Assembly (NCBI GenBank): GCA_017442535.1
Contig: JAFRZL010000044.1
Location: forward strand, 2,205-66,204
Length of the DNA: 64,000 bases
Reading direction: 5' to 3'
From: Bacillota bacterium
GTDB lineage: Bacteria > Bacillota > Clostridia > Lachnospirales > Bianqueaceae
The position numbers were made by a program, and so were the translations under genes. The notes under the pieces were generated by a model. It was not told the DNA's origin, did not search any database, and saw only the letters and a list, made by a program, of their open reading frames with translations. Within the stretch, counting starts at the first letter, position 1. The number at the start of each line of letters is the position of its first letter. Positions 1-64,000 of the stretch are shown in pieces.

Positions 1-1
1 G

Positions 2-1165
2 GGGATCCCGGGGCTTGGCTTCTGTACGTTTGAAGATATCGCGTCGCTGGGACTCCTGTCCAATGTGGCGCTCGGGTTTATCGCTTTCTCGATCGGAAGT
101 GAATTCCGTCTGTCCGAGCTGCAGCATACGGGCAGACAGGCCCTCGTGATCGGTATCCTGCAGTCCGTTGGCGCGACTGTAGTCGTCGATCTGGCTCTCT
201 TTATCCTGCATCTGATTCTGGGCAATGAGATCCTGCCGGTATCCGTCGTGATCACACTGGGCGCGATCGCGTCCGCGACGGCCCCCGCCGCGACCCTGAT
301 GGTTGTGCGTCAGTACAAGGCCAAAGGCGAAGTCACCAAACTGCTGCTGCCCATCGTCGCACTGGACGACGCGGTCGGCCTGATCATTTTTGCCGTTTCC
401 TTCGGTATCGCACAGGCTCTCAAGGGTGGCGCACTTAATATTTTTTCCATTATTGTGAATCCTTTGCTTGAGATCGTCTGTTCCGTGGTATTGGGCGCTT
501 TGCTTGGCTGGATCATGTCCAAGCTTGAAAAGCTTTTCTATTCCAATTCCAACCGTCTGGCTATGACGATCAGCTTTGTCCTGCTGACGATCGCTCTTGC
601 TTCGCTCAAGATCCACCTGGGGCCGGTGCAGCTCTCCTGCTCTTCCCTGCTGGTCTGCATGATGCTCGGCACCTCTTTCTGTAATCTGAGCGAGTTCTCC
701 GCGGATATCTTCACGCGCTGTGAAAAGTGGACTGTGCCGCTCTACTGCGTCTTTTTCGTCATCAGCGGCGCTCAGCTGGACCTCTCCGTCTTCAGCAATC
801 CCTCTTTTGTCCTGATCGGTGTAATCTATATCCTCTTCCGCTGTGCGGGCAAGTATTTTGGCGCCCGCTTCAGCAGCGACCTGATGCACTGCAGCCCGAA
901 TGTCCGGAAGTATCTGGGCATCACGCTCTTCCCGCAGGCCGGCGTCGCGCTCGGCATGGTCGTCACCGCTTCCGCCCTGGGCGGGACGGAGTATACGGTC
1001 ATCCGCAACGTCGTCCTCTTCAGTGTCCTGATCTACGAACTCTTTGGCCCGTCCTTTACCAAGAACGCGCTGATCAAGTCGGGCGAGATTGTTCCGGCTC
1101 CCGCTGAGAAAAAAGACCGCCAGCGTTTCGCGAAAAAGGATACTCCCGATTCCGCACACGCCTGA
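2..1165 (+). CDS. Cation:proton antiporter-family membrane protein; 5' end truncated by the window edge
   Basis: Frame 2 is open from nt 2 with no stop before the listed Met at 65. The sequence is multi-TM and hydrophobic, with ...GAIASATAPAATLMVV... and ...LLPIVALDDAVGLIIF... resembling Na+/H+ exchanger (CPA) family proteins. The tail is hydrophilic. Confidence 0.7.
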   Translation, partial: GIPGLGFCTFEDIASLGLLSNVALGFIAFSIGSEFRLSELQHTGRQALVIGILQSVGATVVVDLALFILHLILGNEILPVSVVITLGAIASATAPAATLMVVRQYKAKGEVTKLLLPIVALDDAVGLIIFAVSFGIAQALKGGALNIFSIIVNPLLEIVCSVVLGALLGWIMSKLEKLFYSNSNRLAMTISFVLLTIALASLKIHLGPVQLSCSSLLVCMMLGTSFCNLSEFSADIFTRCEKWTVPLYCVFFVISGAQLDLSVFSNPSFVLIGVIYILFRCAGKYFGARFSSDLMHCSPNVRKYLGITLFPQAGVALGMVVTASALGGTEYTVIRNVVLFSVLIYELFGPSFTKNALIKSGEIVPAPAEKKDRQRFAKKDTPDSAHA

Positions 1166-1181
1166 TCTGTTCATCCGGGAA

Positions 1182-1210
1182 TTGACTTTTTCGCTTGAAT
1201 CGTTTACAAT
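1182..1210 (+). promoter_or_regulatory. Sigma-70-type promoter of the HIT gene
   Basis: TTGACT (1182-1187), a 17-nt spacer, then TACAAT (1205-1210). Confidence 0.6.
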
Positions 1211-1254
1211 ACAAGTAATTTTGAAGCCGTCTGGAACGGAGAAAGGAAAGACTG

Positions 1255-1680
1255 ATGGAATATAAAGACCCCAACTGCGCGTATTGCATGGGCGGTGAAT
1301 TGCTCGCCAAATTCGGAATCAAAATCTGTGATCTGGAGGGCAGCGTCCTCTACCTGTTCAAGGAGCAGAGCCATCCCGGCCGCGTTATTCTGGCCGCCAA
1401 ACGCCATGTCAACGACATCACCGATCTGACAGACGCCGAGCGCGATGCCTTCTTCGCGGATGTCAACCATGTCTCCAAAGTGCTGCAGCAGCTCTTCCAC
1501 CCCGACAAAGTCAATTACGGCGCCTACAATGATCTGGGCGGGCACCTGCATTTCCACCTGGTCCCGAAGTACCGCGACAGTTTTGAGTGGGGCAGCGTCT
1601 TTGCCATGAACCCCGGCGCCATCCTGCTGTCGGACGAAGAATACACTATCCTGATCGATCGCATCAAGAGCGCCCTCTAA
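1255..1680 (+). CDS. HIT (histidine triad) family protein
   Basis: Histidine triad motif GGHLHFHLVPKY. A GGAGAAAGGAAAG RBS lies upstream of the ATG, and the gene has its own TTGACT-17-TACAAT promoter. Confidence 0.9.
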   Translation: MEYKDPNCAYCMGGELLAKFGIKICDLEGSVLYLFKEQSHPGRVILAAKRHVNDITDLTDAERDAFFADVNHVSKVLQQLFHPDKVNYGAYNDLGGHLHFHLVPKYRDSFEWGSVFAMNPGAILLSDEEYTILIDRIKSAL

Positions 1681-1723
1681 GGCTCTGGGCAGACCGGTCA
1701 CCGGCTTGGTTTTCTGCATAATT

Positions 1724-1765
1724 AAGCCCTTTTCTGAATAAATGCATTCAGAAAAGGGCTTTTGT
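1724..1765. terminator. Bidirectional intrinsic terminator between the convergent HIT and MATE genes
   Basis: The stem AAGCCCTTTTCTGAA / TTCAGAAAAGGGCTT has an 8-nt loop and is followed by TTTGTT. Confidence 0.8.
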
Positions 1766-1839
1766 TATGCCCGTATGATAAATCACCGCGAAGGCCGGAA
1801 ACATGCTTCGTTACTGCGTCTTGAGATAAGTGCAGCGTC

Positions 1840-3243
1840 CTACATCCTCACAATCGTTTTCCACTTGCCGCTCCGGAACCGGAGGAAGAAGAGGAATGAC
1901 CGGAGCGTCATATCCAACCCGAAGAAGAGTGCGATCGCTGTCACTACCATTCCGAAGACCCGGATCGCGAGCAGCGACCCCGCCACGCGAAGCAGCCAGT
2001 TGGAGACGGCGATATACAGGAACGTGCTGCGGGTATCGCCGGCACCGCGCAGGCCTCCGGCAAAGACGGAGCTCATCAGCTGGAAGGGCTGGAAGAACAG
2101 GGCGATCCTCAGGCAGGCTGCGCCCATCTCGCGCACTTCTCCGTCGATGGTGAAGAATCCGATCAGCGGCGAGGCCAGCACGTAAATGATCGCGGAGATC
2201 GCAATGATCATGGCAAGTCCGTAGCGCTGGATCCGGTAGACGTAGCGCTCTGCTTCTTCCGGCCTTTTGGCGCCGAGGTACTGTCCGACGATCGTCGTTG
2301 CGGCCGATCCGATAGAGAAACAGGGCATGGTCGCGAGCTCCATCGCTGTATTAAACAGGGTGTTGGCCGCCAGTGCCTGGGTGCCCAGGATCGCAACGGT
2401 GGCTGTGATCAGCATACCGGCTGTCTGATTGCTGATACGCTCAAAGAGCGCGGGGACACCGATGCCGGCAACCTTTTTGAACAGACCGAAATCAAACCGG
2501 TAGCTCTCATGGATACTGATCTGGATCGGAGACGGATGATGGAAAACATACCGCAGGTAAAACGCGAACCCGACCACCATGGAAGCGGCCGTCGCAAGCG
2601 CGGCGCCGTTTACACCGAGACCGGCTCCCCACATATGGATTTTAGCGCCGAGAACGGTAATATCACGCGTCTCGTAGATCAGAAGGAAATTGAGGATCGC
2701 ATTGACCACGTTGCTGAACAGATTGATGCGAAGCGGTGTTTTGGTGTCGCCCGCTCCGCGCAGGACACTGCTCATGACCATGGAGAACATGGCGAAGGGC
2801 CGTCCGCAGGCCACGATCAGATTATAGTTTGTAGCATAGGGCGCCACATCGGGACCGGCACCCAGCCATAAAGGCAGAAAGGGGCAAAGGAGTGCATAGA
2901 CGATACACATCGGAATGCCCAGGTAGATCGAGAGCAGGACGGCGTGCCGCGTGAGCTTTTTCGCAAGCGGGATGTCTTCCGCTCCGATGGATCTCGCGAC
3001 CAGGGCGGTGATGCCCACTCCCATCGCGAGGACGGCTCCCGTAATCAGGAACATCGCCTGATTCAGCAGCGAAACTGCGGCGGTCGCGTACGCGCCGAGC
3101 TGCCCCACCATCGCGGCGTCCACATAGTGCAGCAGCGTGGAGAGAATGTTTTCGATAAAGATCGGCCAGGCCAGGGCAAAGACGATCTGTATCGGTTTTT
3201 TGTTCGGATCAAAAATATTGACGGTATTTCTGCTCGAAGGCAT
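1840..3243 (-). CDS. MATE family efflux transporter
   Basis: 467 aa with about 12 TM segments. The N-terminus ...ALAWPIFIENILSTLLHYVDAAMVGQLG... is typical of MatE/NorM. The RBS is GAGGGGGA. Confidence 0.9.
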   Translation of the reverse strand: MPSSRNTVNIFDPNKKPIQIVFALAWPIFIENILSTLLHYVDAAMVGQLGAYATAAVSLLNQAMFLITGAVLAMGVGITALVARSIGAEDIPLAKKLTRHAVLLSIYLGIPMCIVYALLCPFLPLWLGAGPDVAPYATNYNLIVACGRPFAMFSMVMSSVLRGAGDTKTPLRINLFSNVVNAILNFLLIYETRDITVLGAKIHMWGAGLGVNGAALATAASMVVGFAFYLRYVFHHPSPIQISIHESYRFDFGLFKKVAGIGVPALFERISNQTAGMLITATVAILGTQALAANTLFNTAMELATMPCFSIGSAATTIVGQYLGAKRPEEAERYVYRIQRYGLAMIIAISAIIYVLASPLIGFFTIDGEVREMGAACLRIALFFQPFQLMSSVFAGGLRGAGDTRSTFLYIAVSNWLLRVAGSLLAIRVFGMVVTAIALFFGLDMTLRSFLFFLRFRSGKWKTIVRM

Positions 3244-3326
3244 GGATAATGTTCCCCCTCAATTCTGTTTTTCTATTCAAAAACTGTCTGTTTATCTGTT
3301 ATTCCGGTATTTGGCGCTCCGGATGT

Positions 3327-5663
3327 TTATGTTTGGTGATCCGTGAGCCTTGTAAGCAGCCGGAGCACATTCATTGCGCCGCGCTGCAGCTCACCCCGGG
3401 TGATGCCGCCGGGCTTGCCAAGCGTCTCCAGCAGAGTGCCATCAGAGCGGTATTTTCTGGCGGTGCGGCTCATATCACCGGGCATCAGGACGTCGACCTG
3501 AGCGCGGACGCGGTAGGCGTTATCACGCAGTCCGGGGAATTCCGGGCTATGCGATTTGCGCATCCACCAGTCCGTGATCACAGTACCGGTATATCCCCAG
3601 TCTCCTCGGAGGATCGTGGTGACGAGGTCGTAGTGATAATGGCTCCAGACGCCATTCACCTTATTATAGCTCGTCATGATCACTTTGGCGCCGCCTTCGC
3701 GCACGCAGATCTCGAAATTCCGCAGATAAATCTCGCGCAGGGCGCGTTCCGAAACGCGGGAGTCGTTGGTATTGCGCTTCACTTCCTGATTATTGCAGGC
3801 GAAATGCTTGGGACAGGCGGCGTGGCCCCGGCTCTGGATACCGCGTACTGCAGCGGCTCCCATTTTGCCGGAGAGCAGCGGATCCTCGGAAAAGTATTCA
3901 AAATTGCGGCCACAGAGCGGGTTACGATGGATATTCATCCCCGGTGCGAGCAGGACATCCGAGCCGTAATGCGTCATTTCTTCGCTGACTTTGGCATAGA
4001 GGGCTTCAATCAGCCCGGTGTTGAAAGTGCAGGCGAGGGCGGTGCCGCAGGGCAGGAGCGCACAGTGTTTCTGCAGGCGGATGCCGGCCGGCCCGTCAGT
4101 AGTGATAATCGGCCGGACGCCTTTCTGGCGCAGCGATTCGATCACGCCGCCAAATGCGCCCGCGTTGCCTGCCACGCCAAGCTTCGAATTCATCATGCCT
4201 TCGCCGCGGGACAGGGCTTCCAGTTCTTTATCGCTGAGCCCCGCCACAAAATCTTCCAATGTCGCGCGGCCGGCCTTTACCTCGTCAAAATGTGGCCCGT
4301 GCTGTACGGCGGGGATCTCCGCGGGCAGTTCCGCAAGGATGCGCTCCCGCAGCTCGGCGCTGCTTACACAGAGCGTCCTGCAGTGCTCCAATTCAAGCTT
4401 TGCCTCCAGCTGCCAGGATCCCGCGGGCACATCATTTACCAGGAACTGATATTCTCCCGCATCCAGTACAAAAGCGTGGCACTCCTCGTCGAAAGAGGCA
4501 TAGTTCCTGCTCTCGCTGCGGATGGTAAGCGTCTCGCTCTCGCCGGGGGCAAGCTCCCGGGTCTTGGCAAAGGCGCAGAGCACGCGCACGGGCTTCTCCA
4601 GGCCCTCCCTGGGAGGCGCGCACCATACCTGCACGACCTCCTTGCCGGGGCGCTCACCGGTATTGGTGATCCGCACCTCAGCCTCCATGCCATCCTCTCC
4701 GGCCTGCAGGCTGAACGGCTCGGTCTTAAAGCTCGTATAACTCAAGCCGTAGCCGACGGGATACAGCATGCGGTCCGGCGCTTTGGTCAGGAAATGCCTG
4801 TATCCGACAAAAATACCCTCTTCGTAATCATTCCATATCAGCCCGCCGAAATTGGTGCTGCTCGGATAATCCTCGTAATCGATGGCAATGGTATCTGCCA
4901 GCTTGCCACAGGGACTGACCCTGCCGGTCAGCACATCCGCCACGGAATTGCCGCTCTCCATCCCGCTCTGCCAGACGATCATCAGGGCGGAAATGCGGCC
5001 TTCATATGCTTTGGCCCAGCTCATATCGATGATATTACCGATATTCATCAGCACCACGACCTTGGTAAAGGCCCTGGTGACGCTCTCCAGCATCCTGACT
5101 TCGTCATCCGTCAGGTAGTAGCTGCCCGGCTCCAGTACGTTCTCGCGATCCTCTCCGGCGGCCCGTCCGATGACGACCAGCGCCGTATCGGCCGTTTCGG
5201 CCGCAGCGCGGACGATTTCGTCCGTGAGCGGCATCTCGGGGTAATGCATGGGCCAATGTCCCCACCAGCCGTGATCGATCTGATTATCCTCCGCGGCAGT
5301 CCAGGTCCGGTAGGTCTCGAGCAGCGCTTCGTTCAGCTTAACGCCCGCATTCTGCAGCCCTTCGACCAGGTTGACCGTGTAAGGCATTTTCACGTCTCCC
5401 CCGCTGCCATAACCGACGTAAAACCAGTCCAGCTGGCAGCGTCCGAACACCGCGACCTCACCATCTGCCGCAAGCGGCAGCGCACCGTCATTTTCCAGCA
5501 AAACACAGCTCTCGGCCCCGGCCTGTCTAAGCAGCTGCGCAATACCAGGCGTCACATACCTCTCGCCCGCAGAGGTATTCTCTTCCTGCATCAGTCCGCT
5601 CCCCGTAAACCGGTCGATGACGGACTGAATCATACTTGCCAGTTTGCGTTTGAGTTTACTCAT
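3327..5663 (-). CDS. Glycoside hydrolase family 3 (beta-glucosidase/beta-xylosidase-like)
   Basis: 778 aa with GH3 hallmarks: ...FSEDPLLSGKMGAAAVRGIQ..., KHFACNNQE, and GYTGTVITDWW as the nucleophile region. The RBS is GCAGGAGGACTT. The ATG overlaps the TetR stop as ATGA. Confidence 0.92.
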   Translation of the reverse strand: MSKLKRKLASMIQSVIDRFTGSGLMQEENTSAGERYVTPGIAQLLRQAGAESCVLLENDGALPLAADGEVAVFGRCQLDWFYVGYGSGGDVKMPYTVNLVEGLQNAGVKLNEALLETYRTWTAAEDNQIDHGWWGHWPMHYPEMPLTDEIVRAAAETADTALVVIGRAAGEDRENVLEPGSYYLTDDEVRMLESVTRAFTKVVVLMNIGNIIDMSWAKAYEGRISALMIVWQSGMESGNSVADVLTGRVSPCGKLADTIAIDYEDYPSSTNFGGLIWNDYEEGIFVGYRHFLTKAPDRMLYPVGYGLSYTSFKTEPFSLQAGEDGMEAEVRITNTGERPGKEVVQVWCAPPREGLEKPVRVLCAFAKTRELAPGESETLTIRSESRNYASFDEECHAFVLDAGEYQFLVNDVPAGSWQLEAKLELEHCRTLCVSSAELRERILAELPAEIPAVQHGPHFDEVKAGRATLEDFVAGLSDKELEALSRGEGMMNSKLGVAGNAGAFGGVIESLRQKGVRPIITTDGPAGIRLQKHCALLPCGTALACTFNTGLIEALYAKVSEEMTHYGSDVLLAPGMNIHRNPLCGRNFEYFSEDPLLSGKMGAAAVRGIQSRGHAACPKHFACNNQEVKRNTNDSRVSERALREIYLRNFEICVREGGAKVIMTSYNKVNGVWSHYHYDLVTTILRGDWGYTGTVITDWWMRKSHSPEFPGLRDNAYRVRAQVDVLMPGDMSRTARKYRSDGTLLETLGKPGGITRGELQRGAMNVLRLLTRLTDHQT

Positions 5664-6289
5664 AAGTCCTCCTGCAGTGTCATTTCCCTGATGATCGCAT
5701 TGTTAATCCGTCCCAGCAATTCCGCCATCTCGGGAATGGGCAAGTCCATACCGTTCTGGATCCAGAAAAGGATGGCGTTAATACTTCCCTGAATCAAATA
5801 CGAAACTGTATACTGGTCGATCGCTTCTAGTAATAGGGCATCTCCTTCTGTTGATACTACGTAATTGTATACTTCTCGTATTATTTTTTCCCTTTCTAAG
5901 GCATATTGGGAACCCCTGAATAGACAGGAAAACACTGCTACATGTTGCTGAACGAACGGAAGAAAAAGAGAATAAAAAAGCGTGCGGTTATTATCCAAAT
6001 CTTTCTGTTGAAAGAAGCTTTGAAACAACTGGATATAATCACGAATTATTTCGTCAAGAAGATCCTGTTGTATAGCATAATGTGCGTAAAATGTCGACCG
6101 ATTGACATCTGCCTCCTTGCAGATTGCTGAAACTGTAATCTCTGAAAAATCCTTTTTTTGCATTAACCTTAATAGTGCATCCTTCAGAAGCTTTTTTGTC
6201 ACTTGTACACGGGTATCGGTTTTCGCTGATTCCACCTCTTCTGACCATCCTTCCTTTCCTATGTGAGACTGATTATAATGCAGAAGCAA
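5660..6289 (-). CDS. TetR/AcrR family transcriptional regulator
   Basis: N-terminal HTH ...FSEITVSAICKEADVNRSTFYAHY.... The gene is AT-rich relative to its neighbours. The exact start is uncertain and could be an internal GTG. Confidence 0.85.
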   Translation of the reverse strand: MLLHYNQSHIGKEGWSEEVESAKTDTRVQVTKKLLKDALLRLMQKKDFSEITVSAICKEADVNRSTFYAHYAIQQDLLDEIIRDYIQLFQSFFQQKDLDNNRTLFYSLFLPFVQQHVAVFSCLFRGSQYALEREKIIREVYNYVVSTEGDALLLEAIDQYTVSYLIQGSINAILFWIQNGMDLPIPEMAELLGRINNAIIREMTLQEDL

Positions 6290-6504
6290 AGGAAAGTCAA
6301 CCCCAGCAAAAAACTCCCATTTGAGAATACAATTAGCCCATATTTTATAGCAATTGAATATGTTCTATACAATCTTAAATAAAGATGCTGATGATCCTAC
6401 AGACCCTTCGATTTTTGTTGGAGAACCTACAAGCCAGACATTATTTGGTGGTTGAAAATCCTATCGTTTAGAATTATTCTTTATATGATAATTAATATGC
6501 TAAA

Positions 6505-6550
6505 GTGAAAGTATTTTCACCTTGACAATTAGTTCCTTAAGACCTATACT
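6505..6550 (+). promoter_or_regulatory. Promoter TTGACA-17-TATACT with an adjacent palindrome (candidate TetR operator)
   Basis: The inverted repeat GTGAAA-GTAT-TTTCAC (6505-6520) abuts the -35 box TTGACA (6522-6527). The -10 box TATACT is at 6545-6550. Confidence 0.55.
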
Positions 6551-6597
6551 ATATCCAAGCAGTTCTTCTTTCAACCTGCAAGAAAGGATCACTCGCC

Positions 6598-6855
6598 ATG
6601 CAAAGCAAAAAATTTAACACACTCTTCAAAGTCTGCTGCTTTTTATGCGTTTTTGCCATCATTCAGCTGATCGTGGCTCTCATTCTGCTGCCGCCCTTTA
6701 AGAGTTTTGCGCTCTTCGCCGACTACGGCCGCCTGGAGGGACAGACGATCGAAGTCTGTGCCGCGCTGCTGGTCCATGCTTTCCTGGTCTTTAAGGCCTG
6801 TGTGTGGGGCGTGCTCTCATACCTCTGCCATACGCTGGCCAATCCGCTTTCGTAA
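6598..6855 (+). CDS. Small hydrophobic hypothetical protein (85 aa)
   Basis: Preceded by a near-consensus promoter (TTGACA-17-TATACT) and a weak GAAAGGA RBS. It has two to three hydrophobic helices. Its 3' part overlaps the tail of the convergent DUF1667-like ORF, so one of the two overlapping reading frames is probably not translated. Confidence 0.4.
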   Translation: MQSKKFNTLFKVCCFLCVFAIIQLIVALILLPPFKSFALFADYGRLEGQTIEVCAALLVHAFLVFKACVWGVLSYLCHTLANPLS

Positions 6856-7217
6856 CCGGCGGAAATCCTTTGCCTTTTCTCCACGCTCTTGGTCGCGATC
6901 ACGTCCGCACCTAGCCCCAGCAGGTCATGCGCCAGGACAGTTCCGGCTTTAACAGGGGCTTCGGGCTGCAGGGCGTGGATCGCCTCTGCCGCCTCCATAA
7001 TGCGGGCTTTGGGAATGGGGGCGGTCAGGCGGACGCTGACCAGGGGCTCGGCCCCGCCCTGCACGGCCACCGTCGTCGCGATATTGCGGCGCGGATCGGT
7101 CAGTTCCTGCTGCACATACTGGACGCCGCGGCGGCAGAGAGCCCCGGTGATACCCTCTTCGGAGACTTCTATTTCGCAGCTGTTGGGGCAAATGATACAG
7201 GTAAATACTTGCTTCAT
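6723..7217 (-). CDS. DUF1667-like small Cys-rich protein, third gene of the GlpA-like oxidoreductase cassette, with an atypical C-terminal extension
   Basis: MKQVFTCIICPNSCEIEVSEEGITGALCRRG... matches the CxxCPxxC...C pattern I recall for DUF1667. The ATG at 7217 overlaps the upstream stop as ATGA. The conserved part seems to end near ...DVIATKSV, followed by about 45 extra residues. Confidence 0.8.
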   Translation of the reverse strand: MKQVFTCIICPNSCEIEVSEEGITGALCRRGVQYVQQELTDPRRNIATTVAVQGGAEPLVSVRLTAPIPKARIMEAAEAIHALQPEAPVKAGTVLAHDLLGLGADVIATKSVEKRQRISAGYESGLASVWQRYESTPHTQALKTRKAWTSSAAQTSIVCPSRRP

Positions 7218-8443
7218 TCCACGCTCACCTCCCATTCATGCGTCTGCGGGGTGCCCGGTTTGACCATAAAGTGGATCATTTCGGCCGGGACAGCCCGTCT
7301 GTAGGTTTTTTGTGCGACAATCCGGTCACCGTCCCTGACGGTGATTTTTGTGTTTCTGAGGGGAGTGGCAACGCGGAGCGACAACAGGAATTCGTCCGCC
7401 CCGGTGATGTGCTGGGGCACCACATGGTGCACGCCCTGCCCGGCCCGGAGTGTCACTCCGGCTTCCGGAAGTGCCCCCTGTTCCAGATATTTGCGAATCG
7501 CAGCCGCCTGGCGCTCGGCCTCGGCGGAGACTTCATCCACCACATCGTGCACATGCAGGACATTGCCCGCGGCAAAAATACCCGGCGCCGACGTCTGGCC
7601 GTATTCATCCACCACGGCGCCCTGCGTGCGCGGATTAAGCATAACGCCGGCCCCGCGTGAGAGCTCGTTTTCAGGAATCAGGCCGACGGACAGGATCAGC
7701 GTGTCGCAGGGGATGTATTCCTCCGTCCCCGGAATGGGGCGGCGTTGGTCATCCACCTTGGCTACGGTAACGCCCGTAAGCCGCGCGTCCCCATGGATAT
7801 CGATCACGGTATGCCCCAGATGCAGCGGGATATCATAATCGTTCAGGCACTGCTGGATATTGCGGGCCAGGCCGCTCGGGTAGGGAAGGATCTCGTACAC
7901 GCCTTTGACATGCGCGCCTTCCAATGTCAGACGCCTCGCCATGATCAGGCCGATATCGCCCGATCCGAGGATGACCACCTCGCGGGCAGGCATCCGGTTA
8001 TACAGATTGATATAGCTCTGGGCCACTCCTGCGGTAAAGACGCCGGCCGGCCGCTCGCCCGGGATGGCCAGCGCGCCGCGGGTCCGCTCCCGGCAGCCCA
8101 TGGCAAGCAAAATCGCCCGGGCCCGGTATTCCAAGAGCCCCTCAGGCGTTACAATTGTCACTTTTTTATCGGGTGTGATCTCCAGCACAGCCGCATTCGT
8201 CAGGCAGGGGATACCCAGCTCCCTCACCCGGTCGATAAAAATCTGCGCATATTCGGGCCCGGAGAGCGCCTGTTGGAAGCGCGTCAGGCCAAAGCCGTCA
8301 TGGATGCACTGCTTCAGGATGCCGCCAAGCTGCGCCTCACGCTCCACGACCAGGATGTCTTTCACACCCTGCTCATACAGCGCCACCGCGGCGGAAAGTC
8401 CCGCAGGGCCGCCGCCGACAATCAATACGTCCACTTCTCTCAT
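7214..8443 (-). CDS. NAD(P)/FAD-dependent oxidoreductase (pyridine nucleotide-disulfide oxidoreductase-like)
   Basis: Two Rossmann dinucleotide motifs: VDVLIVGGGPAGLSAA and VVILGSGDIGLIMARRL. The start overlaps the upstream gene as ATGA. Confidence 0.88.
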   Translation of the reverse strand: MREVDVLIVGGGPAGLSAAVALYEQGVKDILVVEREAQLGGILKQCIHDGFGLTRFQQALSGPEYAQIFIDRVRELGIPCLTNAAVLEITPDKKVTIVTPEGLLEYRARAILLAMGCRERTRGALAIPGERPAGVFTAGVAQSYINLYNRMPAREVVILGSGDIGLIMARRLTLEGAHVKGVYEILPYPSGLARNIQQCLNDYDIPLHLGHTVIDIHGDARLTGVTVAKVDDQRRPIPGTEEYIPCDTLILSVGLIPENELSRGAGVMLNPRTQGAVVDEYGQTSAPGIFAAGNVLHVHDVVDEVSAEAERQAAAIRKYLEQGALPEAGVTLRAGQGVHHVVPQHITGADEFLLSLRVATPLRNTKITVRDGDRIVAQKTYRRAVPAEMIHFMVKPGTPQTHEWEVSVE

Positions 8444-9906
8444 CTCGCGGCCTCCTCTCTGACCTTTCCGTAGAAAAGGTTGGACCCCTGCCGGTTATAC
8501 TCGATCTGCTCCGGACTGAGCCCCAGTTCTTCCTGGATCATGCGGCTGATCCGCATCTGGCAGTAGCCGCCCTGGCAGCGGCCCATCATCGCGCGGGTGC
8601 GGTATTTCAGGCCGACCATCGTATGCACGCCCAGCGGGTTGTGAATCGCCTGGCGGATCTCGGCCTTACTCACCTGCTGGCAGCGGCAGATTAGTTCGCC
8701 ATAAGCCGGATCCTCGGCAATAGCCGCGGATCTCTCCTCTGCCGTCATATCCGCGAAGCGGCGGATCCCCCGGCGCTCCGGGTTAAACTCCGGATTGGGT
8801 GCGAAAGCTTCCCTCTCCTGCATCATTCCGATCACATAGCGGGCAATCGGAACCGCCGAAGTCAGCCCCGGCGACTCGATCCCGACCAAGTTGACCGCGT
8901 GAGGCGCCAGATCATCCCGGATCTCGATCCGGTAATCCTGGATCACACCCTCTTCGTTTACCCACTTGGACAGGATCCCGGAATATGTCCGGATATAATC
9001 CGCCCTGGTAAAATGCGGCCAGATCGCCATGGCCTCCTGATACAGGCCGTCCAGATTCTTCTGCTCCACGCCATAATAAGAGTAGTTCTGCGTGACCTCA
9101 GCCGTGGGGCCCAGCAGAAGATTCCCCTCCGTCGTCACCGTCACATGGATCCCCATGTAGGTATTGGACGGAACCGTATAGATCGGCATGGGCACCATCG
9201 GGCCCAGCCTTTTGTCCAGAATAATATAATCGCCTTTCGAGCCGATCGTGTGATAGCCGTGAATGCCGAGCATCTCGGAGATCGCGCCGCAGCCGAGCCC
9301 GGCGCTGTTGATGATCCAGCGTGTCCGGTAGTAAGCCGCAGGCGTTTCCACCGTCCAGATGCCGTCCGCGTCACGGGTGATCCCGGTAACTTTGCGGTTA
9401 AAATCGAACCGCACGCCGTTCTCACACGCATTTTCGGCCAGCGCGATCGTCATCATAAAAGGATCCAGGATCCCGCTGTTTTCGGACAGCAGGGCGAATT
9501 CGCCCACCACCGAAGGGATCAGCCGGTGCAGCTCTTCGCCGTCGATCATCCGGAGCCCCGTGGCCCCGTTGCGCTCCCCCTGCGCCATGGTGCGCAGCAG
9601 CTGTTCATAATCGGCCCGGGAATTGCCGACCAGCACCTTGCCGCAGCGCTTGAACGGGAAGTCCAGCTCCTCCGCCAGATCACCCATCATGCGGTTGCCT
9701 TCCACACAGAATCTGGCTTTCAGCGATCCTGTGTCATAGGCAAAACCTCCGTGGCAGACGCCGGTATTGCGCCCGCTTGTCTCGTAGCAGACGTCCGGAT
9801 TCTTTTCCAGCACTACGATCTGCAGGTCATACCGGGCCAGTTCCCGGGCGAGCGCACAGCCGATCACACCGCCGCCGATAATCAGTACGTCATACAAAGA
9901 ATCCAT
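8440..9906 (-). CDS. FAD-dependent oxidoreductase, GlpA/glycerol-3-phosphate dehydrogenase-like, with a BFD-like [2Fe-2S] C-terminal region
   Basis: The start is moved to the ATG at 9906 (MDSLYDVLIIGGGVIGCALAREL), which is preceded by GGAGACAGGGGG. The C-terminal part carries ICRCQQVSKAEI...GRCQGGYC cysteine motifs. Confidence 0.88.
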   Translation of the reverse strand: MDSLYDVLIIGGGVIGCALARELARYDLQIVVLEKNPDVCYETSGRNTGVCHGGFAYDTGSLKARFCVEGNRMMGDLAEELDFPFKRCGKVLVGNSRADYEQLLRTMAQGERNGATGLRMIDGEELHRLIPSVVGEFALLSENSGILDPFMMTIALAENACENGVRFDFNRKVTGITRDADGIWTVETPAAYYRTRWIINSAGLGCGAISEMLGIHGYHTIGSKGDYIILDKRLGPMVPMPIYTVPSNTYMGIHVTVTTEGNLLLGPTAEVTQNYSYYGVEQKNLDGLYQEAMAIWPHFTRADYIRTYSGILSKWVNEEGVIQDYRIEIRDDLAPHAVNLVGIESPGLTSAVPIARYVIGMMQEREAFAPNPEFNPERRGIRRFADMTAEERSAAIAEDPAYGELICRCQQVSKAEIRQAIHNPLGVHTMVGLKYRTRAMMGRCQGGYCQMRISRMIQEELGLSPEQIEYNRQGSNLFYGKVREEAAR

Positions 9907-10038
9907 CCATGTACCCCCTGTCTCCGTTATATTCGGATCTATGTGTACAGTATACCCGCAAAACCCTTTGGATGCAATAGTTTTTTGCGGCAACAGCCCC
10001 CCGGAACGGCTGATCCTCTGCCAGCCGAGGAGTTTTGC

Positions 10039-10066
10039 TTGACTTTTGCTCCTTCTTGTGTATAAT
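10039..10066 (+). promoter_or_regulatory. Promoter of the lipoprotein gene
   Basis: TTGACT, a 16-nt spacer, then TATAAT. Confidence 0.55.
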
Positions 10067-10117
10067 ATAACTGTGTCATCCGTTCGGGATGGCGATGTGT
10101 AATAGTAGGAGGATAAA

Positions 10118-10771
10118 ATGATGAAGAAGTTACTTGCTTGCCTGCTGGCTGTTATTCTGACCGTCAGCGCCGCTGCCTGTATTCAGGTCGATTCCAAAGC
10201 CGCTTATGTCGGAGACTGGACTTATTCCATTGATTTCAAAACACTGGTAGAGAAATCCGAAGAATCCGAAGAAGCAATGGACGCCTTTAAGCAGCTCGGT
10301 TTAGAGGAATTTGTCAATACCCTGAACATGAAGCTGAATCTGTCCTTTACCCAGGACAACAAATTTACTTTCGCGGTGGACGAAGCTTCGATGACCGACG
10401 CGATGACCAAATTCATCGACAAGATGGTCGAGGTTCTGCCGGATCTGCTGGCCCAGCAGACGGGGATGAGCGTCGAGGATATGAAGAAATCCCTGGAAGA
10501 AGCCGGCATGTCTCTGGACTCTCTGGTTGACCAGATGAAAGAAATGATCGATCCGTCCGAGATGCAGACTGCGATCAAAGAAATGTCGATTACCGGTACC
10601 TATCGCGTGGACGGCAACAAGCTGTATCTGACGGAAGAAGGGAAAGAAGAAAACCCCGATCAGTATCTGATTGCCGAAGTCAAAGACAATACCCTCACCA
10701 TTACAGACGTCCACGGCACGGAAAAAATCGAAGAATTCAAAGATCTGCTGCCGATGGTCTTTACCAAATAA
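10118..10771 (+). CDS. Hypothetical lipoprotein
   Basis: Signal peptide with lipobox MMKKLLACLLAVILTVSAAAC. The RBS is AGGAGG, and the gene has its own promoter and terminator. Confidence 0.75.
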   Translation: MMKKLLACLLAVILTVSAAACIQVDSKAAYVGDWTYSIDFKTLVEKSEESEEAMDAFKQLGLEEFVNTLNMKLNLSFTQDNKFTFAVDEASMTDAMTKFIDKMVEVLPDLLAQQTGMSVEDMKKSLEEAGMSLDSLVDQMKEMIDPSEMQTAIKEMSITGTYRVDGNKLYLTEEGKEENPDQYLIAEVKDNTLTITDVHGTEKIEEFKDLLPMVFTK

Positions 10772-10792
10772 TTCAATCGGGCTTAAGCTAAC

Positions 10793-10821
10793 GGCGGACC
10801 GGGTTCCCGGCCCGCCATTTT
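10793..10821 (+). terminator. Intrinsic terminator after the lipoprotein gene
   Basis: GGCGGACCGGG-TTC-CCGGCCCGCC followed by ATTTTAT. Confidence 0.7.
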
Positions 10822-10822
10822 A

Positions 10823-10851
10823 TTGACATTTAACGCGTTCTCTGCTATACT
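10823..10851 (+). promoter_or_regulatory. Promoter of the AKR-xth operon
   Basis: TTGACA, a 17-nt spacer, then TATACT, directly after the upstream terminator. Confidence 0.6.
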
Positions 10852-10887
10852 GATTTCACAAATGGCAGCGCAGAAAGGAGCTATATC

Positions 10888-12033
10888 ATGCATTACCGCA
10901 GACTGGGAAAAACCAATTTGATGGTCAGCGAGATCGGCCTGGGAGGCGAGTGGCTGGAGCGTCACAATACCGAAGAGTGTCGTGAAATCATCGCCTGCTG
11001 TGAGCAGCAGGGGATCAACATCCTTGACTGCTGGATGAGCGAACCCAACGTCCGCACCAATATCGGGCTGGCGATTGCCGGCCATCGCGAGAAATGGTAT
11101 ATTCAGGGGCATCTCGGCTCCACCTGGCAGGATGGTCAGTATGTCCGCAGCCGAGACTTAAAATACGTCAAACCCGCCTTTGAGGATCTGCTGGCCCGCC
11201 TGCAAACCGATTATATCGACCTGGGCATGATCCACTATGTCGATCAGGAGGCAGACTGGGAGGCGATCCAGGATTCGGATTATCTGGATTATGTGAAGGA
11301 TCTGAAGGCCCGCGGCGTCATCCGCCACATCGGCCTCAGCACGCATAATCCGCTGATCGCTCAGAAGGCGGCACTCTGCGGTTATGTCGAAATGATTCTC
11401 TTCAGCGTGAATCCGGCCTTTGATCTGATGCCCCCAAGCGAGGACCTGAATACGCTCTTCGCGGACGAATATGACACGGATCTGAAGGGTACCGATCCGG
11501 AGCGCGCCAGGGCCTACAGACTCTGCGAGCAGCAGGATGTGGGCATTACGGTGATGAAGGGCTATGCCGGCGGCAGACTCTTTGACGCGGCCCGTTCACC
11601 TTTCGGCGTGGCTCTGACGCCTGTGCAGTGCCTGCATTACTGCCTCACCCGCCCCGCGGTCTGTGCCGTCATGGTCGGATATGACTGCCCCGAGCACGTG
11701 CTCGCGGCGGTGCGCTACGAGGATGCGTCCGATGAGGAAAAAGACTACATGTCGGTCCTGCAGCACACCTCCCGGCACAATGCGACCGGTCAGTGCACCT
11801 ACTGCGGCCACTGCAAGCCCTGTCCCATGGATATTGATATCGCTCTGGTCAATAAGTTCTACGACCTTGCCACCATGCAGGCCGAGGTGCCCGGCTCCGT
11901 CCGCGAGCACTATGCGGCGCTGCCCGTCCACGCGTCCGACTGTATCGGCTGCCAGTCCTGCGAGGAACGCTGCCCCTTCGGCGTCCCCATTGCCGAGCGC
12001 ATGCAGCTTGCCGCTGCGCTTTTTGAAGAATAA
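10888..12033 (+). CDS. Aldo/keto reductase fused to a 4Fe-4S ferredoxin-type domain
   Basis: AKR N-terminus MHYRRLGKTNLMVSEIGLGGEW. The C-terminus has CTYCGHCKPCP and CIGCQSCEERCP cluster motifs. The RBS is AAAGGAG. Confidence 0.9.
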   Translation: MHYRRLGKTNLMVSEIGLGGEWLERHNTEECREIIACCEQQGINILDCWMSEPNVRTNIGLAIAGHREKWYIQGHLGSTWQDGQYVRSRDLKYVKPAFEDLLARLQTDYIDLGMIHYVDQEADWEAIQDSDYLDYVKDLKARGVIRHIGLSTHNPLIAQKAALCGYVEMILFSVNPAFDLMPPSEDLNTLFADEYDTDLKGTDPERARAYRLCEQQDVGITVMKGYAGGRLFDAARSPFGVALTPVQCLHYCLTRPAVCAVMVGYDCPEHVLAAVRYEDASDEEKDYMSVLQHTSRHNATGQCTYCGHCKPCPMDIDIALVNKFYDLATMQAEVPGSVREHYAALPVHASDCIGCQSCEERCPFGVPIAERMQLAAALFEE

Positions 12034-12047
12034 TGACGGAGGTTCCC

Positions 12048-12812
12048 ATGTCCGAACTGAAACTGATTTCCTGGAACGTCAACGGCCTGCGGGCCTGCCT
12101 GCAAAAAGGCTTCGCGGATTTCTTCGCGCAGATCGATGCGGATATATTCTGCCTGCAGGAGACCAAACTGCAGGAGGGCCAGTGCGACTGGCACCCCGAG
12201 GGCTACTACGATTACTGGAACTATGCCGAGAAAAAAGGCTATTCCGGCACCGCTGTCTTTACCAGGCAGGAGCCTTTGTCCGTCACCAAGGGTATCGGAG
12301 TAGAAGAACACGACCACGAGGGACGTGTTCTGACGCTGGAATATCCTGATTTTTACCTGGTGAATGTCTACACGCCCAATGCGCAGCGCGAGCTGACGCG
12401 CCTGGATTACCGCATGCAGTGGGAGGATGCCTGGCGGGGTTATTTAAATGACCTGCGCCGCACCAAGCCCGTCATTACCTGCGGCGACATGAATGTGGCC
12501 CATCAGGAGATCGACCTTAAGAATTATAAGACCAACCGCGGCAACGCGGGCTTCACCGACGAGGAACGTGCCAAGATGACCGAGCTCCTGTCGACCGGTT
12601 TTATTGATACCTTCCGCTATTTCTACCCCGACCGCACCGACGCCTATACCTGGTGGTCCTACATGTTCCACGCCCGTGAGAAGAACGCGGGGTGGCGCAT
12701 TGATTATTTCCTGGCCTCCGAGGAACTGAAGGGCACCCTGGTGGATGCCTCCATCCATCCCGAAGTCCCGGGATCGGATCACTGTCCGGTAGAACTGAGG
12801 ATGAGGCTCTGA
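12048..12812 (+). CDS. xth: Exodeoxyribonuclease III
   Basis: MSELKLISWNVNGLRA...FCLQETK...GDMNVAH...SDHCPV are classic ExoIII/APE motifs. The start is set at the ATG at 12048, after GGAGG. Confidence 0.93.
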   Translation: MSELKLISWNVNGLRACLQKGFADFFAQIDADIFCLQETKLQEGQCDWHPEGYYDYWNYAEKKGYSGTAVFTRQEPLSVTKGIGVEEHDHEGRVLTLEYPDFYLVNVYTPNAQRELTRLDYRMQWEDAWRGYLNDLRRTKPVITCGDMNVAHQEIDLKNYKTNRGNAGFTDEERAKMTELLSTGFIDTFRYFYPDRTDAYTWWSYMFHAREKNAGWRIDYFLASEELKGTLVDASIHPEVPGSDHCPVELRMRL

Positions 12813-12853
12813 CGCAATAGGGTTCATCCGGCAAATCGAAAAACCCAAAAAAC

Positions 12854-12902
12854 AAAAAGAGGACTGTAAAAACGAGTCATTCGGTTTTTACAGTCCTCTT
12901 TT
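12854..12902. terminator. Bidirectional terminator between xth and the AT-rich islet
   Basis: An 18-19 bp stem AAAAGAGGACTGTAAAAAC / GTTTTTACAGTCCTCTTTT, flanked by A- and T-runs. Confidence 0.8.
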
Positions 12903-12908
12903 AACCGG

Positions 12909-14273
12909 CTAATCAACAACATATTCCATCAGATTACGGATTTGTTCTGATTCGTTAAAACGAAGCTCTGTCACTTGATAATATGTCTCTGAACGACCTG
13001 AATCCCGTGGTATATCTGCATTATAATATACCAAAAAACGATCTGAGGATGCGGTCAATACCATTGTTCCGAAGTATTTATTATTCTCTTGAATGGTTTG
13101 GGAAAAGGGAACCTCCCCTTGATAGAGAATACTTCCCTGGATATCTAGAACCACGTAATCTCGCCCTGTGTCGCTTTTATTCCCCATTCCCATAACAACG
13201 CCATCGCCAACATAAGAATAATATGTCTGTCCCAGATGAGCTTCTCCCGTCTGAACAAATGAGCGCTCCTCTTCAGAAACAGAATAGATGATTATGTCAT
13301 CCTTAACATAGTATGGATCCACTCTGACAAATACCGGTTTATTCTCATATACCCCTAGCCCTGTCACGAACAGGCCATCTTCAAATCGTTCCTCCCAGAT
13401 GGATCTCTCTCCACCATTTCTTAAATCAAAATCATATAAATTAATATGTTCAAAATTGATATGATCACTGACTGTATATCTTTTTATCAAGAGATACATA
13501 TGGTTCCCTGCAAGTTGACATAAGAAATCAGATCCTTCCTCCGTCGAATCATCTTCAAAAATGATCTCCAGATTATTTTCAGTGTCTCCCAGCTTCTGAC
13601 GAGTAAACTGAATTTTATATTTATATTTCCCGCTTTCTATTATTTCGATCCGATTTCCCATATAAACATAACCGCGGTGTATTGCAAAAAAAGCGTTTCC
13701 GTTTAAATCTCCCATTAGGTCCTGAATATAGATTCTATCCGTTCCTTGAAGGCTCATCCTGTATAATCCATTAGGATATTTCTGTATGAATGCCATGTCT
13801 TGATTCTGTGAAGCACCCGTAAAATAAATATAACCATTATAGTAGGATAAAAAAGCCCCAGGGGCAAAAGCATTGCAGGTTTCTAAATCATGTGTACATT
13901 CTGGTTTTCCGCATAATATCCCCTCCGTACTTGTTTCCCGGTCAAAGAATCTGATATACCTGTCCTTCAGAGGCAGGAGATAAAGAACCGTATTGTTTTC
14001 TGCTAGTCTTGCTAACCGTGTATACCCCACGGGCATATCATATTCAGGGAAAAATTCTTCTGATTGAAACAGCTGTTCGACATTCGAATCTTCCTTTATA
14101 GCAGAATTCTCTATTATTGAACCATTTGACAAGGATCCGTCTGTTGTGGAATCAATATCGTAGTATGGTTCTTCAGAGGAGACAGCTTCAGTAACACATG
14201 ATGATATTAGCAAACAGACCAAAATGATTGCTGCAAACCCTTTACGATATCGCCTTAATGTAGTTTTATCCAT
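12909..14273 (-). CDS. Hypothetical lipoprotein, possibly a DUF5050-like beta-propeller
   Basis: The start is set at the Met at 14273 (MDKTTLRRYRKGFAAIILVCLLISSC lipobox). The gene is AT-rich and carries a CGKPECTHDLETC cysteine/histidine motif. The DUF5050 resemblance is from memory only. Confidence 0.7.
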   Translation of the reverse strand: MDKTTLRRYRKGFAAIILVCLLISSCVTEAVSSEEPYYDIDSTTDGSLSNGSIIENSAIKEDSNVEQLFQSEEFFPEYDMPVGYTRLARLAENNTVLYLLPLKDRYIRFFDRETSTEGILCGKPECTHDLETCNAFAPGAFLSYYNGYIYFTGASQNQDMAFIQKYPNGLYRMSLQGTDRIYIQDLMGDLNGNAFFAIHRGYVYMGNRIEIIESGKYKYKIQFTRQKLGDTENNLEIIFEDDSTEEGSDFLCQLAGNHMYLLIKRYTVSDHINFEHINLYDFDLRNGGERSIWEERFEDGLFVTGLGVYENKPVFVRVDPYYVKDDIIIYSVSEEERSFVQTGEAHLGQTYYSYVGDGVVMGMGNKSDTGRDYVVLDIQGSILYQGEVPFSQTIQENNKYFGTMVLTASSDRFLVYYNADIPRDSGRSETYYQVTELRFNESEQIRNLMEYVVD

Positions 14274-14520
14274 AGATCGTCGTTGACAGAATAGAATGAT
14301 ATGCATTCATATTCACAACATAAAACTTTACCTCTGCAGATTCAACATCAACCAGTTGAGAATGTGAAACACTGCGATAGCCACGCCGCTGAGAAGTGTT
14401 CAGAGTAGCTATTATATCATTATGACTATTTCTGACTTCTCCTGTTGTTTTCACATAGGGATCCGGAATCCCATCCTCCTCATATGATACTGAAATGGCT
14501 CCACGGCAAATTCTTTTCAT
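14266..14520 (-). CDS. Hypothetical small protein (84 aa)
   Basis: The ORF overlaps the downstream lipoprotein start by 8 nt and lies within the AT-rich islet. No recognisable motif. Confidence 0.45.
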   Translation of the reverse strand: MKRICRGAISVSYEEDGIPDPYVKTTGEVRNSHNDIIATLNTSQRRGYRSVSHSQLVDVESAEVKFYVVNMNAYHSILSTTIYG

Positions 14521-14741
14521 TTCAAAATCCCCCCTGCATTTTGTATTATAAGCAGCAAAACATCAAATACGCTCTGCTTTCAGAATAAGTATACATTCTT
14601 CTGCCCAATATGTCAAGCGTATTTTCGTTAACGATTATAACAATCCGATTCATAGGAAGATTCTATTTTCTAATATCCGTTGTTACTGGACTTGTTCACT
14701 GCTATGCGTTCCTTCTATGCTGTATCATCCTTAGAATTATT

Positions 14742-14771
14742 CCGGCGGATCACCTTCCGATGATCCGCCGG
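14742..14771 (-). terminator. Hairpin downstream of the PTS EIIC-like gene
   Basis: Stem CCGGCGGATCA / TGATCCGCCGG. The U-tract is weak. Confidence 0.5.
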
Positions 14772-14788
14772 CAGCATGTCTGACTTTA

Positions 14789-15838
14789 TTAAATCTTCAG
14801 ATCTCCTTCTTTGATCCAGCCGATCCTGCGGGCGATCTCTCCAAAGATCAGTGTCAGGATGGCCGGCAGCACGATGCAGATCAGCACCAGTCCGATCCAA
14901 TCCATCGCGGATATGGCCGCTTTGGATCCGGAGGCAATGTCGCTGATCCAACCGCTGTAAACACCGATGGGGCCCACCAGGCCGCAGGTACCCATGCCGG
15001 AAGCAACAGCAGGTCCATTGTTCTGCAAGTGGAAGACGCAGGTGGCCAGAGGGCCGGTAATCACGCCTGCCAGTATCGGCGGAATCCAGGTGCGGGGGTT
15101 CTTGATGATATTCGGCATCTGCAGCATGCTGGTGCCAAGGCCCTGGGATACCAGGCCGCCGACTTTGTTTTCACGGTAGCTCATGACGGCAAAACCCACC
15201 ATCTGCGCGCAGCAGCCGGCTACCGCGGCGCCTCCGGCAAGCCCTGTCAGACCCAGGACATGACAGATCGCGGCCGACGAAATCGGCAGTGTCAGGGCAA
15301 TACCAACCAGTGTGGAGACCAGAATTCCCATGATGAACGGCTGCTGTTCGGTGGCCCACATGATCAGCGCTCCGACTGACCCAGCGGCTTTGCCGATGGC
15401 GGGCGCGATCAGCATACTGAGCGAGACGCCGACCAGGATCGTCAGTGCGGGCGTCACCAGAATATCCACTTTCGTTTCTTTGGACACGGCTTTGCCGGCC
15501 TCGGAGGCGATGATCGCGATAATATAGACGGAGAGCGGTCCACCCGCGCCGCCCAGACTGTTGGCAGCGGCACCGACCGCCACCAGCGAAAAGAGCACCA
15601 GCTGCGGTGCGTGCAGCGCATAACCGATCGCGACTGCCATCGCAGGACCTGCTGCACTCTTGGCAAAAGTCCCGATCTGCGTCAGGAATTCAACGCCGAA
15701 CTGCGTCCCGATCGTGTCGATGATCGTACCGATCAGGAGACTCGCGAAAAGCCCCTGCGCCATGGCGCTCATGGCCTCGATCAGATAGCGTTTGACCGAT
15801 ATCTCGATGTCTTTTCTCTTTAAGAATTCTTTCATCAT
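14789..15838 (-). CDS. PTS EIIC-like membrane permease (PTS_EIIC_2-type)
   Basis: The start is set at ATGATG 15838, after AGGAGA. It is a polytopic Gly/Ala-rich membrane protein, MMKEFLKRKDIEISVKRYLIEAMSAMAQGLFASLLIGTII.... The family call is from memory. Confidence 0.72.
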   Translation of the reverse strand: MMKEFLKRKDIEISVKRYLIEAMSAMAQGLFASLLIGTIIDTIGTQFGVEFLTQIGTFAKSAAGPAMAVAIGYALHAPQLVLFSLVAVGAAANSLGGAGGPLSVYIIAIIASEAGKAVSKETKVDILVTPALTILVGVSLSMLIAPAIGKAAGSVGALIMWATEQQPFIMGILVSTLVGIALTLPISSAAICHVLGLTGLAGGAAVAGCCAQMVGFAVMSYRENKVGGLVSQGLGTSMLQMPNIIKNPRTWIPPILAGVITGPLATCVFHLQNNGPAVASGMGTCGLVGPIGVYSGWISDIASGSKAAISAMDWIGLVLICIVLPAILTLIFGEIARRIGWIKEGDLKI

Positions 15839-15894
15839 GCTCTCCTCTTGGATAGAATAAGGCGAAGGATGCACGGCCCTTCGCCTTATCGGGT

Positions 15895-17226
15895 TCAGAT
15901 CTCCTCGACCCGGTTGATGCGGACTTTGCTGCAGTCTTCGAGCTGCAGCAGACCGGTCCAGGCCGCTTCACGCGGTTCGGTCCAGTGTACACTGATATTG
16001 TCAAGGGTGAGGCCCTTAACATATTTCGCGAAGAAAGCCGGAATCTCATGCGGATAGACATTGCGCTCGGAAGGCTGCTCGTCAAAGAGGCCCGCCGGCT
16101 GTGTGCCCATCTTGACATATTCGATATCGGCGTTCCGCACCGTGATATTCTCGATCACGCTGTCCGCTTCGCCGCGGAAGAAGGTGCTGGACTCGGCCTT
16201 CATCTGGATATTGTCAAAGGTGATGTTGCGGATCGTGCCGGCTGCCACGTCGCTGCCCTTGCGGTGCGTCGCGGACAGATACATGGGCTCTCCCTTGCCC
16301 CACCAGTCGGGTGCGAAGGAGCGGCCGTTGGCGCTGTGATACTGGCGGACGGAGCCGACGATGTGGTGGATCTGCACGTTTTCGATAACATGTCCGTCGC
16401 GCAGCAGAATGCCTATGCCGCGGGAGCAGTCCTTGACCACACAGTCGCTCATCACGATATTGCGGATATCTCCGTGGGTCTCGGTACCGATCTTGAGCGC
16501 GGAATCGTGGGATGCCAGCACGCAGCCCTTGATCACCATGTTTTCCATGGGACCGTACTGGGTTGTCATCGCTTTGGTGGCCTTGACCACGATCGCGTCG
16601 TCACCGGTCTCGATAATGCAGTCGGAGACCACGACATCCTGGCAGGAATCCGGGTCAATGCCGTCATTATTGGCGCCGCGCGGATTGTTGAAGATCTTGA
16701 CGCCCTGCACGACGACGTGGCGGCAGCCCGCCATGTGCAGCGTCCACAGTGCCGAATTGGCCAGTGTCACATCCTGCACGGTCAGATTGGTAATATCCTC
16801 AAAATATGTCAGGCGGGGACGGAAGCCGTCACTATTAAGCGGGCATTCACCCACTCCATGATCGGCATCGTCATCCACCGTCACCTTCTCACCCTGGCCG
16901 TTGATCTCGCCATGACCGGTGATTGCAATATTCTTCACATGATAAGCCCCGATAAAATAGCCGGACCGGTTGGCCACCGTCGAATCCGGGCTCTCGGTCA
17001 TTGCGATATCCGCGGGATTCAGGCTTGCGAGCAGTACCGCACCCATCTCCAGATGCAGCTCCACATTGTCCTTTAACTTAACGGTTCCGCAAAGATATCT
17101 GCCCGCGGGCACCAATACCCGGCCGCCGCCGGCTGCCGTACAGTCATCCACTGCCCGCTGGATCGCAGGTCCGTCATTAGTAACGCCATCCGCTACTGCC
17201 CCATACTGTCTTACATTGAATTCCAT
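15895..17226 (-). CDS. Glycoside hydrolase family 28 (polygalacturonase-like, right-handed beta-helix)
   Basis: N-terminus FNVRQYGAVADGVTNDGPAIQRAVDDC, and catalytic-region motifs NNDGIDPDS and ETGDDAIVVK. Confidence 0.88.
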   Translation of the reverse strand: MEFNVRQYGAVADGVTNDGPAIQRAVDDCTAAGGGRVLVPAGRYLCGTVKLKDNVELHLEMGAVLLASLNPADIAMTESPDSTVANRSGYFIGAYHVKNIAITGHGEINGQGEKVTVDDDADHGVGECPLNSDGFRPRLTYFEDITNLTVQDVTLANSALWTLHMAGCRHVVVQGVKIFNNPRGANNDGIDPDSCQDVVVSDCIIETGDDAIVVKATKAMTTQYGPMENMVIKGCVLASHDSALKIGTETHGDIRNIVMSDCVVKDCSRGIGILLRDGHVIENVQIHHIVGSVRQYHSANGRSFAPDWWGKGEPMYLSATHRKGSDVAAGTIRNITFDNIQMKAESSTFFRGEADSVIENITVRNADIEYVKMGTQPAGLFDEQPSERNVYPHEIPAFFAKYVKGLTLDNISVHWTEPREAAWTGLLQLEDCSKVRINRVEEI

Positions 17227-17294
17227 GCCATTCCCTCTCTTTATATGTTTTTTGCGGCGCCGGGCGCCGAAATCTGCTTAAATCGAGCCCCGCA

Positions 17295-17903
17295 TCAATA
17301 GAAGCGGCGCTTCTGAATATCCACCTGACGTTCTTCCATGGTACGCTTGTAGATCTTCTTGCGGTCAAGCGCGTGCACGAACTCACGGATCAGATCGCTG
17401 ATTTCCTTGGCCTCCTCCTGACTATCCACGCCAATCACCTGGAATTTGGGCTTCAGGAATTCGCCCTGGCTTTTTTTGATCTGAATCGTCACTTTCTGCA
17501 TACGGTCCGGCTTACCCGGCTGAATACCGGTCGTAATAACCTGTGTCCAGGGGATCATCTGGCCCGCATTATAGATAAACAGGCCTTTCTCGGTAATGGC
17601 CCATTCCGCCTGATTATACGGAGCGACCGCGAAGAATACGAACGCGACGGCAAGCGCCAGCCAGGTAAAGAACGAGGGATCGGCAAACGTGATTCTGCCC
17701 TTCGTCAGGAAAAAGACGACCACCGCCGCGACCAGGGCGGCTCCCACGCCGGCAAGGATGCGCATCACCTTCGTCCACTTGCGGGAATCCCTGTGGTAGA
17801 CCACGGCATCCTGTTCCTGGCGCTGCAGTTCAGCGCGTGCGGCAATGTTGCGCATCAGCAGGAAGAGGATCAAAAAGAACATCAAAATCATGATAATATC
17901 CAT
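17295..17903 (-). CDS. Hypothetical membrane protein
   Basis: Three predicted TM helices followed by a soluble C-terminal domain. Codon usage is consistent with neighbouring genes. Confidence 0.65.
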   Translation of the reverse strand: MDIIMILMFFLILFLLMRNIAARAELQRQEQDAVVYHRDSRKWTKVMRILAGVGAALVAAVVVFFLTKGRITFADPSFFTWLALAVAFVFFAVAPYNQAEWAITEKGLFIYNAGQMIPWTQVITTGIQPGKPDRMQKVTIQIKKSQGEFLKPKFQVIGVDSQEEAKEISDLIREFVHALDRKKIYKRTMEERQVDIQKRRFY

Positions 17904-17915
17904 TGTATCGCTCCT

Positions 17916-18335
17916 TTACTCTTTTCCGTCCGTATTGTCCGGGGCACTGCCCGAAAGCTCCTCAACATAGGCGCCGAGCCGGTTGAAAAGCGCCGGGAAT
18001 TCTTCGGTCCGCGCTCTGGTCAGGTAGTCTCTGACCAGCCGGTCGAACTCGCTCTGGAATTCCTGCATCTTTTCCTGCATCCGGAGGGCCTGGCGGCGGA
18101 TCTGCTCCCGTTCCCGGCGGGCGGCCGCGAGTCTCTCCTCGGCCCGGCATTCGGCCTCTTCGACCATCGCCGCGGCTTTGGCTTCCGCCTCGCGCTCGCG
18201 CTGTGCGATCGCCTGCTCACGCTCCCGGTAGGCCTCGAGCTCCTGCCGCAGCTTGCCGTTTTCCTGTTGCAGCGCCTCGATGCGCGCGGTGTTTTCCTCG
18301 TCTCTGGCCCGGTTGATCGATCCGAAGACTCCCAT
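17916..18335 (-). CDS. Hypothetical coiled-coil protein (E/R/A/Q-rich, DivIVA-like composition)
   Basis: Heptad-like charged sequence ...IEALQQENGKLRQELEAYREREQAIAQREREAEAKAAA.... It lies 12 nt upstream of the membrane protein gene. Confidence 0.6.
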   Translation of the reverse strand: MGVFGSINRARDEENTARIEALQQENGKLRQELEAYREREQAIAQREREAEAKAAAMVEEAECRAEERLAAARREREQIRRQALRMQEKMQEFQSEFDRLVRDYLTRARTEEFPALFNRLGAYVEELSGSAPDNTDGKE

Positions 18336-18404
18336 AGGCCGACCTCCTCCCGGAGCACTTTGCTCCTGTCAAATAAGATCCGTTGATCCTCCGCCGATGA
18401 ACGC

Positions 18405-19742
18405 TCAGCGGGTCAGATCTTTAACCCATTTATATTTGCGGTAGTGCAGCATGACCCAGGGGATCTTGCCGACCTCATCCAGGCAGGTGCAGGCATAGAC
18501 GAGCAGCACCGGCCAGTGCAGGACAAAGGCACCGATCAGGGCCAGGGGAACGGCAATGCCCCACATGGAGACCGAGAGACTGTAGACGTCAAAAATCGTG
18601 TCTCCTCCGGCCGCGAAGATCCCGTTAATGATGATCGTATTGACTGTGCGGCCGATCATATAGACTGCCATGATCACCATCATGCCTTTCAGATAGGCCT
18701 GCGCCTGATCGGTCAGCACGATGAACCGGAGCAGCAGCGGTGTGATCAGCAGAATGATCCCCGTGCACATAAAACCGCATATAAAAGCGATTTTCATCAG
18801 ACGGTTGCCATAGATCCTGCCCTGCTCCAGCCGCCCGGCGCCGAGTTCATTGCCCACGACGATCCCGCCTCCGGCCGCAAAGCCGTTGCAGAAGCAGCAC
18901 ATCAGGTCACGCACCACAGCCGTGGCCGAATTGGCCGCCGCCGCATCCGTCCCCATGTGCCCCATGATCGCGGTATACGAGGTAAAGCCGACGCCCCAGA
19001 GCAGGCTTGCCCCCAGAAGCGGCAGCCCGCACCTGGCAAAGTCTTTGCGGAGCCCGGCCTTGCGCGGGCGGAATCCCTCGATCCCGGGGCGCAGATAATT
19101 TTTCTGGAAGGAAGACGCTAGCGCCCACACGATCTCGATCACCCGCGCAATCAGCGTCGCGGCCGCCGCGCCCCGCACACCCATGGCCGGGATCGGTCCC
19201 AGCCCGAAGATGCAGACCGCGTTCAGTACGATATTGATGACAACGGTCACCGAGCTGATCCATGCGCTCCGCGCCGCGTGCTCGCTCACCTTCATCATGG
19301 TGAGATAACACTGCGACACACCGGTCAGCAGGTATGACCAGCCCGCAAGGCGCAGGTAGTCGCTGCCGATCGTAACGAGCACTTCTTCGTTCGTAAAGAT
19401 CCGCATCAGGACCTCAGGGCAGAGGACACAGCCCAGGAAAAACACCAGCGACGTCCCTCCGCAGAGCCGCAGGATGATCCAGAAGAGGTCTTTAAGCGTC
19501 TCATGGTCGCCTTTGCCCCAGTACTGTGCTCCGAGAATGCCCGCCGTCCCCGTCACCGCGCCAAGAATCATATTCTGGACAAACTGGATCTGAGTGGCAA
19601 GTGAAACCGCGGACATGGCGTTCTGCTCGATGCTGCCGAGCATGATCGCGTCTGCAGCCGCCACCGCCGCCAGCATCAGGCTCTGCAGCGAGAGCGGCAG
19701 GGTCAGGCGGATCAGTTTTTTATAGAATACCTTATCCCCCAT
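18405..19742 (-). CDS. MATE family efflux transporter (second copy in the window)
   Basis: 445 aa with about 12 TM segments. N-terminus ...LIRLTLPLSLQSLMLAAVAAADAIMLG.... Confidence 0.9.
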   Translation of the reverse strand: MGDKVFYKKLIRLTLPLSLQSLMLAAVAAADAIMLGSIEQNAMSAVSLATQIQFVQNMILGAVTGTAGILGAQYWGKGDHETLKDLFWIILRLCGGTSLVFFLGCVLCPEVLMRIFTNEEVLVTIGSDYLRLAGWSYLLTGVSQCYLTMMKVSEHAARSAWISSVTVVINIVLNAVCIFGLGPIPAMGVRGAAAATLIARVIEIVWALASSFQKNYLRPGIEGFRPRKAGLRKDFARCGLPLLGASLLWGVGFTSYTAIMGHMGTDAAAANSATAVVRDLMCCFCNGFAAGGGIVVGNELGAGRLEQGRIYGNRLMKIAFICGFMCTGIILLITPLLLRFIVLTDQAQAYLKGMMVIMAVYMIGRTVNTIIINGIFAAGGDTIFDVYSLSVSMWGIAVPLALIGAFVLHWPVLLVYACTCLDEVGKIPWVMLHYRKYKWVKDLTR

Positions 19743-19754
19743 ATTGAAAGCGGT

Positions 19755-21770
19755 TTATTTGACCCGCTTATAGACATAGGCGCTGCGGCGCGGCAGCAGC
19801 AGGCCTTCTTTGAGCACGCGTCCGGCCTCGGCCGCCTTGTCGGATTTGCGGGACGGGAATGTGTCGGGCACCGGCCAGTTCGTCTCGCCGATCCATCCGG
19901 CAAAACGCTTTTCAGCCGTTCCGAGTATACGCTTAAAGCGCATGCCGCGCAGGTTGTGCAGGTCCACCCAGGCATCCTGCGTCGGATGGAAGTTAAAGAC
20001 GAACAGATAATCTCCGCGTGTGAAGGCCACCGTTTTATCAGTACCATTCATGTAGAGAAGCCTGCCGCCCTCCTCGTCCATCAGCTTGCCCTCGCGGTTC
20101 AGCGCGAGCATCGCGTTGTCAAATTCAAGCAGCGCATGATATTTCAGGTTCGGATTATCGGCCAGACTCCACTGGCGGCGGCAGTAATGATAGCTGTAGC
20201 CGTTACCGTCCCGCGGGAAATCGATCCACTCGGGATGGCCGAATTCGTTGCCCATAAAGTTCAGATATCCGTCACCGCCCAGTGCATGCGTGATCAGACG
20301 GATCATTTTGTGCAGCTCCACGGCTCTCTGGATCACCTGGTTCTCGTCATCCAGGCTCATGTGCCAGTACATTTCCTGATCGGCAAGCCAGAAGATGATG
20401 GTTTTGTCGCCCACCAGCGCCTGATCGTGCGACTCGCAGTAACCGATGGATTTCTCCCCGGGGCGGCGTGTCGTCAGCTCGTACCACATCTTGCCCAGAT
20501 CCCAATCCTCATCGCGTACGGTGGAAACCGTCCGGACCCAGTAATCCGGGATCCCCATGCCGAGGCGGTAGTCAAAACCGATCCCGCCCTCGCGAATGGG
20601 CAGACACATGCCGGGCATGCCGCTCATATCCTCCGCGATCGTCACCGCATCCTTGCGCAGGCTGTGAATCAACTCGTTCGCGAGCTGCAGATACGTGACC
20701 GCCTGCGTATCTGTATTCATGCTGAAATACTTGCTGTAATTGTCAAAACTGGTGCCCAGTCCATGGTCTTTGTACAGCATGGAGGTCACTCCGTCAAAAC
20801 GGAATCCGTCGAAATGGTACTCCTCCATCCAGTATTTCAGGTTGGACAGCAGAAAATGCAGCACCGCCGGCTTACCATAGTCAAATAACTTGGTTCCCCA
20901 GGCCGGATGATCTCCCTCGCTGCCCGCATGGAAGAACTGATAATCCGTTCCGTCGAATTCGTTGATACCGTCCCCGGTATTACGCGACGCGTGCGAATGC
21001 ACCAGGTCCAGCAGCACCGCGATCCCCATCCGGTGAGCCTTGTTCACCAGGCGCTTCAGTCCCTCGGGCTCCCCGTACCAGGAGCAGGCCGCGAAGAAAT
21101 TCGTCACCTGATATCCAAAAGATGCATAATACGGATGCTGCATGATCGCCATCATCTGGATCGTGTTATAGCCGTCCGCCTTGATCCGCGGCAGCACATT
21201 ATCCGCAAAATCATCATACGACGAAATCGCGGCTTTTTCCCCGGACATGCCCACGTGGCACTCATAAATCAGCGGCGGCTTGTCAGGCATCTTAAACTGC
21301 CCGTCCGTCCAACGGAAGGGCTTCTCCGGATGCCACACCTGGCCCCGGAAGTCCCCCGTATACGGGTCCTGCATCACCCTGTGAATGTAGAGCGGGATCC
21401 TGTCAAACCTCCGCCCGAAAGCCGTCACCTGTACTTTCACATAGGAGCCGTGGGGTAGATCCTCCACTTCGACCTCCCAGTCGCCATTATCATTGATCCG
21501 CCTCATCGGATGCGCATTACGATCCCAATGGTTAAAATCCCCGATCAGCGCCATGGCCTCCGCCGCAGGCGCCCACTCACGGTAGACCCAGCCCTTCTCG
21601 GTCTGGTGAAACCCATAATACATGTGTGCATTGGCAAAAGCCGCAAGCTCTCCCGTACCGACGAGCCGCTCTTTCATCTCATGGTAAAGTTTCATTCTGA
21701 GTTCAAGATCATCGCTCCAGGGCTCCAGCTGCGGATCTCTGGCCAGAATCTTTAACGTTTTATCAGGCAT
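19755..21770 (-). CDS. glgB: 1,4-alpha-glucan branching enzyme (GH13)
   Basis: 671 aa with GH13 catalytic regions: VLLDLVHSHAS, GFRFDGVTSM, IAEDMSG and YCESHDQ. The RBS is GGCAGGAGGAAG. Confidence 0.95.
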   Translation of the reverse strand: MPDKTLKILARDPQLEPWSDDLELRMKLYHEMKERLVGTGELAAFANAHMYYGFHQTEKGWVYREWAPAAEAMALIGDFNHWDRNAHPMRRINDNGDWEVEVEDLPHGSYVKVQVTAFGRRFDRIPLYIHRVMQDPYTGDFRGQVWHPEKPFRWTDGQFKMPDKPPLIYECHVGMSGEKAAISSYDDFADNVLPRIKADGYNTIQMMAIMQHPYYASFGYQVTNFFAACSWYGEPEGLKRLVNKAHRMGIAVLLDLVHSHASRNTGDGINEFDGTDYQFFHAGSEGDHPAWGTKLFDYGKPAVLHFLLSNLKYWMEEYHFDGFRFDGVTSMLYKDHGLGTSFDNYSKYFSMNTDTQAVTYLQLANELIHSLRKDAVTIAEDMSGMPGMCLPIREGGIGFDYRLGMGIPDYWVRTVSTVRDEDWDLGKMWYELTTRRPGEKSIGYCESHDQALVGDKTIIFWLADQEMYWHMSLDDENQVIQRAVELHKMIRLITHALGGDGYLNFMGNEFGHPEWIDFPRDGNGYSYHYCRRQWSLADNPNLKYHALLEFDNAMLALNREGKLMDEEGGRLLYMNGTDKTVAFTRGDYLFVFNFHPTQDAWVDLHNLRGMRFKRILGTAEKRFAGWIGETNWPVPDTFPSRKSDKAAEAGRVLKEGLLLPRRSAYVYKRVK

Positions 21771-21819
21771 GACAACTTCCTCCTGCCATTATTTTGCTGT
21801 GGCGGGTGCCACATTTTTA

Positions 21820-21848
21820 AGTATATCATCTTTGGAGGAAAAAAGCAA
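21820..21848 (-). promoter_or_regulatory. Promoter of glgB
   Basis: On the minus strand: TTGCTT (21848-21843), a 17-nt spacer, then TATACT (21825-21820). Confidence 0.5.
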
Positions 21849-21864
21849 CCCATGCCGGGGTATA

Positions 21865-21900
21865 ATAAAACCGGACGGGCATTGGTTTTGCCTGTCCGGT
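21865..21900 (-). terminator. Intrinsic terminator after the AraC-type response regulator gene
   Basis: On the minus strand, ACCGGACAGGCA-loop-TGCCCGTCCGGT followed by TTTTATTAT. Confidence 0.7.
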
Positions 21901-21948
21901 CGTTTTACGAGCCTGCCGGAGATATATTCTCCTGCCAAACATCACAAA

Positions 21949-22704
21949 TCATTCCCGGTGATTCTCGTGAATGGATTGAATATAGTCGCTTGGAGTAAAG
22001 CCTGTGCTTTTCTTGAAAATCTGACTGAAATACTGTGGATTATCATCAAGCCCCACTCTCCTGGCGATGTCCTTGATCTTCCGCTCTCCGTTCTGCATCA
22101 GTTTCTTGGCTTCCTCAACACGCATCTCCAGCAGATACTGCTTGAAATAGGTGCCGGTTTCTTTGTGGAAAATTCTCGAAACGTATTTGGGGCTCATGTA
22201 AAGCTCCTTCGCACACAACATCTTGAGCGTCAGGTGTTCATCCATATAATGTTGTTTCAGATACTGCTTGATTTTAGTTACCGTGGGATCCTCATCCACC
22301 GGTTTTTCTTCCGGGACTGCACTCTTTTTGGCGTCAATTTCTGCAATAATACGCCTCAGGCAATGGATAAGCTCTTCTTCGCGAAGAGGCTTCAGCAAGT
22401 ATTCTCTCACACCGTATCTGATCGCTGTTTTCGCAAACTCAAATTCATCAAAGCCGGAATATATGATAAATTCTGGCTTGTCGGGAAGCTCCTGCGCCTC
22501 ACGGATCACATCCAGTCCGGACAGCTGCGGCATTTTAATGTCCACCATGACAATGTCGGGAGAGAGCTCCTGAATCATTTTCAGTGTTTCCCGGCCGTTT
22601 GAAGCCGTTCCAAGCCATTCGATGCCTTCCGCCTCCCAGTCGATACACTGGCGCATTCCTTTGCGGATGATTTCTTCATCGTCCGCAAAAATAAATGTGA
22701 CCAA
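21949..22704 (-). CDS. Response regulator with AraC-type HTH output (YesN-like)
   Basis: The start is moved to the TTG at 22704, preceded by GGAAGGAGGGAGC. REC motifs are FIFADDE and VMVDIKMP. The C-terminus is AraC-type: ...IARRVGLDDNPQYFSQIFKKSTGFTPSDY. Confidence 0.88.
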   Translation of the reverse strand: MVTFIFADDEEIIRKGMRQCIDWEAEGIEWLGTASNGRETLKMIQELSPDIVMVDIKMPQLSGLDVIREAQELPDKPEFIIYSGFDEFEFAKTAIRYGVREYLLKPLREEELIHCLRRIIAEIDAKKSAVPEEKPVDEDPTVTKIKQYLKQHYMDEHLTLKMLCAKELYMSPKYVSRIFHKETGTYFKQYLLEMRVEEAKKLMQNGERKIKDIARRVGLDDNPQYFSQIFKKSTGFTPSDYIQSIHENHRE

Positions 22705-22755
22705 GCTGCTCCCTCCTTCCATGCTGTAGTCTCCGCTCAATGGAGTTCTTACCCG

Positions 22756-23583
22756 TCAGTTCATGGGAACCCACGGATTAGCGGGGATGACGTCCTCCTG
22801 AAAATGCCTGTCGATCGCGCGAACCTTATCCAGCATTCCGACAATGTCGATTTTTTCTACCGTATCTTCGATCAGTTTGATCCCTCTCGCGGCACTTTCC
22901 TCACGCTCCTCTTCGGATGCGAGCGCCATAGTAGGCAGGTGCTCCCACGGTTCGGTAATAAGGTGTCCGAGTGTGCCGGACGGAGGCCCGGCTGTCATTA
23001 CATCCTGCGCAAACCCGAGCCATTGATGCCGCTCCTCATAGGTGATAGACCTCGCCTCGGGCACATTCAGCGGAATGGCCTCCAGGCACTTACGGATTTT
23101 ATACGCCCCGCAGAAAATATCCGTACCGCCCTGACGTCCGAAAAAGGATCCCATCATGTGTTTGCCAGGATCAAGATACCACAGCGGCGCACCGGTTTCG
23201 TCGAAAAGATCGCGGATCGTACTGCTGACGGTCAGATACGCCGGCCCGTGGAATGTCACATAAACCTGTCTTCTAAAGCCCTGCTTCAGAAAAGATCGGG
23301 CCAGTGTCTTCAGATATCTGACACCCGCCTCGACACTCACCTGAACCGTGGACCGTCCGGTCGTTGTCGAACCGGCAAAGAAGAAGGGCAGTCCCGATAC
23401 GAACAGACCGTCCGCTTTTTCGGCCAGTTTGCAGGCAAAAGCTTCTGCCAGGATAGTCTCGCAGTCGATGGGCAAACCGCCGTGGGTCTCGGTGACGCCG
23501 ACCGGAACAAAAAGAATGTCATTGTTCGCAAGGTAGGCTTCCACCTCGTCGTTAGTCATTTTGTTAAGATCGCGTGTTCTCAT
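22756..23583 (-). CDS. Creatininase-family amidohydrolase, paralog 1
   Basis: N-terminal motif ...ILFVPVGVTETHGGLPIDCET... gives the E-x-H...D metal ligands of the creatininase fold. The RBS is GGAGG. Confidence 0.85.
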   Translation of the reverse strand: MRTRDLNKMTNDEVEAYLANNDILFVPVGVTETHGGLPIDCETILAEAFACKLAEKADGLFVSGLPFFFAGSTTTGRSTVQVSVEAGVRYLKTLARSFLKQGFRRQVYVTFHGPAYLTVSSTIRDLFDETGAPLWYLDPGKHMMGSFFGRQGGTDIFCGAYKIRKCLEAIPLNVPEARSITYEERHQWLGFAQDVMTAGPPSGTLGHLITEPWEHLPTMALASEEEREESAARGIKLIEDTVEKIDIVGMLDKVRAIDRHFQEDVIPANPWVPMN

Positions 23584-23598
23584 GTCGGACCTCCGGTA

Positions 23599-24432
23599 TT
23601 AAGCTTTGCTCATGGGAACCCAGGGGTTGCGCGGAATCACGTCTTCCTGGAAATGCTTGTCGATTTTCCTGACTTTTTCCAGCAGCACATCGATGTGAAT
23701 ATTGGCGACCGCTTCTTCAATCGTCGCAATGCCGCGTTTGGCACTCTCTTCCCTCTCCTCCTCGGAGTGAAGCACCATGGTGGGCACGTGCTCCGTCGGC
23801 TCGGTAACCAAATGGCCGAGTGTTCCGGAAGGAGGTCCTGCGGTCATCACATCCTGCGCAAAGCCAAGCCACTGAGGCTTGTCTTCATAGGAGATGGATC
23901 TGCCCTCAGGTACATTCAGCGGAATATCTTCCAGGCACCCCATGATCTTATACGCGCCGCAGAAGATATCCGTTGCCGTCTGCCGGTTTCTCTCCGCGGG
24001 TTTTCTGTATTTCTGCGGATAGATATACAGCAGGGGAGCGCCTGTTTCATCAAAGATATCACGGATCACTGTGCCGACGGTCAGATACGCCGTGCCATGA
24101 TTGGTCAGATAAACCTGCCTGCGGAACCCCTGTTTCAGGAAAGATCTCGCAAGCGTTTTCAGATACTTGACCCCTTCCTCGATGCTGACCTGAACCGTTG
24201 CGCGTCCGGTCGTGGTGCAGCCTGCGTAAAAGAAGGGAAGTCCGGTCACGAACAGCCCATCTGCCGCATCGGCAAGCCTGCTGGCATATGCCTCGGCCAG
24301 AATCGTCTCACAGTCGACCGGGAGACCCCCGTGGGTTTCAACCACGCCGACCGGAACAAAGAGGATATCATTCTTCGCCAGATATGCCTCTACCTCATCA
24401 TTCGTCATCTTGTTCAGATTTCGTGTTCTCAT
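23599..24432 (-). CDS. Creatininase-family amidohydrolase, paralog 2
   Basis: Aligns with paralog 1 along its whole length, roughly three quarters identical by eye (...ILFVPVGVVETHGGLPVDCET...). The AGGAGGG RBS lies inside the 3' end of the kinase gene, and the start overlaps the kinase stop by 35 nt. Confidence 0.85.
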   Translation of the reverse strand: MRTRNLNKMTNDEVEAYLAKNDILFVPVGVVETHGGLPVDCETILAEAYASRLADAADGLFVTGLPFFYAGCTTTGRATVQVSIEEGVKYLKTLARSFLKQGFRRQVYLTNHGTAYLTVGTVIRDIFDETGAPLLYIYPQKYRKPAERNRQTATDIFCGAYKIMGCLEDIPLNVPEGRSISYEDKPQWLGFAQDVMTAGPPSGTLGHLVTEPTEHVPTMVLHSEEEREESAKRGIATIEEAVANIHIDVLLEKVRKIDKHFQEDVIPRNPWVPMSKA

Positions 24433-26161
24433 TTACTGACCCTCCTGTATTTTTTATTGGAAGATGAATGCCGACTGTCATGCCAGTATCATCTTTCGAG
24501 AACGAAAGTCCATACTGCTCTCCGAAGAGCAGATGGATCCGCTGATGAATATTATAGAGCCCGATACTGGATGTCTCCGTAGTCCTATTGCCGTTTGCGA
24601 TTTCCTGCATGTATTCGGGAGATCCTTCCTGTCCGTTGTCGTGAACAAAAAGGATGCATTCCTCCCCTTCCTGACGCGCATAAATACTGATGCGGCAGAC
24701 TGTCAGGTTCGTTTCAAGATTATACTTGATGGCATTCTCTACCAGAGGCTGCAATGTCATCAGCGGAATTGAAACCGCTTTTAATTCTTCCGGCACCTCG
24801 ATCATCCACTCCAGCCGGTCTTCGAATCGGATCTTTTGAATGTGCAGGTATTCGTTTGCGATGAGCAGCTCTTCTCTTAGGTCCACGATATCCGACTTAT
24901 TGTTGATCGTATGCCGCAGCAGCGTCGCCAGCGACTGTACCAGACTGGAAATTTCCGTCTGTTTATTAATGACAGCCATGAAGTGGATACTGTCAAGGGT
25001 ATTGTAGAGGAAATGCGGATGAATCTGCATTTGCAGCGCCTTGAGTCTGGATTCGTTGGCAAGCATACGGGCCCGGTAGTTCTCGTCGAACAACTGTTTT
25101 GTCTTCCGGCTCATCGAATCGAATGACCTGAACAGATCCCCTATTTCATCCGGTCTGCTGCTGTACAGATTCATTTCTTCTTCCAGATCAATGTTCTCTA
25201 TATCCGTATTGCGGATCTTCCGGATAAACTGATCCAGCGGAGAGATGGTCTTCTTCAGACTGTTTGACGTTTCAATAATCATGACGAGGAGAATAATCAG
25301 CGTAATGGCCAGCATTGCGGTTTCGATGATCACGATCCGCCCGTACATTTTACTGTAGGAAGAAAGCAGCATGTAGACCCATTTCCCATCGGAAGAAATC
25401 TTCCAGGTCACATAGGTTTTTTCGTTCTCCACCCGGAAAATGTTATACCCTTCTCTGCCCGGTCTTTTATTTTCCTGAATGCTTTGATTCACTACCGGGA
25501 AGGATTCCCCGATTTCGTCGATTGAAACGATCCGGAATTGATCTCCCGCCTGTATCGCAGACTCATTTTTCAGATTCACTTCAATGATGATCAGCAGCAG
25601 CTCATCCAGCGTCAGCGGATCCGCCTCTCTGATCTGACGGGCATAATAGAGGACTTTATGATCCGCTGAAAACTCATAATAGCCTCTGCCTTCGCGCGCC
25701 CGCGCACCGTTGATCAGGCTCTCGCGTTTAGATGCGAGAAGTGTGGAAGGCATATTGCCGCTGACGTTCAGGACATCATTGATCAGATAATGGACGCAGA
25801 AAATATTTTTCTCGTTGAAAATATACCGTACCAAATAAGAATTGATATTATCTATCTGCGTCTTCTTTGTGTAAGCATTATCACTCTCCATATAGGTTTT
25901 GACCGAGGTCTGCACCGATTCACTGGCGATCATATTAAACGTGATATTGTCCAAATCATCGATCTGATCCTGCACATAGGAGAGGGAGGCTGTCAGAGAG
26001 CTGGCCGTCCGTTCGTAGAGCATTTCATTGCTTATCCTCACAATAATCAGTGAAAATGCAAGAATGGCCGCCAGAATAACCGCAAAGATAGCGACACAGA
26101 AAAAAGATGTCTTTTGCAGAAGAGATAACTGATTCCAACGGCTTTTTTTCTGTGTGCTCAT
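24398..26161 (-). CDS. Sensor histidine kinase (YesM-like: 2 TM, extracellular domain, HAMP, His_kinase, HATPase)
   Basis: H-box ...LQMQIHPHFLYNTLDSI... and N/G boxes ...LQPLVENAIKYN... and ...GIGLYNIHQRI.... Confidence 0.9.
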   Translation of the reverse strand: MSTQKKSRWNQLSLLQKTSFFCVAIFAVILAAILAFSLIIVRISNEMLYERTASSLTASLSYVQDQIDDLDNITFNMIASESVQTSVKTYMESDNAYTKKTQIDNINSYLVRYIFNEKNIFCVHYLINDVLNVSGNMPSTLLASKRESLINGARAREGRGYYEFSADHKVLYYARQIREADPLTLDELLLIIIEVNLKNESAIQAGDQFRIVSIDEIGESFPVVNQSIQENKRPGREGYNIFRVENEKTYVTWKISSDGKWVYMLLSSYSKMYGRIVIIETAMLAITLIILLVMIIETSNSLKKTISPLDQFIRKIRNTDIENIDLEEEMNLYSSRPDEIGDLFRSFDSMSRKTKQLFDENYRARMLANESRLKALQMQIHPHFLYNTLDSIHFMAVINKQTEISSLVQSLATLLRHTINNKSDIVDLREELLIANEYLHIQKIRFEDRLEWMIEVPEELKAVSIPLMTLQPLVENAIKYNLETNLTVCRISIYARQEGEECILFVHDNGQEGSPEYMQEIANGNRTTETSSIGLYNIHQRIHLLFGEQYGLSFSKDDTGMTVGIHLPIKNTGGSVNENTKSEQDDE

Positions 26162-26211
26162 GATTAATACCCGTAAACCTCCGGTAAATGCGAATTAAGA
26201 ACAGCGGACTC

Positions 26212-27072
26212 TTATCCCTTCAATCCCGTTGTACTGATTCCTTCAACAAGATATCTCTGTCCGAAGATAAAGATCAGCAGAATCGGCAGCAGCGACAGGG
26301 ATGACATCGCAAACAATGCACCATAATTGGTCAGCGCTGTCGGGTCGGAATACATGCGAAGCGCGATAGAAACGGGATACAATGCCGGTTTGTTAAGATA
26401 GAGCAGCGGTCCCATGAAATCGTCCCAGCTCCAGATAAAGGAGAAAACGGCGGACGTCGCCAGTGACGGCACGATCAGCGGGAGTATAATATATCTGAAG
26501 ATGCCGAAACGGCTGCATCCGTCCACATAAGCGCTTTCATCCAGTTCCTTCGGCAGGCCGTTAATAAACTGCATATTCAGGAAGACGAAGAATGCCTGAG
26601 CAAAATAATGCGGCACGATCAGCGGAAGGAATGTGTCGATCCAGCCGAATTTGTGAAACATAATATACCGAGGAATCATCGTAACCTGTCCCGGCAGCAT
26701 CATGGTCAGCATCATACAGACAAACCAGAAATTACGGCCCTTAAATTTAATCCTCGCAAAACCAAATGCAACAAGTGCTGAAGAGAAAACAGATCCTATC
26801 GTTCCCACTACAGCGATAACCAGTGAATTGGAGAAGAACTTGGAAAAGGAGATCCCTCCGAAACCGGCCCATCCGTACGGATAGTTTTCAAAGACCCATC
26901 TGACAGGAAGAATCCTGGCGCCAAGTCCGAAAACATCTTCGTGCGGTTTGAAAGATGAGAAGAACATCCACAGCAGCGGATACAGCATGACGAATGCACC
27001 GGCCAGAACCAACAAATGATAAATAAAGGTTTTTATTCCCTTTTTGTATTTAGGCTCAACCATAGCGATCAC
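26212..27072 (-). CDS. Carbohydrate ABC transporter permease (MalG/BPD_transp_1 type)
   Basis: Six TM segments with the EAA-like loop ...DESAYVDGCSRFGIFRYIILPL.... The start overlaps the upstream permease stop. Confidence 0.9.
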   Translation of the reverse strand: MIAMVEPKYKKGIKTFIYHLLVLAGAFVMLYPLLWMFFSSFKPHEDVFGLGARILPVRWVFENYPYGWAGFGGISFSKFFSNSLVIAVVGTIGSVFSSALVAFGFARIKFKGRNFWFVCMMLTMMLPGQVTMIPRYIMFHKFGWIDTFLPLIVPHYFAQAFFVFLNMQFINGLPKELDESAYVDGCSRFGIFRYIILPLIVPSLATSAVFSFIWSWDDFMGPLLYLNKPALYPVSIALRMYSDPTALTNYGALFAMSSLSLLPILLIFIFGQRYLVEGISTTGLKG

Positions 27073-28007
27073 TCCATCGACTCATAATAGACCCATGCGG
27101 ATGATGACTTAAATACAATACTCGTCATGATGGCAATAATCACCAGCATAAACCAAGCCATCGCGCAGCCATAGCCCATATTATAATACGTAAACGACTG
27201 TCTATACATATACAATGCATAGAAGAGCGTGCTGTCCAGAGGGCCGCCCTCCGTGATAATATAGCCTTGAGTAAAGACCATGAACCCCGTGATCATCTGC
27301 ATTATCAGATTAAAGAATATAACAGGCGTAAGAAGAGGAAGCGTGATCCTGAAGAAACAGGCTCCTCCGCTTGCTCCGTCAATCCGGGCCGCTTCATAAT
27401 AGCTCCTGGGAATCTGTTTGATTCCCGAGAGGAAAATCAGCATGGGAGAGCCGAACTGCCAGACCGCCAGAATAATCAGTGTCAGAAGCGCGGTTTTGGG
27501 ATTTCCGATCCAGGAATAATTGATATTGATGCCGAGCATTGCCAAAAGTGAATTAATAACGGATCCTGTTCCGAAGATTCTTTTCCACAATACGGCAATA
27601 GCGATAGAACCGCCGATCAGCGACGGCAGATAATAGGATGCCCGATAAAAACTCGTTCCCTTCGTATCCTTGGAAAGGACGAGCGCGATCATCAGTGCGA
27701 ATAGAAGCCTGAGCGGAATGGCAATAAAGACATATTTAACAGTCACCCAAAAAGATTTCCAGAACTTCGGATCCTGTGTAAACATTGTCTTAAAGTTTTG
27801 AAGTCCGATCCACTGAGGCGCACCCAGGATGTCATACTTTGTAAACGATAAAAAGAGCGAGGCTCCCATGGGGATAATGGTAAATACCAAAAATCCGATA
27901 ATAAAGGGGGCGATAAAAATATAACCGCAGATATTATCGTTATTAACTATTCTGCTCCACAGTCCCTGTCGGGAAGTCTCCGTGGCAGCTGTGCGACTGT
28001 CTGCCAA
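27069..28007 (-). CDS. Carbohydrate ABC transporter permease (MalF type)
   Basis: The start is moved to the TTG at 28007, preceded by AAAGGAGAG. EAA loop ...YYEAARIDGASGGACFFRITLPLL.... Confidence 0.86.
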   Translation of the reverse strand: MADSRTAATETSRQGLWSRIVNNDNICGYIFIAPFIIGFLVFTIIPMGASLFLSFTKYDILGAPQWIGLQNFKTMFTQDPKFWKSFWVTVKYVFIAIPLRLLFALMIALVLSKDTKGTSFYRASYYLPSLIGGSIAIAVLWKRIFGTGSVINSLLAMLGININYSWIGNPKTALLTLIILAVWQFGSPMLIFLSGIKQIPRSYYEAARIDGASGGACFFRITLPLLTPVIFFNLIMQMITGFMVFTQGYIITEGGPLDSTLFYALYMYRQSFTYYNMGYGCAMAWFMLVIIAIMTSIVFKSSSAWVYYESME

Positions 28008-28086
28008 AATGATCTCTCCTTTCTGTGTATAATTGTACATACTGCGCGGCCCGAAGTCCGCGCAGTATGTATGGAGAAACACTTAA

Positions 28087-29472
28087 TCAGTTGTTGTTGG
28101 CAAGAATCTTATTCGCTTCTTCTACAATCTTCTTGGCTGTTTCTTCCGGCGTAGCCATGCCGTAGAACATCTCTGCAAGACTGTCCGTGATCAGCGTACT
28201 GACTTCATTGGTACCGACCGGAGCCTGAGACTTGTACGCAACCGTCTGCAGCTTGGAAACCTTATCAACGAAGTTAAATACATCCTGAAGGATGGGCGTT
28301 GCGTTCTGGGACAGCATCTCACGGATCTGCGGGTTGATGGAAACACCGCGCTCACTTCCGAGAACCTTATTGCATTCCTCAGAGTTCACGACCCAGTTCA
28401 CGAATTTGATGCACTCGTCGGGATTGGTTGTCGCCGCATTAACGGACCAGTTCATGGATCCGCGGATCCAGAAGGGATTCTGTGTGCCGTTGGAAGCAAT
28501 CGGGCAAGCGAAGATACTGATCTCACGTCCGGCATAATTGTTGGCCGCATCCAGCTCATTCGACCAGTGAACGCGGAGCCAGGTCTCGCCCTTGGAGAAA
28601 ACATCGTCGCCCCAGACCTCACCGACGTAATTGTCATACGTGGGGGTCAGGCCGTCCTGATACAGACGATAGTCAACTTCCAGCAGCGGCTGCAGCTGTT
28701 CTGCCGTCATGATATAGGACTTCAGGTCATCTGCATATGTCTGCGTTCCGAAGTTCCTGTAATACGAGGAGAGGATCGTTCCGCCCTGCGTAATAAGGTC
28801 GGCCTTCTTGCCGGTCTTCGCATATACATCGCGAACCAGCTGCTCGTAATCCTCATACGTCCACTTCGTATCATCGACCGTAACGCCTGCCTCTTTAAGC
28901 GTCGCAACATCATAGTGGATGCCCAGCGCATTGGATCCGGCATTGATTCCATAATACTTGCCCTCATAGGTGTAGTCGCCGAAGGTGCCCATGGCGGAGG
29001 GATCGACATAGAGCGCTCCGCTCTCCACAAAGCTGTTAAGAGGATACAGCAGATTCTTACGAGCGTATTCCTGCGTGCGGGTCTCATTGAACTGCATGAC
29101 ATCCGCAAGCGTGCCGCCGGCCGCCTGTGTCGCCAGCTTCTCCCAATATGCCGAAAAAGCCAGGAATTCGGGCTCGATCGTGATATTGGGATTCTCCGTC
29201 GTATACATATCGATGATCTTAGCGGTCATCTCATTACGGGTATCATTTCCCCACCAGGAGAAACGCATGGTAAACTTTTCATCCACGGGAGCGGTCGAAG
29301 TTTCCTGCTTGGACTCTTCCTGCTTGGAAGCCTCCTGTTTGGAGGATTCCTCCGCTTTGGATGTCTGTGAAGATGAATTCCCGCCGGAACCGGAATTCTG
29401 TTTTCCAGGTGTGCATCCGAAAATCGATACGATTAAGCAGATGACCAATCCGATAGAGAGTAATCTCTTCAT
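28087..29472 (-). CDS. ABC transporter extracellular solute-binding lipoprotein (sugar-type)
   Basis: Lipobox MKRLLSIGLVICLIVSIFGC followed by an S/E/K-rich linker. 461 aa, first gene of the transporter operon. Confidence 0.88.
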   Translation of the reverse strand: MKRLLSIGLVICLIVSIFGCTPGKQNSGSGGNSSSQTSKAEESSKQEASKQEESKQETSTAPVDEKFTMRFSWWGNDTRNEMTAKIIDMYTTENPNITIEPEFLAFSAYWEKLATQAAGGTLADVMQFNETRTQEYARKNLLYPLNSFVESGALYVDPSAMGTFGDYTYEGKYYGINAGSNALGIHYDVATLKEAGVTVDDTKWTYEDYEQLVRDVYAKTGKKADLITQGGTILSSYYRNFGTQTYADDLKSYIMTAEQLQPLLEVDYRLYQDGLTPTYDNYVGEVWGDDVFSKGETWLRVHWSNELDAANNYAGREISIFACPIASNGTQNPFWIRGSMNWSVNAATTNPDECIKFVNWVVNSEECNKVLGSERGVSINPQIREMLSQNATPILQDVFNFVDKVSKLQTVAYKSQAPVGTNEVSTLITDSLAEMFYGMATPEETAKKIVEEANKILANNN

Positions 29473-29618
29473 CTTTGTTGCCTCCTTATACTGTTTTTAA
29501 GCGCTAGCTTAACTTATTTTCAAGATATCACAGGCATTTCAAGAGCACAATTGAAAAAAGGAATCAATATCGTTCAAAAAAACCACTTTATTTGATGCTT
29601 TGATCCGGCTTTATTTAA

Positions 29619-29647
29619 TTGATTGCCTGCCCTGATCATGTTATGAT
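29619..29647 (+). promoter_or_regulatory. Promoter of the sulfatase gene
   Basis: TTGATT, a 17-nt spacer, then TATGAT. Confidence 0.5.
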
Positions 29648-29677
29648 AATGATAAATAGACGAAGGAGGCGAAGAAA

Positions 29678-30994
29678 ATGAATTTCATTTATATCCATAC
29701 CCATGATACTGGCAGACTGGCTGAACCTTACGGAATCGCCGCTGATAATCCATCTCTTATGGAGTTTGCCCAAAATGCTGTGATTTTCCGGAACATGTAC
29801 TGCAGTGCGCCGACCTGCTCTCCCAGCCGCGCCTCCATGCTGACCGGTCAGGCGCCTCACAGCTGCGGGATGCTCGGCCTTGCGCACCGCGGCTTCTCGT
29901 TATCCCGGCCGGAGGAACATTTGTCACATTTTCTCAGTAAAAACGGCTATTATACCGCGCTGTTCGGCGTCCAGCACGAGGCTTCCGCCGAAAATATCGG
30001 CAGCCTCGGATATCGGGAGATAACCAATCTGGAAGGGAGCAGCTTCGAAGAAACGGACCTGAACAATTTGCGTGCCGCGCAGGCATTTCTGCTGGAGCAT
30101 TCCGATACGGATATGCCTTTCTTTATGTCTTTCGGCATGGTCAATACACATAAGCCCTGGCCGGACCGGTATTCAACCGATCCCGATTATGTCATCCCGC
30201 CTTATCCGGTCGCAGATACACCTGAAAACCGCGTTGAATACTGTCAGTATCTGGAAAGCCTCTCCGTCGTTGACAGCTGTGTCGGCGGCATCACCGAAGC
30301 AGTCCGGAAGGCCGGACTATGGGATAATACCATTATTCTTTTCACCACCGACCACGGCGTCGCCTACCCCAACATGAAATGCAATCTGTATGATACCGGA
30401 ATCGGCGTGTCCTTCCTGCTGCGGATCCCCGGATACCCCAAAAGATCCTGCAGTGCGCTTTGTACCCAGCTTGATCTGTTCCCAACGGTCTGCGATCTGC
30501 TTAATCTGGAAAAGCCATCCTATCTGCAGGGAAAATCTCTGCTGCCTCTGCTGAACGGCGAAGAGGAACAAATCCATGATTATGTATTCTCTGAGGTTAC
30601 TTTTCATGCGACATACCAGCCCATGCGCTCGGTCAGAAGCAAGCAGTTCAAACTCATCCGCTTCTTTGATGGAGGCAATGAATTCCGCTCCGCCAACATC
30701 GACGCCGGAACCGCAAAAACCCTGTATATCTCAACAAAACTCAGCCATCTTCCCAAACCGAAGGATCTGTTCTTTGACCTTTACGCCGATCCTGCCGAAC
30801 GCGTCAATCTCGCGGATGTTCCTGAATATGCCGAAGAATATTCACGTCATCTTGATGCCCTGCTTAAATGGCAGAAGCAAACGGATGATCCCCTGCTGCG
30901 GGGCATGACGATGTCTGAAATGGGCAGAGGCACTGTCATAAATGGGTTTGACGCCCCGGATCCTCAGCCCAAGTCTGCATTCGTGATCCGGTAG
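29678..30994 (+). CDS. Sulfatase (Cys-type formylglycine sulfatase family)
   Basis: Signature CSAPTCSPSRASMLTG (C-x-P-x-R) plus ...TTDHG.... No signal peptide is evident. The RBS is GAAGGAGG, and the promoter is TTGATT-17-TATGAT. Confidence 0.9.
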   Translation: MNFIYIHTHDTGRLAEPYGIAADNPSLMEFAQNAVIFRNMYCSAPTCSPSRASMLTGQAPHSCGMLGLAHRGFSLSRPEEHLSHFLSKNGYYTALFGVQHEASAENIGSLGYREITNLEGSSFEETDLNNLRAAQAFLLEHSDTDMPFFMSFGMVNTHKPWPDRYSTDPDYVIPPYPVADTPENRVEYCQYLESLSVVDSCVGGITEAVRKAGLWDNTIILFTTDHGVAYPNMKCNLYDTGIGVSFLLRIPGYPKRSCSALCTQLDLFPTVCDLLNLEKPSYLQGKSLLPLLNGEEEQIHDYVFSEVTFHATYQPMRSVRSKQFKLIRFFDGGNEFRSANIDAGTAKTLYISTKLSHLPKPKDLFFDLYADPAERVNLADVPEYAEEYSRHLDALLKWQKQTDDPLLRGMTMSEMGRGTVINGFDAPDPQPKSAFVIR

Positions 30995-31162
30995 GCTTTA
31001 CCGCCTTTCAGGATTAAAGATTAATCATAGCTCCTCCCAAAAGACCGCCCCCTCTTCCTTTCAGTTATATATCCATTATAACGTTTGGGCCAAGTAATTA
31101 CAAGCGGATGAGCGAATGTTTTCGAATAGTACAACCTGCTCCCTTCCCCAGCCGAAAAGCCG

Positions 31163-31191
31163 TTGCATAGCCGGCTCTTTTATGCTATAAT
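31163..31191 (+). promoter_or_regulatory. Promoter of the two-membrane-protein/M20 (and possibly STAND) operon
   Basis: TTGCAT, a 17-nt spacer, then TATAAT. It lies about 195 nt upstream of the first start codon. Confidence 0.55.
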
Positions 31192-31387
31192 GAAAGAAAC
31201 TATTTGTTTGCGAAAATCCCGGCGGATCTGTTTTCCGGCCGGGGTGACGGCAAGGGCTCGGGAATTGTACGCAAAGATGCGGAGAAATGAACGATTTCTC
31301 TTTCGGGCCTTTATTGTAATCTTTTTTGCAGATCCGGGGCCGGACGGTATCTGTGCGGTCCGGTCATATCCTGACAAGGAGGTTCCT

Positions 31388-32119
31388 ATGCTTCAACAGT
31401 TGAATTCGGGCGTATTGTATCTGATCTGCGGGGCTATTATTCTGTTTGTGGCCGCAGTCTGCGTTGTTTTTCTGGTGCGGGCGTACCGCGCCGGTAAGGC
31501 GCTCGGGATGGATGAGGCCGTTTTGAAGAAGACGATTACGGCGTCCGCTTCTTTCTCGGTTCTGCCCAGTATCGGTATTCTGCTGGGGGTTATCGCGCTG
31601 TCGGGCAGTCTCGGCGTGCCGTGGCCGTGGCTGCGGCTTTCGGTGATCGGGGCGCTGCATTACGAAACGCAGGTGGCCGAAGCGGCCGCGGAGCAGGTCG
31701 GCATGACCTCGCTGGACGCGTCTCAGATGACGGCGGGGGGCTTCTCCACGATCGCTCTGCTGATGAGTATCTGCATCATGTGGGGCATGGTCCTCTCCAT
31801 CTTCTTTAACCGCAAGTATGCTGGCAGACAGACCGTCCAGAGGAGCGGGCCCGGCTTTGGCGACCAGGCCATGGACGCGATGTTCATCGGGCTTGTGAGC
31901 GTCTATCTGGGATCCTACATCGGCGAATTTGTTTCGGGGAAGGGAATTTTTCACTTCACGGGCTCCTGGACAAGTCTGGCTGTCGCCGCGATCGCCGCGG
32001 CCGCCATGGCAGTCTTCCAGTACTTTATTGAGCACAAGAAGCAAAAATGGCTCGAGAGCTTTACCATTGCGGGCAGTATGCTGATCGGCATGATCGGCGC
32101 TGTTCTGATAGGGAGGTGA
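31388..32119 (+). CDS. Hypothetical polytopic membrane protein (DUF5058-like)
   Basis: The start is moved to the ATG at 31388, preceded by CAAGGAGG. The upstream part of the listed ORF contains the promoter -10 box. The DUF5058 resemblance is from memory. Confidence 0.65.
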   Translation: MLQQLNSGVLYLICGAIILFVAAVCVVFLVRAYRAGKALGMDEAVLKKTITASASFSVLPSIGILLGVIALSGSLGVPWPWLRLSVIGALHYETQVAEAAAEQVGMTSLDASQMTAGGFSTIALLMSICIMWGMVLSIFFNRKYAGRQTVQRSGPGFGDQAMDAMFIGLVSVYLGSYIGEFVSGKGIFHFTGSWTSLAVAAIAAAAMAVFQYFIEHKKQKWLESFTIAGSMLIGMIGAVLIGR

Positions 32120-32124
32120 GCACG

Positions 32125-32793
32125 GTGGATCAAACTGAAGTTTTTAAGAAATACGAATCCAAAACCCATCACATCGGAAGGATTACTTCGATTATCACTC
32201 TTGTGATGCTCATCGGCGCTCCTTTCCTGATCGGAAGCTATCTGGGCGCGCTGCCGGATCTGGGCGCCGCGGCAAAGGCTTTTCTGGCTGTAGGACTGGT
32301 ATGGCTGGTGAGCAGCATTGTCGAGTTCCTGATTTATACCCCGATGCTCGGTTCGGGGGGCGGGTATCTTGCCTTTATCACCGGTAATCTGATCAACATG
32401 AAGATCCCCTGCGCCATGACTGCCCGGGAGCTGGCCGGGACCAAGGTCGGAACGCCGGAGAACGAGATCATCTCCACGATTTCCATCGCCACTTCTTCGC
32501 TGGTGACCATCGTCATCCTGGCCGTAGGCGTGCTGCTGCTGGTACCGCTCCGCCCCGTCCTGACCAGCGAGGCGCTGCAGCCGGCCTTCAGCAACGTCGT
32601 TCCGGCTCTGTTCGGTGCCATGGCCTACAAGTATTACCGTAAAAACATCCGCGTCGCCCTGGTTCCGCTGGTCGTCATGAGCCTCCTTTTCATCCTGGTT
32701 CCTTCCCTGATTTCCCAGACCAGCATCATGATCATTCCGAGCGGCGCGATCGCGATCCTGCTGGCCTATCTGCTCTGGAGGAAAAAGAAATGA
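32125..32793 (+). CDS. Hypothetical polytopic membrane protein, second subunit-like gene
   Basis: GTG start at 32125, preceded by GGGAGGTGAGCAC. It has about six hydrophobic helices and its end overlaps the M20 gene start as ATGA. Confidence 0.6.
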   Translation: MDQTEVFKKYESKTHHIGRITSIITLVMLIGAPFLIGSYLGALPDLGAAAKAFLAVGLVWLVSSIVEFLIYTPMLGSGGGYLAFITGNLINMKIPCAMTARELAGTKVGTPENEIISTISIATSSLVTIVILAVGVLLLVPLRPVLTSEALQPAFSNVVPALFGAMAYKYYRKNIRVALVPLVVMSLLFILVPSLISQTSIMIIPSGAIAILLAYLLWRKKK

Positions 32794-34238
32794 CAGCCCT
32801 TAAAATCATCGGATTCACGCTGCTGGGGCTGATCTGCCTCCTGATCCTCCTACTGCTCGCGGCCGTCATCCATACCCTCCTCAGTCCCTCGAAGAAATCC
32901 GGGTATACCGCGCCTGCAGAGGATGACCGTGCCCGGGAATATGCCCGCAAACTGTCCCGGATGGTACGGTATGACACCACTTCCTACATGAATATCGACC
33001 AGCCGGAGAAATTCGAGGGCTTCCACCGCGTGCTGGAGGAACTCTTTCCCCTTGTTCACGCCAGGCTGCAGCGGACCGATATCGACGGCAATCTGCTCTA
33101 CCGCTGGGAAGGCCGGCGCCACGATAAGCCGGTCGTCCTGATGAGCCACCAGGACGTTGTGCCTGCGGAAGGCCAATGGGAACATGAACCTTTTTCCGGT
33201 GATATCGCGGACGGCAAAGTCTGGGGGCGGGGCGCTTCCGACACCAAATGCTCGGTGATGGGTTTCTTTCAGGCGACGGAGGAGCTGCTGGCGGAGGATT
33301 TTGTCCCGGAGCAGGACGTCTATCTCTCTTCCTCCTGCACGGAGGAATGGGCCGGCGACGGGTGCCCTAAGCTTGTTGCCGAATTAAAGAAGCGCGGCGT
33401 GAAGCCCAGCCTCGTCATCGATGAGGGCGGCGGCATCATTGCGGACCCCATCGGCGGGATTCACGGCAATTTTGCCATGGTCGGCGTGTTCGAAAAGGGA
33501 AAGGCCGACGTGTCCTTACATGCGAAAAGCAATGGCGGACACGCCAGTACCCCCAGACCGGGCTCTCCTTTGGCACGGCTTGCGGACTTCATTTATGAAG
33601 TGGAACACCACCATCCTTTCCGGAAGAAGCTGCCGCCGGAAGTGCGCAGCATGTTTGAGACGCTCGGCCCGTACGCTTCCTTCCCGCTGAAGCTCGTCTT
33701 CGGCAATCTCTGGCTCTTTAAGCCGATCCTTGTGCCCCTCCTCCCCGCGATCAGTGCGCAGGCGGGCGCCATGATCCAGACCACGGTCGCGTTTACGATG
33801 GCCAAAGGTTCCGACGCCTATAACGTGATGCCCCAGGAAGCGGTTCTCGGCGTGAATATGCGCTTTATCCCGCATCAGGGCATGGAGGAAAGCCTGGGAA
33901 TCATGAAGAAGCTGGCCGGGCGCCACGGACTCACCATGGAGGTGCTTGCCGCATCGGACTATACCGAATCTGCCGATATCCACGGTCCGGAATTCGCGTT
34001 TGTCAAAGAAATGATCGGCAGGACCTTCCCCGGACTGCCCGTCAGCCCCTATGTTATGACAGGTGCCACAGACTCGCGCTTTTACCAGGATATCTGCCCG
34101 AATGTCTTCCGCTTTGCGCCCGTCATCTATGGGCCGGAGCAGATGAAAGGCATGCACGGGCTCAACGAAAACATCGAGTACAACTGTCTGCCCGGCGCGG
34201 TGGATTTCTATAAAAACGTCATCCGCGAGAACCGGTAA
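32790..34238 (+). CDS. M20/M25/M40 family metallopeptidase or deacylase with an N-terminal membrane anchor
   Basis: N-terminal TM (ALKIIGFTLLGLICLLILLLLAAVI) followed by M20 motifs ...VLMSHQDVVPA..., ...GRGASDTKC... and ...IDEGGG.... Confidence 0.88.
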   Translation: MTALKIIGFTLLGLICLLILLLLAAVIHTLLSPSKKSGYTAPAEDDRAREYARKLSRMVRYDTTSYMNIDQPEKFEGFHRVLEELFPLVHARLQRTDIDGNLLYRWEGRRHDKPVVLMSHQDVVPAEGQWEHEPFSGDIADGKVWGRGASDTKCSVMGFFQATEELLAEDFVPEQDVYLSSSCTEEWAGDGCPKLVAELKKRGVKPSLVIDEGGGIIADPIGGIHGNFAMVGVFEKGKADVSLHAKSNGGHASTPRPGSPLARLADFIYEVEHHHPFRKKLPPEVRSMFETLGPYASFPLKLVFGNLWLFKPILVPLLPAISAQAGAMIQTTVAFTMAKGSDAYNVMPQEAVLGVNMRFIPHQGMEESLGIMKKLAGRHGLTMEVLAASDYTESADIHGPEFAFVKEMIGRTFPGLPVSPYVMTGATDSRFYQDICPNVFRFAPVIYGPEQMKGMHGLNENIEYNCLPGAVDFYKNVIRENR

Positions 34239-34270
34239 GCCAGATTTTTTCAGAACAGGAGCGTACGATT

Positions 34271-37200
34271 ATGATGCATTCAGAGGCTTTATATCCGGCG
34301 GCAGCCCGTTTGGGGGAGCTGTGTACCAACGGATTGTTTTTGAATCTCAGGGGATTCCCGGAGCCTTTGCGGCTCTGTTATCAGCAGCTGCGGACGAGAA
34401 TCCGTGAAGAGGCCCTGCCCGGGGCCTGTTTGCTGTTGGCAGAGATGGCCGGGATCTGCATACGCTTTCCGCTGCTTGCGGCCTGTTCACTGGCGCTTCA
34501 TGCCGAGGCACCGCTTTCTGACAAGAAACGTGCGCTTGGCCTGCTGAATGATTCGGGGACGCTCGCAGGCGGGTTGAGGGAGTTTTTCCGGGCGCATCCG
34601 CAGGACGTGGGCGCGCATTTGCTCGATGTGGCGGATGACGCGCTGCGGACTTTTTCGGCGGAGCCTTTTACCGGGTGGCTTGGACGGGCCACTTCGGGAG
34701 CCTATCTGGAGATGCGGCGGACGGAGGCGGCCAGCAGTCTGCTCGCGCAGCTGACGTCGCTGAACGGTCATCTGCAGCGGGCGGAGGGTTTTTATGCGCT
34801 GCTTCGTGACTATGCAGATGAGGACGGGCGTTCTTTCCGGTATCTGGAGCAGAGTCTGCGCCCCGATCCGTTTATTCTGTTCCAGGATAGGGATATCCTG
34901 CTGGCGGAGCATTATGACACGGCTTCGGGCAAGGTCTTTTTCCGCTCGCCGGTGAGTGGGTATCTGACTCTGATGGATATTCCCGAACTGACGCAGATCC
35001 TGCGGACGGCGGAGGACGGTTCTGCCGTGGAAGAAGTGCCGACACCGGATGCTTTCCCGGAATATGGGGATCCTGCTCAGCTGGAAAGTGTCCACCAGCC
35101 GTCGGATTATATCCGTCCCGGCTACCTGGATCAGTGGCTTTCCCGTGGGCTGGCGCACCGCGACCACGGATATTTATATCTGGAGATGGAGGAAGGCATG
35201 GGCAAATCTTCTTATGTCGCCATGCTGGATCCGGATTCTCCGTATTATACGCCGACCACGCTTTTTGCTAATTATCACATTATCATTCATACGATGACCA
35301 TTGCGCCGCAGACCTGGGAGGGCAGAGCGCTGGCCGATTTGCTGAACGGGTTGGAGGGCGCACCGCGGCCGCTTATCTGGACGGATTCGGTGGCCGATAT
35401 GCGGAGGGCTCTGGCGGAATGGCTGCACGATTATGCCGCCGCGCATCCGGAGCGTAAGCTCCTGATCATCCTTGACGGCCTGCAGTATATTGAGCGTCCG
35501 ACGGAGGAAGGGCTGCTGACAGCACTGCTGCCGCGGGCCGGCCAGCTGCCCCCGGGCGTCTGCATCCTGCTGACGGACAGACCGGACCCCGAAGCCGCGG
35601 TCCACGCCGCGTGGCTGCACCGCCTGGATCCGGAGGCCGTTATCGGTGTGTTCAAGCACGATCATCCGCAGTACCAGCAGCTTTTCCGCGTTTATCTGAC
35701 CCAGTATCTGCTGCACGCGAGCGGCGAGGATAATCCGCTCGTCACCGCCCTGGGCGAATATCTGCAGGGGGATTTTGCCATGGCACATACCCTGCGCGAT
35801 GTCTATTATCTCTGCCGGCCTGATCCGCATACTTCTGTGCGGCAGCTTGCAATGCAATTCCCCACGCAGGAGGATCTGCTGCACCTGTATCTGGACCGGG
35901 TGCACGCACTTTACGGTCCGAAATGGGGCATCATGCTGGATGAAATGCTTGTGGCTCTCGCGATGCTGCCGCGTCCGGCCACGCAGGAAGAATTGTTCCG
36001 CGCCATGCCGGATCATCCGTCGCCCGAGGCCTTCTACAGCCTGCTGCGGGATCTGCGGCCCTTTATCTACCTGACTGCCGGACGGAGGATCACTTTCTCC
36101 GGAAACACCGCGCTTTTCTTTATCTATTCCTACCTTGCGGCGGACTGGAAGCTGCTCTGCGAAAGGATCCTGGATGAACGGAGGCTCCTGCTCGGCTCGG
36201 CTCCGGATGCCTACGCGCTGCCCGAGCGCCTGCAGAATCTCCCTGTTTATGCGGCTTCCGTGCCATGGGACAACCATCGCGAGCTCCTGATCCATCTGGG
36301 CCGGAGCCTGGCGCCCAAAGCCTCCCGCAGCGATTCGCTTCCCTCTGATGTCCTTGATTATTACAATCTGCAGAGCGGGAATTTCCGCCATGAGGGCGAA
36401 AATCCGCTGCGGCTTGAGACCATCGCGGCTCTCTCGCTCTCACCGGATACCAATGACCGGCTGACGGCCTGCCGCCGCATGGATTCGCTGCGCGGGACCA
36501 TTCATTATGACCGGGCGACCTACGAGCTGTACTGCCGCCGCTACGAAGAGCGTCTCGCGGCCGATCAGCCGCTTTCCGCCGCTGTGATCACGGCCCTCGC
36601 CGCCTTCCGGCGCAAAAATGACTATCCGAAGGAAAATGCTTTCCTCTGGCATACCGAATATCTGTCACGCGGAGCTTTATACGAAGCGCTCAAAAACGAA
36701 TCCGCCCGGCTTCCGGGTAAGGAATTATCCACTGCCGACCCGCGGGAGATCGCTTATGTGCGCGAAAAATACCCGCAGCTGGCGGACCGGCTGCAGGCAT
36801 TGATCTCTGACTATGACGCCGCCCCAGCCGAGCCCCGGGGCATCGCCGCGCTGCAGGAGGCTGCCGTTTTGTCGCACCAGATGATGAGCTTTGGCGAGAC
36901 GGCTCTGGTCACGCTGCTGCCCGTCCTCTGCATCCGTGACGCCCAGCCCGAAACAGGGGCTTATTTCGGCGTGATCCGTGATACTCTAAACCGCGTCTAT
37001 CAGCTGCGGCAGGAGATTTTTGCCCGCATCGAAGCCTACGGTGCCGCACTAAGGCCGGAAACGGACTATCGCGAGCCTCTCTATGCGCCGGACACCCGTG
37101 AGATCCGGCGCCGCGATCTGCTCGCACGTGACCTCTTCCAATGGCTCATGACCTTCACCCGCTACCAGCGGATGCAGTATTATGCCGACCGCACGCCCGA

Positions 37201-38599
37201 CAGGCGCCTCGTCGAAGCTTTGCTGCGGCTGAATACCCCCGGCGCATCCCCGTCCGGCGAGTCCGTCAATCTGCGCACGGTGCGCAGCCAGATCGACGCC
37301 CTCGAACCCGAAGCCGCCTACGCCCTGGCCGACCGCTGGGTCAGATCCCTGACCGATGCCTACAGCGTTATCCGCGGCCCTATTCCCGCTGCCCGTGCCG
37401 GCGACCTGGCCGCTGCCCTTTTGAAACGGGCCGATACGGCCGTCAAGCTGCTGCAGAGCGCCCCCACCGAGGAGCTGCGCGAAAGCCTGCATGCCGATGT
37501 GGAGCGCCTGCGCTTCCTCCTTGGCGAATGCGACCTCAGCTCGCGCCGCGCGCTTGAGACGGCCGGGAGCCTCGCCGCAGACCTGCTCCCCGCGGACGAA
37601 AAATCCATTTTCGCCAATTCCAAGGAGCTCGTGGATGAATATCAGGCCCTCAACGCTTCTTTGCAGAAAGCCCGCTCTTTCTTCAGCAGTAAGCAGATCG
37701 ACCAGGTGCTTGACCAGTTCCGGGACGGCTTCCTCCGCTGCCTGCGCCGCCATCATTTCTACAGCTATCTGATCCCCGCAGAAGCCAGGCTCGACGCAGT
37801 CGAAAACGGGCCGCTCGCCTGCCGTATGCGCGTAGACGAATCCACCGATCCCGCGGACAAGATCACGGCCTATCTGTCCCTGATCACCGCTTCACCCGAA
37901 AAAGACCTGCCCAGGGGCGAGCTGCAGGTCTATCTGCAGGAGCTCGTCACTAAGCAGGCCTCTGACATCCCGGCTGAATTGCTGGACTATTGTATGACGC
38001 TCGGGCTTGAGCAGAATCATCAGAATCCTGCCCACCAGCTGCCCTACACCGGCGGGCTCTACCCGCTCTGGCTGCATCTGGGCGCTCCCGATCCGGCCCA
38101 GGCCGGTCTGGACGGCAGGATCCCCGCCGCGGGGCGCCAGATCTACCGCCGCCTCTCCGCGAGCTTTGTCGTCGAGGATGCGCCCATCCATCCGGAGAAA
38201 CTGCGCGTGCAGGTGCAGCGCGAGGATTCCGATCCGCTGCACCAGGCTTTCGCGTATCTATGCCTCGCCATCACCGCCGGGGGCAGGACTCTCTCACGCG
38301 CCGCCAAGCTGCTTGAGATGGCAGAATCTGCCCTGGCCGCAAGCCCGGACCCCGCGCCCGAACTGGCTTTGGCGCTGATCCGCACCCGGATCATTCTTCA
38401 CTGCCTGGACGAGGCATCCTCTCCCGAGGCTCTCTCCGAACTGCTGGACGAATACCGTGAACGTACACAGACCGCCATGCCCGGCACCTCGCCGGAAGCT
38501 GTCCGCGAAGCCATGGCAAAGCTCCCGGTCGCGGCCTATGCGAGGCTCTGGCAGACCACGCTACGGCATCAGATCCCGCCTGCCCTTGCACGGCTATAA
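34271..38599 (+). CDS. Large STAND/NACHT-like P-loop NTPase (1,442 aa) with unassigned N- and C-terminal regions
   Basis: A 4.3-kb uninterrupted ORF with GC3-rich codons and an AGGAG RBS 9 nt upstream. Walker A-like EEGMGKSS at nt 35189-35212, Walker B-like KLLIILDG at 35456-35479, and a NACHT-like CILLTDRPD at 35561-35587. The coding call is firm. The function is inferred. Confidence 0.8.
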   Translation: MMHSEALYPAAARLGELCTNGLFLNLRGFPEPLRLCYQQLRTRIREEALPGACLLLAEMAGICIRFPLLAACSLALHAEAPLSDKKRALGLLNDSGTLAGGLREFFRAHPQDVGAHLLDVADDALRTFSAEPFTGWLGRATSGAYLEMRRTEAASSLLAQLTSLNGHLQRAEGFYALLRDYADEDGRSFRYLEQSLRPDPFILFQDRDILLAEHYDTASGKVFFRSPVSGYLTLMDIPELTQILRTAEDGSAVEEVPTPDAFPEYGDPAQLESVHQPSDYIRPGYLDQWLSRGLAHRDHGYLYLEMEEGMGKSSYVAMLDPDSPYYTPTTLFANYHIIIHTMTIAPQTWEGRALADLLNGLEGAPRPLIWTDSVADMRRALAEWLHDYAAAHPERKLLIILDGLQYIERPTEEGLLTALLPRAGQLPPGVCILLTDRPDPEAAVHAAWLHRLDPEAVIGVFKHDHPQYQQLFRVYLTQYLLHASGEDNPLVTALGEYLQGDFAMAHTLRDVYYLCRPDPHTSVRQLAMQFPTQEDLLHLYLDRVHALYGPKWGIMLDEMLVALAMLPRPATQEELFRAMPDHPSPEAFYSLLRDLRPFIYLTAGRRITFSGNTALFFIYSYLAADWKLLCERILDERRLLLGSAPDAYALPERLQNLPVYAASVPWDNHRELLIHLGRSLAPKASRSDSLPSDVLDYYNLQSGNFRHEGENPLRLETIAALSLSPDTNDRLTACRRMDSLRGTIHYDRATYELYCRRYEERLAADQPLSAAVITALAAFRRKNDYPKENAFLWHTEYLSRGALYEALKNESARLPGKELSTADPREIAYVREKYPQLADRLQALISDYDAAPAEPRGIAALQEAAVLSHQMMSFGETALVTLLPVLCIRDAQPETGAYFGVIRDTLNRVYQLRQEIFARIEAYGAALRPETDYREPLYAPDTREIRRRDLLARDLFQWLMTFTRYQRMQYYADRTPDRRLVEALLRLNTPGASPSGESVNLRTVRSQIDALEPEAAYALADRWVRSLTDAYSVIRGPIPAARAGDLAAALLKRADTAVKLLQSAPTEELRESLHADVERLRFLLGECDLSSRRALETAGSLAADLLPADEKSIFANSKELVDEYQALNASLQKARSFFSSKQIDQVLDQFRDGFLRCLRRHHFYSYLIPAEARLDAVENGPLACRMRVDESTDPADKITAYLSLITASPEKDLPRGELQVYLQELVTKQASDIPAELLDYCMTLGLEQNHQNPAHQLPYTGGLYPLWLHLGAPDPAQAGLDGRIPAAGRQIYRRLSASFVVEDAPIHPEKLRVQVQREDSDPLHQAFAYLCLAITAGGRTLSRAAKLLEMAESALAASPDPAPELALALIRTRIILHCLDEASSPEALSELLDEYRERTQTAMPGTSPEAVREAMAKLPVAAYARLWQTTLRHQIPPALARL

Positions 38600-39466
38600 T
38601 GATTGATTTAGGTAATACAGATAGACTTCTTCCAGACCCGTATGACTGTCCTCCGGAGCAAAACCCTCCGGCGGGCAGTCCCCAATGATCCTGACCCGGA
38701 GCTTCCCCTCCCCGGCATGGAAAACATTGCTGATCCGGTACTGCTGCTGCAGTTCCGGGAGCTTTGATTCCTCAATCATGCCTTCGGAGACTTTGCCGCG
38801 GATGCTGGCAACCAGTTCCGGGACGCTGCCTTTGATCAGGACTTTGCCTTCCGAAAGCAGCAGAACCTCTCCTGCGATTCCTTCAATATCGCTGACTACA
38901 TGGGTCGCAATCATGACGATTTTGTTGCCCGCGATCTGCGAAATATAATTACGGATGCGGATGCGTTCTTCCGGATCCAGCCCCGCGGTCGGTTCGTCTA
39001 AAATCAGCACCTCGGGATCACCCAACAACGCCTGGGCCAGCATGACCCGCTGCTTCATCCCGCCCGAGAAGCTCCGGATCCGCTGGTCTTTGTTTTCGTG
39101 CAGATTGACCACGCCGAGCAGCTCGTCGCTCTGCCGCCTGGCTTCGCGCGGCGCGAGCCCCTTCAGTCCCGCCATGTACTGTAGGAAATGTCTTGCGGTG
39201 AACTCTTCGTACATGCCCTGCTGCTGGGGCATATAGCCAACCTTCCCGCGGAAAGCCTGCCCCAGTTCCAGGATATCCGTCCCGTCATAGGTAATGGTAC
39301 CGGCGGTGCGCTTCAGGTTGTCGGTCAGCAGATTCATCATCGTGCTCTTGCCGGCGCCATTCGGCCCGAGGATCCCGTAGACCCCGGCACGGAATGTCAG
39401 ATTCACATGGTCAAGCGCCACTTTGCTGCCATATTCCTTGGTCAGATCTTTCAAAACAAGTTCCAT
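38594..39466 (-). CDS. ABC transporter ATP-binding protein (ABC-2/DrrA-type)
   Basis: Walker A GPNGAGKST, signature FSGGMKQRV, Walker B VLILDEPTAGLD. Confidence 0.92.
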   Translation of the reverse strand: MELVLKDLTKEYGSKVALDHVNLTFRAGVYGILGPNGAGKSTMMNLLTDNLKRTAGTITYDGTDILELGQAFRGKVGYMPQQQGMYEEFTARHFLQYMAGLKGLAPREARRQSDELLGVVNLHENKDQRIRSFSGGMKQRVMLAQALLGDPEVLILDEPTAGLDPEERIRIRNYISQIAGNKIVMIATHVVSDIEGIAGEVLLLSEGKVLIKGSVPELVASIRGKVSEGMIEESKLPELQQQYRISNVFHAGEGKLRVRIIGDCPPEGFAPEDSHTGLEEVYLYYLNQSL

Positions 39467-39481
39467 TCCGTCCCTCCTTCT

Positions 39482-41746
39482 CTACCGGGTCCGTACCCAG
39501 TGTTGCCGTGCGTAAATCCCTCCACAGGCACCTAATATCATCACAGCCGCAAAGCCCAACCATGCGGCCCCTGGTTTGTTGATCACGATTTCCATCCACT
39601 CCAGCAGTCCGGGCAGAGTCGGATCCGTCCGCCCTCCCCAGATGTTCAGCACCACGCCCGGAGCGATCAGCACGATTATCAGGATGAGCAGCGCCGCCGG
39701 AAGCGACTTGCATCCGGCGGAAATCCCCATAGTGAGGATCCCTGCCGCCATCAGCATGGCCAGCCGCAGGCCATAGATCAGGATGATCCAGCCGCGGATC
39801 GACAACCCGATCCCCGTCCCCGCCATAAAGGAAAGGTTGCAGACCGGCGCTTCCGGGATCTGTAGCTCCTTTGCCTGCCGGATAAAATGCAGGAACTGCC
39901 AGCCGTAGATCAGGAGCCACACCCCTGCGGAAAGGGTCAGCGCCACGATTGTCTTCCTGCGGATCCACTGCGCTCTCCCCTGCGGCACCGCCCGGAGCAG
40001 CAGTATAGAAGCCCTGCGGTTATCGTAAACACCGATCCCCGCGAGGAGCAGCAGTACGCCGCCAAGCGAAAGCACTGCGTCCAGCAGCCCTTCCGACCGG
40101 GTTACCTTTGGATCGAGCAGCAGGCGGTAGGTGTTCTCCGGCACGATATAGGCGGCCGCGCCGCCCGCTTCCTGCCGGGCCAGGCCGTTCTCCGCCAGTT
40201 CAAAGATCTTCTGCAGTTCAACGGTGGAGACTTCCAGCGACTGGATCAGTTCCCGGAGCTGTTCGGAAGGCGTCTTGGCTGCGGCCTCCGCGTTCAGTTT
40301 GTCCAGGTTCTCACTCCAGGCCTGGATCTGCCGGTCGATTTCCTCCAACCTCTCGGAAGTGACCTGTCCGCTGTACTGGGTGGCCAGCTGGTCGTGAACG
40401 ATATCGCTATCATACAGGAAAAGTGTGGGCACATGCAGTGTCAAAATCCGCAGCACAACGAGCGCCGCGATCAGGATCCAGCCTTTCTGCGGGATCAGCA
40501 CCTTGTAGAATTCGTTATAAAGCCGTCCGGGGGCGGTAAAAACCCGGGACAGTCCACCGCCCATCCTCCGGAGCAGCCGCGCAATCGGCCCCATACTGGT
40601 TCTGGGCCGTGATCCGCTTTGCCTGAGCAGATTGCACACACCTAGCACCAGCGACAGAATCCCCAGCGAGACCGCCGCGAAGGACACCGCCTGCACCAGC
40701 AGTCCCCACCAATACACATTGTAATAATGCGTCAGCCACTGTATCTGATCAATTCCATAGAACAGATTCACGTATTTGAGGGGCGCCATGATACTGTAAT
40801 CCGGGACCGTACTGTACAAGACATATTCCACGGCCGTAAAGATGCCAAGGATCAACCAGCTGAGCGCTTCGGTCCCGGCAAACGACAGCAGCAGCCAGAA
40901 AATCATTCCGATGAAAAACGCTCCCAGGATCTTGCCTCCCAGATAGATCAGCACCATCCCACCCATCCGTACCGGTATCCACTGTCCGCGGAACATCAGC
41001 ACGGACTGCACTGTCCGCCTCATATCAGGCATCTCGCCATAGATCGCTGCGTTGCAGAGAAACCTCGCTCCAAGCATGATCACCGTGCCCCCTGCGGCGC
41101 CCGCAAACAGGATCAGCAAACGCTTCACAGCCAGCCGCAGCCTCCCTTCGCGGGTCGCATAGACCAGCTCGTGCATGCCCCGCCGTCTCTCCTCCGTCAA
41201 TACCAAACAGAGCAGCGCGATCCAGATCACCAGCAGATAATCCGGCAGACTGACCTCAAAAAAGCCGTTCCAGACCAGATCCGAATCAAGCCTAAGCTCA
41301 ATCTGCCCCAGGCGGCCGTAATCCACGTACGTCTTCACAATATTCTGATAGCTTACCGACTCCGGCCGGTTGAAAAGCGGCGACTGACTGAGCTTTTCAG
41401 CATGCTCCTGTATCTGTACCAGATATTCAGGGTAGCTCTGGATGTGCTCGATCTGCGCCTGCAGATCCTGCGCCACTACCTGTTCGAGTGTAAAAACCAC
41501 ATGCCGGTCGTACCGGCCCTTTTCGTTAAGCGGTGGCATCATGTCCTTGATCGCGACAAGCGCTTCCTCAAGGCTCATCCCCTGATACCGCTCGAGCTGG
41601 GCATGGTATTCGGCTGTATATGCCCTCAACCGGCGGTCGGCCTTCTGCTGCGCGCTCCACCAGCCGGACAGCACAATAAGAAGGATTGCCGCAAGCAACC
41701 CTCCCCATACGCGCACACTTCCGAAAACTCTCCTCATCTCATTCAT
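39482..41746 (-). CDS. Large duplicated ABC-2-type permease-like membrane protein (754 aa)
   Basis: Two similar modules, each with one TM, a helical extracytoplasmic domain of about 130-170 aa and about 5 TM. It sits 15 nt upstream of the ATPase gene. Confidence 0.78.
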   Translation of the reverse strand: MNEMRRVFGSVRVWGGLLAAILLIVLSGWWSAQQKADRRLRAYTAEYHAQLERYQGMSLEEALVAIKDMMPPLNEKGRYDRHVVFTLEQVVAQDLQAQIEHIQSYPEYLVQIQEHAEKLSQSPLFNRPESVSYQNIVKTYVDYGRLGQIELRLDSDLVWNGFFEVSLPDYLLVIWIALLCLVLTEERRRGMHELVYATREGRLRLAVKRLLILFAGAAGGTVIMLGARFLCNAAIYGEMPDMRRTVQSVLMFRGQWIPVRMGGMVLIYLGGKILGAFFIGMIFWLLLSFAGTEALSWLILGIFTAVEYVLYSTVPDYSIMAPLKYVNLFYGIDQIQWLTHYYNVYWWGLLVQAVSFAAVSLGILSLVLGVCNLLRQSGSRPRTSMGPIARLLRRMGGGLSRVFTAPGRLYNEFYKVLIPQKGWILIAALVVLRILTLHVPTLFLYDSDIVHDQLATQYSGQVTSERLEEIDRQIQAWSENLDKLNAEAAAKTPSEQLRELIQSLEVSTVELQKIFELAENGLARQEAGGAAAYIVPENTYRLLLDPKVTRSEGLLDAVLSLGGVLLLLAGIGVYDNRRASILLLRAVPQGRAQWIRRKTIVALTLSAGVWLLIYGWQFLHFIRQAKELQIPEAPVCNLSFMAGTGIGLSIRGWIILIYGLRLAMLMAAGILTMGISAGCKSLPAALLILIIVLIAPGVVLNIWGGRTDPTLPGLLEWMEIVINKPGAAWLGFAAVMILGACGGIYARQHWVRTR

Positions 41747-41751
41747 GTTTT

Positions 41752-42075
41752 TTACTCCAAAGCAGGATACTCCTCCGTCATAAAATCATACGCCTCCGCA
41801 AAAGTCATGCTGCGGTATTCATAATTTGCCCGCGCGGAAAGCCCGCTTCCCGTAATCGTTTGCTTCACCAGCACGATTTTGTCAGCAGTATACGTCAGTT
41901 CCTGCCACTCTGTTTCCAACCTGCCTACCCTGTACATCGAGTGCTTTTGTAAATCATAATAATAATCATCTCCGGTCTCCATATCCCTGATTGGGATCAA
42001 TCCCGCCTGAAACAGGCCATAGTAATTGTCCACATACTCCCCGACAGAAAAGCATCCTTGCCACTCATCCATCAA
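41752..42075 (-). CDS. Hypothetical small protein (107 aa)
   Basis: TTG/ATG start preceded by GACAGGAGC. It lies 5 nt upstream of the permease gene, is AT-rich and has no recognisable motif. Confidence 0.5.
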   Translation of the reverse strand: MMDEWQGCFSVGEYVDNYYGLFQAGLIPIRDMETGDDYYYDLQKHSMYRVGRLETEWQELTYTADKIVLVKQTITGSGLSARANYEYRSMTFAEAYDFMTEEYPALE

Positions 42076-42092
42076 GGTCTGCGCTCCTGTCT

Positions 42093-43016
42093 TTAGGTCC
42101 TGCTGATATAATTGGCTGATACCATCATCGACATTGCATACCAGAAGTGGTCCGTTATAGAAAGCTGCGCTTTCCCGCGAAGGCTCCCCCTGCCAGAGCC
42201 TATTTCTTTATTCTCCTTAAACGAATAATACATGAGTTCGTCCGAGACCGGTGAGGCAGCACCATCTATGTACTCACCATATACAAGCAGATGCCACGTA
42301 ATCCCGTCCCTTCCGACACCGCTGATGAAGATGGCCGTCTCCAAATCGCTCTCAACCCGATACAATTCGGTCAGTTTATCGGCCGTCAAATCCCACTCCA
42401 CCACACGGCGGATCCACTTCCGGACGGCACGGCTGTGCCTATCCTGATATACAGCCACCGGCCAGGAACAATATAACTTGTTCTGAAATAAGACAGCCTC
42501 CATCAAATATGCATAACTGTCCTGATAGTCCATCTCCTGAGAGCAAAGGAGCTTACGTTCGCGCGTCTCCAGATTAACCTCTGTAATCGAAACAACCTCG
42601 CGATCCATATACTGCTGTCCACTTTGCTCAACTGAATACGAATCTTCCAATACAAGAATCCGGTCTGCATCATACGCCAGCACCGCTGATCTATAGGGGA
42701 AAAGTGCCGGACAATCCGGGTTTTCCCCCGGCTGATGGGTACAGCCCGGATTCCAGCAAACGGCTTGAGTCGTCCCGTCCTTCAGATTCACAGCTGTTAA
42801 TCGAAGACGGTTTTCCTTGCCGGGCGCCTCCGTTGGCTCCATGTAGATAATGATGCTGCCATCTGTTGCTACCGCGTCATAGACACTGCCCGCGCCGGTT
42901 CTGCCGCACAGAAAAAAACATTTGTTATCGGCCTTGTCTTCCACCGGTCTCCAGGAAGAGCAGCCGCTGAAGCATATACTAAGTAGGCTTAATAATATGA
43001 GGATGTGCTTTTTCAT
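42093..43016 (-). CDS. Hypothetical lipoprotein (DUF5050-like motif)
   Basis: Lipobox MKKHILILLSLLSICFSGC. The Cys/His motif CWNPGCTHQPGENPDC resembles that of the 12909-14273 lipoprotein. Confidence 0.7.
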   Translation of the reverse strand: MKKHILILLSLLSICFSGCSSWRPVEDKADNKCFFLCGRTGAGSVYDAVATDGSIIIYMEPTEAPGKENRLRLTAVNLKDGTTQAVCWNPGCTHQPGENPDCPALFPYRSAVLAYDADRILVLEDSYSVEQSGQQYMDREVVSITEVNLETRERKLLCSQEMDYQDSYAYLMEAVLFQNKLYCSWPVAVYQDRHSRAVRKWIRRVVEWDLTADKLTELYRVESDLETAIFISGVGRDGITWHLLVYGEYIDGAASPVSDELMYYSFKENKEIGSGRGSLRGKAQLSITDHFWYAMSMMVSANYISRT

Positions 43017-43078
43017 TTGGTTGTCACGGTCAAAAGTGATAGGTTTTTAAACACACCAACAATCCTGGTTCTTTTAGA

Positions 43079-43438
43079 CTAATGATATATATACACATAC
43101 TGTGAATATACTGGTCCAGGATATGTCAGCCAATATTTCACTTCTATTTTTGCCCAACTGGTTGTCTGTGTCAGCACAGGTGGATATGGATCGCAAAATT
43201 CAAATATTTGTGGATTTGAACCCGAGACGGTTTCTAGCCAGACAGCATTAGGATCTATATGCTCGCCTGTGCCGTCTGTAACAATATAATAATTCACCTT
43301 AACACGTGCTCCTGTGTCTAGAATTACAATAACATAATCATAATAAGATGAATATTCCTCCACCTCCGGTCCGCCCTCGTTTACCTCAATCTCTGCAGCA
43401 CTTGTTCCAAGCGGGAAACAAAGCATCAATAACAGCAT
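43079..43438 (-). CDS. Hypothetical secreted protein (119 aa as listed; the signal peptide appears disrupted at an A6 tract)
   Basis: The hydrophobic N-terminus MLLLMLCFPLGTSAAE lacks a charged n-region. An upstream ATG at 43469 would restore MTLKRILVVWMLLL... if the A6 tract were A5. Confidence 0.55.
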   Translation of the reverse strand: MLLLMLCFPLGTSAAEIEVNEGGPEVEEYSSYYDYVIVILDTGARVKVNYYIVTDGTGEHIDPNAVWLETVSGSNPQIFEFCDPYPPVLTQTTSWAKIEVKYWLTYPGPVYSQYVYIYH

Positions 43439-43575
43439 CCATACAACAAGGATTCTTTTTTAATGTCATTTTTTATAATAAATACCCCCTATAATTATAG
43501 CTTCTTTATAAACATCATATCATGCCTTCTATTTCCTGTCAAGCAGAACATGCGCACCCCATTCCTTTTTTTATT

Positions 43576-43605
43576 AAAGCCAAGCTGACTATCTGCTTGG
43601 CTTTT
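43576..43605 (-). terminator. Hairpin downstream of the PHP gene
   Basis: Stem AAAGCCAAGC / GCTTGGCTTT with T/A-rich flanks. Confidence 0.55.
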
Positions 43606-43642
43606 CATTAATCATAATAATATTCGAAAAACTGATTATTTC

Positions 43643-44440
43643 TTACTCTTCAAACACTCCTGCGTCCATCGGCAGATACCGTACGATCTGAAGCCCGAAT
43701 CGGTCCGAGAGTGCCTGCGCCGCGGCCTCGGCTTGCTCGTCCCCGATTGCTTCGGGCTTGTGCGCGTCCATCCCCCAGATCACGTCGCAGCCTTCCTCGC
43801 CCACGATCCGCCAGAAATCAGGATTCGGATAATGGCGGTGCGTGGCGATGCCCAACAGATTGATCTCCAGCGGCACGCGGTACTTTTTTGCATACCGGCA
43901 GAGCTTGTGCGTCTCGCGCTCATAGATCTCAGGATCTCCCACATAATGCATCAGGTCCGGATGCGCGAAATACGCAAAACGACCGGTCGCCATCCCTTCT
44001 CCAGTCAGCTCGACATAGCGGTGCAGCAGCTCCGCGTCCCCGGTCTCGCGTCCGCAGTATTTTCCTTCGTATTCCGGGCCCAGAAAATGCTGCCCCAGGA
44101 TAAAGTATTCCACGCCCGCATCATCCGCGCGGCGCATCAGTTCGTCAAACATACCGGGCATATATTCGGCTTCGAGCCCCAGATGGATCGTGATCTCGCG
44201 CGAAAATTCCTCCGCGAGGCCGCGAACGACCCGCGCATAATTCGGCAGCTCCTCCATCGGCATCCGCATGCCGGACACAAATCCCGCGGGGTAGGGCTGA
44301 GGCGAATGATCCGCAAAGCCGAAGACGCGGACGCCTTTCAGGATCGCCCTCTCCACATACTCTCTCTCCGTCCCTACCGCATGCATGCAGCGCGTTGTAT
44401 GCGCGTGATAGTTGGCCTTAATCATCGATTCGTTTTCCAT
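43643..44440 (-). CDS. PHP-family histidinol-phosphatase-like hydrolase
   Basis: The start is set at the ATG at 44440 (MENESMIKANYHAHTTRCMHA...). PHP His motifs include ...FGFADHSP... and ...FAHPDL.... Confidence 0.85.
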   Translation of the reverse strand: MENESMIKANYHAHTTRCMHAVGTEREYVERAILKGVRVFGFADHSPQPYPAGFVSGMRMPMEELPNYARVVRGLAEEFSREITIHLGLEAEYMPGMFDELMRRADDAGVEYFILGQHFLGPEYEGKYCGRETGDAELLHRYVELTGEGMATGRFAYFAHPDLMHYVGDPEIYERETHKLCRYAKKYRVPLEINLLGIATHRHYPNPDFWRIVGEEGCDVIWGMDAHKPEAIGDEQAEAAAQALSDRFGLQIVRYLPMDAGVFEE

Positions 44441-44445
44441 CCGCG

Positions 44446-44889
44446 TCACCTTCTGCCTTCCACGGCAATAGCAATGCAAGCCGTCAGATACACGATGCTG
44501 AAAGCCGTAAGCGCCCACGCCCGCAGGAAAAGCCCTGTCAGGAGAAACGCGGCGCCTGCCAGGATCTTCATGGCCGTCAGCAGTTCAGCGTGCCCGCCCC
44601 GTCTCATGTACAGGTTCCAGACCACATAATAGGCGATCAGCAGTCCAAGCATCAGCGCTGCCCACCAGAGGAAAGCATTTGTGGACGTAAATCCGAATTC
44701 CAGGCCGTTCACAAGCGGCACCACCATCAGGATCAGGCTGCCGTACAGACCCACTTTTTCCACCACTGTCCACAGCAGCGAAGCGCCCGTGCCCCGCATG
44801 CTGCGGCGGGCAAGCGCCATCAGCAGGTTCGGAAGCATCAACATCAGCACGACCGCGGCCGTAAAACAATTGACCCAGTTCAGCCGCAT
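44446..44889 (-). CDS. Hypothetical membrane protein (147 aa, 4-5 TM)
   Basis: Hydrophobic ORF ending 5 nt before the PHP gene start. Confidence 0.6.
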   Translation of the reverse strand: MRLNWVNCFTAAVVLMLMLPNLLMALARRSMRGTGASLLWTVVEKVGLYGSLILMVVPLVNGLEFGFTSTNAFLWWAALMLGLLIAYYVVWNLYMRRGGHAELLTAMKILAGAAFLLTGLFLRAWALTAFSIVYLTACIAIAVEGRR

Positions 44890-44946
44890 TTTATCTCCTC
44901 CGTCCTCTGCAAATCTTCATTCGTCATTCACTCGGCCCGGTCACTC

Positions 44947-46563
44947 TCAGCGGAGCGCCGTCGCGATATTAAAGGCGTGATCGGAGCAGCGCTCCAGGTC
45001 GATCGCCATATCCGTAAAGATGATACCTCCCGACGGATCGCATTCCTGTTTGGCCAGGCGGACGATGTGCTGCTCCATAATATAGTCCTTCATATCATCC
45101 ACCTTTTCCTCCAGCTCGTGCGCCTGAGGAATCCGCTCAAAGGTCTCCTGTTCAAAAATATTCAGCGACAACCGCAGCGACTGCTTGGTCATCTCCGACA
45201 GATTGCGCAGATCTTCCATGCCGCTTTCGCTGAGATGCGCCTTGTTCTCCCGTACCTGCAGTTCATATTCGATAATGTTTTCCGCATGGTCCGATATCCG
45301 CTCGATATCATCCACGACCTGGATCATCCGGTACAGCCGGTTCAACTGGCGGGGCGTCATGTTGATCGCCCGCAGTTCCACCAGCTTGTCGACGATCGCG
45401 TGCGCCAGGTAGTCCACCGTTTCTTCGGTTGTTTCCACCTGTTCCGCAAGCGACGAATCGTGTGTGAAGAAGCAATTGATCGCAGTGCTCAGGTTTTCAT
45501 ACGCAAGTTCGCCCATACGGGACACTTCGCGGTGCGCCTGCTCGATCGCCACGACCGTCGGGACAAGATTCATCCGCGTCAGGTAGATCAGCTGACGCTC
45601 CTCCTGCTGACGCTTCTCACGTTCGGTCGTAGGAATCAGCTTCTCGGTCATCTTCACGATAATGCCGGAGAAAGGCAGGAGAATCAGTACGGCTACCACT
45701 GCAAAAATCGTATGTGTATTAGCGATCTGGCGCGCCACATTGCCGGGCGAGATGCTCTGAATCAGCTCCAGCGCCTTCGGGAAGATCGTGATCAGTACCA
45801 GGATCAGCGCCGCGCGCATCAGGTTAAAGAGCAGATTCAACAGGGCGCAGCGCTTGCCCTGCCGGTTGGAAGTCAGGCCTGCCAGAAGATTTGGCATAAC
45901 CGAACCGATTGCCGCGCCGATGATCAGGTAGACAGCCGTCCGGTAATCAATGATACCCTGCACCGCAAATGCCTGGAAAATAACCGTCGAAGAGGATGAA
46001 CTCTGCAGCAGTGCAGTAAATACGATACCCAGGATGACCAGCAGTGCCGGGTTGGAAAGCGAAGAAATCAGGTTGATGAAGCTCTCAGTCTGCGCAAGCG
46101 GCGCGATGACCGATTTCATCAGTGTGATACCTTCAAAAAGCATACCGAATCCCAATACAATCGCTCCGATATGCCGTACCGTCGAATTCTTGATAAACTG
46201 ATTCAGAATCACGCCGGCGAACAGAATCAGCGGCGCATAGGCTCCGATATTGAAAGCCGTAATCTGTGCGGTAACGGTCGTTCCGATATTGGCACCCATG
46301 ATCACGCCGAGCGCCTGCATCAGCGTCATCATTCCGGAACTGACAAAACCGATCACCATCACGTCCGTCGCGGATGAGCTCTGCATCAGAACCGTCACCA
46401 AGATACCGGCCAGCACCGATTTACCCTTATTCTGTGTCGCCTTGGCCAGCAAAACGCGCAATCTGTCGCCACACGCGTTTCGCAAGCCGGATGACATAAT
46501 CATCATACCATAGAGAAAAAGTCCAATTCCGCCCAAGAGGATGAATGCATCCAGGATCGACAT
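44947..46563 (-). CDS. Na/Pi cotransporter family protein with C-terminal PhoU-like repeats
   Basis: The start is set at the ATG at 46563 after AAGGAGGGCAATT (MSILDAFILLGGIGLFLYGM...). Duplicated ...QSSSAT.../...QSSSSST... motifs are present, and the C-terminal helical repeats carry ...ERISDHAENI... and ...ERCSDHAFNI.... Confidence 0.9.
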   Translation of the reverse strand: MSILDAFILLGGIGLFLYGMMIMSSGLRNACGDRLRVLLAKATQNKGKSVLAGILVTVLMQSSSATDVMVIGFVSSGMMTLMQALGVIMGANIGTTVTAQITAFNIGAYAPLILFAGVILNQFIKNSTVRHIGAIVLGFGMLFEGITLMKSVIAPLAQTESFINLISSLSNPALLVILGIVFTALLQSSSSSTVIFQAFAVQGIIDYRTAVYLIIGAAIGSVMPNLLAGLTSNRQGKRCALLNLLFNLMRAALILVLITIFPKALELIQSISPGNVARQIANTHTIFAVVAVLILLPFSGIIVKMTEKLIPTTEREKRQQEERQLIYLTRMNLVPTVVAIEQAHREVSRMGELAYENLSTAINCFFTHDSSLAEQVETTEETVDYLAHAIVDKLVELRAINMTPRQLNRLYRMIQVVDDIERISDHAENIIEYELQVRENKAHLSESGMEDLRNLSEMTKQSLRLSLNIFEQETFERIPQAHELEEKVDDMKDYIMEQHIVRLAKQECDPSGGIIFTDMAIDLERCSDHAFNIATALR

Positions 46564-46820
46564 AATTGCCCTCCTTAGTATACGCTGCGTATGCAATGGA
46601 TATTGAATAACAGCGAATTTCCCATACATAGACATTATACACCATAATTGTCAATATGGGAAGATGCTGCGCCAAATTCGCGCAAAAAAAGCTCAAATCC
46701 CGCAACCCCGGAGCTGATTATTCTTGCAGCTTTTTTCATATTCTCATAAGAAGTACTTGATTTTTCCGATCATTTATGCCATAATAAGGGAAATTAAACC
46801 ATTTGAAAGGTGGTACTACT

Positions 46821-47198
46821 ATGGGTAAATTTGTCGTACGCAAAACAAATACGGGTGTTAAGTTTGATCTTAAGGCGAATAATGGCGAAGTCATCGCTAC
46901 TTCCGAGGTTTACAAGTCCGAGCGCGCCTGCTTCAACGGAGTTGAGAGTGTCCGCCGCAACAGCGTCGGCGCTGTCGAGGACCAGACCGTAGAGGGCTAT
47001 GAGGTCCAGAAGCATCCCAAGTTCGAGATCTACAAGGACAAGTCCGGTGAACTCCGTTTCCGTCTTAAAGCGACCAATGGCCAGATCATCGCCGTCAGCG
47101 AAGGTTACAAGTCCATGGCCAGCTGTGTCAATGGCATTAATTCCGTCAAGAAGAATGCCCCCGATGCCGAGGTCGTTGTACAGGAGCCCAAGGAGTAA
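46821..47198 (+). CDS. YegP-family (DUF1508) protein, two tandem repeats
   Basis: MGKFVVRKTNTGVKFDLKANNGEVIATSEVYKSERACFNGVESVRRN repeats as FEIYKDKSGELRFRLKATNGQIIAVSEGYKSMASCVNGINSVKKN. A terminator follows. Confidence 0.85.
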   Translation: MGKFVVRKTNTGVKFDLKANNGEVIATSEVYKSERACFNGVESVRRNSVGAVEDQTVEGYEVQKHPKFEIYKDKSGELRFRLKATNGQIIAVSEGYKSMASCVNGINSVKKNAPDAEVVVQEPKE

Positions 47199-47251
47199 TT
47201 CCCCCGCTCTGTCCGATCCCTTGTTCTGATTATATAATCTTAAAGAACTAA

Positions 47252-47285
47252 GCCGCCCGGTCCAAAGGCCGGGCAGCTTTTTTTG
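47252..47285 (+). terminator. Intrinsic terminator after the YegP-family gene
   Basis: GCCGCCCGG-loop-GGCCGGGCAGC followed by a T7 run. Confidence 0.75.
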
Positions 47286-47334
47286 TGTGCTGCGGGCAGC
47301 AAGACATTTCCCAAAAATTATTTTTAAAAACCAC

Positions 47335-47363
47335 TTGACAAGGTTGGTTTAATATGATAAACT
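47335..47363 (+). promoter_or_regulatory. Promoter of the blaI/blaR1-like operon, overlapped by palindromes
   Basis: TTGACA, a 17-nt spacer, then TAAACT. The inverted repeats AAACCA-N11-TGGTTT, GTTTA-ATATGA-TAAAC and TTTAA-CTGA-TTAAA overlap or follow it. Confidence 0.5.
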
Positions 47364-47408
47364 TCAAGCTGTAAGAGGTTTAACTGATTAAATCACGGAG
47401 GGATTCAC

Positions 47409-47771
47409 ATGGAAGACAAGCGATTATCCCATGGCGAATGGAGTTTTATGGATATCATCTGGAATCACGAGCCGGTGGGCTCGGGCAGGTTGGTGGAATT
47501 GTGCCGGGAACAGCTCGGCTGGGCTAAGTCCACAACCTATACGCGGCTTCGGATTCTGACGCAAAAAGGGTATGCGGAGAATACGGCTTCGACAGTGAGG
47601 AGCTTGATCAGCCGGGAAGAAGCGCAGGCCCGCGAGAGCAGCCAGGTAGTGAAGGAAGCGTTTAAGGGATCGCTGCCGAGTTTTCTGACTTCATTTCTGG
47701 AGGGGCGCGCCATTACGGAAAAGGAGGCTGCCGAGCTTAAGAGGCTGATCGATTTTTACAAGGAGGGGTAA
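47409..47771 (+). CDS. BlaI/MecI/CopY family transcriptional repressor
   Basis: 120-aa winged-helix protein ...EWSFMDIIWNHEPVGSGRLVELCREQLGWAKSTTYTRLRIL..., followed 4 nt later by the M56 peptidase gene. Confidence 0.9.
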   Translation: MEDKRLSHGEWSFMDIIWNHEPVGSGRLVELCREQLGWAKSTTYTRLRILTQKGYAENTASTVRSLISREEAQARESSQVVKEAFKGSLPSFLTSFLEGRAITEKEAAELKRLIDFYKEG

Positions 47772-47775
47772 GGAT

Positions 47776-49179
47776 ATGTCGGATTTATGGATGAGGGTTT
47801 TGAATATGAGCCTGGCGGGCAGTGTTGTGATCGCGATCGTGATCGTGCTGCGCCTGGCTCTGGTCAAGGCTCCACGGCAGTATTCGTACTGGCTGTGGGC
47901 CGCACCCGCGCTGAGGCTCCTCTGCCCGGTGGGGTTCAGCGCGGTGATCAGTCTGTTTTCGGTGGTACCGGTTTCGGAGATCGCACCGGTCTCCGACGGG
48001 AGCGGATTCAGCACGGTGGAGTTTGGAAATGCGATACGGCAGGTGACACAGACGGTTTTGCCCGCGCCGGATGCTGCGGCCAGCGCCGATCCGCAGCAAA
48101 TCGCGCTTTTTATCGGAAGCCTGGTATGGGTCGCCGGGATGGCGGCATTACTCATCATCAGTATTGTCCGGTATTGTTTGACGAAGCAGCTTGTCGCGGA
48201 CGCGGTCATGGCGGAAAAAGGCGTTTACGAGACGGATCGGATTTCTTCCCCGTTTATTCTGGGGATCATCAGGCCGCGGATCTATCTGCCGCTCGATCTG
48301 GATGAGCAAAGCAAGCGCTATGTGCTGGCACACGAGCGGGTGCATCTGCGCCGCCAAGATCATGTGATTAAGCTTCTCGCCTACCTGATCCTGATCCTTC
48401 ATTGGTTCAATCCTCTTGTGTGGCTGGGCTTCTATCTGATGAGCCACGACATGGAGATGAGCTGCGACGAAGCGGCGCTCCGGGAGATTGTCGGCAGTGG
48501 CGCAACCGCGGAAGCCATCCCCGGCTACAGCCAGGCACTTCTTGCGGTGGCAGTGGGAAAAGCTTTCCCCAAGCCGAGCCCCCTCGCCTTCTCCGAATCG
48601 GGTACCGGAAAAAGGATTCGCCACGTCCTTCGCTGGAAACAGCCCGCCAAATGGCTTTCCCCGGTGATGGCCGTCGTATGCGCCGCCATTGCACTCGGAT
48701 GCATGGCCAACCCCACGCCGGCGGCCAAACCGGATCCCCGGGAAAACTTTATGGATCTGGCCGGGCTCTCCCGGGACGAAGTGCTGAAACAGATGGGGCT
48801 TACCGGGAAAGATCTGAGAGAGGTGGGCATTACCTCTGCCGGACAGCCCCGAAAAGACTGGACTTATGAAATTTATCGCACCGAGGATTTACAGCTTGAT
48901 TTGTACTTTCTGGAAGAACAGATCGTTTTAAGCTACCAAGTAAAATTCCTGTATGATGAAAAGGGCTGGGATGAGCAGGCCAAGGCCGATTATAACGAGA
49001 TCAAGGCTGTCTTAGACATAAAATATCCTAACGGAAAGGGCCCTAGACATTATGAAGCCGCCGATGGGGGAATCATCTCTTTGATGTTGGAAGGACCGTT
49101 TTCGCCAGAGAGCGAAGACTATAATCAGGACCGGGCTATCATTTACGTGTTCAATCAAATGTATGTTCCGGCACGCTGA
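47776..49179 (+). CDS. M56-family (BlaR1/MecR1-like) membrane metalloprotease signal transducer with a non-PBP C-terminal domain
   Basis: Zinc motif LAHERVHLRRQDH (HExxH), 4-5 TM segments, and a C-terminal extracytoplasmic domain of about 170 aa with no SxxK motif. Confidence 0.85.
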   Translation: MSDLWMRVLNMSLAGSVVIAIVIVLRLALVKAPRQYSYWLWAAPALRLLCPVGFSAVISLFSVVPVSEIAPVSDGSGFSTVEFGNAIRQVTQTVLPAPDAAASADPQQIALFIGSLVWVAGMAALLIISIVRYCLTKQLVADAVMAEKGVYETDRISSPFILGIIRPRIYLPLDLDEQSKRYVLAHERVHLRRQDHVIKLLAYLILILHWFNPLVWLGFYLMSHDMEMSCDEAALREIVGSGATAEAIPGYSQALLAVAVGKAFPKPSPLAFSESGTGKRIRHVLRWKQPAKWLSPVMAVVCAAIALGCMANPTPAAKPDPRENFMDLAGLSRDEVLKQMGLTGKDLREVGITSAGQPRKDWTYEIYRTEDLQLDLYFLEEQIVLSYQVKFLYDEKGWDEQAKADYNEIKAVLDIKYPNGKGPRHYEAADGGIISLMLEGPFSPESEDYNQDRAIIYVFNQMYVPAR

Positions 49180-49338
49180 TTGTATAGCTGAATTCCTCAA
49201 ATATAGGCTAGCCTGATGCATTTTACTGCCCGCGTGGCGCTCGAAAAGGCAGATTCGAGCTCGATGCTGACCATTACTTATCAGGTTCAGGGCTTTGTGA
49301 ATTGAGGATATGATATACTGATCGCAAAGCAACAAAAA

Positions 49339-49380
49339 GGACCTCCCGGTCAATTGACCGGGCGGCCCCTTTTTGTTGTT
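49339..49380. terminator. Bidirectional terminator between the blaR1-like gene and rubredoxin
   Basis: The perfect palindrome CCCGGTCAATTGACCGGG sits within a longer GC stem, flanked by AAAAAGG and CCCTTTTTGTTGTTGTTTT. Confidence 0.75.
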
Positions 49381-49419
49381 GTTTTAATGCGCCCAATCGA
49401 GCACGCACGGTGTCAGAGC

Positions 49420-49578
49420 TTATTCCTTCTCAAAATTATCCTTGCCGACACCGCAGAGCGGGCAGACCCAATCCTCAGGCAGATCCTCAAATGCCGTTCC
49501 CTCATCGATTCCGTTATCCGGATCACCCACTTCGGGATCATAAACATATCCGCATACAGAGCAAACGTATTTATCCAT
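49420..49578 (-). CDS. Rubredoxin
   Basis: [49 protein letters not shown] contains CxxC...CPxC with the rubredoxin aromatic core. The start is set at the ATG at 49578. Confidence 0.93.
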
Positions 49579-49786
49579 AAACCTACTCCTTTCCCGGGCC
49601 CGTCCGGGCCCGATATCCTTTGGCTGTATTATATCACATCGCGTGTCATTTGAAAACAAATATTTTGATAATTAAAAGAATCCTGCGGTTTGCATGGCGC
49701 GATTGCCTGCCGCAGGTCATTTTACTCTTGAAAAAACCGTTTTGTTCGAGTATAATATCAGTATCATTTTCAAAGGAGTTTTGATA

Positions 49787-50731
49787 ATGGATACAACGAT
49801 GAATTTGTCCTGGGAGCTGTCTGTGATGGAGTGGCTGCAGTCCTTTATGGGGCCTTTCCTGACGCAGGTGGCGTCGATTCTGTCCCTGGTCGGCGAGGAA
49901 ATGGTGATCCTCGTCATTCTCGGCTTCCTGTACTGGGTATATGACAAGAAGCACGCTCAGTATGTGGGTGACAGCCTGGTCTTCGGGCTGACGCTTAATC
50001 CGCTCGTCAAGAATCTGGTGCTGCGGCCGCGCCCCTATATGGTGTACGATGGTGTAAAATGCCTCAAGCCTGTGGACGCAAGCGCAGATGTCATGAATAT
50101 CGCCGCCCAGGGGTATTCTTTCCCCAGCGGGCACTCGATGAATGCCGCGATTATTTACGGCTCATTGGCGCAATATCAGAATTATGAGAAGCGCAGGCCC
50201 CTGAAGTGGCTGACCGTGCTGGCCTTTGTACTTCCGCTGCTGGTGGGTATCTCCCGCGTGCTGGTCGGCGTGCATTACCCCACCGATGTCCTGGCCGGCT
50301 GGACGCTCGGTGCCGCCATTATACTGGTGATGCCGTTGCTACGCCGCCTGTGCCGCAAGCGCTGGATCCTGCATCTGCTTCTGCTGGTGCTCGCCCTGCC
50401 CGGCGTCTTTTACTGCAAAACCAATGATTATTATACCGGGCTCGGCATGATGATCGGCTTCTTCCTGGCGCTGCCCTTTGAGGAGCATTTCGTGCAGTTC
50501 AAAAACACCCGCAGCATTCCCTGGGCGATCCTGCGGATGCTCGGCGGATTTGCCGTTTATTTCGGGCTGAATACGCTGCTTAAGCTCCCCTTCCCCAAGG
50601 ATTTCCTGGAGTCGCCGACCATGGCGGCCTATCTGGTCCGCACCGCCCGCTATATCATCGTCGTCTTTGCGATGCTGGGCGTTTATCCGCTGGCCTTCAA
50701 GATCCGCGAGAAGCGGGAGAATTTCCGATAA
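49787..50731 (+). CDS. PAP2-family phosphatase (membrane)
   Basis: KNLVLRPRP, PSGH and SRVLVGVHYPTD form the acid phosphatase signature. The start is set at the ATG at 49787 after AAAGGAG. Confidence 0.86.
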   Translation: MDTTMNLSWELSVMEWLQSFMGPFLTQVASILSLVGEEMVILVILGFLYWVYDKKHAQYVGDSLVFGLTLNPLVKNLVLRPRPYMVYDGVKCLKPVDASADVMNIAAQGYSFPSGHSMNAAIIYGSLAQYQNYEKRRPLKWLTVLAFVLPLLVGISRVLVGVHYPTDVLAGWTLGAAIILVMPLLRRLCRKRWILHLLLLVLALPGVFYCKTNDYYTGLGMMIGFFLALPFEEHFVQFKNTRSIPWAILRMLGGFAVYFGLNTLLKLPFPKDFLESPTMAAYLVRTARYIIVVFAMLGVYPLAFKIREKRENFR

Positions 50732-50805
50732 ACTTTGCCCGGTCACTTCAGGGAGCTTCGGATGAAAAGGGTTTTATGGCTCCTGTTAAGAAGGGAGTGT
50801 GCGCC

Positions 50806-51657
50806 ATGCATCTGAGAATCGCTTTGCTGCAGCTGCTTCCGGCCTCCGGCCTCTCCGGGCAGCTGGAAAAAGGTCTGGCCGCCTGCCGCAGGGCAAAAGA
50901 GCTGGGGGCCGATATCGCCCTCTTCCCTGAAATGTGGAGCGACGGCTATGCCCTGCCGCAGGACTCGGCTGAGCTGAATGCTCTGGCGATAGAGGCCTCC
51001 GGCGATTTTGTCCGTGCCTTCGGCCGGCTCGCTGCCGATCTGCGGATGGCCATCGGCATCACCTTCCTTGAGAAGCACGATCCGAAGCCGCTTAATTCGA
51101 TGATTCTCTTTGACCGGAACGGAGCCGAACGGCTGCACTATTCCAAAGTGCACACCTGTGATTTTGACCTTGAGCAGGTCCTCTCCTCCGGGGATGATTT
51201 TTACGTGACCGATCTGGATATCGGCCGCGGCACCGTTAAAGTCGGTTCGATGATCTGTTTTGACAGGGAATTCCCGGAGAGCGCCCGTCTCCTGATGCTC
51301 AAGGGCGCGGAAGTCATTCTGGCTCCAAACGCCTGCCCGATGGAGATCAACCGGCTCGCTGCCCTCCGGACCCGCGCCTATGAAAACATGCTGGCTGTCG
51401 CCACGTGCAATTATCCCGCCGGGCAGCCCGACTGCAACGGACACTCCACCGTCTTTGACGGCGTCGCGTGGCTCGCGGACGAGCCGGATGTCCGCGATAT
51501 GTGCATTCTGGAAGCCCCTGAACAGGAAGGTATTTATCTTGCAGAAATCGATATGGATATGCTGCGGACCTACCGCGAACACGAAGTGATGGGGCACAAA
51601 TACCGTCACCCGGACAGATACGGCCTTCTTGCCGCAGCCAGGCTCGATCAGGCATAA
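50806..51657 (+). CDS. Carbon-nitrogen hydrolase (nitrilase superfamily) protein
   Basis: E-K-C triad context: ALFPEMW, HYSKVH and MICFDREFPE. The start is at the ATG at 50806 after AAGGGAG. Confidence 0.88.
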   Translation: MHLRIALLQLLPASGLSGQLEKGLAACRRAKELGADIALFPEMWSDGYALPQDSAELNALAIEASGDFVRAFGRLAADLRMAIGITFLEKHDPKPLNSMILFDRNGAERLHYSKVHTCDFDLEQVLSSGDDFYVTDLDIGRGTVKVGSMICFDREFPESARLLMLKGAEVILAPNACPMEINRLAALRTRAYENMLAVATCNYPAGQPDCNGHSTVFDGVAWLADEPDVRDMCILEAPEQEGIYLAEIDMDMLRTYREHEVMGHKYRHPDRYGLLAAARLDQA

Positions 51658-51697
51658 AAACGCAGGTGGATCAACATGACGGATTCACCTGCGTTTA
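51656..51697. terminator. Bidirectional terminator between the convergent nitrilase-family and lactonase genes
   Basis: AAAAACGCAGGTG-loop-CACCTGCGTTT. Confidence 0.75.
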
Positions 51698-51727
51698 ATT
51701 AGCTTCTAAGCCGGCCTCCGCGGCCCT

Positions 51728-52768
51728 TTACACCATCACCCGCACAAAAGAAGTCTGAGGCGTCGGAACTTCGCAGAGCTTGTCCGTGAGACCTCCATCG
51801 GGACGGATGCCAAAGAGCACGGTATTGCCCGTAAACTGGTTCGCCACCAGCATGTATTTATCGTCCGGTGTAATACAGAAATTACGCGGGCAATCGCCGC
51901 AGCAGTCGAAATGCCCGATCAGCGTCAGCGTATGATCCGGCTCCACCCGGAAGGCCGCGATATCGTTTTCGCCGCGGTTGGAGGCATAGAGGAAGCGTTC
52001 GTCAGATGTCATATGGATGTCCGCCGCCGTATCCTCACCGGTAAAATCGGGGCGGAGCGTCGGATTCTGCTGGATCAGCTCATAACGGGTGCCTTCCTTG
52101 CGGTAGACCAGGACCTGGTTCCCCATCTCGGTGACCAGATACAGCCAGGCGCCGTCCTTGCTGAAGATAAAGTGACGCGGGCCTTCTCCGTCGGGGGCGA
52201 TCACCTGATCCGCATCCGGAGCGGGTTCGAGCCGTCCCTCGGGCAGGATCGTATAATTAAATATCTTGTCCAAACCCAGATCCGCCACGTACAGATTGTG
52301 TCCGTCGGGCGAAACCATGGTGGAATGCGCGTGGGGCGCCGCCTGGCGGTTCGCGGCATCATAACCGTGACCCTCATGCTGGAAGAAAGCCGTCCTCTCT
52401 CCTACCGTTCCGTCCGGCAGGATCCGGTGCACCAGGACATTCCCGGCCCGGTAATTCGCCATGGAAATATACTTGCCGTCCGGCCACATCGTGATGTGGC
52501 AGAGCGCCGTCGTATCCGTCGCGGTTTTGCCCGCATATGTCAGCCTGCCCGTAGCCGGATCGCGCCGGAAATAGCTGATATATCCATGATTGTCAATATC
52601 GGTGACCGCGTAGACCCAGTCCCGGGTCAACGTCAGAAAGCAGGGGTTATTGGCCTCTCCCCTGCAAACGTCCTTGATCTCAAGGGTGGCCTTCTCCGGA
52701 TCCAGCTCCAGCAGATAAATTCCCCGGCCGCCCGTTTCACTTGTATAACCGCTTGCGTAAACCTGCAT
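51728..52768 (-). CDS. Lactonase-family 7-bladed beta-propeller protein (6-phosphogluconolactonase-like)
   Basis: ...APHAHSTMVSPDGHNLYVADLGLDKIFNY... and repeated blade-like segments. Confidence 0.86.
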   Translation of the reverse strand: MQVYASGYTSETGGRGIYLLELDPEKATLEIKDVCRGEANNPCFLTLTRDWVYAVTDIDNHGYISYFRRDPATGRLTYAGKTATDTTALCHITMWPDGKYISMANYRAGNVLVHRILPDGTVGERTAFFQHEGHGYDAANRQAAPHAHSTMVSPDGHNLYVADLGLDKIFNYTILPEGRLEPAPDADQVIAPDGEGPRHFIFSKDGAWLYLVTEMGNQVLVYRKEGTRYELIQQNPTLRPDFTGEDTAADIHMTSDERFLYASNRGENDIAAFRVEPDHTLTLIGHFDCCGDCPRNFCITPDDKYMLVANQFTGNTVLFGIRPDGGLTDKLCEVPTPQTSFVRVMV

Positions 52769-52934
52769 ACGTACATCCCCCTTTTTCTTTTGGTTAACCG
52801 TATCGTATCATATTTTGCCGGGGATTGCAATGGGTGTAATCCGTGCGGGGCAAATAAATCAATTGACATTTGGGCCAAAATCCTTTATGATATTTATGTA
52901 TGCACTTGTACTCTATTCTATGGGAGGTCTTCCT

Positions 52935-53861
52935 GTGAAATCTGATTATCCTGACGGCGTCTGGCCGGTGATGCTAACGCCTTTTACCGATGATAACCGT
53001 ATTGATGAAGCGTCTCTGAAACGTCTGGTGGACTGGTATATCGCGCGCGGCGTGGACGGATTGTTCGCCGTCTGCCAGTCGAGCGAGATGTTTTTCCTGT
53101 CGCTGGAGGAGCGTGTGCACCTGACCGAGGCGGTGGTGCGTTTCGCGGACGGCCGTGTGCCGGTGATTGCGAGCGGCCAGGTTTCGGATACGCTGGAAGG
53201 GCAGCTTGAAGAGATCAACGCTGTCGCGGCCTGCGGCCCGGCGGCCGTTATCCTGATCACCAACCGTTTTGCCGCGAAGGATGAGTCCGACGAGGTCTGG
53301 CTTGCCAATCTGCAGGCGCTGCTGGACCGGCTGGATCCCTCGATCCCGCTCGGTTTCTACGAGTGCCCCTACCCGTACAAGCGCGTTATCTGTCCGGAGA
53401 CGCTCGGCAAGGTTGCCCGCACCGGACGCTTCTTCCTCATGAAGGATACCTGCTGCGACGCGGCGCTGATCCGTGAGAAGCTGGCCGCGATCAAGGGTAC
53501 GCCTCTCCGCCTCTATAACGCCAATACCGCGACGCTCTGGGACAGCCTGCAGGCCGGCGCGGCAGGGTACTCGGGTGTCATGGCCAATTTCCATCCCGAG
53601 CTCTATGTATGGCTCTGCCGCCACTTTACTGACGATCCCGCCAAGGCCAAGTTGGTCAGCGATTTCCTGACCGTTGCCTCGTTTATTGAGCATAAGCCCT
53701 ATCCGGTCAACGCCAAATATCATCAGCAGCTGATCGGCAATTTTACCTCGCTTATGACCCGTACGCGCCCCGCTTCCGACCTGGACGAGACCAACCGGAG
53801 CGAGGTCCTGCAGCTTAAAGAACTGTCCGACATGATCGCGGCGCGTCTGCAACAGGAGTAA
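52935..53861 (+). CDS. Dihydrodipicolinate synthase/N-acetylneuraminate lyase family (class I aldolase) protein
   Basis: GTG at 52935 preceded by GGGAGG. ...GVWPVMLTPFTDDNRIDEASLKRLVDWYIARGVDGLFAVCQSSEM... is typical of the DapA family. Confidence 0.84.
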   Translation: MKSDYPDGVWPVMLTPFTDDNRIDEASLKRLVDWYIARGVDGLFAVCQSSEMFFLSLEERVHLTEAVVRFADGRVPVIASGQVSDTLEGQLEEINAVAACGPAAVILITNRFAAKDESDEVWLANLQALLDRLDPSIPLGFYECPYPYKRVICPETLGKVARTGRFFLMKDTCCDAALIREKLAAIKGTPLRLYNANTATLWDSLQAGAAGYSGVMANFHPELYVWLCRHFTDDPAKAKLVSDFLTVASFIEHKPYPVNAKYHQQLIGNFTSLMTRTRPASDLDETNRSEVLQLKELSDMIAARLQQE

Positions 53862-53864
53862 ATT

Positions 53865-55034
53865 ATGCCTCTATCCATTGTTAAAAACGACATCGTCCAA
53901 ATGCGGACGGATGCCATCGTCAACGCCGCCAACGAGCAGCTGTGGCCCGGCGGAGGCGTCTGCGGAGCGATTTTCCGCGCTGCGGGGACTGATGAGCTGG
54001 ATGCGGCCTGCCGCGCGATCGGCCACTGCGATACCGGCAGCGCCGTGATCACGCCCGGATTCAAACTGCCGGCCAAATATGTGGTCCACGCCGTGGGTCC
54101 GGTCTGGAAGGGCGGCGGCCATCATGAAGAAGAGCTTCTGACCTCCGCTTACCAAAGCTCTCTGCAGCTGGCGCTCGACAACGCGTGTGAAAGCATTTCT
54201 TTCCCGCTGATTTCTGCAGGCATCTACGGCTATCCCCGGCAGGAAGCCCTGCAGGTCGCCATCCGCGCCATCCGCGGCTTTCTGCAGTCCTCGGATCAGG
54301 CGGCTGATCTGAACGTTTATCTGGTGCTCTGGAACCGCGAGGACGTCAATGTCGACCGCCGTCTGGCAGAGATGATCCGCCTGGCCGCCGAGAGTCCCGC
54401 CCTGTCCGCGTGGCATCCGATGGGTGAACATCCTTATGCGGGCTCCCCGCCTGTGCCGGAGAAGCGCAAGGGCATTCTGAGCCACTTGAACCGCCCGGAC
54501 CGCGGCGCGGGGCTCAAAGAATCCGCGAAAGAAGAATCCGCCTATTACGCGGATGCCATGCCGAAGCAGGCTTCCAAGAAGCCGGCTCCCAAGAAGGAAC
54601 CCTCTGACGCGGCCGCTTCCGTTAAGCCTTCCGGCCTTTGGACCAAGCCTCCCGCGGCTGCCGCGAACAGCCTGGACCGCGCGCTTCAGAATATGGACGA
54701 GTCCTTTTCGGAATCGCTCCTGCGCCTGATCGACGAAAAAGGCCTGACCGACTCGCAGGCCTACAAACGTGCCAATATTGACCGCAAACATTTTTCCAAA
54801 ATCCGCAGCGACCGCCTCTACCGTCCCAAAAAGAATACGGTTCTGGCCTTTGCCGTAGCGCTGCGCCTGACGCTTCCCGAGACCAACGCCCTGTTGGAAA
54901 AGGCCGGTTATATCCTGTCCCACAGCAGCAAGGCCGACATCATCGTGGAGTATTATATTAACCGCAGCCGTTATAACCTGGACGAAATCAACCAGGTCCT
55001 CTTCGCCTACGACCAGCCCCTGCTGGGTTCGTAA
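53865..55034 (+). CDS. Macro domain protein fused by a low-complexity linker to a C-terminal HTH-like domain
   Basis: Macro motifs DAIVNAANEQLWPGGGVCGAIF and ISFPLISAGIYGYP. A P/A/K-rich linker spans about aa 175-275. The C-terminal ...LLRLIDEKGLTDSQAYKRANIDRKHFSKIRSD... is XRE-like. The start lies 3 nt after the DapA-family stop. Confidence 0.85.
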   Translation: MPLSIVKNDIVQMRTDAIVNAANEQLWPGGGVCGAIFRAAGTDELDAACRAIGHCDTGSAVITPGFKLPAKYVVHAVGPVWKGGGHHEEELLTSAYQSSLQLALDNACESISFPLISAGIYGYPRQEALQVAIRAIRGFLQSSDQAADLNVYLVLWNREDVNVDRRLAEMIRLAAESPALSAWHPMGEHPYAGSPPVPEKRKGILSHLNRPDRGAGLKESAKEESAYYADAMPKQASKKPAPKKEPSDAAASVKPSGLWTKPPAAAANSLDRALQNMDESFSESLLRLIDEKGLTDSQAYKRANIDRKHFSKIRSDRLYRPKKNTVLAFAVALRLTLPETNALLEKAGYILSHSSKADIIVEYYINRSRYNLDEINQVLFAYDQPLLGS

Positions 55035-55081
55035 TACCATGCTCTGAGTAAGAATTCATCCCAAAAGGAGGAATTAGTCCA

Positions 55082-57256
55082 TTGAACCCCGTATCCAAAA
55101 ACAAGCGTGCCGGCCTTCAGGAAAAAACGATCATTATGGTGCTGGCCATGCTGATCACGCTGGCCACCGCGTTCGTCATGCTGCTCCGCTATCAGAACCG
55201 CATGCTGCAGAGTGTGGTCGGACAGACAAGGACGGATCAGCAGCAGGCGATCTCCTCGTCTTCGCAGGAGACCATGCATCAGATCCTCACCAACACCTTT
55301 GCTCAAACCACGAAACTGCAGGCCGAGATCGCAAACAAAGACTTTGAAGAAGTGATCAACAACACTTATCTGCTGCAGTCCATGGCGCAGACGCTTTTTG
55401 ATAACCGCAAGTCGCTGCTGCCTGCCGAAGTCAGCCCGCCGAATCCGGCGATGGACGGCCGGCCTTCCGCCATGGTGCTCTGCGAAGAGAACGTGGATTA
55501 TACGAAGTCCAAGCTGGTTGGAATTGCGGCGCACCTGACCGATGCCATGATCGCCATGCTGCGCAATTCCAAAAAACTGGACGCCTGCTATATGGGTCTG
55601 GCCGACGGAACGCATCTCTGTGTGGACGAGAAACCCCTTCTGAAGCTGGATGACCTTGGCCATCCGATCTCCTTCCCCGTCCGGCAACGGCCGTGGTACC
55701 GCGGCGCGGCCGAGACCGGCATGCTGTTTTTTACCGGGATCGAAGAAGACGCCTTCAGTAAAGAGCTGCTGATCACCTGCTCCGCTCCTGTCTACTCCGA
55801 CAGCAGGCTCGTCGGCGTGGTCGGAATCGACATCATACTGGAGAGTATGGAAGACTTTGTAAAGACCGCCTCCGGCAGTGCAGGACTCGCCTTTATCGTG
55901 AATAACAACGGGCAGGTCGTTCTCTCTTCGGAGGATTCAGGCATTTTTGCTGCTGAGAAATCCGACCAGGCAACCGATCTCCGTACGCTGAACAATGATA
56001 AGCTCACGCGGTTTATCAACCAGGCTCTTGTAGAAGAAACGGGGATGACCACCCTCACGGTTGACGGCAAGCGTTACTATGCGGCCGGCACCCCGATTCC
56101 GGCTGTCGGTTGGGCGATGATCTCAATTGTCGGAAAGGAAGTTACCGAGCAGCCCGAGAAGATGCTGCTCGCCGAATATGACCGGATCAATGATGAGGCA
56201 AGCCTCAAATTCAGAAGCAGGTCGCTTAAAGCAGAGCGTTCAGGCTGGATCCTCATATCCCTTATCTTCCTTATCAGTGTTGCCGTAGCTCTCTTCGGCG
56301 CCCGCCGAATCGTCAACCCGATTCGGGAAATGACCAATAGTATCGTGCGCAGCAGCCAGACCGGGGAGCTCTTCCAAATGAAACCTGTCTATCAGACGCA
56401 CGACGAGATCCAGGTGCTGGCGGAGTCCTTTGTCGATCTGTCCAAGAAGACCAAGCAGTATATCGAGGACATCACCGTCATCACGCAGGAAAAGGAGCGG
56501 GTCAATACGGAGCTGAACATGGCCAACCAGATCCAGAGCAGCATGCTGCCGCATATTTTCCCGGCCTTCCCGAGCAGGAGCGAATTCGATATCTATGCCT
56601 CCATGACGCCCGCCAAGGAAGTCGGCGGCGATTTCTACGATTTCTTCCTGATCGATGACGATCATCTGTGCATGGTCATCGCGGACGTCAGCGGCAAGGG
56701 TGTTCCCGCCGCGCTCTTCATGATGGTTTCCAAGGCCATCATCAAGAACAACGCCATGTCGGGCAGATCGGTCGGCGAGATCCTCAAGATGACGAACGAG
56801 ACCATCTGCTCCAACAATAAAATGCAGATGTTCGTCACCGTCTGGATCGGCATTCTCGAGATCTCCACCGGCAAAATCACCGCAGCCAACGCCGGTCACG
56901 AATACCCTGCCATTATGCAAAACGGCCGGTTTGAGCTGCTCCACGACAAACACGGCTTCATCATCGGCGGCATGGAAGGTATCCGCTACAAGGAATACGA
57001 AATCCGGCTGGAAAAGGGTGACAAGATCTTCCTGTATACCGACGGCGTGCCGGAAGCGACGGACGCGGAAAACAATATGTTCGGCACGGACCGGATGATC
57101 GATGCGCTCAACCGGGATGCCTCCGCCCCTCCGGAAGACATCGCTCACCATATCCGCAAGTCTGTTGACGAATTCGTGAACGGAGCCGAGCAATTTGACG
57201 ACCTTACCATGCTCTGCCTGGAGTACCGCGGGAAATCGGAAGAGCCTGAGACCTGA
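55082..57256 (+). CDS. Cache-HAMP-PP2C (SpoIIE-family) membrane-bound protein phosphatase
   Basis: TTG start after AAAAGGAGGAATTAG. Two TM segments flank a periplasmic-type sensor domain of about 270 aa, followed by a HAMP-like region. PP2C/SpoIIE motifs are EVGGDFYDFF, VIADVSGKG and LYTDGVPEA. Confidence 0.9.
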   Translation: MNPVSKNKRAGLQEKTIIMVLAMLITLATAFVMLLRYQNRMLQSVVGQTRTDQQQAISSSSQETMHQILTNTFAQTTKLQAEIANKDFEEVINNTYLLQSMAQTLFDNRKSLLPAEVSPPNPAMDGRPSAMVLCEENVDYTKSKLVGIAAHLTDAMIAMLRNSKKLDACYMGLADGTHLCVDEKPLLKLDDLGHPISFPVRQRPWYRGAAETGMLFFTGIEEDAFSKELLITCSAPVYSDSRLVGVVGIDIILESMEDFVKTASGSAGLAFIVNNNGQVVLSSEDSGIFAAEKSDQATDLRTLNNDKLTRFINQALVEETGMTTLTVDGKRYYAAGTPIPAVGWAMISIVGKEVTEQPEKMLLAEYDRINDEASLKFRSRSLKAERSGWILISLIFLISVAVALFGARRIVNPIREMTNSIVRSSQTGELFQMKPVYQTHDEIQVLAESFVDLSKKTKQYIEDITVITQEKERVNTELNMANQIQSSMLPHIFPAFPSRSEFDIYASMTPAKEVGGDFYDFFLIDDDHLCMVIADVSGKGVPAALFMMVSKAIIKNNAMSGRSVGEILKMTNETICSNNKMQMFVTVWIGILEISTGKITAANAGHEYPAIMQNGRFELLHDKHGFIIGGMEGIRYKEYEIRLEKGDKIFLYTDGVPEATDAENNMFGTDRMIDALNRDASAPPEDIAHHIRKSVDEFVNGAEQFDDLTMLCLEYRGKSEEPET

Positions 57257-57277
57257 TCACTGATTCATGACAAAAAA

Positions 57278-57328
57278 ACGCCGGGAACGGAGGCTTCAAT
57301 ATGAAGCCATGCCGTTCCCGGCGTTTTG
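57278..57328 (+). terminator. Intrinsic terminator after the PP2C phosphatase gene
   Basis: Stem ACGCCGGGAACGG / CCGTTCCCGGCGT, with an inner GGCTTCA/TGAAGCC hairpin, followed by TTTT. Confidence 0.8.
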
Positions 57329-57394
57329 ATTTGCTCAAGCCCGTGACTTGGTTTGACTATTAAGAGCCCCTTTGCTCCGATGGCCGTATCCTTC

Positions 57395-57898
57395 TCATCT
57401 GAGTCCACTCGGGCCGAATTCACGGTCAACCCATCTGTTCATGGTAATGTCTGCCATTACATTGTCTTCCTCCAGATTCAGGTATTCCTCCTTGACAGTA
57501 TCGATGTTCAATTGGTTCTTTACCGGATCTGACCAGGACGTACCCGCATTCCCCTTGATAATGAAATAGTCTCCCGATTCCAGCCATTCTTTGGGCAGAA
57601 GCTCTTCGGCTTCTCTCTGCAGCTCCTCTTTGAAAGCTGCATAGTCCTTCTGATTAAAGATCATCACATGCACCGAATATACTTCATCCTGATAGAAACC
57701 GATGATTCGAACAGCCGGTTCAGACAACATCGGATGTTCAAAGTAATCGATCAATCGGTCCTTTTCGGCATCATACTCTGCATCCGCAAACTTTCCACTC
57801 CCTTCGACCCTTCTGATTGGTTCGAAGCCGGGAAGGTTCTTTCTGACTGACTTTGACGGATTCGACTGGCTTCTCGGACCAGTTAGTGAACGCTTCAA
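57395..57898 (-). CDS. Hypothetical protein, N-terminally truncated paralog of the 58198-58965 lipoprotein (possible gene remnant)
   Basis: ...AEYDAEKDRLIDYFEHPMLSEPAVRIIGFYQDEVYSVHVMIF... aligns with ...AEYDPSLNRLIGTFEHQLLSEPAIRIINFSNDKVCSVEVVL.... It has no signal peptide. Only a TTG start is available, and the first ATG is at about residue 57. Confidence 0.4.
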   Translation of the reverse strand: MKRSLTGPRSQSNPSKSVRKNLPGFEPIRRVEGSGKFADAEYDAEKDRLIDYFEHPMLSEPAVRIIGFYQDEVYSVHVMIFNQKDYAAFKEELQREAEELLPKEWLESGDYFIIKGNAGTSWSDPVKNQLNIDTVKEEYLNLEEDNVMADITMNRWVDREFGPSGLR

Positions 57899-57909
57899 TC
57901 GCGTTTAGG

Positions 57910-58197
57910 TTATTGTTCCTGTTTGCTAATTTGCAGGAAATGCCAAGAGATCAACCATTGTGTCAGGGCAACTATCCCATACAGAATACATAGTAATACA
58001 ATCATTTGTGGTGAAAGCTTATTCCCAAGTATCCTTTCGTAATACCATACAGCTCCTGAAGAAATAGTGAACACCATCCATCCTATCACTCGGTATCGTC
58101 GCATTCTTTTTCGGATAGCATCACTCATTTTTAGGTTGGGAAAGCAATCGAACAAATCAATGATGGCCATAAATAGCCCGAATATTGCTCCACCCAT
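57910..58197 (-). CDS. Hypothetical small membrane protein (95 aa, 3 TM)
   Basis: Hydrophobic ORF that starts immediately after the stop of the upstream lipoprotein gene, with zero-nt spacing. AT-rich. Confidence 0.5.
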   Translation of the reverse strand: MGGAIFGLFMAIIDLFDCFPNLKMSDAIRKRMRRYRVIGWMVFTISSGAVWYYERILGNKLSPQMIVLLCILYGIVALTQWLISWHFLQISKQEQ

Positions 58198-58965
58198 TTA
58201 CGTTCTCCCCAGTGCATAAGCAAGCATATCGAAGTTAGAAAGGAGCCATCCTTCCATTACATTAGGTCTTGGTTGAAATACGACATTCCCTCCTGAGTCA
58301 TGCATTTCCCACCAATAGCGCGTCTTATACGTCGTAAATAATAAAGACCTATTCTTTTTCATCCCTATTAAAACAGTGATGACTTTTTCGCTCCCTTCAA
58401 CTTCCGGTTCGCTTACAGAGAATGTATTGCCTATAGCATCTACCCACTGGCAGGCACCTCCCGGAACAGCAATCTCATTTTGGGCAGATACTTGCCATTC
58501 AACAGGTATATACTCTTCCGTTTCTTTTTGAAGCTTTTCTTTCAGAGAAGAAAGGTCTTCTGCACATCTTAATACAACTTCAACGCTACAGACTTTATCA
58601 TTGCTGAAATTGATAATGCGAATTGCCGGCTCAGATAATAATTGGTGCTCAAAGGTACCAATCAATCTATTAAGCGATGGATCATACTCAGCATTCCTTA
58701 GAGCAGGTTTGGCGAGTGCTTCGCTTAGTGTTGTCCCAAAAGGTATTTCAACTGGCTCGAAATAGCCTTTTTCAATGGAAACGATAGCTCCAAGCACTGT
58801 CTCCTGGTTTTTGTTTGAACGGCAGGAGCATAGCAACAGGCAAGAAATGAATACTGCCGATATTATTAAAAAACTTTTTCGGTTAAGCATACGGATCATA
58901 GCTCCTATCATAGTCAAATTCCATCCTTTCCTTATCAGCATTTGAAACACCTTTTCATCCTTCAT
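58198..58965 (-). CDS. Hypothetical lipoprotein
   Basis: Lipobox ...FLIISAVFISCLLLCSC. The true start is probably an internal Met around 58890-58911. AT-rich. Confidence 0.65.
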   Translation of the reverse strand: MKDEKVFQMLIRKGWNLTMIGAMIRMLNRKSFLIISAVFISCLLLCSCRSNKNQETVLGAIVSIEKGYFEPVEIPFGTTLSEALAKPALRNAEYDPSLNRLIGTFEHQLLSEPAIRIINFSNDKVCSVEVVLRCAEDLSSLKEKLQKETEEYIPVEWQVSAQNEIAVPGGACQWVDAIGNTFSVSEPEVEGSEKVITVLIGMKKNRSLLFTTYKTRYWWEMHDSGGNVVFQPRPNVMEGWLLSNFDMLAYALGRT

Positions 58966-59014
58966 TCCGCCTTTATGTTATCACATGCCTTCTCCACCTG
59001 TCAATACTTCAAAA

Positions 59015-59062
59015 ACAAAAAGGGGCTGAATCGGTTAATATACCATTCCGGCCCCTTTTTGT
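59015..59062. terminator. Orphan terminator-like hairpin between two divergent promoters
   Basis: AAAAAGGGGCTG-loop-CGGCCCCTTTTTG has a GC-rich stem flanked by an A-run and a T-run. It is not downstream of any called gene. Confidence 0.45.
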
Positions 59063-59083
59063 GGGCAAAAGCTTCAAAAGACA

Positions 59084-59112
59084 TTGATTTATGGCCAAAA
59101 CCTTGTTATTAT
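59084..59112 (+). promoter_or_regulatory. Promoter of the LytTR regulator/kinase operon
   Basis: TTGATT, a 17-nt spacer, then TATTAT. Confidence 0.5.
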
Positions 59113-59160
59113 GGTTTCTAAGATAATTGAAATACTATTCCCGGAAAGGATATCCTCGCT

Positions 59161-60069
59161 ATGCAGCCTTATATACTCATGCTGGAAGATGATCCCATAG
59201 ATGCTCAGTACTTTCTCGAATTAATGCAGGAGGTCGCGGGGGAGCTTGGCGCTGCGTCCGCTCCCGAACCGCTTAACGATGATGCGGCATATCCCGATGA
59301 ATTGTCGCGGGATCTGGCGCGCTGCGGCGTGCGCTGGGTCCGATCGGTGGATGAGTTTATGGCGGATGATCCACTACAGTATTCGCTATGGATCATGGAT
59401 CTGCGCCTCCATCATGACAAAAGTATTGATTCGTGGCGGATATTACGGAGTTACGATGCTTCCGTTCCGACCGGGGATGGCGGAGCCCCGATACATGGAG
59501 CTCCGCCGGTCTGGATCCTCAGCCACTATACCATTTTGCAGCACTCCGCCGAACAATTCCTGCAAGTCCAGCGCTTCTATTCCAAAACCGCTTCCGGTTA
59601 CCGGCAGCTCAAACGGGATCTGGTCTCCCGTTACGGGGTCAAGAGGAACCCTACCGCAGATTCCATTGAACTGCAGCTGAATGTCGAGGCCGCAAAGGCT
59701 TTTGTGCTCGATGATATCGTCGCGATCAGCAGCGAACTGAAGAGCGGCGTGCGCTCCAATGCACACAAACGTGCTTACTTTCTCTACTATCTAAACGGCC
59801 CGGACAAAGAGCTGCGGCCCTATCCTCTTCACGAAAAGTACAACCTCAAGAAGCTTCTCAAAGCGCTGCAGGGGACGGGCCGGATGGAATTCTGCCTGCT
59901 TGCCCGTGATCTGATTGTCAACACCCATCATATTATCGATATCTCGCGCAGCCAGCGGGAGATATCCGTCACACTGGCGGGTTTCGATCCTGCCCGGACA
60001 GTCTCGATTTCAGAGAGCACGTTCCGCGAACTCCGCGACCGTGTGGATCTGAATTCGACATCATTCTAA
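59161..60069 (+). CDS. Response regulator with LytTR DNA-binding domain; the receiver carries an insertion
   Basis: REC hallmarks are ILMLEDDP, LWIMDLRL, VWILSH and FYSK, with an insert of about 40 aa after the first strand-helix. The C-terminal LytTR-like region reads ...FCLLARDLIVNTHHIIDI.... Confidence 0.8.
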   Translation: MQPYILMLEDDPIDAQYFLELMQEVAGELGAASAPEPLNDDAAYPDELSRDLARCGVRWVRSVDEFMADDPLQYSLWIMDLRLHHDKSIDSWRILRSYDASVPTGDGGAPIHGAPPVWILSHYTILQHSAEQFLQVQRFYSKTASGYRQLKRDLVSRYGVKRNPTADSIELQLNVEAAKAFVLDDIVAISSELKSGVRSNAHKRAYFLYYLNGPDKELRPYPLHEKYNLKKLLKALQGTGRMEFCLLARDLIVNTHHIIDISRSQREISVTLAGFDPARTVSISESTFRELRDRVDLNSTSF

Positions 60070-60085
60070 CAAGGAGGTGCCTGCC

Positions 60086-61459
60086 ATGATCCACACACTG
60101 TCACCCTGCCTGCCAGGCCTTTTCAGCGTGTTTTCACAGCGGGAATACGTTTCAACGGCCATTCTCATTTCTCAGGAAGTCGTGCGCGTCCTAAGCCATG
60201 TTTCTTTCCTTTGCCTGATCTATATCAGTCTGGGCAGGGGTCCAGACAAGAAGCGCCTGCTGATCGGTGAAGCCCTTTACTGGATCTACCGCCTGGTTTT
60301 GACCCTGACCCACCACCGCTTCTGGTGCCCTGTAGGCGAGCCCTGGATCGCTATACTCTGGATCCCGGCCATCATGTTCCTGTTCCGCGAACAAAGTATC
60401 CTCAAGGCCTCCTATCTGACCCTAATCGCCTATGCGGCGCTTCAGTTCCTGAATGCCCTGATGTGTATCTTTGTTCCCCTGCATTACCTGGCAGAATTAT
60501 ACAAAATCGGTCTGACCGCCGAGGAACTCATCGCGGCCGGCCAGTCCATCATCGTTCTGCTCCTCTGCCTGCTGCACCGGCATCTCCGCACCTCCGTATC
60601 CAAATGGCATGAATACCGGAGTATCCGCGTCGCCCTGATCGTGCAGAGCATCCTGATCATCGGTTTTTATCTGGGAATCCGGCCAGGGCTGGAGCATTAC
60701 CTGGCCAAATCCCTGCTCCTCGGTCTGTCCATCGGCTTCTTTGCGCTGATCTATATCCTTATCGTCCTCTGGGCCTTCTACCTCAGGAAACACCAACAGC
60801 TGCGTGAAATGGAGGCGCGGATCGCCGTCCTTGAGACAGATCAGAAAGCCGACCAGGAATTCATCCACGAAGCCAAACGTACCATGCGTTATCTGGAAAC
60901 CATCTCTAACAATGCCGTCCTCGATGCATTGCTGCGGCAAACCGACCGGAACGCGGTCATCCACCAGCTCCCGCCCGTCATCAGAAACATCGTGGCAAGC
61001 TACATGGGTGTCCTCGCCGAGAACCATATCGATCTGCGGCTCAAGTGCCTGGGGCACCCGACCCCATGGCCATATACCGAACAGGAAATGCTCTCGCTGC
61101 TGGGCAATCTCTTTGACAATGCCATTACGGCTGTGAAAGAGCTGCCCGAAGACGGCCGCTACATCGACCTGACCTTTGAGGAAGACGAAATCCGCCAGGC
61201 ACTGGTCATGCAGAATCCCTACCTCGCGGAGAATTTCCGCATAGAAAGCCTGCCGGACCGCCACCTTTTATCCAGCCCCGGCCGCTCGCACGGCCATGGT
61301 CTGGACATCGTCACGCGCCTGGTCCATAGGAAAGACGGCGTGATCCTGATCTCGCCCATGAAGGCCGAATTCCGGGTTCGCATCGACCTCTTCTTCTGGG
61401 CTTCCGAAGATACCGATCCCTATGCCCCGCCCAAGAAACCGGAAGAGGGGAAGGCGTAA
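60086..61459 (+). CDS. AgrC-like GHKL sensor histidine kinase (polytopic N-terminus, HATPase_c_5-type C-terminus)
   Basis: ATG at 60086 after AAGGAGG. About 6 TM segments, candidate H-box EFIHEAKRTMRYL, N-box LLGNLFDNAITAV and G-box GHGLDIV. Confidence 0.85.
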   Translation: MIHTLSPCLPGLFSVFSQREYVSTAILISQEVVRVLSHVSFLCLIYISLGRGPDKKRLLIGEALYWIYRLVLTLTHHRFWCPVGEPWIAILWIPAIMFLFREQSILKASYLTLIAYAALQFLNALMCIFVPLHYLAELYKIGLTAEELIAAGQSIIVLLLCLLHRHLRTSVSKWHEYRSIRVALIVQSILIIGFYLGIRPGLEHYLAKSLLLGLSIGFFALIYILIVLWAFYLRKHQQLREMEARIAVLETDQKADQEFIHEAKRTMRYLETISNNAVLDALLRQTDRNAVIHQLPPVIRNIVASYMGVLAENHIDLRLKCLGHPTPWPYTEQEMLSLLGNLFDNAITAVKELPEDGRYIDLTFEEDEIRQALVMQNPYLAENFRIESLPDRHLLSSPGRSHGHGLDIVTRLVHRKDGVILISPMKAEFRVRIDLFFWASEDTDPYAPPKKPEEGKA

Positions 61460-61501
61460 AAAAATCCCTGCATGATTCCACGTCATGCAGGGATCTTTTT
61501 A
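61458..61501. terminator. Bidirectional terminator between the AgrC-like kinase and the convergent ABC ATPase
   Basis: AAAAAAATCCCTGCATGA-loop-TCATGCAGGGATCTTTTT. Confidence 0.8.
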
Positions 61502-62566
61502 CGTCAATATCTGCTCAAACTCCTCTCCGCTCTGTGGGAAAACCAGGAATTCGCGGATCTCCAAGCCGACTGGCTCCTCCGCACCGAACTGTCCGTAGGA
61601 GGCGGCATCGGAGGCGACATGGATCTGTCTTTCGCCCACCTGCACCAGGCAGTCGTTCTCATCCCCCATAAAGAATTCCGAGAGGATGCGGCAGGGCAGC
61701 TGTCCGCCGCCGCGCACCAGGCGCGCGTTTTCGGGCCGGATGGCCACGTCCACGGGCCCGGTCAGGTCCCCGCTGTAGTCCAGGGACTCAGAAACACCGT
61801 CCAGGAGGATTTTGCCGTCTTGGGAGGTGCCCTTCAGGAAATTCACTTTGCCGACAAAGTCCGCGACGAACTGGTTCCTGGGATGACGATAGATTTCCAC
61901 CGGACTCCCCACCTGCTGCAGCTCGCCCGCGTAGATGACAAAAACGCGGTCCGACATGGTCATGGCTTCGCTCTGATCATGCGTGACGTAGACGATATTG
62001 ATATGCAGGCGGCGCTGGATGTCCTTGATCTCGTAGCGCATTTCTTCACGCAGTTTGGCGTCCAGGTTGGAGAGCGGCTCGTCCAGCAGCAGAACCTTGG
62101 GCTCGGCGACCAGGGCGCGGCCCAGGGCGACACGCTGCTGCTGCCCGCCCGAAAGCTGCGAGGGCAGGCGCTTCTCATACTGGTCCAGGTGCACCGCTTC
62201 CAGGACGCGCATCACCTTGTCCCGGATCTCCTGCTTGGGGAGCTTGCGGATCTTAAGCGGGTACGCTACATTGTCAAAAACGTTCATGTGGGGCCAGACG
62301 GCGTAGGACTGGAAGACCATGCCGAGGCCTCTTTTTTCGGGTGGGACAAAGGTGTCCGCGGAGCTGACCGTCACGCCGTCGATCTTGATCGTGCCGGAGG
62401 TGGGCTTCTCGAAGCCCGCGATCATCCGCAGCATCGTGGTTTTGCCGCAGCCCGAGGGCCCCAGCAGCGTAATGAATTCACCATCCTCAAATTCGGCCGA
62501 AAAATCATTTAATACAACGACGTCTCCGTATTGCTTGGTCACGTGATCCAGTATAATCTGCGACAT
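61499..62566 (-). CDS. ABC transporter ATP-binding protein (PotA/FbpC-type with a TOBE-like C-terminus)
   Basis: Walker A GPSGCGKTT, signature LSGGQQQRV, Walker B LLLDEPLSNLD. Confidence 0.92.
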   Translation of the reverse strand: MSQIILDHVTKQYGDVVVLNDFSAEFEDGEFITLLGPSGCGKTTMLRMIAGFEKPTSGTIKIDGVTVSSADTFVPPEKRGLGMVFQSYAVWPHMNVFDNVAYPLKIRKLPKQEIRDKVMRVLEAVHLDQYEKRLPSQLSGGQQQRVALGRALVAEPKVLLLDEPLSNLDAKLREEMRYEIKDIQRRLHINIVYVTHDQSEAMTMSDRVFVIYAGELQQVGSPVEIYRHPRNQFVADFVGKVNFLKGTSQDGKILLDGVSESLDYSGDLTGPVDVAIRPENARLVRGGGQLPCRILSEFFMGDENDCLVQVGERQIHVASDAASYGQFGAEEPVGLEIREFLVFPQSGEEFEQILT

Positions 62567-62579
62567 TTTATCCCTCCGT

Positions 62580-64000
62580 TTATATCGAGAACTTGCCCCT
62601 GGATATCTTGTTCAGGGCGAAATTGACAACGACGACCAGGATCAGGATCCCGCCTGCCAGGGCCGCGGCGGTCTGCTGGCTGTGGTATGTCTGGTACAGG
62701 AAGAGCTCCACGCCGAGTGTCTTGGTATTGTCGGAATACAGCAGGTTCGACATGGTCAGTTCGTAGAAGCATGGCATGAAGATCAAAAACCACCCGGCCA
62801 CAATGGACGGTATGATCAGCGGGAAGAGGACGTCCCGCAGGCGTCTCAGCCACCCGGCTCCTGACACCTGGGCCGCTTCCTCCAGGGATGGGCTGACATT
62901 GGACAGGGCGGAAACGACCGTCCGCATGCCCATCATCATATATTTGATCATATAGGCGACCACCATGATCATCATCGTGTTATAAATGTTAATACCGAAG
63001 CGTCCGGACATCGTCATGATCAGCGCCAGGGCGATAACGACGCTTGGCGTGCCGGACCCCACGGTGATCAGAAAGTCCGGGATCCGGCGGCCCTTCACCT
63101 GCGTGCGCTTCAGCAGATAGGCCATAATCAGGCAGACGATCATGCCGAGCGACGCGGCCCAGATCGAGGAAAGGACACTGTTACCGGTGGATTTGAGGAT
63201 CGAATCGCGGGATATGATCGTATTCCAGTATTTCAGCGTGAAATTGCCGGGCTCGAAGATGGATTTGCCCATGTTGACGGTAAAGGATGTGGCAAAGACC
63301 GTCATAAACGGCACGACCACCACTACCAGTGCGAAGAGGCTCACCATGATGGTAAGGGGGATCCTCCACTTGCCCAGATCCACGACGGACGGGCTCACCG
63401 ACTTGCCGGAAATCGTGATATAATCGCGTTTTCCCACCACAAAGGTGGAAATATAGAGCAGGAGCAGCGCCAGCACCATCAGGAAAATCGCGAGCGCCGT
63501 CGCGTCCGACAGTCCGTCCGCGGTCCCCACATACACATAATCCACGATCCTCGTGGTGATCGTAAAGATCTTGGCCGGGGCGCCGATGATTGAGGGAATC
63601 CCGTAGCAGGAGGCCGCCGCCACAAAGACGAGCAGCGCCGCCGCCACGATCGAGGGCATCATCAGCGGCAGGGTCACCGTGAAAAGCGTCCGCAGCGGCG
63701 AAGCGCCCGAGATCCGGGAAGCTTCCTCCAGTGTCGGGTCCATATTCTCCATCGCGCGTGATATCGTGATGAACGCGTAGGGATAGTAAAAAGTCGTCAG
63801 TACCCAGACCAGCCCACCGACGGAATAGATGTCAAAGGGCATGCCTGAGAGGCCCAGGATCTTCTGCAGGAACATATTCAGCGTCCCGACCTTCGGATTC
63901 AGCAGCCTAAGCCATGCCATCGCCCCGACATACGGCGGCACCATATAGGTCATCAGGAAGAGCGCCCGGAAAAACTTCCGCCCGTACAGATTGCTGCGGC
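62580..64000 (-). CDS. Two-domain ABC transporter permease (FbpB/iron(III)-type); 5' end lies beyond the window edge
   Basis: Two BPD_transp_1-like EAA loops: ...LEEASRISGASPLRTLFTVTLPLM... and ...LEEAAQVSGAGWLRRLRDVLFPLI.... The frame stays open from 63953 to nt 64000. Confidence 0.85.
   Translation of the reverse strand, partial: RSNLYGRKFFRALFLMTYMVPPYVGAMAWLRLLNPKVGTLNMFLQKILGLSGMPFDIYSVGGLVWVLTTFYYPYAFITISRAMENMDPTLEEASRISGASPLRTLFTVTLPLMMPSIVAAALLVFVAAASCYGIPSIIGAPAKIFTITTRIVDYVYVGTADGLSDATALAIFLMVLALLLLYISTFVVGKRDYITISGKSVSPSVVDLGKWRIPLTIMVSLFALVVVVVPFMTVFATSFTVNMGKSIFEPGNFTLKYWNTIISRDSILKSTGNSVLSSIWAASLGMIVCLIMAYLLKRTQVKGRRIPDFLITVGSGTPSVVIALALIMTMSGRFGINIYNTMMIMVVAYMIKYMMMGMRTVVSALSNVSPSLEEAAQVSGAGWLRRLRDVLFPLIIPSIVAGWFLIFMPCFYELTMSNLLYSDNTKTLGVELFLYQTYHSQQTAAALAGGILILVVVVNFALNKISRGKFSI

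Follow-up and report, generated by a model that had tools for sequence, protein, structure and literature searches.

A divergent NACHT-type STAND protein of ruminant-gut Bacillota as a candidate domesticated NLR-like sensor or scaffold

In the window (the whole 64,000-nucleotide stretch of DNA analyzed here), a single long gene encodes a divergent STAND protein. The best reading, with a probability of roughly 55%, is that this NLR-like protein has been domesticated and has lost its catalytic functions, and that it serves as a sensor or scaffold. In the mechanism that we propose, the C-terminal solenoid would bind a ligand or partner, and the STAND module would change its conformation or oligomeric state under the control of bound nucleotide, which would be hydrolyzed little or not at all. 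The output would be non-catalytic and probably of the scaffold type (i.e., protein or RNA binding through a remodeled N-domain and a hyperconserved N-cap), and the gene would have been domesticated into the chromosome backbone of its lineage rather than being a mobile stand-alone suicide effector.

Table 1. Features of the STAND gene and its protein in the window
Feature	Position (nt)	Strand	Residues	Basis
Whole gene, divergent NACHT-type STAND protein	34271..38599	+	1,442 aa	ORF list and translation
Ribosome-binding site AGGAG and spacer	34254..34270	+		sequence read
N-cap	34271..34354	+	aa 1-28	clade alignment, conservation scan
Helical N-domain	34355..34804	+	aa 29-178	profile alignment, AF2
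Small beta subdomain, seven strands	34805..34981	+	aa 179-237	AF2 secondary structure, alignment
Nucleotide-binding domain	35120..35665	+	aa 284-465	motifs, Foldseek, column statistics
Motif EEGMGKSS	35189..35212	+	aa 307-314	
Motif KLLIILDG	35456..35479	+	aa 396-403	
Motif CILLTDRPD	35561..35587	+	aa 431-439	
Helical domain and winged-helix domain	35666..36205	+	aa 466-565 and aa 566-645	AF2, Foldseek, alignment
C-terminal all-alpha solenoid, presumed sensor	36206..38596	+	~800 aa	AF2, Foldseek

Results

The gene opens with ATG and runs as one unbroken 4.3-kb frame, as an earlier, sequence-only reading of this DNA had described, with AGGAG placed 8 nt 5' of the start codon. Its product is a 100% match to P0001 and is identical to the NCBI MAG protein IJM90_08095, which is annotated as a "hypothetical protein" of a Firmicutes bacterium. 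Close full-length relatives number three in 5.8 billion clusters and four representatives in 1.84 billion, at 29-45% identity; because they are conserved over their full length and dN/dS is 0.15, the gene is real and not a chance ORF. The clade that contains the window protein comprises six sequence clusters, 29-45% identical, whose reading frames of 1,390-1,456 aa are all intact, and every member with a named source comes from a ruminant-gut Bacillota or Clostridiales MAG.

An exhaustive search of the 1.84 billion with the clade profile (cut-off E ≤ 1e-3) returned 363 representatives that share aa ~26-600, that is, the N-terminal domain and the NTPase, with E values down to 1e-30. The label "orphan" in the sequence-only reading therefore fits the very few close full-length relatives but not these two domains. 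The wider family consists of Bacillota proteins laid out as a zinc ribbon, a helical N-domain, NACHT, and TPR; among 38 sampled relatives, Pfam finds NPHP3_N in 31, TPR in 28, and NACHT in 20, and the family's N-domain has no Pfam model. The family likewise has no model in PADLOC 2.0, and the 38 relatives gave no consistent PADLOC match. Set against this family, the clade has lost the K..E and R-N-x(2-3)-H residues of the N-domain, the two NACHT acidic residues, and recognizable TPR sequence, and has retained the P-loop Lys and the Walker B Asp. The nearest outgroups, P0010 and P0035, keep both the WRN..H and the NACHT D[GAS]h[DE][DE] motifs, and the absences in the clade are therefore derived. 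Comparison of profiles and motifs shows the clade to descend from a larger, uncharacterized zinc ribbon/HEPN-like/NACHT/TPR family.

The AF2 model of aa 1-700 has a pLDDT of 90.4 and a pTM of 0.90, and its Foldseek matches include Apaf-1 (E = 7e-6), CED-4, plant NLRs, NOD2, SAMD9, and the STAND-TPR protein 6mfv, with alignments to STAND structures extending over 400-630 columns at a probability of 1.00. The matches to Apaf-1, CED-4, NLRs, and NOD2 confirm the STAND fold in the model, and with it membership in the STAND superfamily, with predicted nucleotide-binding, helical, and winged-helix domains. Although they are the best matches found, Apaf-1, CED-4, and the plant and animal NLRs share only 11-16% sequence identity with the window protein and have other N- and C-terminal domains, and the structural match fits the NACHT and AP-ATPase clades alike.

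The three nucleotide-binding motifs of the sequence-only reading lie where it had placed them (Table 1). Walker A (G309-M-G311-K312-S313) and Walker B (D402-G403) are intact, the Walker A residues and D402 do not vary among clade members or among the relatives (38/38), and a sensor-1-like T435-D-R437 is present. The Walker B Asp coordinates Mg, and the acidic DE pair that follows it defines NACHT. In the window protein this pair is replaced by Q405 and Y406 (DGLQY versus DGhDE), so that the Walker B stretch, earlier called acidic, holds a single Asp only. The motif D[GAS]h[DE][DE] is found in 128/132 distant relatives and in 0/6 clade members, and a winged-helix His common to 26/38 relatives is absent from the window protein. 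The Pfam NACHT model (PF05729) does not reach its threshold (17.2 versus 26.7 bits; E = 0.0046), the match covering aa 394-443 only. The earlier assignment to STAND/NACHT-type NTPases is nevertheless upheld by the structural matches and by the NPHP3_N and NACHT matches of the relatives; the sequence comparisons support a STAND NTPase of NACHT descent, in which ATP hydrolysis is predicted to have been lost with the DE pair.

A similar replacement is seen in the N-terminal region, which had been judged unidentifiable and can in fact be assigned to a conserved family of domains; the window protein has lost the putative catalytic motif of that family. Members of the HEPN superfamily carry an Rx4-6H catalytic motif and fold as an up-down bundle of four helices, the second and third of which are separated by an insert. 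The N-domains of the wider family carry invariant K-D..E and W-R-N-x(2-3)-H motifs, the WRN..H motif being present in 120/122 relatives; this corresponds to Rx4-5H with an Asn directly after the Arg, and the AF2 model of the N-domain is all-alpha with a helix order compatible with HEPN. The HEPN matches of relatives in Pfam are few and all sub-threshold (MAE_28990, E = 0.004, spanning the RN..H stretch; AbiU2, E = 0.068; RiboL-PSP, E = 0.12), and a PDB sequence search gave no match. On the motif and these sub-threshold matches, we call the relatives' N-domain HEPN-like and regard the K..E and R-N-x(2-3)-H residues as a putative RNase site of the wider family. At the five positions concerned (K57, E61, R137, N138, and H143), the family residue is found in 36-38 of 38 relatives and in 0/6 clade members: the window protein reads LAEMAG and W-LGRATSG-AYLEM at the two sites, and no Rx4-6H was found in the clade, the window segment W136-L-G-R-A-T-S-G-A-Y having no His. 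The window N-domain (pLDDT 87-98) is, by profile alignment, homologous to the HEPN-like domain, with these residues replaced, and its nuclease activity has probably been lost. In the beta subdomain that follows, the sequence ILLAEHYD aligns with the relatives' IYFFDSY...LNY block.

The N-domain has also gained conserved sequence. Where the wider family has a CxxC...CxxC zinc ribbon, the clade has the N-cap, with the clade-specific and hyperconserved peptide ELCTNGLFLNL (aa 16-26); 43% of N-cap columns are invariant, compared with 12% overall in the clade alignment. The clade-invariant motifs ELCTNGLF and R..TSGAYLEM are both new, and they could build a new active site instead of a binding surface. 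A more specific and rather speculative proposal is that a HEPN-derived N-domain was rebuilt around this new conserved site and combined with a NACHT module that no longer hydrolyzes ATP and with a solenoid of 800 aa that is itself novel. If true, a bacterial NLR would have acquired an output chemistry or an adaptor function that is new, and a rumen Clostridia lineage would have fixed it in its chromosome backbone. Independently of this proposal, the parent family (zinc ribbon, WRN..H, NACHT, and TPR; about 350 representatives) may be an uncatalogued candidate defense family.

The region after the NTPase is modeled as ~36 helices at moderate confidence (pLDDT 77.6, from a six-sequence MSA). Foldseek returned only weak solenoid matches (importin-beta, Ctr9, and Ski3; best E = 1.6e-3), suggesting a generic alpha-solenoid with weak TPR/HEAT resemblance. 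The similarity of the relatives to the window protein ends at ~aa 600, and hhalign of the window C-terminus against their TPR arrays and C-termini was negative; the solenoid sequence is, in these comparisons, clade-specific. A Pfam search of the window protein gave no TPR, HTH, or WD40 match, and an HTH sought in both Pfam and NCBIfam was not found, the C-terminal model consisting of the solenoid alone. This agrees with the all-alpha C-terminus described previously, and the three-part layout of N-domain, NTPase, and long helical C-terminal region likewise stands; we infer that the solenoid may serve as the sensor.

The STAND gene follows a putative glycan-utilization block and an M20 peptidase gene on the same strand, and its neighbors in the window include genes for an ABC transporter, a sulfatase, DUF5058, and glgB. 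The gap from the M20 gene to the start codon is 32 nt, and a scan for terminators and promoters gave chance-level results overall and nothing in this gap. Because the gap is terminator-free, the two genes likely share a transcript in the window genome. At 4/5 informative loci (L001, L002, L003, and L007, all from genomes other than that of the window), glgB lies immediately upstream in divergent orientation. The window is collinear with L002 (GH3, glgB, STAND), with 12.5 kb breaking the glgB-STAND adjacency and the STAND gene retained; linkage to glgB is therefore not obligatory. The sequence-only reading had stated that core-gene homologues in constant synteny with the M20 peptidase operon would refute it and indicate a metabolic regulator: the homologues do behave as backbone genes with conserved synteny, but the partner is glgB. 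Across the same genome pairs, STAND identities of 37-43% or 76% accompany GlgB identities of 70-76% or 93%, giving the same ranking, and this comparison shows the gene to track glgB phylogeny and to be vertically inherited.

The gene is under purifying selection: dN/dS between two relatives is 0.154 overall (0.17 in the N-terminal region, 0.18 in the NTPase, and 0.13 in the C-terminal region), 2-2.5 times that of the neighboring genes in the same genome pair (glgB, 0.062; PHP, 0.078). It should be noted that fast protein divergence and raised dN/dS are also typical of conflict genes. No defense or mobile genes are found near the STAND gene in the window, and a search for relatives on viral contigs found none. 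On the basis of ~6 clusters and five informative loci, we infer that the gene belongs to the conserved chromosome backbone and not to a mobile defense island.

The third-position GC of the gene resembles that of its neighbors. The gene had been suspected of being a compositional outlier, but GC over the whole gene is 61.7%, with only 11 of 72 lines of 60 nt at ≥70%, and GC3 is 0.717, compared with 0.737 for the M20 gene, 0.701 for the ABC ATPase gene, and 0.734 for a 754-aa gene. The GC excess arises at codon position 1 (0.683), because the encoded protein is rich in Ala, Leu, and Arg and not because the DNA is foreign.

Discussion

The window protein shares with bNACHT and Pfam NACHT-NPHP3_N proteins an NBD-HD-WHD module, an N-terminal effector-type domain, and a C-terminal repeat or solenoid, and D[GAS]hDE is present in its relatives, which match both Pfam models; it differs in its DGLQY sequence and sub-threshold NACHT score, in an N-domain stripped of the family's conserved polar residues, and in its backbone-like, non-defense context. 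Avs proteins follow the same general plan, in which a STAND NTPase links an effector to a long helical sensor, but the window protein has no PADLOC Avs match, no recognizable effector, and no defense island, and its NTPase is of a different, NACHT-like lineage. [quoted passage not shown] 2013 (PMC3710099); the wider family, with its all-alpha N-domain bearing R-N-x(2-3)-H, its STAND module, and its TPRs, is likened to them by layout, whereas HEPN Pfam matches of the relatives are sub-threshold and Rx4-6H is gone from the window clade.

The sequence-only reading proposed a single-gene antiphage sensor. In its active Avs/bNACHT-type form, recognition of a phage protein by the solenoid would lead the STAND module to oligomerize, and the N-terminus would be a new type of effector, with ELCTNGLF and R..TSGAYLEM forming its active site or interaction site. 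This is possible but rather unlikely. The tripartite architecture, the clade-specific C-terminus, the hyperconserved N-cap, and the quick divergence with dN/dS above that of the neighbors all fit it, as does the resemblance of the parent family to a conflict system (HEPN-like effector, NACHT, and TPR, with varied C-termini). Degeneracy has precedents: KpAvs8 is a functional defense STAND protein with degenerate Walker motifs (PMC13581612), and some effector domains of bacterial NACHT proteins are described as catalytically inactive (Kibby et al., bioRxiv 10.1101/2022.07.19.500537). However, PADLOC matched 0 families in the window protein, all putative catalytic residues of the parent family are gone, and neither defense or mobile neighbors nor viral or prophage relatives were found. 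Because of DGLQY, the lost N-domain motif, the native GC3, this lack of defense evidence, and a conserved synteny and vertical inheritance that are not island-like, the antiphage sensor is not the best-supported reading.

The glgB neighborhood would suit a MalT-like housekeeping STAND protein that senses a metabolite and regulates carbohydrate or glycogen metabolism, as would the backbone-like inheritance and the terminator-free position downstream of the glycan-utilization block and M20. Such a regulator is improbable, since the window protein, unlike MalT/AfsR-type STAND regulators, has no HTH output domain, and the searches and models revealed neither a DNA-binding domain nor an output domain of another kind; moreover, 12.5 kb separates glgB from the gene in the window, the relatives combine NACHT and TPR with an N-domain that resembles an effector and are not regulators, and the STAND gene evolves much faster than its metabolic neighbors.

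The loss of several parent-family signature motifs at once could also be taken as the decay of a pseudogenizing, functionless NLR-like relic. That explanation is essentially refuted by the full-length conservation and by dN/dS, which is 0.13-0.18 in all three regions: the frame is intact in 6/6 clusters even though GlgB is just 70-76% identical, and new clade-invariant motifs and a confident AF2 model accompany the losses.

Annotation and Homologs of the STAND Protein

The 1,442-aa window protein is encoded by a single uninterrupted ORF, as the sequence-only reading had it, with an ATG start and an AGGAG ribosome-binding site 8 nt 5' of that start, and the three nucleotide-binding motifs singled out in that reading lie exactly where it placed them (see the table of features). 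Its expectation that direct annotation would fail was also borne out: Pfam gives a sub-threshold NACHT match alone (aa 394-443, scoring 17.2 bits where the cut-off is 26.7), the protein has no match in PADLOC or NCBIfam, and a profile built from it and its close relatives retrieves no PDB sequence, so that direct family assignment failed by each of these routes. In the database, it is entered under IJM90_08095 as a "hypothetical protein" from a Firmicutes MAG. A word-indexed search of 5.8 billion clusters returned the protein itself and two full-length relatives (43-44% identity) and nothing else. When a profile of aa 1-1190 was run exhaustively against 1.84 billion representatives with HMMER, 363 proteins were retrieved at E <= 1e-3, and whole-length homology was confined to four representatives (P0002, P0004, P0005, and P0006) and a few fragments; the label "orphan" thus holds only in part. 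Together with P0003, whose identity to P0002 is 84%, and the window protein itself, these four make up the six clusters of the window clade.

The ~350 other relatives (1,000-1,780 aa), found in Lachnospiraceae, Ureibacillus, and other, mostly Bacillota, hosts, match over aa ~26-600 alone, that is, the N-terminal domain and the NTPase. In their source records these relatives are called "hypothetical," "TPR repeat protein," or "Nephrocystin 3-like N-terminal domain-containing protein"; among 38 sampled relatives, Pfam identifies NPHP3_N in 31, NACHT in 20, and TPR families in 28, with no consistent PADLOC match. Their consensus opens with a CxxC...CxxC zinc ribbon, followed by a helical domain that contains "AHEYxRL..GQxYGAxLQLKDxFEVxLKFP" and "IVxWRNxxIGHGAL"; next come a beta block reading "IYFFDSY..LNY" and then "ERGMGKTT" (Walker A), "LLxIIDGLDEIP" (Walker B), and "VYILLTxRT," with TPRs at the end. 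This parent family (P0010-P0152 among the relatives; ~350 cluster representatives), in which K-D..E and W-R-N-x(2-3)-H of the helical domain are invariant and the NACHT motif reads DGLDE, has an N-domain that no Pfam model covers and does not figure in PADLOC 2.0; it may represent an uncatalogued HEPN-like NLR defense family.

Features of the STAND protein and its surroundings, with residue conservation in 38 distant relatives and in the six clade members (window numbering; domains from AlphaFold2)
Feature	Position	Relatives	Clade
STAND gene	34271..38599 (+)
N-cap	aa 1-28
Helical domain (N-terminal)	aa ~31-177
K57	aa 57	K 36/38	replaced 6/6
E61	aa 61	E 37/38	replaced 6/6
W136	aa 136	conserved	conserved
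R137, N138, H143	aa 137, 138, 143	38/38 each	replaced 6/6
Seven-stranded beta subdomain	aa 179-236
Disordered linker, between beta subdomain and NBD
Alpha/beta NBD	aa 284-465
EEGMGKSS (Walker A Gly/Lys/Ser-Thr)	aa 307-314	conserved	conserved
KLLIILDG (Walker B D402-G403)	aa 396-403	conserved	conserved
D405 (NACHT acidic pair)	aa 405	D 37/38	Gln or His
E406 (NACHT acidic pair)	aa 406	E 38/38	variable
CILLTDRPD (Sensor-1 R437)	aa 431-439	R 37/38	R 4/6
Helical domain of STAND module	aa 466-565
Winged-helix domain (WHD)	aa 566-645
WHD His	column 611	H 26/38	absent from column; no nearby His in window protein
Antisense ORFs (226, 405, 235 aa)	34487-36391 (-), 37049-37756 (-)
12.5-kb block, glgB-STAND interval	21949-34238
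Tandem creatininase-family genes	22756-23583, 23599-24432
ABC ATPase region	38594-41746 (-)
Na/Pi-cotransporter-PhoU gene, window	44947-46635
Na/Pi-cotransporter-PhoU gene, L004	1373-3013
Parent-family locus, L004	6149-11359
Parent-family locus, L005	10001-13879
Low-GC patches	6001-7000, 13001-15000, 43001-44000, 58001-59000

Predicted Structure

An AlphaFold2 model of aa 1-700, built on a 71-sequence alignment, has a pLDDT of 90.4 and a pTM of 0.90. Searched against the PDB with Foldseek, it matches Apaf-1 (E = 7e-6), CED-4, and plant NLR resistosomes, as well as the archaeal STAND-TPR protein 6mfv, NOD2, SAMD9, and ORC/Cdc6, and these matches confirm the STAND fold suspected from the motifs. 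The C-terminal 823 aa, modeled from only six sequences (pLDDT 77.6), are entirely helical and retrieve generic solenoids alone (importin-beta, Ctr9, and Ski3; best E = 1.6e-3). As hhalign detects no relationship between this region and either the TPR arrays of the relatives or the C terminus of the nearest outgroup P0010, homology of the solenoid to either was rejected.

Motif Losses in the Window Clade

Column-by-column comparison shows that the clade keeps the Walker residues and has lost conserved N-domain residues together with the NACHT acidic pair. Counted over every relative retrieved, WRN..H occurs in 120 of 122 N-domains and D[GAS]h[DE][DE] in 128 of 132 proteins; both motifs are retained in the nearest outgroups, P0010 and P0035, and their absences from the clade are therefore derived losses. 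In place of the relatives' WRN..GHGAL, the clade has R..TSGAYLEM, and conservation within the clade peaks at ELCTNGLFLNL in the N-cap (aa 16-26) rather than at an NTPase motif; 43% of N-cap columns are invariant, compared with 12% overall. In AAA+/STAND enzymes, hydrolysis needs acidic residues after the Mg-coordinating Asp; we infer that the window protein may bind nucleotide without hydrolyzing it efficiently. D[GAS]hDE sets NACHT apart from other STAND clades (bioRxiv 10.1101/2022.07.19.500537); the window protein is thus NACHT by descent but lacks the feature that defines the group.

The R-N-x(2-3)-H motif of the relatives fits the HEPN Rx4-6H signature, including the polar residue after Arg, and the N-domain is predicted to be all-alpha: its first hairpin is long, it contains an insert, and the motif immediately precedes a long helix. 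Three different HEPN families appear among the handful of sub-threshold Pfam matches to the relatives' N-domain: HEPN_MAE_28990 (E = 0.004, aligned across the RN..H stretch), HEPN_AbiU2 (E = 0.068), and HEPN_RiboL-PSP (E = 0.12). Bacterial N-terminal HEPN-STAND-TPR fusions have been described (Anantharaman et al., PMC3710099). A profile of the N-domain gave 0 matches in the PDB and 11 unnamed fragments in the word-indexed search; when the aa 1-700 model was run through Foldseek, the ATPase dominated the matches both times. "HEPN-like" is accordingly a supported reading of the relatives' N-domain rather than a result, and the question is moot for the window protein because the motif is absent there.

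Selection, Composition, and Synteny

For the one pair of clade loci compared, L002 and L003 (76% identical), dN/dS of the STAND gene is 0.154 overall (N-terminal region, 0.17; NTPase, 0.18; C-terminal region, 0.13), against 0.062 for glgB and 0.078 for PHP; these values rule out a pseudogene. STAND and GlgB identities rank genome pairs in the same order (37-43% versus 70-76%; 76% versus 93%). Judged from such sequence comparisons, the gene is functional and vertically inherited.

The suggestion that the gene is a compositional outlier did not survive: only 11 of its 72 60-nt lines reach at least 70% GC, and its GC3 (0.717) is like that of its neighbors (adjacent M20, 0.737; ABC ATPase, 0.701; 754-aa gene, 0.734). 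Its GC content of 61.7%, compared with a window mean of 54.4%, reflects an excess at codon position 1, because the protein is rich in Ala, Leu, and Arg. GC3 and conserved synteny together rule out a compositional outlier or horizontal island.

At four clade loci in other genomes (L001, L002, L003, and L007), glgB lies divergently, immediately upstream of the STAND gene; in the window, it is 12.5 kb upstream, and the order GH3, glgB, STAND is collinear with L002. The window interval holds a two-component system, an ABC sugar transporter, a sulfatase, DUF5058, and M20, the last adjoining the STAND gene in this genome alone (32-nt gap, no terminator). No partner gene is conserved: the STAND gene is followed by a convergent ABC ATPase gene in the window, by a lipoprotein-like ORF of 227 aa in L002, and by ApbE on the P0003 contig. 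No defense or mobility genes were found near the STAND gene and no relatives in a scan of viral contigs; a promoter and terminator scan gave chance-level results.

Interpretation

The reading we favor, with a probability of roughly 55% and a confidence that is mostly structural and evolutionary, is that the window protein is a domesticated, catalytically disabled NLR-like protein. It would retain nucleotide binding and the STAND switch architecture, sense through the novel C-terminal solenoid, and signal through a remodeled, non-catalytic N terminus. An active Avs/bNACHT-like defense sensor with a new effector site seems unlikely to us, although the fast evolution of the gene fits such a role and KpAvs8, which carries degenerate Walker motifs, provides a precedent (PMC13581612). 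More doubtful still is a metabolic regulator tied to glgB, since no output domain was found and adjacency to glgB is not obligatory, while a relic is scarcely credible, being refuted by the dN/dS values.

Bacterial NLR-like proteins have mostly been studied as mobile, catalytically armed antiphage sensors. The domesticated protein envisaged here appears to have taken the opposite course: an effector-NACHT-TPR protein seems to have been stripped both of the residues conserved in its effector-like domain and of those for ATP hydrolysis, and yet purifying selection appears to have maintained it, at one fixed place in the chromosome, across divergence at the family level. Were this confirmed, the protein would offer a tractable bacterial "dead-enzyme" NLR acting as a nucleotide-bound scaffold or sensor, with a logic comparable to that of eukaryotic NLRs of the helper, decoy, or regulatory type. 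The case also draws attention to a sizeable, uncharacterized parent family with a conserved WRN..H N-domain. Bacteria commonly encode uncharacterized STAND proteins whose termini have no assignment, and the window protein is not a new kind of system; what is unusual is that the effector-like motif and the NACHT signature were lost together, in combination with backbone-like inheritance and strong new N-terminal conservation.

Other Features of the Window

Four low-GC patches (39-45%, against a window average of 54%) are stronger compositional outliers than the STAND gene flagged initially. The antisense ORFs inside the STAND gene are expected for a GC-rich coding region, and homology and dN/dS support the + strand frame alone. 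The 12.5-kb block, absent at that position in L001, L002, L003, and L007, also contains two tandem creatininase-family genes and a 248-aa unknown; its regulators are an AraC-type response regulator and a histidine kinase, its transporter consists of two permeases and a solute-binding protein, and with its sulfatase, DUF5058, and M20 peptidase genes it looks like an inserted utilization locus for sulfated glycans or peptides.

There is a 6-nt overlap between the STAND stop codon and the convergent gene for the ABC ATPase (290 aa). The next minus-strand gene, immediately upstream of that for the ATPase, encodes the 754-aa protein, which has no Pfam family and may be a novel permease or sensor partner; beyond it, further upstream, lie two ORFs of 307 and 119 aa that gave no matches. 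In the window, and likewise in L004, the locus of P0010 in a Lachnospiraceae MAG, a Na/Pi-cotransporter-PhoU gene lies within a few kilobases of the STAND gene. This proximity may be remnant synteny, which, if true, would suggest orthology of the motif-retaining and motif-lacking forms.
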